The position numbers were made by a program, and so were the translations under genes. Of a DNA stretch of 28,102 nt, positions 1 through 28,102 are shown one piece after another; positions within the stretch are counted from its first letter, which is position 1; every line of letters begins with the position of its first letter. The notes under the pieces are model-generated. The model saw nothing but the letters and a program-made list of their open reading frames with translations, did not search any database and was not told the DNA's origin. Origin of the DNA: an uncultured virus (IMG/VR IMGVR_UViG_3300029448_000007). Lineage: Duplodnaviria; Heunggongvirae; Uroviricota; Caudoviricetes; Crassvirales. Where the stretch lies: IMG/VR virus record IMGVR_UViG_3300029448_000007; one strand, 5' to 3'.

Positions 1-3000
1 TTGCTTACTTTAGAGCTAACAAAGGTGCTAAGGAACTACGCATTCCTACTGTTGAAGAAGGTAAGAACCTCATCAAAGGTAATCAAACTGTAGAGCAGTC
101 TATTCTAAAAGAGTTGCAGCACTATGGTATGATAGCCAAACGTCAGTATAAAAGCAAAATCAAAAAGTTTAGAGGTAAAGTTCTGTTTAGTATTCCAAAG
201 ATTCGTACTGTCTCTGATATAAAAGAATACATTGGTCTCGAATCTAACGCTGTACTATTTAAAAGAAATGAGGGTGCTATCAATAACCTCAGAGATTTTA
301 ATATGTCTTGGTTTACAATGGAGCGTACAGCAAATGCTGATTTCCTTGCTGTAGATGAAGATATTTATAAAGGTAGAAGAACTATTGATGTAAAGCCATT
401 CGAGTCTAACAATAAAGAAGTTGATGATGGTGATTACATGAACTACCTTCAGTGGTGGCATACATTATCACCAGATCAAAAAGCTTCAGAGAATGCACTT
501 CGTGTTCAAGATGGTTTGGATGAACTTCCTATTGAAGAAGGTTTCCAAAAAGAATCTTTCATGAATACAAAAGAGTCTATAAATAAGACTCAAAAAAAGA
601 TTGAAACGATGATGGCTGTTATGAAAGCTAGAGGTATCAATGTTGAAGTTCGGTTAGATGAAAAGTTACCTCAAAAAGGTAAGTTTACAAGAGAGAAGAA
701 TAAAAATATTATTACTCTTAATCCAAATAAGATTTCTCCAGACACAGCTATTCATGAATTTGCACACATCTTTATTGAAGAACTTGGTGGTTTAAACAAC
801 CAAAGGATTAGAGCTGCTGTAAATGTTCTTAGAACAAGCAGACTATACGAACAAGTTAGAGAGTTGTATCCAGAGCTAACCGCTGAAGAGCTTGACAAAG
901 AAGTTCTTGCTACAGCTATAGGATTAGAAGGTGCAGAAATCTTTGCAGATAATAAAGAGAAAGCTGGTTTTATCAATCGATTTAAAGATTGGTTTGTCAA
1001 TTTTGTTTCACAAAAACTTGGTCTTTCAAATACAGCTGTTACTCAGCTTACTCGTGAGCTTATTGGACAGTCTACCTATGAGACAAGAGCTTCTGATCTT
1101 GCTTATGAAAAAAGAAACTTTTCAAATGAGATAAATAATATCAATGATGTTATCAAAGTTATAATCGATGACCTTAAAGTTAGAACAAGGGAGATAAAAA
1201 AAATGGAAGGTTCTCCTGAAAAGATTGAAGAGATGGTTGACAATCTTGATGGTATCAGAGAAAACATTCAACGCTTCTATAAGAATTATGATGCTAGCGT
1301 CGCATTGTCTTATATCGAAGATGCTTATCAACAACTTAGCCAAGCGGCTGCTGACTTACAAGGTGATGTTTCTCTTTCAAGAATTCATATTATTCAAACA
1401 TACCTATCGTCTTATGAAATGCTACCTAGCATACGAAAGGTACTCAACAGACAAAATTTTACTCCCGAGACAAAACAAAAAATTAACGATAATATTGATG
1501 CTAGCCTTAGACTTATAGAAGAAACAAAGTCTAAGATTACTGATAAAAGAAAAGAAGCTGTTGTCGAACAGTTTTCAAAAACTTCTTTGTATGGTATAGG
1601 TGTTCTCAAAGAGCGTTTTGAAATAGAAGCTAACCAAAAGTATGCTTCTGAAACCAAGAGTGTTCGTAAAAAGCTTGTAGAAGATGAGGTTAATAGAAGA
1701 CTTGCTGAATCTGAAGACGAAGCTCTTGAGATAAACAGAGGATACTTCTCAAGCATAGTAGACTTTACTAATGCTGATATCTCATCAGTATCTGCTTGGG
1801 TAAATGACCCTGCTAATACAACATCTGCTACACTTTCTATGACTACTAGATTGTTAGATAGTACAGATGCTAAGACAAGATCGTTCTTCTTAAAAGAAAG
1901 AGAGCGTATACATACAGCAGTGCATAAGTTTTATAAAACCGTTGGTAAAAAATATGGTAAAGACCCATTTAAGAATCTTATAAGTACAGACTCTAATGGT
2001 GTTAAATATCTTTATACAGGTATCAAACCTGAGTACCTAGAAGAGATTTCTAAATACGATGAGGCTATCTCAAAACTTTTTGTTAAGAGAAAAGAATCCG
2101 AAGAGAACCTCGCAGGTATTTTCTTAGATGCTTCTGAAAAAGTAAATGCAATATTTACAGAGTTTGGTATTGAACCAGTATCTCAAGTTACGGGTAAGAA
2201 AGAACTTTCTGCTTTCTTTATAAAAGTAGCTTCTCAAAAGCTTAAAGAAAATGCAGATCGCATGCCTTCTGGAAAACAACAGAGAGCTACAAAGCTTATA
2301 AATGATTTGCAAAAAGCTTTAGACCAAGACAGAAATAATATTAAACTTCTTAAAGCAGAGAATAAAAAGAAAAATGTTTGGGTTGACCAAAACACAGACT
2401 CTAAAAGAAACATACTAGATAAGTGGAAAGACAACAGAAAACTTTCAGACGCTGAAAAAGAACTCTTAGAGGTATTTAAAGAAAGCTTTATCGGTATGGA
2501 TGAGGGTTTACCAGAAGGTAAAAAACTTAGTTCAGAAGTAGACGGACATGTGTTTATTAAGCTACCTTCTATTACAACTACAGTCTATGAAGGTGATGTC
2601 AAGAATGCTTTTGATAGAACATTTAGAGTTCAGGCTGATGAAGAAGAACTTGGTGAGCTAGGAGACCTTTCTGAATTTAGAAGATTGGGAATCACAGCTG
2701 TACAAACTGATATCGGTTTTACAGAAAAGAAAGCGATTCCTATTTTGTATAGAGGTACTATGGATCCAAAGAAGCAGTCTAATGATATAGCTTCTATGGT
2801 AATGATGAACGTCTTTACTACAGAAAATTATCGTCAGAAGAAAGCTATTGAACCCATCTTGTACGCAATCTCAGATGTCACTGCTAAAAAGAAAGTAGGT
2901 ATAACTCAAGGTCTTGGTAAGATTTTGAAAGTTTCATCTGCAAACATGCAGAGGCAGCTTGAGAAACCTGGTGTTGAATCAAATGAATATCAAGCATTAC

Positions 3001-4517
3001 AGTCTACACTTAACGTAAGAGTATATGGTAAACATCTCAAAGAGATGGGTGACCTTATGTTTGGTGTATCTGGTGAAAAGGTTGTACAGAATGTAGAAAG
3101 TTATACTTCTAACTTGCTTTTAGGATTTAACTATATGGCAAACGTAGTTAACATCATGCAAGGTAAGACTATGCAGCTTGTAGAAGCTCTATCTGATAAA
3201 AGATATTCTGGTAAAAGCTTTGCTGCTGCAGAGAAAAAATTCTTAGCTCAACTTGTAAGTAAAGACTCTATAGTTAGTGACTATGGTACACTCGATAAAC
3301 AATCTGAAACTTGGAAAATGATTGAAGCTTTAAATCTTTTTGGTGACTTTGGTACTAAAGAAAGATTTGCTCAAGAGGGTTGGAAAAAACAACTACTGAG
3401 TTTAGATACAATTCATATGGGTCAGCAGATGGGTGAAATTTACATTCATGGTTCTTTGACATATATGATTCTTGGGGAAAATAAAGTGATGAATGACAAG
3501 AGACAATATCTAGATATCAATGGTAAGGTCGTTGAAAGTAAAGAAGATGCTGCCTCGTTGTTAGACTTCATGACATTTGAAGAAGGACAGATGAAGTTCA
3601 GGCTTTTTAAAGTTGGTAACAAAACTTTTAAAACTCGTGAGGAAGCTTTAGAGCAAAAGAAAAAATCAGGTGGGGACATAAAAGAAATCGCTCCTAAATT
3701 TTCTACTCTTAATAATGGAGCTATTGATACTTTAGAAGGTGTTGACCACATAGGTGCTACCATTAAGAACCTTGCTGCTGACTTGTATGGTCAGTACGAT
3801 CCTAACATGAAGTCAATGGCTCAAACCTACTGGTGGGGAAGACTTGCTTTTGGTCTTCGTAAGTGGTTAGTAAGAGGTTTTAACAAAAGATATAGAGGTG
3901 CCTACGCTACCTTTAAAGACAAGAGAGATATCGATAGAACTTTTAATGAGCAGACAGGTGAGTTTGAAGAGGGTTCTTATGTAACATTTATAAGATTTGT
4001 TAGAAACCTTATTAGAAGCACAGAAGATATCAAAGACCTTATCACAGGACATTCTGGTAATAGAACTTGGAACGGTCTCACAGAGATGGAGAAAAGAAAT
4101 GTTCTAAGAAGTTTATATGAAATGACAGCAGCAACCTCTGCTTATATGATTTACGCTATCGCACAAGGTCTTGCTGAAGAAGATGATGATAATAAAGAAC
4201 TTTGGTATCATCTTGCCTATGCTAATAGAAGACTTCACTCTGAACTTATGTTCTTCACATCTCCTAGTGAAGCACAGAAAATTGTAAGATCTCCTTTTGC
4301 CGCATTGTCAGTAGTCCAAAAGATAGGTTCTTTCCAAGAACAAATCTTTAGTGATCTTGTAAGTGGTGAGTTTGAAGTGTATGAAACTGGATATAGAAAA
4401 GGTACATATAAGTCTTGGGAGAAGCTAAAGAATGCTGCTCCTGTACTAAACTACATTGATGACTTTTCTCGAATGGAAGAAAAGCTCAGATATATGAGCA
4501 GTTATAGATCATTCTAA
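1..4517 (+). CDS. Very large virion-associated (cargo/injected-type) protein with zincin-like metallopeptidase motif; 5'-truncated by window edge
   Basis: Frame is open from position 3 (AYFRANKGAKELR...) through the predicted 114 start to TAA at 4515-4517. It contains NPNKISPDTAIHEFAHIF...DKEVLA (HExxH plus downstream E) and a long helical body. Size and opposite orientation to the replication block match large crAss-like virion proteins. Confidence 0.7.
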   Translation, partial: AYFRANKGAKELRIPTVEEGKNLIKGNQTVEQSILKELQHYGMIAKRQYKSKIKKFRGKVLFSIPKIRTVSDIKEYIGLESNAVLFKRNEGAINNLRDFNMSWFTMERTANADFLAVDEDIYKGRRTIDVKPFESNNKEVDDGDYMNYLQWWHTLSPDQKASENALRVQDGLDELPIEEGFQKESFMNTKESINKTQKKIETMMAVMKARGINVEVRLDEKLPQKGKFTREKNKNIITLNPNKISPDTAIHEFAHIFIEELGGLNNQRIRAAVNVLRTSRLYEQVRELYPELTAEELDKEVLATAIGLEGAEIFADNKEKAGFINRFKDWFVNFVSQKLGLSNTAVTQLTRELIGQSTYETRASDLAYEKRNFSNEINNINDVIKVIIDDLKVRTREIKKMEGSPEKIEEMVDNLDGIRENIQRFYKNYDASVALSYIEDAYQQLSQAAADLQGDVSLSRIHIIQTYLSSYEMLPSIRKVLNRQNFTPETKQKINDNIDASLRLIEETKSKITDKRKEAVVEQFSKTSLYGIGVLKERFEIEANQKYASETKSVRKKLVEDEVNRRLAESEDEALEINRGYFSSIVDFTNADISSVSAWVNDPANTTSATLSMTTRLLDSTDAKTRSFFLKERERIHTAVHKFYKTVGKKYGKDPFKNLISTDSNGVKYLYTGIKPEYLEEISKYDEAISKLFVKRKESEENLAGIFLDASEKVNAIFTEFGIEPVSQVTGKKELSAFFIKVASQKLKENADRMPSGKQQRATKLINDLQKALDQDRNNIKLLKAENKKKNVWVDQNTDSKRNILDKWKDNRKLSDAEKELLEVFKESFIGMDEGLPEGKKLSSEVDGHVFIKLPSITTTVYEGDVKNAFDRTFRVQADEEELGELGDLSEFRRLGITAVQTDIGFTEKKAIPILYRGTMDPKKQSNDIASMVMMNVFTTENYRQKKAIEPILYAISDVTAKKKVGITQGLGKILKVSSANMQRQLEKPGVESNEYQALQSTLNVRVYGKHLKEMGDLMFGVSGEKVVQNVESYTSNLLLGFNYMANVVNIMQGKTMQLVEALSDKRYSGKSFAAAEKKFLAQLVSKDSIVSDYGTLDKQSETWKMIEALNLFGDFGTKERFAQEGWKKQLLSLDTIHMGQQMGEIYIHGSLTYMILGENKVMNDKRQYLDINGKVVESKEDAASLLDFMTFEEGQMKFRLFKVGNKTFKTREEALEQKKKSGGDIKEIAPKFSTLNNGAIDTLEGVDHIGATIKNLAADLYGQYDPNMKSMAQTYWWGRLAFGLRKWLVRGFNKRYRGAYATFKDKRDIDRTFNEQTGEFEEGSYVTFIRFVRNLIRSTEDIKDLITGHSGNRTWNGLTEMEKRNVLRSLYEMTAATSAYMIYAIAQGLAEEDDDNKELWYHLAYANRRLHSELMFFTSPSEAQKIVRSPFAALSVVQKIGSFQEQIFSDLVSGEFEVYETGYRKGTYKSWEKLKNAAPVLNYIDDFSRMEEKLRYMSSYRSF

Positions 4518-4523
4518 CGAGTC

Positions 4524-4547
4524 AAAAGGGGGGTTAATCCCCCCCTT
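4524..4547 (-). terminator. Intrinsic terminator between convergent gene blocks (possibly bidirectional)
   Basis: aaaagggggg-ttaat-ccccccctt: G/C stem-loop followed by TTTT on the minus strand, located exactly at the strand switch. Confidence 0.8.
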
Positions 4548-4635
4548 CATCATCTACAAAACATCCACAATCGGGTTTGTAACATTCCCCGTGAAAGTCT
4601 AGAATGTCTGGATCACACTCTTCGTTATCAGCCAT
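4534..4635 (-). CDS. Putative 33-aa acidic, Cys-rich peptide
   Basis: Manual translation MADNEECDPDILDFHGECYKPDCGCFVDDEGGD*. ATG overlaps the end of the upstream gene and the ORF fills the gap to the terminator. Confidence 0.4.
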   Translation of the reverse strand: MADNEECDPDILDFHGECYKPDCGCFVDDEGGD

Positions 4636-4888
4636 GCTTGTCTATGAGTTCTTTGGTCTTGTAACATATTCTTTCTTCAACTTGTTTGACACCAAACATT
4701 AGTTTCAGAACATCGATTCTGATTTGCACATCACCGATTTCATCAATTATCATCTGGTCAGGGATTCTACTTTCATCACTGTTGAGCCTCTGAGTTAGCA
4801 CAGTAGCCAACTCAGAAAGCTCTTCAACAGCTTTTGATAAATTGAAATCCCTATCTTGATTTAAAAGAATACTGTCTAAGTTACTCAT
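4628..4888 (-). CDS. Small MazG-like NTP pyrophosphohydrolase
   Basis: KAVEELSEL...IIDEIGDVQI: ExxE...ExxD pattern of all-alpha NTP-PPases. Confidence 0.7.
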   Translation of the reverse strand: MSNLDSILLNQDRDFNLSKAVEELSELATVLTQRLNSDESRIPDQMIIDEIGDVQIRIDVLKLMFGVKQVEERICYKTKELIDKHG

Positions 4889-5876
4889 TTGTCGAGCTTT
4901 GTATAGAATCTGTATCTAAACCACTGGCCAAATCTTCAAGTTCTGTGCTAGAATATCTATTATTCAAATGACGAGAAAATGCAGTATTGAAATTACTAGA
5001 AACTTCATTACTCAAAATTTCTCTAATATTATGAGTATACATAGAAGGGATTGTTGTTCTATGCTTATCTTTAGTAAAAGGATTAGCACCATGAGATTGT
5101 TTACGGTCTAAGACATTAAACAACTCTTCTAGAAAATTATCGTCTTCATAAATTTTTATTTCTTTAAGATTTATGGTAATAACCAAATGATCATCTCTCA
5201 TTGAGATGTCATCTTTTAGATACTTTGACCAATACCTATAACTTGATCTTACTGGATCGTCATAGTCCCAATAACTTTCTCTAAACGAATCCCATATTCT
5301 TCCAAGATAATGATTTGTTTGATACATTAGGTTATTAAAGTAATCTGTTTTACCATCAAGAAGAGCTTTGATTAAAATATTTACATAGACATGATACTGA
5401 CAGGTATCTGTTTTAGCAGGGTCTGTCTTAATAGCAAGGTCATTATCATAGTAAACAATATCTGCGTTATAGTTTGCACCATCCATAATACAAATCTTCT
5501 TACCATTCCTAATATTAAGGCGTGTAATTGAATCCCTGTTTACTTTAAACTTCTCATTGTTTATGTAATGAAGGTCGACCTCATTGTCTTTCTCGACAGT
5601 TACGATCTTATCATCATTCATAACAGCAAGGAAGTCAGCTCCAGTACCAATACCAATCTTTGGTATATCTGGATATGCTTTGTAAGTTCTGAGAAACTCG
5701 ACGTCTTTTTCAATATCATAGTTAACACCTTTTATAGGCATCTCTTGATACATGAGGGGAAAAATATCTTCCCCATCATGATATAAAATAGCGTCAGCTT
5801 TCTCTATCTTATTCGTTTGCTTGGCACCGTCTATCCAAGAAGTATCAAGATACTCGTTTAAGACATAGATATGCAT
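4881..5876 (-). CDS. Class I glutamine amidotransferase / peptidase C26-like N-terminal domain (catalytic Cys absent) plus unknown C-terminal domain
   Basis: ADAILYHDGEDIFPLMY...DIEKDVEF...IPKIGIGTGADFLAVMN resembles GGxDxxPxxY...RDxxE...PxLGICRGxQxLNV. Confidence 0.6.
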   Translation of the reverse strand: MHIYVLNEYLDTSWIDGAKQTNKIEKADAILYHDGEDIFPLMYQEMPIKGVNYDIEKDVEFLRTYKAYPDIPKIGIGTGADFLAVMNDDKIVTVEKDNEVDLHYINNEKFKVNRDSITRLNIRNGKKICIMDGANYNADIVYYDNDLAIKTDPAKTDTCQYHVYVNILIKALLDGKTDYFNNLMYQTNHYLGRIWDSFRESYWDYDDPVRSSYRYWSKYLKDDISMRDDHLVITINLKEIKIYEDDNFLEELFNVLDRKQSHGANPFTKDKHRTTIPSMYTHNIREILSNEVSSNFNTAFSRHLNNRYSSTELEDLASGLDTDSIQSSTNE

Positions 5877-6325
5877 TCTTTCTTGAAATTTATTAGCTCA
5901 CCAATTTCTTGCGTCCTTGGTATTCTAGTTTTTAACTGCTTCTCTTTTAGCTGATAAAGACCCTCATACTTATACATGATCTTCCAAACATCTGAACCTT
6001 CGTCCAAACCGTGAAAGTCTAGTATAAGTTTTTTGTTCTCATCTGAGAACTCAGAGTATTTACCATTTACAAATTTCCAGTAATGATTCATATCTGGAAA
6101 TGGTATTACAGAAATAATAGTTTCTTTGTCGTGATCAATTATATTATTGGATACAGAAGATAGATACTCTTCGTATTCACTACCTGGATACTTCCAAAGG
6201 CAATAGATATTTTGATCAGGTTCCGTGTTCATATAACCTAAGTATGCATTTTCTAGAAAGTTAGTTCTTACGTTTACTGTCTTACTTAGAACAGGTACGA
6301 GGTAAGTATAACTTCTTGTTAGCAT
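5858..6325 (-). CDS. Hypothetical phage protein
   Basis: 155-aa ORF overlapping both neighbours in the operon. Confidence 0.6.
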   Translation of the reverse strand: MLTRSYTYLVPVLSKTVNVRTNFLENAYLGYMNTEPDQNIYCLWKYPGSEYEEYLSSVSNNIIDHDKETIISVIPFPDMNHYWKFVNGKYSEFSDENKKLILDFHGLDEGSDVWKIMYKYEGLYQLKEKQLKTRIPRTQEIGELINFKKECISMS

Positions 6326-7263
6326 ACTACAACAACACCATTATTTTCATATATTTCACGAGAGTAGTCCCATATGTCACCCTCTTGATGCCAAAGAAGA
6401 TCATCTGTTAGTTGCTCCCATCCTTTATAGATGACACCATTTCTAACATAACCTTTTCTAGCTTTCTCATAGAACTTGTGCGTATCTACTTTGATTGCTT
6501 TTTGTGTAGAAAAAGAATATACAATATTTGTGAAGTCCATAATTTGATATTCTGGAAAACGAGCTTCCAATACAGTCTTGTACAAAGAAGATTGTATATC
6601 ATGTCTCCACAAAAAGAAAGCATTTTCTACATAGTTATTGCAGCTTTTATCATGTGTCTTCAAATCGAAAGGATATATCTTTTTCTCCTTTTCGTTTACA
6701 AGCATCATATCTAAAAGCACTTTGTATACAATACCGTTTACTTTACAATGAATACCAAACTGATAATACTTTTGCAATGGACTTTCAAAGACATCTTGAA
6801 GAAACTTATTGGATGTGATGTTTGTTGCTGCTAGGAATATCTTTTCCTCCTCTGCAGGAGTAATAATAGATACCTCTCTGGCGCGCAACATAAGTTCAAA
6901 CCAATCTTTGTGGTCTTCAAGTTTACTCATGATAGTCTCATCACGCCACTTACCGCCATATTCTTGAGCTTTAGCTTCATCAAAAACTTGATCCCAAGAT
7001 TCACAGGCAAGGAATATTTTTTGAATACTAACAGGTGGTTCCTTTGGAGTAGTGGTATGCACCTCAAACCTCTCATAAAAAACATCTTTATTCTGCGTTA
7101 TCAAAATGTCAACACCTGTACCAAGATTCATAGCTCTTGTGGAATGTGTGGTTGGTTTAATAACAGAATTTAAACTTGTATCCAAATTCTTGAGTATGCT
7201 ATAGTTGATAGCATTGAATTCTCTATACTCCCTTTCCGTCTGAAAGTCTGGAGATAATGTCAT
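6319..7263 (-). CDS. PD-(D/E)XK exonuclease (RecE/exonuclease VIII-like)
   Basis: EYR...INYSILK...AMNLGTGVD, YKVLLDMM...PFDLKT, and QSSLY motifs. Confidence 0.75.
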   Translation of the reverse strand: MTLSPDFQTEREYREFNAINYSILKNLDTSLNSVIKPTTHSTRAMNLGTGVDILITQNKDVFYERFEVHTTTPKEPPVSIQKIFLACESWDQVFDEAKAQEYGGKWRDETIMSKLEDHKDWFELMLRAREVSIITPAEEEKIFLAATNITSNKFLQDVFESPLQKYYQFGIHCKVNGIVYKVLLDMMLVNEKEKKIYPFDLKTHDKSCNNYVENAFFLWRHDIQSSLYKTVLEARFPEYQIMDFTNIVYSFSTQKAIKVDTHKFYEKARKGYVRNGVIYKGWEQLTDDLLWHQEGDIWDYSREIYENNGVVVVC

Positions 7264-7588
7264 AGAAAATTTGTTTATCCATTGTTACAAACTCTCCTAA
7301 ACTTCTAAACCTTGTACCTCTTCTAACAACCTTGTCGTGGAAGATAACAATCGGTTTATCATTAGGAGCATTCTCTCGATGTATAAGATCGAAAGAATTT
7401 AAATTCTGCTTTGATCGCTTACATTGAACATGAAAAGGGAGCGAATCTCCAAAGAGATCCACCCCCATATTATCCATGTTTCTTGACTCACTTCTGGATG
7501 TAACAACATCCGTGTAACCTAACTGCTTCAGCTCATTTCTTATCTTTCTCTCGTAAGCATGACCTGCATTTCGGTTACGATTACTCAA
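7223..7588 (-). CDS. Holliday-junction resolvase-like PD-(D/E)XK nuclease
   Basis: RNAGHAYERKI...GVDL...HVQCKR, typical of small phage resolvases. Confidence 0.75.
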   Translation of the reverse strand: MSNRNRNAGHAYERKIRNELKQLGYTDVVTSRSESRNMDNMGVDLFGDSLPFHVQCKRSKQNLNSFDLIHRENAPNDKPIVIFHDKVVRRGTRFRSLGEFVTMDKQIFYDIISRLSDGKGV

Positions 7589-8967
7589 AGTTCTGGATTT
7601 GAAAATTGAAAATTAGAGTCTGTATTAGTAGCACTACTATGAAACTTATCATCTTTTGAAAACATATCCTTTCTGAAGTCCATATACTTGCAAATATCAT
7701 CAGCTTTGTTAGAATGATATACAGATTTAAGAACTTCTTTTAAGGTTATCTTAGAAGATTCAATACAGTTTCTCGTGTTGTTGTCTGCGTACTTTACAAT
7801 TGCAACGCAAGTATAAATCCACTTAACAACTTTCTCGAGATTAAATGTATTCTCATGTAGTCTAAACTCTACAGTATGTGATTTTGTAAATAAAAGGTTA
7901 AAGATATTTACAAAGTGATACCTCGATGGAATATTCCATTTATTCACACCTTGAAAGTAATAAATATTCCTCTCGTATTCTGTCTTACTACCCGCGAGAT
8001 AATCAAAAATTGCTTTGTAAGCAGCAGAAATATAAGAGTCATAGTTCTTTGTGTATCTAGGAATCTTAATAGGAAGCTCTGCACAATAGGATTGTCCATT
8101 AGAGTTTGTTTTTCCTGGTATGCCACCACCGTCTCTCTTGTAATGAGGAAAGTAAGAATACAACTCATCCTGCAACATTTGCAGTAGACGCCACAAACCA
8201 ACGACAGTATGTGGATTGGTAGACATGCCACCAACATGGACATGGAGAGAACCTGTGTAATTGTGTAAACAATACTTGTTAAGAAGTCTACAAGACTCTT
8301 TGATGATAGGGACATCCTGAGCAGAGGTAATTGGAACCGTTACATATTCGTAAGGTTCTATACCATCTCGCCTAAGGCTACCATCTCTAACAGCAATAAG
8401 ACCAGCATTGTATAAATTATGCTGAGGTATATAACCGCTAGATGTCTCGAACTCCAAACCAATAGTATAAGGAGATATCCTACTAAAGAATCTTTTCTCT
8501 TTCTTTGTAGGCTTTAGTGATGTGTTTTGATAAAGAGTTTTGGTATCTTCAAGTTGAGACTCTGCTCGATAGCTTAGTCTACCATAACCAATACCTGTTT
8601 GAGTCTTTCTAATACGACCATTCTTTATAAACACATTGTTTGAAGTGTCATATGAATAATCATCTGGTAAAATATCTTCAGATAAGGCTGTAACTATTAA
8701 ACCATCTTCTAAAAATACGTTAATATTCTTACAAATATTTGGTGTAAAATAACCTCTTTCAAAGTCTGAGTTTATAATACCCGTTGTCATTTCAGACTTT
8801 TTAGCATAGCATTTGTTTTCATGATCAAAAGCAATGGAACCGTTGTTTAGACGATTCCATCTACCTTTGACCAAGAAACAATCTACATTCATTTCATAGT
8901 ACTCGCCATTTATCTTTCTACAATTTTTTCGTAGAGCTGGCTGACCGTCAAACTTTACTATCTTCAT
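7585..8967 (-). CDS. Putative amidoligase (COOH-NH2 ligase, Amidoligase_2-like)
   Basis: TIGLEFET, DGSL, EYVT, GSLHVHVG, RYHFVN, TVEFRLH motifs. Confidence 0.85.
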   Translation of the reverse strand: MKIVKFDGQPALRKNCRKINGEYYEMNVDCFLVKGRWNRLNNGSIAFDHENKCYAKKSEMTTGIINSDFERGYFTPNICKNINVFLEDGLIVTALSEDILPDDYSYDTSNNVFIKNGRIRKTQTGIGYGRLSYRAESQLEDTKTLYQNTSLKPTKKEKRFFSRISPYTIGLEFETSSGYIPQHNLYNAGLIAVRDGSLRRDGIEPYEYVTVPITSAQDVPIIKESCRLLNKYCLHNYTGSLHVHVGGMSTNPHTVVGLWRLLQMLQDELYSYFPHYKRDGGGIPGKTNSNGQSYCAELPIKIPRYTKNYDSYISAAYKAIFDYLAGSKTEYERNIYYFQGVNKWNIPSRYHFVNIFNLLFTKSHTVEFRLHENTFNLEKVVKWIYTCVAIVKYADNNTRNCIESSKITLKEVLKSVYHSNKADDICKYMDFRKDMFSKDDKFHSSATNTDSNFQFSNPEL

Positions 8968-10657
8968 ATGCCGAAATGTCTGCTAGAAATTTATCAACTG
9001 TGTTTGAAATGTGCTCTTTGTAAGATGTGTTTTCAAACACATCACCAACAAGATTCTCATTGCTAAAAGCAATTACGAGATCAACAAGATTCACTAGTTC
9101 CTTTTCGAGTGCTTCATCACTCATCTCGGAAATGATATCTTGTTCTACATCAGAAGGGGATGTCGTCTTGTTGGTTTGACCTGATCCAAAATTTTCATCA
9201 TCAATTTGTGACGAAACTTTGTTATAAACAAAATCATATGTCGTTGGATTGGGGTTGAAAGACATATTGTATAATAGAGTGTCCAAGTCAATAGCGTCCC
9301 ATACACTCTCAGGAACTTTTTTAAGATCCTCCATGTTAGCATTTATAAAGAAGTCTTCATCGTATATAGCATCAGCACCATCGTCTATGACTTTGAGTTT
9401 ACCTTTAGATTCAAAGATGAGTTCAACTTCTCTTGCAAAAGGAGTTATCTCAACTTCATTAGGGTAACCATCTTTATCCGAACTAATATACTCAAGTTCT
9501 TTTGACTTATCTTCAGTAAGGAGACCAACAGAAAATGGAAAGAGACAATATTTCTTTGCGTCTTTAAGCAAAGATTTCTTATCTCTGTTTGACATTTTAC
9601 CAGACCAGATAGTAGAAGTAGATATCTTCTTAGACAAAACATCATAACCTTCCTTTGAAACATAGACACCTTGATAGAAATAACACTTTACAGTGTTGTC
9701 TACTTCTTGTTTATGCCACTCACCAGTATCCTTATTGACATAATAAAAGCCATGAGCTTTCATTGCGCTTATCCTAAAACAACCTTTAGCCCAATATATA
9801 AATCCATTGTACTCAGTGATGTTTAAGAAGTCTTCTTCAATAATATTACCTGGTTGATAATTATAACTATAACTATAATTATAACTATAAGGAGCTTTGC
9901 TATTCATGTTACCAGATCCTGTAACAATACCAGGCTCAAAAGAAGAACGATCGATATCAAAAGAATCAACTTCTTTACCAAGATAGTTCATCCTTACAAG
10001 CTTGTTCATATCGAACTCTTCTGGCTCTGCTTCAAACTTATATAGCAAGCTGATAAACTCAAGAGAATATTTGAGAGAAGACCAGTATATACCGTCATCT
10101 GTCTTTAGAAGAAACAAAGGTCTCTCTGAAACAAGTTTACCTTTGTTCTTACCATATTTCTCTTTTGTAGCACCACGAAATAGCCACACCTCACCAATGG
10201 TATCACTCATTGTAATACAAGCACCGCCTTCATATTCAGACAATACTTTCTGATTTGGAAAGTCTACCAAGATAGACTTCATAAAACCATGTGAGTCAAC
10301 CTCTATGTCCTTGATATCAACCTTGTAATTATTACAGAGAGCTTTCCAGTTGGTAACAGTACCGTTCTTTGCACCTACCCAACCATCTCCAAGATCGAAG
10401 GGATGAGCATTTTCTATATTGACAGCACCAGCAGTCTTAGCTCGCGTGTGACCAATGATAGTACACAGACCATCTGGATATTCAATATCCGTATTCATTC
10501 CCGAAAAGAAGTTAAGACCTTTGTAGATTTTATTCTGCTCCTTAGTGTGTATGTATACACCCCAAGAGTCTGTACCTCTGCTTTCGTTTATTGTACCCAA
10601 AAGAGCAATAGCTGACTTATTGGGATTTGTTCCTATGTATCCGAATAATCCACACAT
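8948..10657 (-). CDS. Class II (Ntn) glutamine amidotransferase domain protein
   Basis: N-terminal MCGLFG, RGTDSWG, GHTRAKT, NAHPF, NGT, VDS. Long C-terminal extension. Confidence 0.9.
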   Translation of the reverse strand: MCGLFGYIGTNPNKSAIALLGTINESRGTDSWGVYIHTKEQNKIYKGLNFFSGMNTDIEYPDGLCTIIGHTRAKTAGAVNIENAHPFDLGDGWVGAKNGTVTNWKALCNNYKVDIKDIEVDSHGFMKSILVDFPNQKVLSEYEGGACITMSDTIGEVWLFRGATKEKYGKNKGKLVSERPLFLLKTDDGIYWSSLKYSLEFISLLYKFEAEPEEFDMNKLVRMNYLGKEVDSFDIDRSSFEPGIVTGSGNMNSKAPYSYNYSYSYNYQPGNIIEEDFLNITEYNGFIYWAKGCFRISAMKAHGFYYVNKDTGEWHKQEVDNTVKCYFYQGVYVSKEGYDVLSKKISTSTIWSGKMSNRDKKSLLKDAKKYCLFPFSVGLLTEDKSKELEYISSDKDGYPNEVEITPFAREVELIFESKGKLKVIDDGADAIYDEDFFINANMEDLKKVPESVWDAIDLDTLLYNMSFNPNPTTYDFVYNKVSSQIDDENFGSGQTNKTTSPSDVEQDIISEMSDEALEKELVNLVDLVIAFSNENLVGDVFENTSYKEHISNTVDKFLADISAYEDSKV

Positions 10658-11394
10658 TAGACTAACTCTAGTTTTCTTTGATTAACCAATTGATCCCACG
10701 CATTTTCGTCATACTCATTGATAGCAGACTGAAGTAAGTTTACTTCTTCAATTGTGGGCATTTTAAAATCCTCTAGCTTCTGCATTTGATTAAATACAAA
10801 AACCATTAAGTCTTCACTCGTAAGCCAGTAGTTTGAAACACTCCTAAACTCGAAGCCATAAGGTTTGATTCTGAAAGAACCACACTTACCATACAGCTTT
10901 CTGCGTTCTCTATCAGGGTCTTTCATTGTAATGGGTAGATTGACAAGCATCTCAAAACCAACTACAAACCTGATAACATCGAACTTTTTTGTTTCAAAGT
11001 GAATGTGACCACCGCAAGATCTCAGTGATGTTTTCTTTGCGTTTGGTACACAAGGCATACCGAATATAGTTTCATCAGGAGCACAACCAAAGGTCATTGA
11101 GTTCTTTGTTTGCAACTCTTCTGGAGGAAACTCTGCAGATGATTGAATACATATATCTACAGGGTAGTCAAGGTGCATTCTGATGTAGTCCATCATTTTT
11201 ACATTGCTTGCTACGAATTCATCTGCTGTATTGGCAGGTGGTATAGTCCACTCCGCTGCAACATTATCTGACATTAAAGTGAAACCAGGTTCAATAACTT
11301 CAGGCTTGTCTTTTCTACCTTTGAAGTATCTCTCTGCTGATATAAAGTCTTCTCCTTTGAGAAAAACCTCAGGGTCAGTACCTATTCTTGACAT
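10657..11394 (-). CDS. phiEco32-like COOH-NH2 ligase type 2
   Basis: IGTDPEVFL, DNVAAEWTIPP, FGCAPD, LRSCGGHIH, RRKLYGKCGSFRIKPYGFEFRS. Confidence 0.9.
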   Translation of the reverse strand: MSRIGTDPEVFLKGEDFISAERYFKGRKDKPEVIEPGFTLMSDNVAAEWTIPPANTADEFVASNVKMMDYIRMHLDYPVDICIQSSAEFPPEELQTKNSMTFGCAPDETIFGMPCVPNAKKTSLRSCGGHIHFETKKFDVIRFVVGFEMLVNLPITMKDPDRERRKLYGKCGSFRIKPYGFEFRSVSNYWLTSEDLMVFVFNQMQKLEDFKMPTIEEVNLLQSAINEYDENAWDQLVNQRKLELV

Positions 11395-12244
11395 GTTCTT
11401 TTACTTTTTGTCTTTTACCCAACTCATTTTTAACTATTACGGAACCATCCTTAAAAAACTTTTCGATAAAATAGTTTTTGTTTTTTCTCAATAAAATCTT
11501 TTTACCTTTCTTAATAGTTTTTGTAGGGTATATTGCCTCTACAATACCACTAACTTGTCTTCCAGAACAATCTAATCTTTCCCTATAGGAACTAGTCAAG
11601 TTTCTTAAAACCCAATCAGATTTAAATGCTTTCTTAAGCGTGTCTTCTTTTATAAGAAGTGATCTTTGGTACATAATTGGTGCAAAAGAAAATGTTGGAA
11701 TACCAGCAATACATTTTAGAAGAGCAGTTTCTGGTTTGAAACCTCTTTTAATATATTTAAAATACTGATCTGGAACACAATGTTCACTTTGATAAGCATA
11801 GAAGCTTTCAGTTGCTGCAAATCTTATCAAACAGCCTGTTACATAGTTACCATCTGGAAAAGGAGAATCATTTTTTTTTCTAACATTACCCCTCTTACCA
11901 TAAGAAACCGTATAGCAATCTACTCTTTGAGCACACTTTTTTGCATAAATAACTCCTTTTTTTAAATCCATTTTATCGTATGTGCTAGAGTTTAACTCTT
12001 CTCTAACTTCTTTTGGAGGAGTAGCTTTTTTAGGTAATGGTATATCAACAATATTCTCTCTGATATGCTGTAAGAATCTAAGACCTTTGCTATTATAAGC
12101 ACCTATATAAATTTTAAATGAGTCGGCCGTTTTCATATTTTGCCAACAGTAACCATCTCTTAATATCTTATTTGCTATAGTACCAGTCCAGGTTCGACCA
12201 GTACATGTCATTACAGATCTTGGGACTCGTCTTGTATTTTCCAT
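11375..12244 (-). CDS. Hypothetical basic protein within amidoligase cluster
   Basis: 289-aa Lys/Arg-rich ORF overlapping both neighbours. Confidence 0.6.
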   Translation of the reverse strand: MENTRRVPRSVMTCTGRTWTGTIANKILRDGYCWQNMKTADSFKIYIGAYNSKGLRFLQHIRENIVDIPLPKKATPPKEVREELNSSTYDKMDLKKGVIYAKKCAQRVDCYTVSYGKRGNVRKKNDSPFPDGNYVTGCLIRFAATESFYAYQSEHCVPDQYFKYIKRGFKPETALLKCIAGIPTFSFAPIMYQRSLLIKEDTLKKAFKSDWVLRNLTSSYRERLDCSGRQVSGIVEAIYPTKTIKKGKKILLRKNKNYFIEKFFKDGSVIVKNELGKRQKVKEHVKNRY

Positions 12245-12957
12245 CGTATTAGTTTATTTAAGTGATCTCTATATTGCTCGATTCCCAACTCACCCAATGC
12301 TGGTGCGGAATTTATCTCACAAATAATGAAGTCACCTTTTTTATTTACTCTTACGTCACAAGCACCTAGATTTAAACCAGTTGCTTTTAATGCTCTTGAG
12401 CAATGCTCAATTATATCTTCCCAATTATCAGGTCTGTTGAAAAGCTCATGGTTGGAGCTTACCCAATTACAATTGTGAGAATTGAAAAACCATCTTTCTG
12501 TAGAGTCAGATCGTCTTAGTTTACGCCAAGACATGATTTCCCCTAAATCAGAAATATGAACTCTATACTCTCGAGAGTAGTTATAAAACTTCTCAATAAC
12601 ATATCTATCTATATTGTTAGAACTAACGAACTTTTCTAACTCTTTCTCATCTTTTATAAGTACCATACCTACACCTTGCCTACCATAATGTCTTTTTACA
12701 ACAAGTGGAAACTCAACATTGGTCAAGTCTTTGTACCACAGTGCTTGGTTGACATTATGCTTTTCAAACAAGGTCTTCATGATAAACTTAGAAGATGAAT
12801 TCTTAACTGACTGTACCGTATTGATATGCAAATCGGCATCTCTCTCTGTAACAGAACCGAGACGAACAACAACTCTATAAGGAGTTCTGTCTAATGTTCG
12901 CCTCAGCCCATTACAAGAGTGATTTCTAGATAAGACCTTAGGCCTTCTATATTTCAT
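12211..12957 (-). CDS. ATP-grasp ligase (RimK/glutathione synthetase-like)
   Basis: FPLVVK...GRQGVGM, IEKFY...EYRVH, GACDV...ICEINSAP. Confidence 0.9.
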   Translation of the reverse strand: MKYRRPKVLSRNHSCNGLRRTLDRTPYRVVVRLGSVTERDADLHINTVQSVKNSSSKFIMKTLFEKHNVNQALWYKDLTNVEFPLVVKRHYGRQGVGMVLIKDEKELEKFVSSNNIDRYVIEKFYNYSREYRVHISDLGEIMSWRKLRRSDSTERWFFNSHNCNWVSSNHELFNRPDNWEDIIEHCSRALKATGLNLGACDVRVNKKGDFIICEINSAPALGELGIEQYRDHLNKLIRWKIQDESQDL

Positions 12958-13325
12958 TATAGATTTGTAAAGTCACCTGATGGAATATAGTCTAGATCTT
13001 TTACATCATTATTCCAGATGTAAATATCTGCTTTACCGTGACTTGTTTCAACAGTCTCTGCACGATACATACCTTGACTAGGATTATTCCTGTATGCACC
13101 TTCAAGCCTGTCTAGATTCTTGACAATCTCAGGTTCAGTAACCTCATAGACATCAACGGTAATTTCTTCATTACCTTCAACAACTGCAGGAAACCATCCT
13201 ACATTGTACATTTTAAACTGCGGTTTGGTACGCTCGGTACCCAAATGTTTTGCTCTTTTTAAGAGCCTATTATTCCCGAACCCTGGTCTCAGGGTGCCAT
13301 AAACCGCAAAGCGCTTTGCTTTCAT
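12957..13325 (-). CDS. Gamma-glutamylcyclotransferase (AIG2/GGACT-like)
   Basis: AVYGTLRPG, FPAV, VDVYEV, LDRLEG, YR, SGDF. Confidence 0.9.
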   Translation of the reverse strand: MKAKRFAVYGTLRPGFGNNRLLKRAKHLGTERTKPQFKMYNVGWFPAVVEGNEEITVDVYEVTEPEIVKNLDRLEGAYRNNPSQGMYRAETVETSHGKADIYIWNNDVKDLDYIPSGDFTNL

Positions 13326-14211
13326 GAATCAAGTTGATTAAAGATTCTTTACTGTTTGCTTTTGTAAAATCACTCAAGTCTTTTGAGTGGTAAACCAAGT
13401 CGATATAAGGGATATTGTACAATTCCGAATGAACTTTACTAGCCTGTCGACCAGCTTCGTCATTGTCATATAGTATAAAACACTTGTACTTTTCTTTTAA
13501 AGGTTTCAATAACTTATCACTGATTGCTGTGTTCTCAGAGTTTGGAGCTATCGCATTGATACCAATCTCATCGAGAATCATTACCTCCTTTAGTGATGAA
13601 GTTATTATCAGCTCGGGTCTATCATCAATCTGAGTATACCCTTGAATAGAATTTTTGTTGGTGTTTCCTAAGTATTTAGGACTACCCCCTGGCATATATA
13701 TTTTGATCCTGCTTCCAATCAAAAACGCATAAGCATGTTTCTTGGAAAAGAAAAGACCATTCAAATTATAACCTGAGATAGCAACAACATTGAACTTTTT
13801 GAGAGTGCTGGAAGATATCCCAAAAGGTTCCCAGAAGTCTCTATGAATTTTCCCAAATGGTAAAGGTGCATAGTAGATCTCACTCCTCTTTGTCTTGGGA
13901 GGAGTATAGTCTATCTTAGCGACTCCACTTAAGCCGCTGTAGATGAACTCAATAGCCTGACCTGTACTCAAGTTATGCATGAGTTTGACAAGCTCTACTA
14001 TATTGCCCTTACACTCTGGTCTTGCCAGATCAATAAAATAAAGTCCGTTACGATTAGAATACACCACAAATGAAGGGTGTTTATCATCACGCAACGGACT
14101 TTTAATAGGTTTACCTATCTTAAGATAAGGTATGTATCTTAGGAAAAGCTCATAGTCGGTATAATTGTCTTTAATATATTGCCACTTCGACTTGAAGCTT
14201 ATGATCCCCAC
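13270..14211 (-). CDS. DNA primase (DnaG-type, TOPRIM)
   Basis: SPLRDDKHPSF N-terminal domain, IITSSLKEV, APNSE, YDNDEAG, KDLSD. Confidence 0.85.
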   Translation of the reverse strand: MGIISFKSKWQYIKDNYTDYELFLRYIPYLKIGKPIKSPLRDDKHPSFVVYSNRNGLYFIDLARPECKGNIVELVKLMHNLSTGQAIEFIYSGLSGVAKIDYTPPKTKRSEIYYAPLPFGKIHRDFWEPFGISSSTLKKFNVVAISGYNLNGLFFSKKHAYAFLIGSRIKIYMPGGSPKYLGNTNKNSIQGYTQIDDRPELIITSSLKEVMILDEIGINAIAPNSENTAISDKLLKPLKEKYKCFILYDNDEAGRQASKVHSELYNIPYIDLVYHSKDLSDFTKANSKESLINLIHESKALCGLWHPETRVRE

Positions 14212-14744
14212 TCCTGTCCAGCCTCGGCTTTAGGAAGTCTCTTAAAGATTTTAGGGTCATCTGGATTGTACACGAGTCTTGTTTCGTTGACAATACCGAC
14301 TTCAGCTTCTTCAGATTCAATATTCTCTGAGAAGTTGTACAATGGAATCTCAGTAGAGACTTTTGTCTCTCCATTCTGATTCACATATTCTCTTGCACCG
14401 AAAAGCATTCTAAGGCTACGCCCTCTGCTGATTTCATTGAGCTTCTCCACAAAAGGAAGAAGGTCATTATCAGGAGTGCTCAGCTCATTGATTACTTTAT
14501 CAGTAGTCAAGCGATTCAGAATCTGACGAATCTTCGTCAACTGAATCTTGATGGAGGCTTCAGATGTAAAATAGAATCTAAATGTAGTTCCATTTTCTGA
14601 TGAGCCGCCTTTTGGATACAGAACCAACTCGAGAATCATAGGATTCGCTTGGTTCAAGCTCCATTCACGGATTGTTACCTCATGGACGCCAGGCTGAATA
14701 TACTTCGGGCCTGCAACGTCTTGGTAATCACTAAAATTAATCAT
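14199..14744 (-). CDS. Putative single-stranded DNA-binding protein
   Basis: YIQPGVHEVTI start, beta-rich body, short acidic/aromatic tail, directly downstream of a Sak4-like ATPase. Confidence 0.55.
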   Translation of the reverse strand: MINFSDYQDVAGPKYIQPGVHEVTIREWSLNQANPMILELVLYPKGGSSENGTTFRFYFTSEASIKIQLTKIRQILNRLTTDKVINELSTPDNDLLPFVEKLNEISRGRSLRMLFGAREYVNQNGETKVSTEIPLYNFSENIESEEAEVGIVNETRLVYNPDDPKIFKRLPKAEAGQEWGS

Positions 14745-15472
14745 TAACTAAAGATTTCTGACCAATTTACACTAATTGAATCATCAGTTTTTTCACTGAT
14801 TTTAAACTTCTGACCAGAAAGATGCTCTGGTCGTGCGCCACAAACAAAATTGTTTGTTTCAAATGACAAGTAACCGTCTGCGCCTTTACGGTAGAAATAA
14901 CCGATAGCGTCAGCTTTGGCACATTGAATTGCAGCAAGCTTACCTGTCAAGGAGATGTCCACTCCTACAACGGGTTCTCCGCTTGTCTTTGATTCGATCA
15001 TCCTATCTTTCACATGAGCAATAAGAATTACAGTCTCACAAAGTTTTTCAAACTCAGATATGACTGATTCAAAAGCCAATCTGTGGTAGTGATAACCTGC
15101 GCCTTGAGGCAAGGTTCTAACATCATCACCTTGATAGTTTCTACCCATAGGGGTTTTCTGATACATCTGCTTTGCAATAGGCAAAACAATTTCTTCGAGC
15201 TCAGTTACTGTATCAAAAGCAATCCTTTTGTAAGGCTTCTCTGCAGCTACAATAGCTTCTCTAAGATTTCTCAAGTCATCTACATTGTTGACTTGAACGC
15301 TCATACACTCAGCATACTTACTACCATCTTCGGTATCTACAATAAGGGTATCTTCCAAAGCTGAAATAACAGTGGTCTTACCCTGCTTGGGTGGTGCATA
15401 GATGATAAGCCTTGAGGGGTTTACCCTCTCTCGCTTAACTCTCTTGGTTGGCAATTGCATCTCTTTCTGCAT
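14744..15472 (-). CDS. Sak4-like / AAA_24 P-loop ATPase (recombinase)
   Basis: YAPPKQGKTT (Walker A), VDTEDGS, IAFDTVT, GAGY, LIAHVK, ADAIGY. Confidence 0.85.
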   Translation of the reverse strand: MQKEMQLPTKRVKRERVNPSRLIIYAPPKQGKTTVISALEDTLIVDTEDGSKYAECMSVQVNNVDDLRNLREAIVAAEKPYKRIAFDTVTELEEIVLPIAKQMYQKTPMGRNYQGDDVRTLPQGAGYHYHRLAFESVISEFEKLCETVILIAHVKDRMIESKTSGEPVVGVDISLTGKLAAIQCAKADAIGYFYRKGADGYLSFETNNFVCGARPEHLSGQKFKISEKTDDSISVNWSEIFS

Positions 15473-15986
15473 CTAAGTTTCTATTTTCTGCGTTAGACAC
15501 CTCGAATTTTTCAGGGAATCTTGCTTTCAGTTTTCTGATATTAGCTTCCCTAACTTCATCGGGGTTTAAAGAATGTGCTGTACACAAGTCGTTGATGTGT
15601 GTAAACACAGTATGGAGATAGTAATTATAGAAGCATTCGTCTTCATGTCCTTTAAAATAAGCATTAAAGCCGTCAGCTGCATTATAAATATCACCTGCCA
15701 TTGTTTGTAAAGCTCGTGTAGTTTTAGAACCAATCTTATTGACAGGCTCTACAATACCTAGATTTACATTCAACACACGATCCAGTGTGCAGGTAAAATA
15801 ATACAAGTCACCAAGTTCTTCAATAACGTTTGTAATATCGAGTTCTTTACCATACCCTACAACTTTCTTGAGGGCTGATAGATACTCACCTACTTCGGAC
15901 TTGATACCTAAGACACAATGCTCAACTTGTCTGTCTCTGTCTGCGTCGTCGTTCCAAGTTCTTTTGATTTCTTCTGTATACACCAA
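15435..15986 (-). CDS. MazG-like nucleotide pyrophosphohydrolase
   Basis: LGIKSEVGE...EELGDLYYF...NIRKLKARFPEKF. Confidence 0.85.
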   Translation of the reverse strand: MVYTEEIKRTWNDDADRDRQVEHCVLGIKSEVGEYLSALKKVVGYGKELDITNVIEELGDLYYFTCTLDRVLNVNLGIVEPVNKIGSKTTRALQTMAGDIYNAADGFNAYFKGHEDECFYNYYLHTVFTHINDLCTAHSLNPDEVREANIRKLKARFPEKFEVSNAENRNLDAERDAIANQES

Positions 15987-16717
15987 TTTATTGCTGTTTT
16001 TGCGTCCTTTATTAAAAGACTGTTAACTTGTTTGAAATGTCCCGAAGGATTAAAAGAATTTACTCCATAGAATCCTGAAGATGGGTGTCCTGTAGAAAAT
16101 ACTCTATGCTCATCAGAGACTATGGATTTAGCTTGTTTGCCCCATGCCATAACAATATCAGTAGGAGCAACGTGGAGTACAAATTTAATAAATTTATTCC
16201 ACGCAGGAGAAAAAGGAAATGTTAAAGATGAATTTAAAAACAATACGCCTTCGGAAGATAAGCTTTTAAGACTATCGTCAAAGTTCTTTATCTCTCCAAA
16301 CTCATCGTTCAAAGATTCTTTTATTCTTTTTAATGCATATGGTGTATAGTTTTGGTCTGTACCAAATGCAATACCATTTGCTATATTTTTAATCTGATAT
16401 GGTTCTTGACCAAGTACAATAACCTTAGTCTTCTCAAAGGGACATGCCTTGAAAGCTTCAAATACATTAAAGTTTCCTCTAGGCAGTCTACCTAAGTTCT
16501 TAAAGTACTTGTTATAAAGCATATCGGATAGAGGTTTCTTCCAAGTCCCAAAAGACTTATCTAAAAAATCTTCATACTTTATATTCTCGTACTCTTTTTG
16601 GTCTTTACTCATCTGTAAATCGACTATTAGATTGCACTTTGTACATTTGAACCACCCGTCGTTTATCTCCACGTACTTATGAAGAGTTCCTTTGCAGTAA
16701 TGCATTGTGCTTTTCAA
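15908..16717 (-). CDS. ung: Family-1 uracil-DNA glycosylase-like protein with N-terminal Cys/His extension
   Basis: VFEAF...KVIVLGQEPY, ANGIAF, GVLFLNSSLT, WGKQA, HPS, HFKQVN...INW. Confidence 0.8.
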   Translation of the reverse strand: MKSTMHYCKGTLHKYVEINDGWFKCTKCNLIVDLQMSKDQKEYENIKYEDFLDKSFGTWKKPLSDMLYNKYFKNLGRLPRGNFNVFEAFKACPFEKTKVIVLGQEPYQIKNIANGIAFGTDQNYTPYALKRIKESLNDEFGEIKNFDDSLKSLSSEGVLFLNSSLTFPFSPAWNKFIKFVLHVAPTDIVMAWGKQAKSIVSDEHRVFSTGHPSSGFYGVNSFNPSGHFKQVNSLLIKDAKTAINWCIQKKSKELGTTTQTETDKLSIVS

Positions 16718-16934
16718 TTAAAAATTCAACATACTGTTTCTTATCACCGTACTTGATGTGACAAGATCTACACAGAGCCATTAGATTCTCAATGAAGTCT
16801 GCTTTCTTACTGCCTCCCATACCACGAGCTTTAATATGGTGTATATCAACAGCAGTCTTTCTGCAAACTTCACAAGGAATCCAATCTGCTTCTGTGTATC
16901 CAAAATGATTAAGATATATTTTTTTGTAGGACAT
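16677..16934 (-). CDS. Small HNH endonuclease
   Basis: CEVC...DIHHI...NLMALCRSCH. Probable start is MSYKKIY at 16934 rather than 17027. Confidence 0.85.
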   Translation of the reverse strand: MSYKKIYLNHFGYTEADWIPCEVCRKTAVDIHHIKARGMGGSKKADFIENLMALCRSCHIKYGDKKQYVEFLIEKHNALLQRNSS

Positions 16935-17616
16935 GATTGATATACACAAGGTGTTGAATGTCCGCATCAAGCAGATGTTTCTTTTCTCCATTGGAGAAGT
17001 GTATATCTTCCGTATCAATGAAGTCAATTACCATTTCTTGCCCATTTAAATACACATATAGGTCTGCTTTTTCTTTTTTACAGTCTAACTTACCATTAAA
17101 GTCTGCCTTTAGTATGTCAATTATTTCATCAACTATATCACTGTTTTTAAATACAGGTCCTTCTTTAATCTTAAGTTTATTCAGACCCATTTCTTTTACA
17201 ATATCTTTTAGATGCTTTAGAGTTACATCTTCAACAGTTTCTAACCAATACCCACGATTAAGAACATACTCATAGATATCAGGACAATGAAAAAATAATT
17301 TGTACTTTTGATTTCCCCAAAGTCTATCTTGTTCTTGAAGTTGCTGATTACATCTTATATAGATTTTATATAATAGATTCCAAAATGTTTTTAGGTCAAT
17401 GTCTACATAACTACGAATACATAAGTAAGCATCTCTTCTGCTTCTGTTTCTACATTCTTTGCATTGAATTCTACCATCTTTGTAAAAAGTCTTTTCTGTA
17501 AAAGTCTTAACAAAGAGGTCTTCAAATGAAGAGGGTGTTTTAGACAAAAAGATATTGTCTGAGGCTTTTAAATAACTTTCTCTCGCCTGAAAGAAAGAGT
17601 CTGACTGTTTTCTCAT
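16909..17616 (-). CDS. Hypothetical protein
   Basis: 235-aa ORF with ATGA overlap with the helicase stop. Confidence 0.6.
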   Translation of the reverse strand: MRKQSDSFFQARESYLKASDNIFLSKTPSSFEDLFVKTFTEKTFYKDGRIQCKECRNRSRRDAYLCIRSYVDIDLKTFWNLLYKIYIRCNQQLQEQDRLWGNQKYKLFFHCPDIYEYVLNRGYWLETVEDVTLKHLKDIVKEMGLNKLKIKEGPVFKNSDIVDEIIDILKADFNGKLDCKKEKADLYVYLNGQEMVIDFIDTEDIHFSNGEKKHLLDADIQHLVYINHVLQKNIS

Positions 17617-18734
17617 TCGTTTCTAAATCTTTCGTACATTGGTGATGTGATTTCTGATGCTGGAGGAAGCTCTCTAAAATAATTAGAGGCACCTTTGAAA
17701 AGTAGTCCTGTTTCTTTACCTACAGGACCGTATCTGTTTTTCAGTGTAATAACACTCCTAAATTCATCCTGCAGAATCTTAGTGTTGTATTTCTGATAGT
17801 TGTTGATGCCATGATAATACGGGTTAAATATTCCTAGTATGGTATGTGCATCACGCTGAGTAAGTTTATTGTCGGCAAGCTTAGCCTTTGTAGGCTTTAG
17901 CTTTTCTTCAATCTTACTACCTAGCTTGGTAAACTCAGCGTTTTCACCATCTGAAACTTGCTGTTGAACATTGATGAATATATAGTTGAGGTTCTTTGTT
18001 ATGTTCATACGACCATAATCAGAACTCATCCTCGACATAGCTTTATGTAGAGTTTCTGCGTCCTTTTCTGGTGATAACAAAGAGAAGTGGTCAACCACAA
18101 CGATGACATATTCTTCTTCATCGTTAGGTATATAGTGAGAGAAAGCCCAATCAGATTTATCTCTAACAAGATCGAATTGGTCTCTGCTTAATACATTATT
18201 CTTTAGTGGGTCTTGCTTATAGTTATAATAATAGAATGTGCCATTCTGTAAAGCATACTCTTTAACCCTTTTGTAAATACCTGTTGGATTAGATATAGTG
18301 TCTATGATTTCAATATCCTTTGCAATATCGGAGAATTCTTTCTCTTCTTTCTCAAGGATGTTAATAACCTTAAGATCAACAGCTTCGCTCATAGACTGAA
18401 GCTGATTAACGTCTACTTTGATTTGATGTTTCTGATATAGATGGTTACAAAATAGACTCCTTGCAAACTCTGAACGAGTTTCTTCGAGAGCAAAATACAA
18501 AACCTTAAGTCTAATATTATTGTCTCTACAAAAAGTTCGTGCGTGATATAACCAATGCTTAGTAAACTGAGTCTTACCGACGCCAGAACCAGCAGTAAAA
18601 ATATAGTAATTACCCTTTATAAGACCAGGTATTACAGACGAAAATCTAGAAAATGGATTTGCTATACAGTTTACTTTACCTTCTAAAACTCTCTCTCGAT
18701 TACGTTTAAGCTCTTCAAGAGTTTGTTTTATCAT
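17613..18734 (-). CDS. DnaB-like replicative helicase (crAss-type)
   Basis: AGSGVGKT, YFALEE, VVVDHFSL, VQQQ, QRDAHTILG, LKNRYG. Confidence 0.88.
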   Translation of the reverse strand: MIKQTLEELKRNRERVLEGKVNCIANPFSRFSSVIPGLIKGNYYIFTAGSGVGKTQFTKHWLYHARTFCRDNNIRLKVLYFALEETRSEFARSLFCNHLYQKHQIKVDVNQLQSMSEAVDLKVINILEKEEKEFSDIAKDIEIIDTISNPTGIYKRVKEYALQNGTFYYYNYKQDPLKNNVLSRDQFDLVRDKSDWAFSHYIPNDEEEYVIVVVDHFSLLSPEKDAETLHKAMSRMSSDYGRMNITKNLNYIFINVQQQVSDGENAEFTKLGSKIEEKLKPTKAKLADNKLTQRDAHTILGIFNPYYHGINNYQKYNTKILQDEFRSVITLKNRYGPVGKETGLLFKGASNYFRELPPASEITSPMYERFRNE

Positions 18735-19021
18735 AGACGGTCACTGATAAGTTTAATAATAACCAGAGGTATAACAATAGAAAGAGCCAATGCAATAGGA
18801 TTATGACTGCATGTGACAGAAGCTGCTGTTAAATAAATAATAAATCCAAATGCAGCACTGGTAGGATTTACTTTTTGAATCATAGTAGTGAATCTAGCTT
18901 TGTACAAAGCATTCTTTTCACTTTTAGCGTAGATAGGAATCTCTTTTCCTTTCTTTGTAGTCACAATGTATTTGTTGTACTCCTCATGACTATTTGATTT
19001 TCTAGCAATTCTAATTTTCAT
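18731..19021 (-). CDS. Small protein with two C-terminal hydrophobic segments
   Basis: AAFGFIIYLTAASV and IALALSIVIPLVIIKLI. ATGA overlaps on both sides. Confidence 0.55.
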   Translation of the reverse strand: MKIRIARKSNSHEEYNKYIVTTKKGKEIPIYAKSEKNALYKARFTTMIQKVNPTSAAFGFIIYLTAASVTCSHNPIALALSIVIPLVIIKLISDRL

Positions 19022-19575
19022 ACCATTGTATTTTCTTCTTCTTGCAATTGCTCACAGTATGTAAGAAGGTCGGACAGTTCTATCCTTGTTTTTTCTTTCA
19101 GCACTGTTTTAAAGATGAAATAATCAGCTTGTCTTATATACTTGTAGTTTGTCTCAGAGTTTTCATTGATGTAGTTCTGAGTAGCTTCAAGTATCTGATC
19201 GTCTGTATAATCATACAGCGTTCTAAAACGAGCCATATTCTTCTCGACAAGTTTTTTGTTACCTATCGATTTAGATTTCAGACCTTCAAATAAAGATCTG
19301 TATTGACTAATAAAGTCACCTGATGTTTCAATGGTAAGCCCTTGTGTTACCTGTTTACCTTTATACCGCAGAGTATTTGAATACTGTCCTATCTTAATAT
19401 ACTTCTTTGCTTCAAGTATCTCTATGTCTTCTGCTGGTATTGGATATTCCTCACCCATCGCTAACATCACCAAGTAGGTATATTGATTTGGTGATATGGA
19501 TAACTCAGTAAGAAATTCTGTTTGGAAACTTATCTGCAATTGTTTTGAGAGTTTTAAGTTCCTCAAAGAAATCAT
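19018..19575 (-). CDS. Hypothetical protein (possible replication initiator/helicase loader)
   Basis: 185-aa ORF upstream of the helicase. The function is inferred from position only. Confidence 0.5.
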   Translation of the reverse strand: MISLRNLKLSKQLQISFQTEFLTELSISPNQYTYLVMLAMGEEYPIPAEDIEILEAKKYIKIGQYSNTLRYKGKQVTQGLTIETSGDFISQYRSLFEGLKSKSIGNKKLVEKNMARFRTLYDYTDDQILEATQNYINENSETNYKYIRQADYFIFKTVLKEKTRIELSDLLTYCEQLQEEENTMV

Positions 19576-19601
19576 CCAGAGCCTCTAGCTGAAAGTATAT
19601 C

Positions 19602-19805
19602 TCAGCTAAGGACTTCGGATTTGAATCTTCGGTACGCTTTTTCAACAGTTTCATCTTTGATATGAAATTCTAAGTAACCTTTATCTGTCTGTATCGTCCC
19701 TGAGATAGAACAATTTTCAACATCATTGCTATACACTTTAGGTCTAGCATCAATATGAAAATGTCCTAACTCAGGGTGTTCTTTGAATACTTTATCAATA
19801 TCCAT
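19602..19805 (-). CDS. Hypothetical protein
   Basis: 67-aa ORF overlapping the SF2 helicase end. Confidence 0.5.
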   Translation of the reverse strand: MDIDKVFKEHPELGHFHIDARPKVYSNDVENCSISGTIQTDKGYLEFHIKDETVEKAYRRFKSEVLS

Positions 19806-20919
19806 TTACTTCTGTTACATTGTACACATTCAAGTCAATCATTGACTTGTCAAACCATTTCTCTTCTTGAGTATATAGTGTCCTAAGAACGTACACTTTA
19901 CTCTTACCAGGAGAAAGTCTTAATCTTCCTAACCTTTGGATCATAGGTAATGTCTTACCATAATAGGAATGCATCAGAATATTCTGTACACCCTCTATGT
20001 TTGCACCTTGGGTCAGCAATTTAAATGAGGCGATGTTTTCAATCTTACCTCTCTCAAAAGCTTCTATTACTTGCGGACTATCTTTACGCTCACCTGAAAC
20101 TGTGTTTGGTGTGAGCTTTTCTAAAGCAGGTAAAGAGTTACCAAAGATAAGTAATCTTTTGGTGTCCTTGATAATTTTCTTAGCAACTTCATGCTTTGTA
20201 TTTGACGTATGCAGACATTCAAGACGCTTTCTGATAGCGTACTTCATCTGAAACTCTGCACTCTTTACACCTTTGTTTTTGAGCATAGCCGCTTTCTTAA
20301 AAGCTTTATCCCAATAGACATAGTTTTCCCACTCAGTAGTCATAAACTTTTTAGTCTTACTACCAGCCTCAATATTCTTTACTTTGTTGTCGAGTCTGAA
20401 GTTGACTACAATAATATCAAGTGGCTTTGACGTGCCGTTTTTGACACTATCGGTAAGTGAATAAGTATATACGACGGGAGCATACTTATCAAGTATGTCA
20501 CCCTTTGTGTAACCATCATACTCTACAGTTCTGTCAGTGGTTGCTGTCAAACCCATAAGCGCATCATAAGTATTGTTCTTATAAAACGATGAGTATGTAG
20601 GAGTTAGAGAGTCATGTATCTCATCAGCACCAACAAGTCCGAAGTGTTCTCCTTTCCATTTGTGTGCTGTTTGATATGTATTGAACTCAATCTCTACATC
20701 AAGAATTCTCTTGTCAATCTCTGCAAACTGCTGTATGTTTTTGCGTAGAGCATCTTCTCTGAGCTTTCTCTCCGCAAGGAATATCTTTCTACCTTCTGTA
20801 ACAAGACACGCTTTTAAAAACAACCATGTCTTACCAACACCTGTTGCTATCTCTGCAGTACCTTTCTTCGTTGGAAGCCATGCTTGTAAAGCTTCTTCCT
20901 GTATCTGATTTCTATTCAA
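19795..20919 (-). CDS. Superfamily 2 (DExH) helicase
   Basis: QEEA, ATGVGKT, ADEIHD, GLTAT, QGANI, QRLGRLR. Confidence 0.9.
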   Translation of the reverse strand: MNRNQIQEEALQAWLPTKKGTAEIATGVGKTWLFLKACLVTEGRKIFLAERKLREDALRKNIQQFAEIDKRILDVEIEFNTYQTAHKWKGEHFGLVGADEIHDSLTPTYSSFYKNNTYDALMGLTATTDRTVEYDGYTKGDILDKYAPVVYTYSLTDSVKNGTSKPLDIIVVNFRLDNKVKNIEAGSKTKKFMTTEWENYVYWDKAFKKAAMLKNKGVKSAEFQMKYAIRKRLECLHTSNTKHEVAKKIIKDTKRLLIFGNSLPALEKLTPNTVSGERKDSPQVIEAFERGKIENIASFKLLTQGANIEGVQNILMHSYYGKTLPMIQRLGRLRLSPGKSKVYVLRTLYTQEEKWFDKSMIDLNVYNVTEVNGY

Positions 20920-22730
20920 AACAAACTTCCTGTTTGGTTAACTATTTGATCTATGATCTTGTTAGCTTCTCTTGTGTAGAACTTGTAGTTGATATCTTTG
21001 AACTCGTGTGCATAATTAAACGGTTCAACATTATATCCTTTCCACACAAACTCTTTTCTTCCATCATCGTACTTTTTAAGAAGCACAGGCCCCTTGTTTG
21101 CAATAATATATCTAAAGTTCTTACCTACTGGCTCGTCACTATTGACGGTAACCAGATGACCTTTAGAATTTCTTCCAAACTTGGTAGCCATACAGAAGTC
21201 AAATATGTTATCTGACTCTTTAACTGTTTTTTCTACGGGTATTCCCTTTATAAAATAGTTCTCAATGGCTTTAGAAACAATGACCATCGAATGGTCTTTA
21301 TGAAACTCTCTTTCAGTGACAAACATTTTACCTTTCTTCTTTATCTTACCACTTGTGGTTTCAAAGATGAAGTTGTTGCAGTCACGCAAAGCCATCATTT
21401 TAAATCTGTCATACTCTACAGGAATATCAAAAGAAGCAAAAAACTCATCTGTAATTCTTTCCAACTCTTTTTCATTCTCAGGTTTGAGTTTATAAGTAAG
21501 ACCATCTGTGTTAGCATAAATTATCTTACCAACAGACTGTAGTTTTTCAGCCAACATAATAAGCATAAGCTGACCGTTAATAGTCACTTTGTATAAACAG
21601 AATGGGTCATACAAGAAAGAATACTCATCATTAAGTTTACCGTAGATAGAGTTAACAGTAATTTTTAATGACGCAGCTTCAAGTGCTGCTTCAGGGTCAC
21701 CTTTCTTTTTCTTGGCTTCAAGTCGTCTTGTAACTATCTCTCGTAGCACGTCAAGAAACTCAGGACCAAGATGCCTTGGAAATATATTAAATGTCAACAT
21801 CAGATGTGGGTAGTAGCTACCAGCATCTAAGTCTTTTAGAATAAACTCTCCTTCTTTTAAATAGAAAGGGTCGTTATCTGAATGCAAACCACCTTTTGCT
21901 ACTTTAAGTGGAAGCTCATCAAGTAAAAACTTGATCTCTTCAAAGTTACCGATGTTTTTTCTTCTTAGATCTTCAAGTAAAGACTGAAGTCTTGGGCTTT
22001 CAAATTTGATACGCTCATCAATAATATGTTCCATCCTGTAGTTGCGATACTGACCACGAAGATGTTTTATATAAGACTCTGCTTTACCTGTGACACGACA
22101 ATACTCTTTGAGCATTACTGTCTCACCAATAGCTGAGTTAGAGTGGTTTGATAGTTTTATACCATACTTTTTACCCAAGTCTTTACGAAGCTTGAGCATC
22201 TCTTGTGTTTCAAAGTGGTTGTAAAACTTCTCAGTCTCTCTAACATCATGTATATTATATGATATGACCTCATCAAATACAGACTCGTCAAGATAAGTTC
22301 CTGGAGGGTATGGAAGGTCTCTAACATCTTTAGACTGCATAGCAATCTCAAGACCTTTTAGTGATGTTCTCCGTGCTTTGTTATTGAAATGCCATAGCTT
22401 GAATAAATCAAGCTGTCGTATCCTATTTTTTACCATAGGATGCTTATTCTCAATAACTTCCTCATTGAAGTCGTATATAGCTTTGTTGATATCTTGAACA
22501 TGAGGTAAGTCTGAATCCATTACAAAGGATAAAATCTTTTGGTCATAGTGTAAACTATTAAAACCAATAAGACCTTTCACACCTTTGAGAAAATTATTCA
22601 TCTGTCTTAGCTCATTCTTTCTCTCGGAAACTTCGTAAGTATATACCTCATCTTCAAATGCAAATGTTACACAAAAGAAGTTAGGATATACCTCAATATC
22701 ATAGATATAGATCAGGCTTTTTTGCGCCAT
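20916..22730 (-). CDS. Family B DNA polymerase with 3'-5' exonuclease domain
   Basis: ExoI YDIEVY, ExoII GFNSLHYD, ExoIII YNIHDV. Polymerase motifs DLDAGSYYP, LKITVNSIYGK, YANTDG. Confidence 0.93.
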   Translation of the reverse strand: MAQKSLIYIYDIEVYPNFFCVTFAFEDEVYTYEVSERKNELRQMNNFLKGVKGLIGFNSLHYDQKILSFVMDSDLPHVQDINKAIYDFNEEVIENKHPMVKNRIRQLDLFKLWHFNNKARRTSLKGLEIAMQSKDVRDLPYPPGTYLDESVFDEVISYNIHDVRETEKFYNHFETQEMLKLRKDLGKKYGIKLSNHSNSAIGETVMLKEYCRVTGKAESYIKHLRGQYRNYRMEHIIDERIKFESPRLQSLLEDLRRKNIGNFEEIKFLLDELPLKVAKGGLHSDNDPFYLKEGEFILKDLDAGSYYPHLMLTFNIFPRHLGPEFLDVLREIVTRRLEAKKKKGDPEAALEAASLKITVNSIYGKLNDEYSFLYDPFCLYKVTINGQLMLIMLAEKLQSVGKIIYANTDGLTYKLKPENEKELERITDEFFASFDIPVEYDRFKMMALRDCNNFIFETTSGKIKKKGKMFVTEREFHKDHSMVIVSKAIENYFIKGIPVEKTVKESDNIFDFCMATKFGRNSKGHLVTVNSDEPVGKNFRYIIANKGPVLLKKYDDGRKEFVWKGYNVEPFNYAHEFKDINYKFYTREANKIIDQIVNQTGSLF

Positions 22731-23143
22731 TCTCCAAGGTTGAGTTTATGTATATCAATAGCATCTGAAATAAGATTCAAATTTGGAAAATAAAGAATTA
22801 TAACAGGTATCTGAATAAATGCTCTGTATGGGTCACAATAGATGTCCATACAACCTATTATCACAATCCAAAGGTATAAGATAGGTAGTGCAATAAGAGA
22901 AATCATCTCTGTCCATAAATACTTAGGGCCTTTGACAGCCACAGAGTTTTGAATTACCTCACCCAAACTATTATTGCTTGTGATTGAAAAGAAAAGACCT
23001 ATTGTAGCCGCTGCTATAATAGGATCCCAAATCATCAAAACAAATAGTGCAATGAGTAGAAGTCTTTGCCAGAATGTAGGCAAATGGTTACCACTGAACA
23101 GAAGAAACCTTCTATTGGTGATAGGTTTGAAGAAATTTTTCAT
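22712..23143 (-). CDS. Multi-pass membrane protein
   Basis: Three to four hydrophobic segments. Confidence 0.6.
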   Translation of the reverse strand: MKNFFKPITNRRFLLFSGNHLPTFWQRLLLIALFVLMIWDPIIAAATIGLFFSITSNNSLGEVIQNSVAVKGPKYLWTEMISLIALPILYLWIVIIGCMDIYCDPYRAFIQIPVIILYFPNLNLISDAIDIHKLNLGEWRKKA

Positions 23144-23609
23144 ACTCTGGTTTTATTTCATCTAAAATCTTTCTTGAGTAATTCTTTTTGCCCAGGTTTT
23201 CATCTATCTGAACAAAAGGATAGTCAATTAATCTTTTGCGTAGAACATAAGCAGCGTCATACCCATATTTATTCTCTATGTGATTGATAAATATGTTTGT
23301 ATGATCTTCTTCATCTTCATAAGCAACGTCAATCTTTAACAACTCAAGTCGTAGAGGTTTTTGACGTTTAATGGAATTGATGTGGAGGTTGTTGATGTAG
23401 AAACCTTTAGCCATTTTCTTAAAATAGTTGACAACATGAGGTATAGATTTGAACTCAGAATCTATCAAAGATTCTACTCTTTCAAGCATATTGTCTAAAG
23501 CTTTGTCAATAGCTATGTCATCTAAATCTTTATGCCTAAACGCGTAATAAAATATTTCAGGCTGTAGAATTTTCGTGTTCTCTACTATCTCCCAACTTAA
23601 TTTTATCAT
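23112..23609 (-). CDS. Hypothetical protein, possibly ECF sigma-factor-like
   Basis: 165 aa. Helical N-domain (IFYYAF...VVNYFKKMAKGFYIN) and C-terminal HTH-like segment (YVLRKRLIDYPFVQIDENLG). Confidence 0.4.
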   Translation of the reverse strand: MIKLSWEIVENTKILQPEIFYYAFRHKDLDDIAIDKALDNMLERVESLIDSEFKSIPHVVNYFKKMAKGFYINNLHINSIKRQKPLRLELLKIDVAYEDEEDHTNIFINHIENKYGYDAAYVLRKRLIDYPFVQIDENLGKKNYSRKILDEIKPEYEKFLQTYHQ

Positions 23610-24126
23610 GGTAGGTATCTAAAAGGTTATTTAGTTTTACGTTAGCCCAGTTGTGACCAGCGTTAGAAATCTCACCACCGATGTTTTTTATATCAGAGAA
23701 TAAATCTCTAACAACATCTTTGAGGTCATTTGTTTTTCTAATGTATTCTTCTTTTAGAACATCTTCTCTTTGCTTGTTATCTAACTGGTCTAAGATAAAA
23801 CTAAAATACTGTTTACTCTTTACTCTTCTCCATATAGGGTCAAGAATACTAATAGCTCTCTGATATTCTTCTTGAATAATCTCGTTGTCGGAGTCAATAG
23901 TACGCTTTTCTAATTTAATACAACTAGTTCTGTGAATACAGCCTAGTTCTTCAGCAATTTCTGTTGGTTTTGCTTCACCAAGTCTAAATAATATGTATAG
24001 ATTTCTTGCAAATACTGCAGCGGCTCTTCTGTTTGGAACCAATACTTCATCAATAGTAATAGTCGAGCTTCTAAAATGCTGTGTTACATTACAGCATTCA
24101 ATCATAAATTCTGGATGTTTGATCAT
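23557..24126 (-). CDS. Protein with DnaA domain IV (Bac_DnaA_C)-like helix-turn-helix
   Basis: ITIDEVLVPNRRAAAVFARNLYIL...PTEIAEELGCIHRTSCI resembles DnaA R...VxARQIAMYL...LxEIGxxFGxRDHTTV. Confidence 0.6.
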   Translation of the reverse strand: MIKHPEFMIECCNVTQHFRSSTITIDEVLVPNRRAAAVFARNLYILFRLGEAKPTEIAEELGCIHRTSCIKLEKRTIDSDNEIIQEEYQRAISILDPIWRRVKSKQYFSFILDQLDNKQREDVLKEEYIRKTNDLKDVVRDLFSDIKNIGGEISNAGHNWANVKLNNLLDTYHDKIKLGDSREHENSTA

Positions 24127-24262
24127 CTAAAATTTCTTTTACGGATTTACCAAAGACTTCTTGTACAGCTTGTTCTGCTGTTTTACCTTCAGTTACTAAC
24201 TTTTTTGCTTCCTTATATTTCTCATTCCAAGAGTCTTCCCAAAATGTAAAGTCGTTACTCAT
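24098..24262 (-). CDS. Hypothetical 54-aa protein
   Basis: Manual translation MSNDFTFWEDSWNEKYKEAKKLVTEGKTAEQAVQEVFGKSV..., with TAATG coupling to the upstream ORF. Confidence 0.5.
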   Translation of the reverse strand: MSNDFTFWEDSWNEKYKEAKKLVTEGKTAEQAVQEVFGKSVKEILDDQTSRIYD

Positions 24263-24480
24263 TATAAAAACCTTGGTGGTTCAAACCATTTTTTAGATAT
24301 TTCATAAACAGAATCATAAACGGAATCGTCAAGATAATCTGCCTCTGTAACTTCAACAACCCACTTTTTAGATTTTGAATTGAATCTCTTTAATCTAACA
24401 AGACACCATGCTAAATTATGAGGAACACCAAGGTTATCTTGTAGTCTGACAATATCACCTACTTCATACTTTATTTTCAT
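24262..24480 (-). CDS. Small SH3-like beta-barrel hypothetical protein
   Basis: KYEVGDIVRL start motif typical of small phage SH3-fold proteins. Confidence 0.55.
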   Translation of the reverse strand: MKIKYEVGDIVRLQDNLGVPHNLAWCLVRLKRFNSKSKKWVVEVTEADYLDDSVYDSVYEISKKWFEPPRFL

Positions 24481-24707
24481 TTTGTTTTAAATTTTTTACG
24501 AAGTTTTCTTACATATTCAAGTAAAGCCATTGCTACTCTTTGATCGGAATCAAACATTCTAGTTAAGCTGGATTCATACATAAATAATTTATCCCACTCA
24601 TAACTTGAAAGTTGACTCATTTCCCAAAGCTCTTTGTCTTTTACTCTTGATGGTATATTGCACTCACAGTTTTCAACTGTTTGATTACAATATTTACAAT
24701 CACTCAT
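24477..24707 (-). CDS. Small protein with N-terminal CxxC...CxC motif
   Basis: MSDCKYCNQTVENCECNIPS. Its ATG comes from the repeat at 24705. Confidence 0.6.
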   Translation of the reverse strand: MSDCKYCNQTVENCECNIPSRVKDKELWEMSQLSSYEWDKLFMYESSLTRMFDSDQRVAMALLEYVRKLRKKFKTK

Positions 24708-25090
24708 CTCTCTTCGGTGTTATCGGGTGTTGTGTCTAATGCTATCCTAAGTACCCATTTAAGAGTATTAATATCTCGCTGAACATCTTCTTTCGCTTGC
24801 ATATAATGTCCTCTAACTTTTGCATCTTCTTCTTTGATTAGAAGTTTTTCAACTGCATCAAGATTTTTTTGCAATTCGTCTATTTTATTCTGTATCTCTT
24901 TTCGATTTTTCATTTCAACATCAGGCATTATACCAAACACCTCATTAATTGTTTCTTTACTATACCCATCTATCTCTAATGCTAATTCTATTGCGCCCCT
25001 AATAGCATAAGGGTAATGACACGTTTTAGTATCTATTGTTACTATTGGTGTTTGAATTTCACTTTGGTTTCTTTCAATAATTATCTTCAT
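24704..25090 (-). CDS. Hypothetical protein (probably two fused modules), ends DNTEER
   Basis: Start reassigned to the repeat-borne ATG at 25090 (MKIIIERN). Internal MKNRKEIQ coiled-coil module. Confidence 0.6.
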   Translation of the reverse strand: MKIIIERNQSEIQTPIVTIDTKTCHYPYAIRGAIELALEIDGYSKETINEVFGIMPDVEMKNRKEIQNKIDELQKNLDAVEKLLIKEEDAKVRGHYMQAKEDVQRDINTLKWVLRIALDTTPDNTEER

Positions 25091-25131
25091 CTCTCTTTGG
25101 TGTTTGTTATTAGATGTTGTAAAACATAAAA

Positions 25132-25299
25132 TTATTCCATCCATTTCTTAGTGCGCCTTAAAAACTTCTTACGGTCATATTTTTTCCACCAACCTTTTTT
25201 GAAGTAAGATAAGTGTTTACCTTTTTTATCCAAAGGCGCACCACAATCACCTTCTTCGTAATTGTGCCATTTCTCTGTTTTTACTCTTCCTATTTTCAT
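25132..25299 (-). CDS. Hypothetical 55-aa basic protein
   Basis: MKIGRVKTEKWHNYEEGDCGAPLDKKGKHLSYFKKGWWKKYDRKKFLRRTKKWME*. Starts at a repeat ATG. Confidence 0.6.
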   Translation of the reverse strand: MKIGRVKTEKWHNYEEGDCGAPLDKKGKHLSYFKKGWWKKYDRKKFLRRTKKWME

Positions 25300-25331
25300 C
25301 TCTCTTTGGTTTTAGCGGGTGTTATGGTGCA

Positions 25332-25526
25332 TTATCCCTCGCTAGGTACTTTTGTCTTTTCTCTAGGCTGTTTGGTTTCGTAGTACCAAATATGAATCAT
25401 CGGAAAATTCCTAACACTACCGTCTTCAAACAATAAAGCCAAGGTACACCCCTCAATAAAATGAGATAGTACATTATCATAATGAATTGGTGTTGTCGTG
25501 TCTTTTAGTTTAATCTTTACTTTCAT
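25332..25526 (-). CDS. Hypothetical 64-aa protein
   Basis: Starts at a repeat ATG and stops just before the GTT core at 25321. Confidence 0.6.
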   Translation of the reverse strand: MKVKIKLKDTTTPIHYDNVLSHFIEGCTLALLFEDGSVRNFPMIHIWYYETKQPREKTKVPSEG

Positions 25527-25849
25527 CTCTCTTTGGTGTTTAGTTTAATTTTAGCAGTTTCCAAGCCTCTCCAAATTACACAAGTGGGAAACTTGATTTC
25601 CGTTTTTAACCCCATGTCAAGGGCAATATCTTGAAAGTCTTGAGACATTTCATGCCGCAAATAGCAAAGCATTGAATTTGTTTCTGTCTCAAAAGACCAA
25701 TGAGCATCGTTACCATTACCACTTTGGTCGTACCAAGTTGAAATATAGCCGGTCACCTCTCTTTTGTAAGGCTCACCCACATAAGTGGTGCTTAATCTCC
25801 TTGTTGAGTATGCAGCAAGTGCTTTAGGGTATTCGTTAAGTACGTTCAT
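25523..25849 (-). CDS. Hypothetical protein, ends LNTKER
   Basis: Starts and ends in repeat copies. Contains AAYSTRRL and WYDQSGNGNDA. Confidence 0.6.
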   Translation of the reverse strand: MNVLNEYPKALAAYSTRRLSTTYVGEPYKREVTGYISTWYDQSGNGNDAHWSFETETNSMLCYLRHEMSQDFQDIALDMGLKTEIKFPTCVIWRGLETAKIKLNTKER

Positions 25850-26004
25850 CTCTCTTTGGTGTTTAGATGTTCAAGAATATCAGCGGCCAGGTCCCTGATC
25901 TCTACCAAGATGTCACAAATATCAACGGCCACTTCCCTGACCTTCTTCGCACAGAAGAAGATCACGGAGCACAGGGCGATGGTCAAAAGGATCGTCTGTA
26001 TCAT
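25846..26004 (-). CDS. Small membrane-anchored protein, ends LNTKER
   Basis: MIQTILLTIALCSVIFFCAKKVREVAVDICDILVEIRDLAADILEHLNTKER*. Bounded by two repeats and visibly more GC-rich than its neighbours. Confidence 0.6.
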   Translation of the reverse strand: MIQTILLTIALCSVIFFCAKKVREVAVDICDILVEIRDLAADILEHLNTKER

Positions 26005-26042
26005 TTCTCTTTGGTGTTAGCAGTTGTTGTAGTGCATTGTGC

Positions 26043-26240
26043 CTACCATATTATTGGTCGTTCACACCTTCCGCAAAGTCCTGGCCTACCATCAATATCA
26101 GGTAGTTCACATTCACAACGGCACAACGTACCCTTCGGTTTCATTTTGCATAAATCAAAAAGTCCTTTGTGTTTTTCCTTTGAGGGTATGTGACATTCAC
26201 AATTCTCAATGGTCTGTCCACATTCTTTGCAGTTTTTCAT
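26043..26240 (-). CDS. Small Cys-rich (double Zn-finger-like) protein
   Basis: CKEC...CEC and CRCEC...CGRC motifs. Confidence 0.6.
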   Translation of the reverse strand: MKNCKECGQTIENCECHIPSKEKHKGLFDLCKMKPKGTLCRCECELPDIDGRPGLCGRCERPIIW

Positions 26241-26263
26241 ATTTCTTTAAACGTTGTGGTGCA

Positions 26264-26404
26264 TTAGACTAAATCAATCACTTCAATCGTAAACGCTACT
26301 CCTTCTGTAGAGTAGTGGCGAAGTGCAAACCTGTGTGCGATTCTCGTATAGCTTCGGTCTACTATTTTACCGTTTACTATAATTCTGTATTCTTTCTGAG
26401 GCAT
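26264..26404 (-). CDS. Hypothetical 46-aa protein
   Basis: MPQKEYRIIVNGKIVDRSYTRIAHRFALRHYSTEGVAFTIEVIDLV*. Starts at a repeat ATG and stops beside the core at 26253. Confidence 0.55.
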   Translation of the reverse strand: MPQKEYRIIVNGKIVDRSYTRIAHRFALRHYSTEGVAFTIEVIDLV

Positions 26405-26430
26405 CTTTCTTTGGTGTTAGTGGGTGTTAG

Positions 26431-26625
26431 CTACAATATTCTCTCGGATAGTTTATGCCCTTCTTCCGTAGGAAACTTATGTCCACATTTTGGGCACTTG
26501 CATCTAAGAGTAATGTAACCGTTTAATATTCGGTTTAGCTTCGATTTCATTTCTGCATCATCAGTACAGTTGTAAAGGCTAATAATCTCTTCCTTTAGTT
26601 CTTCTCTAATTTCTTCGTTTGTCAT
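26431..26625 (-). CDS. Small protein with CPKCG zinc-knuckle
   Basis: LRCKCPKCGHKF. Stop lies inside the core site GTTAGCTACAAT at 26426. Confidence 0.55.
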   Translation of the reverse strand: MTNEEIREELKEEIISLYNCTDDAEMKSKLNRILNGYITLRCKCPKCGHKFPTEEGHKLSERIL

Positions 26626-26658
26626 ATCATTAAGTTTTATTTAATTCGCTCATAGGGC

Positions 26659-26829
26659 TTATCTCTCTTCGGTGTTGCAAGTTACTATGTAAGGAGGGTT
26701 ACACGGATTCCGAGTGTCGTTTGGATAGTATGGGTGTATTACTACATGATTTTCTGATAGTAGTATTACTGCTTCTTCTGCTGTAATGTGATTACCCTCT
26801 AATAATCTCTGAATTATCTCTGCTTTCAT
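26659..26829 (-). CDS. Hypothetical 56-aa protein, ends NTEER
   Basis: MKAEIIQRLLEGNHITAEEAVILL...YIVTCNTEER*. Bounded by repeats. Confidence 0.6.
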   Translation of the reverse strand: MKAEIIQRLLEGNHITAEEAVILLSENHVVIHPYYPNDTRNPCNPPYIVTCNTEER

Positions 26830-26969
26830 CTCTCTTTAGTCTTTAGGTATAGCTCAAAAAGTTCAGATAACTTTACCCATTCATTGATATGATTTTTGTA
26901 TAGCCAATAATGAAATTCGGTGTTAAACTCCCTTTTATTCTTGAAGTAGTTTTTTCTGATTTCACTCAT
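26826..26969 (-). CDS. Hypothetical 47-aa protein, ends KTKER
   Basis: MSEIRKNYFKNKREFNTEFHYWLYKNHINEWVKLSELFELYLKTKER*. Bounded by repeats. Confidence 0.6.
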   Translation of the reverse strand: MSEIRKNYFKNKREFNTEFHYWLYKNHINEWVKLSELFELYLKTKER

Positions 26970-26991
26970 CTCTCTTTGGTGTTAGCTGGTG

Positions 26992-27366
26992 TTAGTGGCA
27001 ATTTTACTCACCACTCCGAAAGACATCAGCGTTGAAATATTTAGCCAAGTTCTCAACCTCTTGCTTAAATTCTGTTTCATCACGCATTGTCTTGCATAAC
27101 AATATTTCTACAACTCCATCTACTTTTTTGCTCAAACAATAAGCAAGAGCATTTTTATCGTAAGTGTCAACGCCCATTGCATAATACGGCTGTTTAATGA
27201 TAGCTTTATCCAACAGAGATTTGTCGAATAAAAAACTGCCACTAACATCGGCTATAAAATCATTGCCGTTTTTGTGCTTACCAGAAGTTTCGTTCTCTTT
27301 ACTCATTTTGTTTCTAATTTGAAAGTTATAGCGTTTTAATCGGCAACGCTTCATAGCCGTGATACG
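26992..27366 (+). mobile_element. Integron-like gene cassette 1 (gene antisense to attC)
   Basis: Starts G/TTAGTGGCA (26991-27000). Perfect inverse core TGCCACTAAC (27237-27246) opens the attC-like hairpin ending at GTT 27366. Confidence 0.75.
27004..27306 (-). CDS. Cassette-borne hypothetical protein (100 aa)
   Basis: Probable start MSKENET at 27306, inside the hairpin loop. Reads FIADVSGS across the left arm. Confidence 0.65.
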   Translation of the reverse strand: MSKENETSGKHKNGNDFIADVSGSFLFDKSLLDKAIIKQPYYAMGVDTYDKNALAYCLSKKVDGVVEILLCKTMRDETEFKQEVENLAKYFNADVFRSGE

Positions 27367-27372
27367 TTATCT
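27240..27372 (+). other. attC-like recombination site A
   Basis: cactAAC-at-CGGCTAT-aaaat-cattgccg ... cggcaacg-cttc-ATAGCCG-tgatac-GTTatct. Confidence 0.75.
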
Positions 27373-27643
27373 ACAAGTTTTTTGTAGACTCTACTTTATC
27401 ACGAACAGCGTTGATATAGGCTTTGCCATAATTTCTAAAATCACCTGTCTTTCCTTTTTTCATAAGTTTATCTACGTGTTGGGTTTCTAATCCTTCAAGC
27501 AAAGCCCTTAACTTTCGTTTATAACTATTTCTTGCTGGGTATAAAAACCAGTAGATAACACGGGCTATAAAGCCATTTTTTGAATCTTTCTGCATAATAT
27601 TAATATTTTAGGTTTATAAAAACAGGCTCATAGCCCAGCTACG
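27367..27643 (+). mobile_element. Integron-like gene cassette 2
   Basis: Starts G/TTATCTAC (27366-27374). Perfect inverse core GTAGATAAC (27551-27559). Confidence 0.75.
27371..27595 (-). CDS. Cassette-borne hypothetical protein (74 aa)
   Basis: ATG inside the hairpin loop. Reads FIARVIY across the left arm. Stop lies in the core site. Confidence 0.65.
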   Translation of the reverse strand: MQKDSKNGFIARVIYWFLYPARNSYKRKLRALLEGLETQHVDKLMKKGKTGDFRNYGKAYINAVRDKVESTKNL

Positions 27644-27649
27644 TTAGGC
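27553..27649 (+). other. attC-like recombination site B
   Basis: agatAAC-ac-GGGCTAT-aa-agcc ... ggct-c-ATAGCCC-agctac-GTTAGGC (canonical GTTRRRY). Confidence 0.75.
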
Positions 27650-27973
27650 TTCATTACCGAGACGCATTATATCATCAAGTTTTTCTGATAATTCGTTCCT
27701 TGTTTGTTCTGCATGAGTGTATCTACGTACTCCATACAAATGCATCATATATTTTACTTCTTCGATAAATTCAAGCAAAGAAACGTTAACATCGGCTAAA
27801 ACGAAATTATTATTTACTTTAATCCTGCGTTCCATTTCTTGCCTTGCTTCTACATAAGCATCGTGCATATTTTTACTTCTTGGGTTGTTTAATGCTCGGC
27901 TGTGCAGTTGGCACACTAACTCAAGCAAGTCAAGAGTATTTCTTTCTTCAACTGGTTTTAGTTCTGTATTCAT
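27644..27973 (-). CDS. Cassette-borne hypothetical protein (109 aa)
   Basis: ATG inside the hairpin loop. Reads VLADVNVS across the left arm. TAA overlaps the core site. Confidence 0.65.
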   Translation of the reverse strand: MNTELKPVEERNTLDLLELVCQLHSRALNNPRSKNMHDAYVEARQEMERRIKVNNNFVLADVNVSLLEFIEEVKYMMHLYGVRRYTHAEQTRNELSEKLDDIMRLGNEA

Positions 27974-28023
27974 ATTTATTGTTTTTAATTCGTAAATAAT
28001 AACTATCGTTTAGCCGTGTTCCG
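27644..28023 (+). mobile_element. Integron-like gene cassette 3
   Basis: Runs from core G/TTAGGC to GTT at 28023. The inverse core (cgttaac) is only partly complementary. Confidence 0.6.
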
Positions 28024-28029
28024 TTGTTC
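27784..28029 (+). other. attC-like recombination site C (unusually long loop)
   Basis: cgttAAC-at-CGGCTAA-a-acga-aa-ttattatttac ... gtaaataataa-cta-tcgt-TTAGCCG-tgttcc-GTTgttc. Confidence 0.65.
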
Positions 28030-28102
28030 GCAATTAAGGCAGGTTCAATTCCGAAACAGGACAAAAGTGAGTTGGGTAAAAATCAAATTCAGTTCCACTT
28101 AC

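Follow-up and report, generated by a model that had tools for sequence, protein, structure and literature searches.

A recurrent gene-junction motif bounds exchanged small-gene cassettes in marine phages and is probably a PeSL-like linker

A short repeat that separates small genes in an uncultured Crassvirales virus (IMG/VR IMGVR_UViG_3300029448_000007; here, the window is the whole 28,102-nucleotide stretch analyzed) is the exact boundary at which gene cassettes are gained, lost, replaced, and reordered, both in related genomes and on unrelated backbones. The motif is virus-specific and clustered. Its most probable role, in our judgment, is that of a conserved gene-junction linker, similar to the promoter-early stem-loop (PeSL) elements of other phages, which bounds exchangeable, translationally coupled mini-gene cassettes that are exchanged by short-homology recombination.

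On the plus strand of the window, CATCTCTCTTTGGTGTT has ten matches (at 24705, 25088, 25297, 25524, 25847, 26002, 26402, 26660, 26827, and 26967), four of them exact, four with one mismatch, and two with two mismatches. Only 0.16 copies were expected and none of 100 shuffles reached ten; the ten-copy repeat that an initial annotation had placed at ten gene junctions is therefore real. Every copy lies at an ORF junction and is co-oriented with the genes. Because the array genes are on the minus strand, the repeat unit reads AACACCAAAGAGAG-ATG, with a coding-strand form of (C)TAACACC-AAAGAGAG-ATG(A), and the CAT of the plus strand is the ATG start codon of the next small ORF. The proposal that the repeat supplies the start codon of the following gene is thereby borne out for nine small ORFs; the remaining copy, at 26660, has ATA. 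The repeat also closes the preceding ORF in two frames, namely by a TAA at -15 and by the TGA of ATGA; this TGA ends the upstream ORF at five of the ten copies. Five of the ten are intergenic, and at five of the ten the distance from the upstream stop to the ATG is 24 to 35 nt, a point against translational coupling. The GTT previously noticed 24 nt from the CAT is indeed present in five copies (24705, 25297, 26002, 26402, and 26967), preceded by AGC/ATC-N4. The AACACC half is duplicated here (..TAACACC-N4-AACACC..), and the second GTT is the reverse complement of the duplicate; the two halves form a direct, and not an inverted, repeat.

The small-ORF array occupies 24477..26969 on the minus strand and comprises 11 ORFs of 46 to 128 aa, nine of which begin at a motif ATG and none of which matched a Pfam family. 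The copies, all on this strand, are numbered here from the right. Copy 1 (26967..26995) is a long form, CTAACACC-AG-CTAACACC-AAAGAGAG-ATG, whose ATG (26969-26967) starts a 47-aa ORF (26826..26969); the contig joints 25865>26966, 26031>26966, 26993>28032, and 26984>28023 end at it. That ORF reads through copy 2 (26827..26843; two mismatches), stopping at the TGA of ATGA, and copy 2 starts a 56-aa ORF (26659..26829). The unit at 26661-26843 shares 70% nucleotide and 64-65% amino-acid identity with motif-bounded units in two other loci, L052 and L097. Copy 3 (26660..26676) is vestigial, with ATA replacing ATG, and forms the C terminus (..NTEER, then stop) of ORF 26659..26829; the gene after it (26431..26625) starts without the motif. 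Copies 4 (26402..26430) and 5 (26002..26028) are intergenic long forms that start ORFs of 46 aa (26264..26404) and 52 aa (25846..26004), respectively, with the joint 25540>26002 at copy 5. Copies 6 (25847..25863) and 7 (25524..25540) are exact and have the ATGA stop/start overlap; the former starts a 108-aa ORF (25523..25849) and carries the joints 25863>27366 (in runs X8 and X19) and 25865>26966, and the latter starts a 64-aa ORF (25332..25526) and carries the joints 25109>25521 (in X4 and X8) and 25324>25521. Copy 8 (25297..25323), a long form reading ATAACACC-CGCT-AAAACC-AAAGAGAG-ATG, starts a 55-aa ORF (25132..25299), and here position 24703 is joined straight to 25296 in contig record 20 of run X4, with sides of 686 and 255 nt. 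Copy 9 (25088..25104; exact) starts a 128-aa ORF (24704..25090). Copy 10 (24705..24731), a long form with an ATGA overlap with that ORF, starts a 76-aa ORF (24477..24707) and is the left edge of the variable array. Upstream of the other window genes the sequence is A-rich and contains neither a Shine-Dalgarno (SD) site nor the motif.

The exact 17-mer was found in at least 123 IMG/VR loci, 113 of the 123 having a phage-type context. Within each locus the copies lie on one strand and are clustered, with 3 to 15 copies per array and up to 15 in 7 kb; the five genomes or records examined in full have one main cluster each, and two of them (G006 and G023) each have one stray lone match. Among 242 IMG/VR copies with an ATG, the upstream stop falls at +1 (TGA) in 93, at -15 (TAA) in 32, and at -22 in 7, and the downstream ORF has a median length of 55 aa. 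Positions -14 to +3 are 97-100% invariant, save -12 and -1, and there is no U from -14 to -1. Cellular genomes (596 Gb) yielded 57 single matches, as compared with ∼69 calculated by chance, with a phage context in 6 of the 57, and a complete Polaribacter genome, searched with up to two mismatches, contained no match except one inside a coding gene; a host-wide signal was rejected on these two scans. No GenBank phage carries the motif (nine records have partial matches at chance E-values, E 1-4), and CACCAAAGAGAG was not found in the literature except in eight hits as unrelated primers. In crAss-like Cellulophaga phage phi14:2, according to a published study, the early genes have no common upstream motif. 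The motif-bearing marine phages probably infect Flavobacteriia. Copies within 150 nt of a contig end are in excess (28 of 157, as against ∼4.3 expected), which could reflect assembly breaks at variable junctions or arrays near genome ends.

Comparisons between relatives showed that whole units differ at the motif. L052 and L097 are one unit apart, with their HSPs overlapping by 35 nt on the single L097 motif; L026 and L043 are one 203-nt unit apart; and the homology of a 95.6% identical relative (L188) spans 17145-24722 of the window and ends at the copy at 24705. One cassette is 100% identical over 296 nt in a 297-kb and a 212-kb record, whose flanks are only 73-85% identical, and is 94% identical to a copy in a ∼36-kb siphovirus lineage. 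Many different families precede or follow one cassette family. Moreover, metagenome contigs from independent studies present alternative unit orders, joined at the copies: 25 of the 30 contig-joint endpoints listed lie within 5 nt of a copy, and some joints occur in two studies. Many of the joints have short sides (20-39 nt) from other genomes sharing the motif and need caution, and stretches of the window without cover in some runs (e.g., 27175-27548 in X4) were left out as evidence. Excision as mini-circles is a property of PeSL cassettes; here, two joints that go back (26845>25296 and 27802>25293) may represent circles or other gene orders, as the contigs fit both. In run X8, cassette bins reach a depth of 491, as compared with ∼7-8 for the backbone at 22500-24556. 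Parts of the array are also present among the contigs of the RNA run X19; contigs cannot show transcript starts, so these parts are no evidence on promoters. The whole-unit differences, the L188 break, the cassette common to different backbones, and the contig joints identify the motif as an exchange point with polymorphic occupancy, and, because it is both virus-specific and polymorphic, it is not the genome-wide signal lacking polymorphism that the initial annotation had reckoned with as a counter-reading.

On the coding strand the linker reads, in order, (i) a TAA stop at -15, (ii) AACACC-AAAGAGAG-ATG-A, and (iii) a TGA stop at +1. We propose that it delimits very small accessory-gene cassettes within the early/replication operons of these marine phages. 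Exchange would most likely proceed by recombination needing only 17-26 nt of uninterrupted identity, carried out during co-infection by homologous-recombination or annealing functions of the phage or its host, rather than by a dedicated site-specific recombinase. With the built-in stops and start, every recombinant would be viable: the upstream ORF would still terminate, whichever of the two frames it is in, and the downstream ORF would retain its ATG. From the anatomy of the junctions, translation of the promoterless cassettes could then proceed by ATGA coupling (termination-reinitiation), the hosts being a group in which SD sites are not used. The flat, near-2-bit conservation, with no synonymous change, would result from selection for, or homogenization by, uninterrupted identity, and it would reflect neither a peptide nor a degenerate protein-binding site. 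One point against this explanation is the length of 17-26 nt, near the lower limit for efficient homologous recombination. Genes for recombination are present: the window has one for a Sak4-like annealing protein and one for an exonuclease VIII-like protein. Among 30 motif-bearing records, phrog_412 occurs in 19, including six of the seven that are at least 90% complete, a count that comes without a background control and includes many records of one lineage; the 297-kb record has no phrog_412. Phage bS21 was rejected as a motif-linked factor, as it occurs in only 3 of the 30 records, all of them large ones. Homologous shuffling between short repeats, as at PeSLs, which had been offered as the alternative in the initial annotation, is the reading that the evidence favors. 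We regard a more far-reaching version only as a tentative possibility, namely that the motif is a universal linker borne by viruses, functionally analogous to an integron but free of any integrase, and that it has been selected and kept for cassette mobility and not for regulation. Each mini-gene would then travel with its own AACACC..ATG head, with a preferred exchange point between TTT and AAC (-16 to -12), among unrelated phages of one host group, and would be expressed anywhere by termination-reinitiation; a host- or cassette-encoded activity may help.

An alternative that we consider unlikely is that the motif is primarily an expression signal read by a factor, either a promoter for an unrecognized RNA polymerase specificity, of phage or host, or an operator in the RNA at which a translational regulator of early genes would act. 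Recombination would then follow only from the conservation of the motif, in the way seen with PeSL promoters. Its restriction to early/accessory arrays and its direct abutment on the ATG would suit such a role, and conservation begins 22 nt before the ATG, which would be -17 if the G located five nt upstream of the ATG were the transcription start. The block CACCAAAGAGAGA is similar to T3/T7-type promoters in their -7 to +6 part, and TANNTTTG, which we take to be the consensus of the host-type -7 element, is absent from the coding strand at 24000-28102. However, a search for T7-like RNA polymerase (PF00940), run without a positive control, gave no hit in five records (two at least 90% complete), and a T7-like promoter was rejected; the five genomes also have no common protein family as a shared trans-factor (two families present in four of them are tail-fibre-like), and host genomes do not use the motif. 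Sigma-70-like sites numbered 10, with 14.3 expected, and none coincides with a copy, while flat invariance over ∼18 consecutive bases is unlike that of protein-binding sites. Nor does the motif show special complementarity to flavobacterial 16S rRNA: RNAduplex gave -8.9 kcal/mol with the Polaribacter 16S rRNA, as compared with a shuffle mean of -11.6 (284 of 300 shuffles being as good or better), and -5.1 vs -5.5 with the 16S 3' tail. We therefore regard 16S pairing as unsupported; pairing of AGAGAG with the terminal CUUUCU is conceivable, but AGAGAG lies directly next to the AUG, a position at odds with SD geometry. Less probable again is a view of the repeat as only a common C-terminal peptide (..ETFNTKER) or what remains of a tandem duplication of one ancestral gene, to which we assign a negligible likelihood. 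Many upstream ORFs do end in FNTKER/K. This view is contradicted by the frame and synonymous-site data, since the invariance covers all third-codon positions of the ..FNTKER-stop reading, a tail with which unrelated protein families end, and 32 of the 242 upstream ORFs end in the other frame, at the TAA at -15; in addition, five of the ten window copies are intergenic, and the flanking ORFs are unrelated, with 79 of 209 motif-started ORFs being singletons and the clusters numbering 177.

Two further readings invoke a dedicated enzyme. A non-integron site-specific system with a fixed point near the TTT/AAC step, whose enzyme would be unrecognized and cassette-borne or host-encoded, appears quite improbable. 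In a linkage test, positions -26 to -16 track the upstream cassette, and -12 and -1 the downstream one, a pattern that hints at a preferred exchange point and that site-specific activity would also give, although the signal consists of two variable positions at p ∼0.02 each. The homology of relatives resumes 10-21 nt upstream of AACACC, window variants diverge directly after ATAAC at 27366, and in the window's long forms AACACC recurs as a direct repeat at a 10-bp period (AACACC-N4-AACACC), all of which would agree with a fixed point. Against it, no recombinase family was found in the window or in the motif-bearing records, no family is common to all the genomes, the copies have no dyad symmetry, and the cassette proteins have no Pfam domain. 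The reading in the initial annotation, a reiterated attI-type site for an integrase acting on attC hairpins of cassettes to the right, is in our assessment very improbable indeed, despite the GTT/AAC at the ends of similarity. Integron arrays likewise consist of promoterless, same-orientation small cassettes that are expressed from outside and polymorphic in occupancy, with junctions able to supply translation signals. Yet tyrosine recombinase (PF00589) was found in none of 30 motif-bearing viral records (seven at least 90% complete), with the control positive in 14 of 14 genomes, and no integrase was identified among the window ORFs with PHROGs or Pfam. Instead of a single attI beside intI, the linker is a direct repeat that recurs at each junction, 3-15 times per array, in lytic-type phage genomes without IntI; instead of a hairpin attC at each cassette 3' end, none of the 12 inverted repeats in 24400-28102 overlaps a copy. 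The supposed attC (27323..27370, minus strand) is a separate element, ATAAC-GTATCACGGCTATGAAGCGTTGCCGATTAAAACGCT-ATAAC with the hairpin AGCGTT/AACGCT, and forms the 5' leader of gene 27004..27306. It is common, leader included, to gp8 of Cellulophaga phage phi17:1, precedes an ATG in 12 of 12 IMG/VR loci, always in the same gene family, and has direct, not inverted, TAAC repeats at its ends, which identify it as a conserved leader and not as a 3' cassette site; an Rfam search of 23500-28102 (E up to 1) matched no family there or elsewhere in that range. The second attC-like site (27623..27643, minus strand) turned out to be a terminator-like hairpin with a T-run after gene 27644..27973.

We classify the linker as a PeSL-like junction motif, and not as an attI site. 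PeSLs are mobile regulatory cassettes of T4-type phages (PMC2839356, PMC4122927). They too are repeated, co-oriented junction motifs concentrated in hyperplastic regions rich in small ORFans; each reaches from the stop codon of one gene to the start codon of the next, indels and replacements between close relatives end in them, and their exchange is attributed to homologous recombination. The linker shares the junction position in hypervariable ORFan regions and the indels and replacements that end in the motif. PeSLs, which come in varied subclasses and are specific to T4-type myoviruses, include an AT-rich tract and an SD site along with a sigma-70-like promoter and a stem-loop terminator. 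In contrast, the linker is 17-26 nt long and nearly invariant, has no recognizable promoter (neither is a sigma-factor early promoter predicted from its sequence), stem-loop terminator/attenuator, hairpin, or SD site, embeds two-frame stops and an ATG, and occurs on unrelated backbones, from ∼36-kb siphoviruses to the 297-kb record.

It has long been asked whether conserved linkers guide phage mosaicism or whether it results from illegitimate joining at random. The 'linker' of Susskind and Botstein, or lambdoid boundary sequences, are short and conserved, lie between modules, and have been put forward as directing homologous recombination to the boundaries of genes. They are of sporadic occurrence and a matter of debate, whereas the present linker is nearly invariant, recurs hundreds of times, and shows measurable unit exchange. 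The stoperators of cluster A mycobacteriophages are also asymmetric, co-oriented short junction sites that often overlap starts or stops, but they are genome-wide and bind the phage's own repressor, whereas linker copies lie in one array and have no common phage protein. No integron-type enzyme appears to be involved in the swaps of small accessory genes between marine phages at the linker. The sequence recurs in at least 113 uncultured viral loci, it marks precisely where exchanged units end, and identical units are found on backbones of ∼36 kb to 297 kb, which makes it a compact system, defined by its sequence, for measuring linker-guided exchange. It also suggests how phages of marine Flavobacteriia could draw on a common pool of promoterless accessory genes, which probably serve in host takeover or anti-defence, and it could be used both to find such gene pools in viromes and to engineer cassettes into these phages.

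Pattern search with the 17-mer CATCTCTCTTTGGTGTT returned ten matches in the window, all on the plus strand between 24705 and 26983, with no mismatch in four copies, one in four, and two in two; shuffled sequence is expected to hold 0.16 copies, and ten copies were reached in none of 100 shuffles. The ORFs around these copies are on the minus strand, where the repeat reads AACACC-AAAGAGAG-ATG. Consistent with the initial annotation, the CAT of the plus strand is the ATG of the next small ORF; at copy 26660, ATA replaces ATG and no gene begins. In copies 26827, 26660, 25847, 25524, and 24705, translation of the preceding ORF continues through the motif, producing C-termini such as ..NTKER-stop, and ends at the TGA of ATGA, except at 26660, where the stop is TAA. 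At the remaining five copies, the preceding ORF stops 24-35 nt upstream, and an extra direct AACACC half is present (TAACACC-N4-AACACC). The GTT at an offset of 24 from the CAT, reported previously for five named copies, was found in exactly those five, and it arises because of the second direct AACACC half. Two minus-strand ORFs of the array (24477-24707 and 26043-26240) encode paralogous Cys-rich mini-proteins (M..C..C.QT.ENCEC.IPS..K.K), with a motif copy at the start of one and not of the other, and ORF 26431..26625 contains a CxCPxC motif; Pfam held no family for any of the three.

Among the matches listed, 228 distinct contexts give the consensus AAACCTTTAACACCAAAGAGAGATGA, in which positions -14 to +3 relative to the ATG are 97-100% invariant, apart from -12 (82% C) and -1 (86% G), and the A following the ATG is 96% conserved. 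The ATG is present in 242 of the 247 copies found. Counting preceding ORFs of at least 30 codons at these 242 copies, the stop is the TGA at +1 in 93 copies, the TAA at -15 in 32, a stop at -22 in 7, and a stop at scattered positions further upstream in 14; the other 96, contig ends included, have no such ORF. Thus, stops in two frames are built into the motif, and the third frame is often closed immediately upstream, after which the ATG of the motif is predicted to restart translation. The downstream ORF has a median length of 55 aa and reaches at least 40 aa in 160 of 220 closed ORFs. The motif-encoded tail ..ETFNTKER-stop terminates unrelated protein families, and all third-codon positions of this reading are invariant, which therefore indicates a constraint on the nucleotides and not on the peptide. 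Separately, the 3' end of a Polaribacter 16S rRNA (locus L183) reads ..GGAACACCUCCUUU and includes the AACACC hexamer, in the same sense as the motif and not complementary to it; a hexamer shared with 16S rRNA somewhere is expected by chance, and its location in the tail is curious.

The exact 17-mer occurs in at least 123 IMG/VR loci, and 113 of the 123 listed show a phage-type context, defined as at least two copies or TT..A flanks. Copies are co-stranded in every listed locus, with a maximum of 15 within 7 kb. Full-length inspection of the window and of four other genomes or records (about 36 kb, 59 kb, 117 kb, and 297 kb) showed one main cluster of 3-10 copies in each; the records G006 and G023 each have one stray lone match outside it. 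By comparison, bacterial and archaeal genomes totaling 596 Gb yielded 57 single exact matches, against ∼69 calculated for a random 17-mer, and just six of the 57 have a phage context, three of these in Flavobacteriaceae or Flavobacteriales MAGs. Matches in Flavobacterium and Polaribacter isolates fall inside conserved coding genes; in a complete Polaribacter genome, one such intragenic match is the only one at up to two mismatches, and at up to three mismatches there are 25 matches, against 14 for a reversed control. Given this scarcity in cellular genomes relative to viral loci, the motif is virus-specific and not a host-wide signal. It was absent from the 50,697 GenBank phage records searched, and its sequence was not found in the literature searched.

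Comparisons between viral loci showed that the boundaries of exchanged units fall at the motif. When the ORFs of 120 loci were clustered (1,419 ORFs, 177 clusters), 209 motif-started ORFs, including 79 singletons, were found in hypervariable arrays flanked by conserved regions; in an ∼36-kb siphovirus lineage that includes the circular assembly G006, the array has an exonuclease VIII-like gene on one side and a primase/helicase gene on the other. The differences between close relatives amount to whole units: L052 has one unit more than L097, with flanking HSPs that overlap by 35 nt on the single motif of L097; L026 has an additional 203-nt unit relative to L043; and in the pairs L035/L011 and L040/L078, homology resumes 10-21 nt upstream of AACACC. 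Further, locus L188, of the same lineage as the window, is 95.6% identical to it from 17145 to 24722 and unrelated exactly from copy 24705. One cassette is 100% identical from motif to motif over 296 nt in the 297-kb and 212-kb records, with flanks that are 73-85% identical or unalignable, and the 36-kb siphovirus lineage carries a copy of it at 94% identity. Moreover, the families found before or after any one cassette family are many and varied. These whole-unit differences ending at the motif favor the PeSL-like homologous shuffling that had been offered as an alternative in the initial annotation.

The array was also present in part in 20 sequencing runs from nine marine-water studies, and contigs from four runs (three of DNA and one, X19, of RNA) were aligned to window 22500-28102. 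Fifteen joints were listed, with 25 of the 30 endpoints at most 5 nt from a motif copy; the copies plus 5-nt margins make up ∼6% of this region. In the clearest case, a contig of run X4 (record 20) joins 24703 to 25296 with sides of 686 and 255 nt and thus lacks the two cassettes that the window has between copies 24705 and 25297; a contig of run X2 (record 11) has the same continuation as the window. Several joints recur across studies, namely 25109>25521 (X4, X8), 25863>27366 (X8, X19), and 26984>28023 (X2, X4). In most cases, however, the sides are short (20-39 nt), and joints of this kind come from other organisms or repeats; they were taken solely as evidence of homologous units in other motif-bounded contexts. 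Depth in run X8 reached 491 in cassette bins, against ∼7-8 for the backbone, and the cassettes therefore also reside in other, more abundant genomes. Locus L136 (60-92) contains a tandem pair of copies just 16 nt apart, AACACCAAATAGAGAT-AACACCAAAGAGAGATG; such tandem copies, and joints of the 25109>25521 kind, may represent either junctions that contain no unit or scars left where a unit was lost.

The window is phage DNA that, by PHROGs, encodes a family A DNA polymerase, primase, helicases, MazG, a Sak4-like annealing protein, an exonuclease VIII-like protein, and an amidoligase/amidotransferase cluster. This cluster (7585-13325, minus strand) groups amidoligase, glutamine amidotransferase, and COOH-NH2 ligase genes with those for an S6-glutaminyl-transferase-like ATP-grasp protein and a gamma-glutamyl cyclotransferase, and these assignments suggest a phage module for peptide ligation or modification. 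Among GenBank phages, the window matches only Cellulophaga phage phi17:1 at the DNA level (138 nt, 89% identity), and the upstream regions of other window genes are A-rich and devoid of an SD site, both of which fit a Bacteroidota host. Six protein families are common to the window and G023, a 117-kb, 100%-complete IMG/VR record. The G023 array spans the contig ends between a helicase gene and a homolog of ORF 15908..16717, unlike the window array, which is upstream of the DNA polymerase gene; the arrays therefore occupy different places in related genomes. G023 also has a homolog of the 1,504-aa ORF (3-4517, plus strand, left end open) that converges on the replication operon and for which we found no Pfam family and one weak PHROG match only. 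In L188 and L189 (94-96% identical relatives), 219 nt of the window (16926-17144), overlapping the 5' part of the HNH endonuclease ORF 16677..17027, are replaced by ∼3 nt.

The initial annotation had read the motif as an attI-like target of an integron-type recombinase, with attC hairpins to its right. PHROGs and Pfam searches detected no recombinase in the window, where HNH (16677..17027) is the sole nuclease domain, and PF00589 was found in none of 30 motif-bearing records, including the seven at least 90% complete (the control was positive in 14 of 14 genomes). The 12 inverted repeats found in 24400-28102 all lie clear of the motif copies. The supposed attC at 27323-27370 (minus strand; TAACG-N5-GGCTATGAAGCGTTGCCGATTAAAACGCT-(A)TAAC-TTTCAAAT..ATG) is a conserved hairpin leader with direct TAAC repeats at its borders. 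It precedes an ATG, at a distance of 22-27 nt, in 12 of 12 IMG/VR loci (L194-L205) and at gp8 of phi17:1, with a downstream product that begins MSKEN..NGND in most cases; the leader matches no Rfam family and may be a cis-regulatory RNA or promoter element. The second supposed attC (27623-27643) is terminator-like, and the integron reading was rejected. A motif that leads into an ATG could instead be regulatory, as a promoter or operator, which we consider improbable; its flat conservation over ∼18 bases would fit selection for, or homogenization by, identity, unlike a degenerate protein site. A T7-like RNA polymerase was found in none of five records.

Across the five fully compared genomes (ORFs of at least 60 aa, blastp E up to 1e-4), no protein family is common to all, and two are present in four, both tail-fiber or baseplate proteins with collagen repeats, an endosialidase-chaperone domain, and BppL_N; judged from these domains, this would fit a common host group rather than a common enzyme. 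A bS21 homolog (E 1e-10 to 6e-12) occurs in 3 of the 30 records, all large (G012, 212 kb; G024, 167 kb; G026, 297 kb), and in none of the other 27. The recombination exonuclease phrog_412 is encoded in 19 of 30 records, 6 of the 7 at least 90% complete, and the window, as a raw count with no background rate.

In a linkage test, variation at positions -26 to -16 tracked the upstream cassette family (p ≤0.006 at 9 of 11 positions; -23, p = 0.054; -20, p = 0.026), and variation at -12 and -1 tracked the downstream family (p ∼0.02 each). From this polarity, and on the basis of these two variable core positions, each unit seems to bring its own AACACC..ATG head, and a preferred exchange point is conceivable. 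Among known systems, the PeSLs of T4-type phages come closest, sharing with the motif their location and role in shuffling; the motif differs in having no recognizable promoter, stem-loop, or SD site, and in being far shorter, nearly invariant, and able to cross phage lineages (PMC2839356; PMC4122927). We propose that the uninterrupted identity of the linker would be used for exchange during co-infection, that its stop/stop/start design would keep both neighboring ORFs intact whatever is joined, and that the promoterless units would be translated through ATGA coupling.

Follow-up and report, generated by a model that had tools for sequence, protein, structure and literature searches.

What joins a run of small genes without assigned function in a phage genome, and how did those genes come to stand side by side? 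The question is raised by one end of the window, by which we mean the whole 28,102-nucleotide stretch analysed here (IMGVR_UViG_3300029448_000007), the partial genome of an uncultured marine phage whose host probably belongs to the Flavobacteriia. Between 24 and 28 kb, small genes lie on the minus strand as contiguous ORFs with ATGA overlaps (Table 1). The module downstream of them encodes a family A DNA polymerase, helicases, primase, Sak4-like annealase, exonuclease and RusA, together with MazG, HNH and an amidoligase/GATase/COOH-NH2 ligase/GGCT set. Profile scans covered 55 window ORFs, in sets of 28 ORFs and of 16 small ORFs against PHROGs and of 27 ORFs against Pfam. A preliminary description had proposed that at least ten of the array genes arrived by one mechanism, marked at gene 3' ends by a shared core, GTTR-N5-MAT, and had read this core as an integron-type recombinase box differing from the canonical GTTRRRY.

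We located all ten of the claimed 12-mers, nine of which match GTTRNNNNNMAT; the exception, at 27366, ends in AAG, as had been stated. Their position at or just past gene 3' ends also held, with the qualification that the genes concerned are on the minus strand, where the pattern reads ATK-N5-YAAC. Of the 14 minus-strand array genes, 8 have a core at the stop codon, as has 1 of the 30 minus-strand genes outside the array (Fisher p 1.3e-4). Enrichment over shuffled sequence proved to be local: the plus strand of 24700-28102 holds 9 matches against 1.68 ± 1.31 (at least 9 in 0 of 1000 dinucleotide shuffles), figures that, like those for the stop codons, are overstated because the pattern was fitted to the same sites, whereas the whole window, both strands, barely exceeds expectation (32 matches against 23.25 ± 4.54; at least 32 in 3 of 100 shuffles). 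GTTR-N5-MAT was pieced together after the fact from parts of two larger repeats. Five cores (24729, 25321, 26026, 26426 and 26991) form the upstream half of a 36-nt long-form junction (repeat family D3), those at 25116 and 26253 are looser versions of that half, and the remaining three (27366, 27643 and 28023) are the 5' (left) edge of a separate repeat (families D10/D19). No single element links both halves of the array: they carry two different ones, which are differently distributed in public data. Common to both is little beyond YAAC right after the stop codon, and the (A/C)AT ending of the cores originates partly in TAATG stop/start overlaps and partly in ATT.

A neighbouring 17-mer, AACACCAAAGAGAGATG, gives a far stronger signal than the cores. 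We counted 10 copies with at most 3 mismatches where 0.12 would be expected; every copy is on the minus strand, and only one does not end in the ATG of an ORF. The real unit at 24.7-27.0 kb is this box, AACACCAAAGAGAG, followed by ATG(A). Five copies have a long form of 36 nt, reached by a further (T/C)AACACC block placed 10 nt upstream; read on the opposite strand, that block is the core of the preliminary description. Most instances elsewhere are of the short form, without the second repeat, and the extended consensus across IMG/VR is AACCTTT-AACACCAAAGAGAG-ATGA.

Table 1. Junction elements of the small-gene array and the regions around them, in window coordinates.
Feature	Positions	Strand	Basis	Remarks
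Box J1 AACACCGAAGAGAGATG	24705..24721	-		ATG starts 76-aa gene 24477-24707; upstream 128-aa gene reads through box (...NTEER*) and stops at overlapping TGA
J1 long-form upstream half, with core 24729-24740	24722..24740	-	repeat family D3
Box J2, exact 17-mer	25088..25104	-		ATG starts 128-aa gene 24704-25090; core 25116-25127 lies 12 nt upstream, opening mini-ORF ATGTTTTACAACATCTAA
Long-form box J3 ATGCACCATAACACCCGCTAAAACCAAAGAGAGATG, with core 25321-25332	25297..25332	-	repeat family D3, 17-mer scan	upstream stop overlaps as TAATG; stops in all three frames
Box J4, exact	25524..25540	-		upstream 108-aa gene ends ...NTKER* at overlapping TGA
Box J5, exact	25847..25863	-		upstream 52-aa gene ends ...NTKER*
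Long-form box J6 ATGCACTACAACAACTGCTAACACCAAAGAGAAATG, with core 26026-26037	26002..26037	-	repeat family D3, 17-mer scan
Degenerate junction J7 TAATGCACCACAACGTTTAAAGAAATATG, with core 26253-26264	26238..26264	-
Long-form box J8 ATTGTAGCTAACACCCACTAACACCAAAGAAAGATG, with core 26426-26437	26402..26437	-	repeat family D3, 17-mer scan
Decayed box J9 AACACCGAAGAGAGATA, without ATG	26660..26676	-		gives 56-aa gene ...NTEER* and TAA stop; next gene starts 35 nt further, at 26625
Box J10 AAGACTAAAGAGAGATG	26827..26843	-		upstream 47-aa gene ends ...KTKER*
Long-form box J11 ATTGCCACTAACACCAGCTAACACCAAAGAGAGATG, with core 26991-27002	26967..27002	-	repeat family D3, 17-mer scan	stop codons in all three frames
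Second-type element TAACGTATCAC GGCTATGAAGCGTTGCCGATTAAAACGCT ATAACTTTCAAATTAGAAACAAA, then ATG; with core 27366-27377	27307..27377	-
Second-type element, partial copy AACGTAGCTGGGCTATGAGCC, with core 27643-27654	27596..27654	-	D10, D19	small hairpin then T-run; 27643-27623 terminator-like
Second-type element, partial copy CAACGGAACACGGCTAAACG, with core 28023-28034	27974..28034	-
Array of 16 small genes, 46-128 aa, without assigned function	24098..27973	-	ORF and PHROGs/Pfam scans
Phage replication, recombination and nucleotide-metabolism module, downstream of array	4628..24126	-	profile scans

At these junctions the next gene starts with the ATG of the box, the previous one frequently finishes at the box's TGA or TAA (...NTKER*), and the final five to eight amino acids of the preceding protein are often encoded in the box. 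Across 343,635 bases of fetched loci, 187 of 190 copies of CCAAAGAGAG run straight into ATG, A occupies position +4 in 141 of 148, and no conservation was seen beyond -9 or past +4. The upstream ORF stops at the overlapping TGA (...NTKER*) in 53 of 128 instances, at a TAA within the box in 17, and 7-87 nt upstream of the box in 37; within the first half of the window's array, 0-40 nt separate an upstream stop from the following ATG. In some contigs the box ATG opens just a 9-codon mini-ORF and the real gene start follows ~45 nt later, an arrangement that a promoter or leader would fit equally well as a plain start site. We rejected a Shine-Dalgarno-type site. Complementarity of the box to Polaribacter 16S rRNA or its 3' tail, a stand-in that may not be the host's, is no higher than that of shuffled boxes (-5.6 kcal/mol for the duplex with the last 20 nt, equalled by 150 of 300 shuffled boxes), and the spacing to ATG is zero rather than 5-9 nt.

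The box is widespread among viruses. At least 123 IMG/VR stretches contain the 17-mer without mismatch, and many marine viral contigs that are unrelated in other respects carry the box with hardly a letter changed. Records with the box span 31 to 212 kb. One record carries 21 copies on a single strand in two clusters. In 596 Gb of prokaryote genomes we found just 57 single 17-mer matches, approximately the chance number; the context was of phage type in six, three of which are Flavobacteriales MAGs. Nothing resembling the box was found upstream of the window's other genes. Because it is absent there and from host-type genomes, the box is not the signal that the host normally uses for initiation, and a factor specific to the phage could be involved.

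Boxes also coincide with the points at which related sequences part. Among 131 box instances (8515 pairs), 29 pairs share flanks upstream only, 24 downstream only and 2 on both sides, and at +18 and -8, exactly the box edges, a mean identity of 0.97-1.0 gives way to one of 0.2-0.5. A relative, L221, is 95.6% identical over 7.6 kb and turns unrelated exactly upstream of J1. Natural variants tell the same story: one contig from a marine DNA run joins 24703 to 25296, with sides of 686 and 255 nt; another of its contigs, record 27 of X5, joins 26006 (J6) directly to 25300 (228 and 387 nt); and joints from 26984 to 28023 were seen in X2, X5 and X19. Over four runs, boxes were the site of most listed joints and loose ends, many of the contig joints having short sides (19-46 nt) placed at 90% likeness. 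Set against the window, both L221 and the marine metagenome contigs show whole-gene differences located at boxes. What survives of the proposal that the genes arrived by one mechanism is a cassette-like array with shared junctions at which genes are gained, lost and re-ordered; the recombinase box does not. Selection alone would also concentrate breakpoints at gene boundaries, even if the box did nothing to promote recombination.

In our view the box is probably a portable junction for translation, a 'stop/start adaptor', and doubles as a linker through which homologous recombination shuffles genes. The 17-mer AACACCAAAGAGAG plus ATG, usually then A, supplies the downstream start codon and an overlapping TGA, and usually adds a TAA in another frame, ending whichever gene is upstream. 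Its primary role may be that of a translation-initiation or translational-coupling signal in a polycistronic early or accessory transcript, a role that would rest on AAAGAGAG. Because it is identical in many genes and phages, the box could in addition act as a 17-26-nt homology patch where recombination, general or encoded by the phage, swaps, removes, adds and rearranges whole genes; the window has a Sak4-like annealase, an exonuclease and RusA of its own. Gene exchange at boxes is most likely driven by homology, not by a site-specific recombinase, and selection for staying 'compatible' may in part keep the box invariant. More tentatively, and with somewhat more doubt than belief, we suggest that many marine phages share the near-invariant 26-nt 'plug' (AACCTTT-AACACCAAAGAGAG-ATGA) as an integrase-free cassette exchange network, its invariance coming from compatibility selection and not from expression alone. 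If so, a small gene bearing the plug could move into any plug-bearing phage, by homology alone or through a plug-recognising factor, in a network spanning marine phages that differ in genome size and gene content, with each plug closing one frame and opening the next.

Two known systems offer parallels, and the box can be regarded as analogous to both the lambdoid boundary sequences and the PeSLs of T4-type phages. In the modular theory of Susskind and Botstein, the boundary or 'linker' sequences of lambdoid modules are said to be short homologies where modules exchange. Like these, the box is a short gene-boundary homology common to dissimilar genomes and found at similarity breakpoints. Unlike lambdoid linkers, which comprise many pairwise homologies, it is one near-invariant 17-26-nt sequence at dozens of junctions, and it includes the translational stop and start themselves. 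PeSL (promoter-early stem-loop) cassettes of T4-type phages were reportedly also a subject of Comeau et al. in 2014. Arbiol et al. 2010 (PMC2839356) describe them as short conserved regulatory motifs, each a sigma-70-like promoter plus a terminator stem-loop, between small non-essential genes in variable regions; the function of the flanked genes is given as unknown, insertions, deletions and replacements end in the motifs, and recombination between copies is the proposed cause. The box likewise repeats between small ORFan genes, and the indels and replacements of relatives end in it. It differs from the PeSLs so described in having neither sigma-70-like promoter nor terminator stem-loop, in abutting the start codon, supplying stops and coding for the upstream protein's last residues, and in occurring in many apparently unrelated marine viral contigs, not in one phage lineage.

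That the box is instead a phage-specific promoter, recognised by an RNA polymerase or sigma factor of the phage or by a host polymerase that has been redirected, seems unlikely to us. The mRNAs would then have very short leaders and the role as mosaic junction would be secondary, as in T4 PeSLs. Several features lean this way: the ~26 conserved nt are a typical length for promoters of single-subunit polymerases, a transcript could start at the purine-rich GAGAG, the box is specific to phages, and in the mini-ORF contigs the gene start is not the box ATG. The box may also resemble T7/SP6-type promoters, with CAC at -7..-5, A at -1 and G at +1. Yet the spacing to ATG is fixed at zero, one promoter per 150-400 nt before 21 consecutive small genes would be unusual, and the size range of box-bearing records fits poorly with one phage-encoded polymerase specificity. 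Some instances directly follow terminator-like hairpins, but upstream hairpins with a T-run are not enriched (6 of 128 instances versus 7 of 245 controls), and among the window's junctions only 27623-27643 is terminator-like. Sigma-70-like sites show no excess (10 in 23500-28102 versus 15.4 ± 3.7 in shuffles, none in boxes), and TAnnTTTG was not found on the minus strand of 24-28.1 kb. The polymerase profile PF00940 hit 0 of 20 box-bearing records (6 at least 90% complete), a weak result as the control genomes were silent too.

Less probable still is that the box is conserved because a sequence-specific factor binds or cleaves it, as RNA or as DNA. Such a factor might be a repressor of early-gene translation akin to T4 RegA, or a nuclease, whether one for processing, as RegB is, or one of the homing type. 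Conservation so extreme goes well past the needs of unstructured initiation regions, the distribution is phage-specific, the window encodes an HNH endonuclease, and the (T/C)AACACC direct repeat of the long form, with its 10-nt spacing, resembles a two-site binding target. However, the second repeat is missing from most instances elsewhere, and we found no candidate factor common to the box-bearing records (bS21 in 1 of 20, tyrosine recombinase in 0 of 20).

Integron cassette arrays are one-directional, with small promoterless genes, a recurring junction and single-gene gain and loss, and their attC sites are imperfect palindromes of ~57-141 nt (R''-L''...L'-R') that fold as hairpins. The window's small promoterless genes are likewise one-directional and singly gained or lost at recurring junctions, the cores lie locally enriched at gene 3' ends, and two natural-variant joints have the first base of a core (27366 and 28023) as their exact starting point. 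The array differs from integrons in lacking IntI, an attC palindrome and a coding-strand GTTRRRY. No tyrosine recombinase or integrase was found among the 55 ORFs scanned in the window, itself a partial genome, and PF00589 gave no hit in any of 20 further viral records with the box, although it was detected in 14 of 14 control genomes. GTTR is on the non-coding strand, and GTTRRRY fits 1 of 10 cores (GTTAGGC at 27643). We rejected attC sites at the junctions, which at 0-40 nt and unstructured have neither room nor fold for them: MFE is 0 kcal/mol for 26965-27010 and 26400-26445, where 200 of 200 shuffles fold at least as well, and among eight junctions folded (0 to -8.5 kcal/mol) only 25295-25345 beats its shuffles. 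With the pattern marginal window-wide and accounted for by two larger, unrelated repeats, the notion of a site-specific recombinase acting on a variant core GTTR-N5-MAT at cassette ends is already largely refuted, and we regard it as highly improbable.

The cores at 27.3-28.0 kb border the other element, of ~75 nt, which is common to the window and Cellulophaga phage phi17:1. By our own reading of the frames, core 28023-28034 abuts the TAA (28034-28036) of a gene entering from past the window end. In phi17:1 (KC821617.1) the region upstream of gp8 is 89% identical to window 27232-27369, including the start of the 100-aa gene. Unlike the window, phi17:1 lacks the AACACCAAAGAGAG box, its best match to CCAAAGAGAGATG having 2 mismatches and no ATG. 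This second-type element, which lies upstream and is longer than the box, accompanies one gene family for the most part, and it is present in 37 IMG/VR stretches.

The first half of the array is dominated by a repeat that reads AACACCAAAGAGAGATG on the minus (coding) strand. With the adjoining ATG(A) it forms an unstructured, phage-specific box that is tied to the start codon and provides both stops and a start. Ten copies with up to 3 mismatches lie between 24705 and 26983, all on the minus strand, against 0.12 expected; AAAGAGAG and AACACC are segments of it. In nine copies the next gene starts with the ATG of the box, which has decayed to ATA in the tenth (26660), and no structure is predicted for the box region. 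Because the base after this ATG is nearly always A, ATGA provides a TGA stop for the upstream gene, and five upstream proteins consequently end in ...NT(K/E)ER or ...KTKER. Five junctions take a 36-nt long form (repeat family D3), with a second (T/C)AAC(A)CC block 10 nt upstream and AT(G/T)-N5 before that block. Two of them (25297-25332 and 26967-27002) hold TAA, TAA and TGA within their 36 nt, each in a different frame. By our own reading of the frames, the ATG of the upstream core begins a mini-ORF of 5-6 codons at four junctions, closed by the TAA of the box, and there sometimes overlaps the upstream stop as TAATG.

The upstream half of a long-form junction, read on the plus strand, is the GTTR-N5-MAT core that the preliminary description took for an integron-type recombinase box shared by both halves of the array. 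All ten proposed 12-mers are present at their positions, and 8 of 14 array genes have a core at their stop codon, versus 1 of 30 other genes. The pattern had been fitted to the same sites on which enrichment was measured; against shuffled sequence, it is enriched on the plus strand of 24700-28102 (9 matches versus 1.68 ± 1.31, a count reached by none of 1000 shuffles) but barely exceeds chance across the window (32 versus 23.25 ± 4.54, with 3 of 100 shuffles reaching 32). The core pattern is a real signal, yet it marks no more than the margin of larger repeats. The claim of a single consensus does not hold, since the halves carry different elements whose common part is essentially YAAC after the stop codon. 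We also rejected the integron/attC reading, as integrase, attC structure and core orientation all speak against it.

In the second half, the repeat is a different one (families D10 and D19), reading AACG-N6-GGCTA(TGA)... on the coding strand, and it contains the cores at 27366, 27643 and 28023. The stretch 27307-27377 plus the first 75 nt of a 100-aa gene is 89% identical to the sequence upstream of gp8 in Cellulophaga phage phi17:1, the likeness starting at TAACG, directly after the upstream stop codon. An 18-mer from this second-type element occurs in 37 IMG/VR stretches (loci L183-L219). Conservation of the element spans ~75 nt and reaches the ATG; it stands mostly upstream of one small-protein family, MSKEN...NGND (NGND near residue 20), and the preceding sequences are unrelated. 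It holds a 6-bp hairpin (AGCGTT...AACGCT) and a TAACTTT(C/T) block, and looks like a putative promoter/operator region.

Beyond the window, the box is near-identical across unrelated genes and phages. The exact 17-mer recurs in at least 123 marine viral contig stretches of IMG/VR. The block conserved across 148 distinct contexts reads (A/T)AACCTTT-AACACCAAAGAGAG-ATG-A; conservation stops at -9 and +4, with A at +4 in 141. Within the fetched loci, ATG comes directly after CCAAAGAGAG 187 times out of 190. Among the 128 instances with enough flank, the upstream ORF stops at the overlapping TGA in 53, at the TAA within the box in 17 and 7-87 nt upstream of the box in 37, while 20 have no long upstream ORF. 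Box DNA is thus coding in about half of the instances and non-coding in the others, which points to selection on its nucleotides rather than on the tail peptide. Copies are clustered, with 21 on one strand of a 63.6-kb record, in two clusters; five records that are 96-100% complete carry 1-4 apiece. The largest box-bearing record, G006 (the 212-kb IMG/VR record behind locus L030), encodes a bS21 homologue at 47911-48063 (E 1.4e-11).

Prokaryote genomes (596 Gb) contain the 17-mer 57 times, always singly, where ~69 occurrences would be expected by chance at equal base frequencies (our own arithmetic). Only six show the phage-type context, three in Flavobacteriales MAGs and the rest on short contigs belonging to MAGs or single-cell genomes. 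Together with its viral spread, these chance-level, single occurrences make the box a trait of uncultured marine phages, not of host genomes. The public runs in which window DNA occurs carry marine or aquatic metagenome labels. A blastn search of 50,697 cultured phage records with a 43-nt box context and two box-rich loci gave no meaningful match, under a low-complexity filter that may mask the box itself, and the box is absent from phi17:1. The phi17:1 match of the second-type element and the Flavobacteriales MAG contigs point to a probable host among the Flavobacteriia.

Similarity breakpoints and natural gene indels sit exactly at the box. We compared 131 distinct instances over 120-nt flanks, collapsing identical 257-nt contexts. 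Across 8515 pairs, 29 shared the upstream flank only, 24 the downstream flank only, 2 both and 8232 neither; in one-sided pairs, mean identity drops from 0.97-1.0 to 0.2-0.5, stepping exactly at +18 or -8. Between 24722 and 17145 the window shares 95.6% identity with the IMG/VR contig L221, and the two are unrelated upstream of box 24705-24721. A 941-nt contig from the marine run X5 (listed 'DNA?') joins 24703 straight to 25296, with two genes missing, and a 672-nt contig from this run joins 26006 straight to 25300, with three missing; both have long, nearly identical sides flanking the joint. Across the four runs compared, boxes are also where most of the listed joints and loose ends fall. 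A joint from 26984 to 28023 appears in runs X2, X5 and X19; the three genes of the second type are missing from it and a long-form box remains. The sides of many joints are short (19-46 nt) and aligned at 90% likeness, so some derive from other phages with the same box; these likewise show the same genes beside different neighbours. Two joints in an RNA-library run go back along the window, a different gene order, and the contigs fit either circles or rearranged relatives. Contigs of the RNA runs X18 and X19 span several cassettes and say nothing of transcription or transcript ends.

Junctions, joints and annotated genes of the window
Feature	Coordinates	Strand	Remark
Long-form junctions	24705-24740, 25297-25332, 26002-26037, 26402-26437, 26967-27002	minus	Family D3
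Further joints at boxes	25104 to 25516/25526, 25541 to 25846, 26031 to 26966, 25334 to 26966		
Family A DNA polymerase	20916-22730	minus	~31% identity to best cultured-phage matches, crAss-like phages
Two helicases, primase, Sak4-like annealase, exonuclease, RusA		minus	PHROG/Pfam scans
MazG-like pyrophosphatases and HNH endonuclease		minus	PHROG/Pfam scans
Amidoligase / glutamine amidotransferase / COOH-NH2 ligase / gamma-glutamyl cyclotransferase set		minus	PHROG/Pfam scans
Array of 16 small genes, 46-128 aa	24.1 kb to window end	minus	Many ATGA overlaps

We suggest that the box would act as a translational start/coupling signal within a polycistronic transcript and may also offer a homology patch for whole-gene exchange, with the phage's own annealase, exonuclease and resolvase as plausible agents. 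An unlikely alternative is that the box is a phage-specific promoter; its fixed spacing to the ATG counts against this, terminators are not in excess upstream of boxes, and neither are sigma-70-like or Bacteroidetes-type promoter boxes in excess. The Bacteroidetes-type -7 box TAnnTTTG occurs 28 times in the window versus 35.3 expected, never on the minus strand of the array, and near boxes elsewhere it lies upstream 6 times and downstream 5 times in 75 instances. None of 20 box-bearing records yielded a single-subunit (T7-type) RNA polymerase, in a scan that was silent on control genomes too. A crAss-like virion RNA polymerase was also discarded as a candidate, the 1504-aa ORF having neither a DFDxD motif nor a family match. 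Sorting boxes into operon-internal and operon-first by open frames was uninformative because short AT-rich genes yield spurious antisense frames. For phi14:2, a preprint reports that the sequences upstream of early transcripts have no motif in common (10.1101/2020.03.07.982082). Less probable still is a binding or cleavage site for a candidate factor, as neither bS21 (1 of 20 records) nor a tyrosine recombinase (0 of 20; control positive in 14 of 14) is common to box carriers. With that same single record, bS21 was dropped as the partner of a special initiation signal, and rRNA pairing, whether Shine-Dalgarno-like or tethering-like, did no better than shuffles.

A variant junction occurs in eight other contexts (among them L051:323-400, L062, L063, L070, L073, L098 and L112), where the box is followed by a 9-codon mini-ORF, a palindrome and then the real ATG. 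The mini-ORF, opened by the box ATG, is conserved as MSRCTPHRK, with its stop in the palindrome loop. The palindrome reads GCAAATAAATTTGC or alternatively GATAAATAAATTTATC, with compensatory changes in both arms (GCAAAT..ATTTGC or GATAAAT..ATTTATC); the gene ATG lies 2-3 nt past it, and the same leader precedes different genes. The layout of this leader would fit a ribosome-relay design, but shuffled sequences are predicted to fold just as well (z -0.08).

That phage genomes become mosaics through short 'linkers' common to gene boundaries is a long-standing proposal with few well-documented cases: PeSLs in T4-type phages and some lambdoid boundaries. The known systems closest to the box are these PeSL cassettes and the lambdoid boundary sequences. 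PeSL cassettes are promoter-terminator sequences (PMC2839356), whereas the box is a stop/start adaptor. Unlike both, the box gives the proteins upstream of it a common tail and is nearly invariant and common to many dissimilar marine viral contigs. A full-text literature search found nothing relevant on the box sequence or the peptide tail. With a recurring 17-26-nt sequence that shows sharp edge breaks and whole-gene variants, the linker idea can be tested directly, in a group of ocean phages that is abundant and little studied. The ...NTKER C-terminal tail, put by the box onto unrelated proteins, is a useful annotation flag and a caution against taking it for a protein motif. Absence from host-type genomes and lack of rRNA complementarity raise the question of how genes start in phages whose hosts do not use Shine-Dalgarno sites.

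PHROG and Pfam scans identify the window as phage, and its GC content is 35% throughout. The 1504-aa ORF (3-4517, plus strand) is 5'-open and the sole plus-strand gene; it has no Pfam family and at most a marginal PHROG match. The minus-strand run at 7585-13325, which also includes a match resembling ribosomal-protein-S6-glutaminyl-transferase (ATP-grasp), is a peptide-ligation/modification gene set inside the replication module. At 16926-17144, 219 bases are replaced by 3 in the close relatives L221 and L222, which are 94-96% identical to the window on either side; the HNH endonuclease ORF (16677-17027) has its start, and a 235-aa ORF its end, in this segment. No tRNA was found at the window end, where a GGTTCAATTCC-like string had suggested one. 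A 189-aa minus-strand protein between array and polymerase (23557-24126) has no Pfam match even at E up to 5, and its stretch KPTEIAEELGCIHRTSCIKLEKR resembles a sigma-region-4-like or LuxR-like helix-turn-helix. Pfam and PHROG scans assigned no function to the 16 array genes, and a pattern method retrieved no IMG/VR relatives of the 108-aa one. Two of them, 24477-24707 and 26043-26240 (both minus strand), are paralogues over their first ~25 residues (M..CK.C.QT.ENCEC.IPS; 38% identity over 61 aa, E 1e-12), with a common cysteine-rich, zinc-ribbon-like N-terminus and differing C-termini.

Follow-up and report, generated by a model that had tools for sequence, protein, structure and literature searches.

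Hairpin-bounded early genes of a marine phage: probable integron-like cassettes in an inverted layout, with start codons inside the sites

Three small early genes lie on the minus strand of a marine phage window (the whole stretch of DNA that was analysed, 28,102 nucleotides), with ATG codons at 27973, 27595 and 27306. Each starts within an imperfect hairpin and is read out across one of its arms. The locus thus raises the question of whether these hairpins are expression signals, accidents of sequence or the exchange sites of gene cassettes and, if they are exchange sites, which way the cassettes face and where they are joined.

In all three cassettes (C, B and A) the start codon is located in the hairpin loop, between the inverted-repeat arms, together with an A/T-rich leader. 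The hairpins share one plan, which is (T/C)AAC, 6 nt, stem, loop, stem, 2 nt and GTTA, and the 3' arm is translated in one common frame, giving ..FIAD|VSGS, ..FIAR|VIYW and ..VLAD|VNVS. The stop codon of ORF C is the TAA within GCCTAAC, that of ORF B is a TAG immediately 5' of ATAAC, and that of ORF A is a TAA ending 10 nt ahead of CACTAAC. ORF A has a further in-frame ATG upstream, at 27354 within the 5' arm, and this reading is open in some relatives only. The initial annotation had described minus-strand ORFs, ATG codons in the loops, an arm read in frame and stops near the core, and all of these are present in the sequence; where it gave about 50 codons in the loop of site C, 52 were counted between the ATG and the 3' arm. 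The features are as follows.

Hairpin module C, 27787..28026, minus strand: CAAC at 28026-28023, 6-nt spacer at 28022-28017, spacer AT at 27792-27791, GTTA at 27790-27787.
Hairpin C arms, 28016-27992 and 27817-27793, minus strand: 25 nt, 80% complementary.
Hairpin C loop, minus strand: A/T-rich leader, ATG 27973 and 52 codons.
ORF C, 27973..27644, minus strand: 109 aa, of which the first 61 (to ..NNNFVLAD) are a conserved N-terminal domain.
Start of body C, 27790, minus strand: Val codon GTT.
Hairpin module B, 27556..27646, minus strand: TAAC at 27646-27643 (containing the stop TAA of ORF C), spacer GTAGCT, spacer GT, GTTA at 27559-27556.
Hairpin B arms, 27636-27618 and 27580-27562, minus strand: 19 nt, 74% complementary; loop with ATG 27595; 83-nt module.
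ORF B, 27595..27371, minus strand.
Body B, 27366..27559, minus strand: R' at 27559-27546 (GTTATCTACTGGTT) and R'' at 27379-27366 (AACTTGTAGATAAC); inverted repeat of 17 nt, 88%.
Hairpin module A, 27243..27369, minus strand: TAAC at 27369-27366, spacer GTATCA, spacer AT, GTTA at 27246-27243.
Hairpin A arms, 27359-27338 and 27271-27249, minus strand: inverted repeat plus a GGCTAT/ATAGCC core, read by eye and folded.
Hairpin A loop, minus strand: ATG 27306 and leader MSKENETSGKHKNGNDFIAD.
ORF A, 27306..27004, minus strand.
Body A, 26991..27246, minus strand: R' at 27246-27233 (GTTAGTGGCAGTTT) and R'' at 27004-26991 (AAATTGCCACTAAC); inverted repeat of 23 nt, 87%.
Array end or 'empty site', 26967..26990, minus strand: ACCAGC, TAACACCAAAGAGAG and the ATG of the first resident gene.

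The strength of the hairpins was examined by folding and by comparison. The single-sequence DNA fold z-scores were -1.27 for A, -1.70 for B and -3.16 for C, and the fold energies of modules C and B were -26.1 and -9.7 kcal/mol. Since the folding of single sequences is weak evidence, the view that the hairpins are more than chance is taken from the comparative data. Among 25 diverse modules, 88.8% of the cells of the 17-bp stem were paired in comparison with 61.3% in shuffles, none of 500 shuffles reached the observed values, sliding the stem partners left 31-46% paired, and compensatory changes were present at 15 of the 17 pairs. Stem mismatches in 53 modules were strongly one-sided, with 107 of the 5'G/3'T type against 6 of the 5'T/3'G type and 13 of the A.C type. 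The modules also carry a conserved A/T-rich box (consensus ..AACTT...AAATTA..).

A body signature was defined as GTT plus 11 nt against 11 nt plus AAC, complementary and with a G.T at position 11. In 32 loci (271 kb) there were 69 such pairs on the seed strand and 1 on the opposite strand, while shuffles gave 0-2. Within the 28-kb window the strict signature occurred only twice, both times on the minus strand, at body B and at body A. Of the three sites, C is the weakest: it has CAAC as its 5' box, and the complement at the end of its body is degenerate (8/14) and fails the body signature. What defines the module family is its L box together with the positions of the G.T pairs and the body-end complement. 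When these features were left out and only TAAC-stem-GTTA was scanned for, 17 instances were found against 13.9 +/- 5.8 in shuffles, which is no enrichment. The phage records had been collected with the window's own module as the seed. An Rfam gathering scan and a tRNA scan of the window returned no matches, and a ribozyme, intron or tRNA identity of the window elements was rejected on these empty scans. A sigma-70 promoter and terminator scan of the window was uninformative, the consensus not being applicable to Bacteroidota promoters. On this comparative evidence, sites A, B and C belong to a large, covarying hairpin family of fixed strand polarity.

Translation through the arm was also investigated. 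The loop ATG was in frame in 44 of 50 through-open bodies; one alternative frame reached 31 of 50 and was only moderately lower, because xATGTTA itself contains an ATG. The bodies have no start codons of their own, and Pfam domains begin just past the junction, with Lar at residue 22 and position 2 of the C5 methylase profile at residue 47. Few of the cargo genes could be named, and those that could encode anti-restriction proteins and DNA methylases.

Orientation was read not from integron conventions but from an internal polarity marker, namely the strand on which the G.T wobbles lie and the spacers are asymmetric (6 nt and 2 nt). We dropped a 'canonical' ORF orientation deduced from stops in the ..AAC box, since both strands of such sites read AAC...GTT and the position of a stop cannot show orientation; the polarity marker and the joints decided. 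Module polarity and L-box sequence are alike in bacterial (Flavobacteriales) and phage arrays. Of 65 distinct phage bodies, 46 had the ORF on the marked strand, 11 were open on both strands, 7 on neither and 1 on the opposite strand. In contrast, bacterial bodies beside an Xer-like recombinase had the longer open frame on the other strand in 11 of 11 cases (8 clear, 3 partial), in a small sample of 11 bodies from 7 loci, five of which were picked for a signature already seen. The inverted orientation proposed in the initial annotation agrees with these counts, because the genes of bacteria and phages lie opposite relative to the marker. In bacteria the genes lie antisense to the marked strand, which argues that the hairpin is conserved as DNA and not as mRNA. 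Inversion of bodies to give alternative ORFs was considered and rejected, as body A, read in reverse, yields 14 codons (ORF 26910..27035) and none of the contig joints listed changed strand.

Exchange of cassette parts was analyzed in viral records and in metagenome contigs. Module A is the sole part of window positions 26900-28102 that matches any phage record, with 89% identity to Cellulophaga phage phi17:1, and it was found in 30 viral loci (26 non-redundant) that have nothing else in common with the window. In phi17:1, gp8 carries the leader of ORF A. Leader A stands ahead of at least 15 different bodies. Conversely, in every one of the 30 homologues aligned, chosen among the 120 listed, body A stands behind an unrelated N-terminus, and in five loci the DNA identity runs from TGTTAG to ..CCACTAAC with unrelated flanks. 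A second body, common to loci L126 and L127, showed the same join pattern as body A. Body B (VIYWFLYP..) is conserved and the leaders in front of it differ. The 61-aa N-terminal part of ORF C is conserved as protein, 24 of its columns being near-invariant, and at least 10 unrelated C-termini follow it after VLAD|V; in P0173, body C carries a different short leader. The earlier suggestion that N-termini are swapped at the other arm was thus borne out by the body and leader search for A, B and C. The crossover is not pinned to G|TT in L160 and L161, where R' differs at positions 6-7 and R'' is uncompensated.

Whole cassettes were also found to be absent from some genomes. A contig of metagenome X8 skips 26991-27365, which is exactly cassette A, by a joint of 26990 to 27366 with a 4-nt ambiguity (GTTA fits either side). 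The three-cassette block was absent by joints of 26993 to 28032 in contigs of three studies (X2, X4 and X8), and a further cassette-free joint, 26984 to 28023, was found in X2 and in RNA run X15, whose contigs contain only this joint and parts of the flanks. The right edge of the three-cassette indel is thus 28023/28032, and the cassette-free genomes join the 'empty site' straight to the region beyond. Contig joints may be chimeras; the same joints recur in three studies. The breaks of the absent cassettes fall in GTT/GTTA boxes of the plus strand, and these contigs of independent metagenomes support cassette boundaries at the plus-strand GTT cores. Many differing loose contig ends were present at 26983-27003. 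Contigs of four runs showed a gap in cover at 27828-27968, to which no meaning is attached. Judged by these sequence comparisons, exchange occurs at both arms, as movement of whole cassettes and as in-frame reassortment of leaders and bodies. Breakpoints at both arms are not predicted by a single-strand, integron-type exchange.

The recombinase genes near such arrays were then compared. None of the 41 ORFs of the 28-kb window matched an integrase PHROG, and a tyrosine recombinase was present in only 2 of 29 related viral records and in 1 of the 7 that are at least 90% complete. Neither a serine recombinase nor a Y1 transposase was found in the 5 complete records, and among proteins of at least 90 aa encoded within +/-6 kb of the phage arrays, no family was common to more than 4 of 26 contigs. 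Loci L134 and L150 have Xer-like genes after the array. On Flavobacteriales chromosomes, the same sites adjoin an Xer-like tyrosine recombinase. A signature body lay within 1.5 kb of a recombinase homologue in 8 of 33 bacterial loci, and in 6 of 9 wider bacterial neighbourhoods an array directly adjoined the gene for the recombinase, in comparison with no arrays in six random 20-kb regions. The homologue was present in 104 of 201 genomes, some of these possibly being housekeeping Xer proteins. Array-linked recombinases scored 125.2 and 147.8 bits, in two stretches, against the 265-bit cut-off of TIGR02249 (integron integrase), and their best family was Xer-like, likewise under its cut-off. The window itself encodes a recombination module consisting of Sak4, an exonuclease and RusA.

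The modules could instead be regulatory cassettes like the PeSLs of T4-type phages, acting in transcription or in the mRNA (as terminator or insulator plus promoter and start) and shuffled as a by-product of general phage recombination with no site-specific enzyme. This reading fits a module that holds a start codon and a conserved A/T-rich box and whose wobble-bearing strand is the mRNA strand in phages; it also fits the lack of an encoded recombinase in most carriers and the general recombination genes of the window. The available text on T4-type PeSLs, with their mini-circles, documents a precedent (PMC2839356; PMC4122927). However, the breakpoints have no flanking homology, with just 4 nt (GTTA) in common at the cassette-A deletion, and the five body-A loci have unrelated upstream modules. 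The antisense position of the bacterial polarity marker excludes a role of the conserved fold in the mRNA, the 14-nt end complement of each body would be left with no role, and the bacterial arrays associate with an Xer-like recombinase. We therefore consider a purely regulatory origin unlikely.

Exchange with no dedicated machinery was also weighed, in which hairpins juxtapose the short AAC/GTTA repeats, slippage or illegitimate recombination deletes or copies the DNA between them, and selection keeps the in-frame products. Hairpin-assisted slippage between short repeats is an established process, and the cassette-A deletion is indeed bounded by a 4-nt direct repeat beside two stems. Such slippage accounts for deletions but not for the insertion of unrelated cassettes at one box across many genomes, nor for the loose ends and the 15 or more bodies behind one leader, and it leaves the fixed G.T positions and the link to a recombinase gene unexplained, which makes it very improbable as the whole account. 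That the hairpins are chance palindromes and the genes upstream ORF extensions by a gene caller draws on the weak z-scores of A and B and on the generic scan at shuffle level. Against it stand the covariation, the 69 signature pairs against 0-2 in shuffles, the recurrence in cultured phages phi17:1 and P12002L, and bodies that have no start codons while known domains open right past the junction; we regard its probability as negligible.

The reading we prefer is that A, B and C are probably cassettes of a hairpin-dependent, integron-like system by which Flavobacteriales and their phages exchange genes, here in a phage-specific inverted layout. Each cassette, on the gene-sense strand, would consist of a hairpin module and a body. 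The module would open with (T/C)AAC and a spacer of about 6 nt. A stem of about 17 bp, in which the G.T wobbles are fixed, would then enclose an A/T-rich loop that supplies the translation start and the leader peptide, and after the return arm 2-3 nt would lead to GTT(A/G). The body would extend from GTT to a 14-nt element that complements its first 14 nt and finishes in ..AAC; the stop would lie in this element or just ahead of it. The marked strand is predicted to fold as single-stranded DNA and to be cut by an Xer-like recombinase at the AAC next to the unpaired spacer. Since most of the phages lack a recombinase, the enzyme would usually be that of the host, acting in trans. Because the genes are inverted, the loop must presumably provide the start codon, and probably a promoter, and the 3' arm and GTT box would be translated as a consequence. 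Events on the other arm or strand may give rise to the in-frame chimeras of leader and body. The hairpin in the mRNA might in addition gate translation, as the initial annotation proposed.

A wider proposal can be offered only tentatively. Marine Flavobacteriales phages might practise two-point, in-frame protein shuffling atop an integron-like platform, in which the AAC arm moves whole self-expressing genes and the GTT arm, at a fixed codon phase inside the coding sequence, joins N-terminal modules to cargo domains in the manner of exon shuffling, the mostly lytic phages borrowing the Xer-like enzyme of the host during infection. If so, the phages would combinatorially rebuild an early anti-restriction repertoire that comprises Lar, the DNA methylases and numerous unknown genes. 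Integron-like capture has been viewed as bacterial and IntI-dependent; Bacteroidota are poorly covered, and the phage cases amount to a few predicted CALINs (clusters of two or more attC sites with no integrase close by). In this window and its relatives, the same hairpin sites serve bacteria and their phages with opposite gene orientation, and phage cassettes bring their own start within a site that also acts as an in-frame joint of protein modules. This offers a concrete, testable route to fast turnover of phage early genes, and a natural example of a recombination-site sequence that has to work both as folded DNA and as protein code. Cellulophaga phage phi17:1 and Polaribacter phage P12002L are cultured and carry the sites, so pairs for testing exist.

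The cassettes resemble those of integrons in several respects. Both have arrays of small genes between imperfect palindromes that end in ..AAC and GTT.., an unpaired spacer between outer and inner stem, one strand that folds better, a cassette start that complements its own end, breakpoints in the GTT/AAC triplet and stops in the AAC box. Boundaries of the integron kind are seen in the GTTA joint of 26990 to 27366, in the joints at 26993/28032 and in the R'/R'' complements of A and B. Each of the three sites has AAC/GTT together with two stems and asymmetric spacing. The attC consensus is RYYYAAC...GTTRRRY; GCCTAAC (27649-27643) alone fits RYYYAAC, and AGATAAC and GTTATCT do not fit. The outer stem has 14 bp with fixed G.T in place of 7 bp, and the spacers are 6 nt and 2 nt. 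In integrons the ORF is carried by the top strand, which is not the recombined one, reads towards its attC and stops ahead of or within the inverse core; the window and 46 of the 65 phage bodies have it instead on the folding strand, with its start in the loop and the arm translated, whereas the bacterial arrays of this site family are ordinary in this respect. In addition, the second arm here is also a breakpoint and yields in-frame chimeras. In an integron, a tyrosine recombinase distinguished by the IntI-specific extra domain stands beside the array; the window has no integrase, and the enzymes of related arrays fall below the TIGR02249 cut-off.

With three sites in 1.1 kb and no recombinase in 28 kb, the array would qualify as a CALIN, provided that its sites count as attC-like. 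The available text of Qi et al. (2023, PMC9892861) lists a CALIN in Polaribacter phage P12002L and resembles our case in that the enzyme is absent from most phage arrays. According to the same text, P12002L_attC1 was the only one of six phage sites for which no attI1 junction by IntI1 was verified, the five others giving one. The oligonucleotide for P12002L_attC1, as it appears there, follows the site plan of the window, and phage P12002L has 5 signature bodies. The label 'attC' given to the sites at the outset was abandoned, as these do not appear to be the attC of a true integron: there is no IntI, the linked enzyme in relatives is Xer-like, and P12002L_attC1 gave no verified junction with IntI1.

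The rAID-1 elements of Bacteroidales, in the accessible part of the preprint by Ross et al. (bioRxiv 10.1101/471110), have an XerD-like tyrosine recombinase on the 5' side of two or more co-directional low-GC genes; the sequences between the genes are repetitive and are described as 'reminiscent' of integrons. The bacterial layout in L207 and L210 matches this description. In contrast to our arrays, rAID-1 elements hold immunity genes of gut bacteria, and that part of the preprint does not mention phage arrays, starts within hairpins or in-frame swapping. The PeSLs, as far as the available text describes them (PMC2839356, PMC4122927), also lie in hyperplastic early regions, where composite motifs (promoter, stem-loop and the start of the next gene) flank ORFans, and they too show modular shuffling and mini-circles with no known dedicated recombinase. 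However, PeSL exchange is described there as homologous, with crossovers within the motif, whereas breaks in the window's family fall at boxes of 3-4 nt, with 4-nt boxes and unrelated flanks in place of homology. Furthermore, the stem here encloses the start codon and leader, the bodies have an end complement of their own, and a recombinase-linked bacterial counterpart exists. A likeness to Xer dif sites and to the capsid-targeting leader of T4 was also considered and is given no weight.

Exchange in this family takes place between genomes and at hairpin sites, and the contigs show no change of strand. In shufflons and invertible tail-fibre segments (Rci/sfx; Gin, Cin), by contrast, sites inside a coding sequence join one N-terminal part in frame to alternative C-termini by inversion within one genome, at short double-stranded DNA repeats and with the enzyme encoded nearby. 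Our search for a published description of this cassette architecture returned none, the nearest being the PeSL papers, Qi 2023 and Ross 2019; the available portion of a paper on Cellulophaga phages (PMC11946311) makes no mention of promoters, hairpins, repeats or integrase. Integron-like cassettes and phage CALINs are known, and what appears to be new here is the inverted phage layout, with a start in the loop and in-frame swapping at the second arm.

The window holds a phage replication and early region, with genes nearly all on the minus strand, including those for a DNA polymerase, helicases, a primase, Sak4, an exonuclease, RusA and an amidoligase/glutamine-amidotransferase cluster. The sole large plus-strand gene is a 1,467-aa ORF (114-4517), open at the window start, which matched no Pfam family and gave a weak PHROG match to a family of unknown function. 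The minus-strand genes at 7585-13325 (amidoligase, glutamine amidotransferase-like, COOH-NH2 ligase, glutaminyl-transferase-like and gamma-glutamyl cyclotransferase, beside MazG-like pyrophosphatases) look like a DNA base-hypermodification module, judged from PHROG names only. Three consecutive ORFs occupy the far end:

27973..27644, minus strand: ORF C, directly ahead of B and A
27595..27371, minus strand: ORF B, small, middle of the three
27306..27004, minus strand: ORF A, small, last of the three

Each gene start is bracketed by a hairpin module with a common plan on the minus strand: (T/C)AAC, 6 nt, 5' arm, loop, 3' arm, 2 nt and GTTA. The loop contains an A/T-rich leader and the ATG, with 12, 20 or 61 codons from ATG to GTT; in gene C, about 52 of the 61 codons precede the 3' arm. 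All three genes read the 3' arm and GTT box in one frame (FIAD/V, FIAR/V and VLAD/V), and each preceding gene stops within or next to the AAC box. The initial annotation had described these ORFs, loop ATGs, in-frame arms and stops, and every item proved correct when the sequence was re-read. The single-sequence DNA fold z-scores were unremarkable for A (-1.27) and B (-1.70) and better for C (-3.16).

We compared the leaders with the bodies, the gene parts running from GTT to the next AAC. Leader A preceded at least 15 unrelated bodies. Body A had 129 homologues; among 30 that were aligned, picked for varied length and coverage from 120 listed, the body VSGSFLFDK.. was conserved in 30/30, behind unrelated N-termini of <10 to ~80 aa. 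At five loci the body-A DNA was common from TGTTAG to ..AAAATTGCCACTAAC, with unrelated flanks on both sides, and the final 15 nt, beyond the stop, were identical in 5/5. A second body, common to loci L126 and L127, showed the same bounded identity. Body B was conserved behind differing leaders. In gene C the conserved piece was the 61-aa N-part, which has no fewer than 10 different C-termini attached after VLAD/V; another leader was also found in front of the C body. The check proposed in the initial annotation, a search for the same body with different N-termini, was thus positive. The C N-part (27791-27973), a domain with ..DLLELVCQLHSRAL..MHDAYVEARQEMERR.., is conserved across dozens of metagenomic proteins whose C-termini are unrelated; PF04448 (DUF551) is present in two of them.

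Public-metagenome contigs were aligned to window 26700-28102. A contig of run X8 joined 26990 to 27366 and was without exactly module A and body A, the 4 letters GTTA fitting either side. Contigs from three studies (X2, X4 and X8) joined 26993 to 28032 across six other letters, and X2 and the RNA run X15 joined 26984 to 28023; both sets lacked all three cassettes. Many different contig continuations started at 26983-27003 and at 27655, and read depth in the flanks was 3-5 times that of the cassettes. From these joints, the unit gained or lost is therefore a module plus a gene, bounded by plus-strand GTT/GTTA (minus-strand AAC) boxes. At L122 and L131, one module plus body lay in different contexts. 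The comparisons point to exchange at both arms, of leaders and bodies at the GTT arm and of whole cassettes at the AAC arm.

The minus-strand stretch 24705-26983, which follows the hairpin cassettes downstream, contains 10 copies, at <=3 mismatches (0.12 expected), of a 17-mer that includes a start codon, AACACCAAAGAGAGATG; each copy lies at the start of one of several consecutive small genes. Because the 17-mer sits at the next gene's start, the preceding genes end in ..NTKER and a stop, with an ATGA overlap. Metagenome contigs break at these joints too (loose ends 26966, 26825 and 26703). The repeats could mark a second kind of cassette junction, one of homology type, or else a phage-specific start region.

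An inverted-repeat search showed that the 14 nt from GTT (R') are complementary to the 14 nt ending at the next AAC (R''), where the ORF itself ends, in bodies A and B:

Body A, minus strand: R' GTTAGTGGCAGTTT, R'' AAATTGCCACTAAC
Body B, minus strand: R' GTTATCTACTGGTT, R'' AACTTGTAGATAAC

The sole mismatch in both was G opposite T at position 11, and the whole window contained exactly two pairs with this signature, those of A and B. Body C failed the 14-nt test, with 8/14 matching by hand count. Among body-A loci, R' positions 6-7 were variable in L160 and L161. Within window 26900-28102, the one stretch to match any GenBank phage was 27232-27369, exactly module A, at 89% to Cellulophaga phage phi17:1. 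The leader of that phage, MSKENE..GNDFIAD as in the window, is fused in frame to another protein body, whose start and end are again mutually complementary in letters that differ from the window's.

Searching with 20 nt of module A as the seed retrieved 30 loci on viral contigs, of which 26 are non-redundant, and 7 contigs from MAGs; they had nothing but the module in common with the window. The data showed 97 'GTT+11 nt / 11 nt+AAC' pairs in these loci, compared with 18-37 in shuffles, and 52 had the same G.T. With the G.T required, the seed strand had 69 pairs and the opposite strand 1 (32 loci, 271 kb; shuffles 0-2). The longest array, in L138, packed 11 or more bodies into 9.7 kb, separated by modules of 116-117 or 79 nt, and 42 non-redundant modules fell into two size classes, ~77-83 nt and ~105-120 nt. 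Alignment of 25 long modules gave a 17-bp helix with 88.8% of cells paired, compared with 61.3 +/- 1.7 in shuffles (0/500) and 31-46% with slid partners. Compensatory changes were found in 15/17 pairs, and one pair was G.U in 23/25 sequences and another in 16/25. Stem mismatches over 53 modules, a count that omits 24 further R' sites without a hairpin at the score threshold used, were 5'G/3'T 107, 5'T/3'G 6 and A.C type 13; one strand only could fold free of A.C. Short hairpin sites of the same plan, with the conserved loop (C)GTTTTAAT(G), lie at L122 ~6426, L126 ~2335, L140 (phi17:1) ~6309, L144 ~4769 and in L162 after body A. The reverse complement of this loop, GATTAAAAC, directly follows the 5' arm in long modules, and oligo P12002L_attC1 of Qi et al. 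(PMC9892861) shares this loop.

One frame was open from GTT to the stop at the AAC box in 50 of 77 distinct signature bodies. GTT was a codon in 38 of these, in frame +1 in 10 and in frame +2 in 2. An in-frame loop ATG was present in 44/50, and the two other frames gave 31/50 and 5/50; the former count is inflated because xATGTTA itself contains ATG. With A-type modules left out, the in-frame count was 23/29 vs 11 and 5. The bodies were without start codons of their own. As a rule, judging from these reading frames, genes of the site family appear to start in the loop. Pfam domains began immediately beyond the joint: Lar started at residue 22 in each of two proteins, and the C5 methylase profile matched from its position 2 at residue 47. 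Other recognised cargo was N6/N4 methylase and NUMOD4/HNH endonuclease. No family was found for 33 of 40 scanned cassette proteins, the three window proteins among them. Locus L147 carries, at 5311-5967 (minus strand as stored), a NUMOD4/HNH homing endonuclease that lacks its own start codon and is fused to the common MSKENK..GNDFIAD leader.

No recombinase was found among the 41 window ORFs. A tyrosine recombinase was present in 2/29 related viral records (1/7 of those >=90% complete), and a serine recombinase or Y1 transposase in 0/5 complete ones. In L134 and L150 the recombinase is encoded by the gene that comes next after the last AAC box, and the two enzymes share 34% identity. Both are Xer-like and score under the integron-integrase cut-off, so the label 'attC' used initially is too loose. 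Homologues (E <= 1e-35) occurred in 104/201 sampled genomes of one order, some of which may be housekeeping Xer, and a signature body lay within 1.5 kb at 8/33 bacterial homologue loci. In wider neighbourhoods the array abutted the recombinase gene in 6/9, five of the nine having been chosen for a signature already seen and the four unselected ones yielding one array; six random 20-kb regions had none. Many homologues lie 100-1500 nt from a contig end, as expected if repeated cassette sites break assemblies.

The bacterial modules match those of phages in polarity, and the L box (GGCTATGAAGCG../..TTTATAGCC) agrees as well. Taking the strand with the G.T wobbles and 6-nt/2-nt spacers as marked, bacterial genes lay opposite it in 8/11 bodies clearly and 3/11 partly, with 0 on it. 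Among 65 phage bodies, 46 had the ORF on the marked strand, 11 were open on both, 7 on neither and 1 on the opposite strand. Phage cassettes are therefore inverted relative to bacterial ones, and the inversion first proposed from the window alone held. Contig L204 carried both orientations. The single opposite phage case is a signature-bracketed body in the structural module of Polaribacter phage P12002L (L164 14622-15197, plus), around gp24, the sole minus-strand gene there; its ORF has the bacterial orientation. Since the conserved fold is antisense to mRNA in bacteria, it belongs to the DNA rather than to the mRNA. Phage mRNA carries the well-folding version of the hairpin, and a putative added effect on translation is possible.

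Most likely, the marked strand would fold when single-stranded, with the 14-bp outer stem, 6/2-nt spacer and inner stem of a free cassette circle making up one long hairpin. Its G.T pairs, ~11-12 bp either side of the spacer, would fit two recombinase subunits, and a Xer-like recombinase would cut at AAC beside the spacer. IntI cuts attC bottom strands in like manner. Most phages would borrow the host's enzyme. Leader/body chimeras would come from events on the other arm or strand, and would be viable because most cassettes hold GTT in a constant codon phase.

Polaribacter phage P12002L has five signature bodies. Qi et al. 2023 (PMC9892861) list a CALIN in this phage; there, oligo P12002L_attC1 has the module plan of the window family, and is the only site of six without a verified IntI1 junction. 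The rAID-1 clusters of Bacteroidales described by Ross et al. (bioRxiv 471110) combine a XerD-like recombinase with co-directional genes and with intergenic repeats that resemble integrons, and are a possible relative. The literature search found no description of genes starting inside sites, an inverted phage layout or in-frame swapping. The window cassettes are best read as belonging to the integron-like, Xer-linked cassette systems. The nearest phage analogue in function is the PeSL cassettes of T4-type phages, which differ in that they recombine by homology (PMC2839356, PMC4122927).
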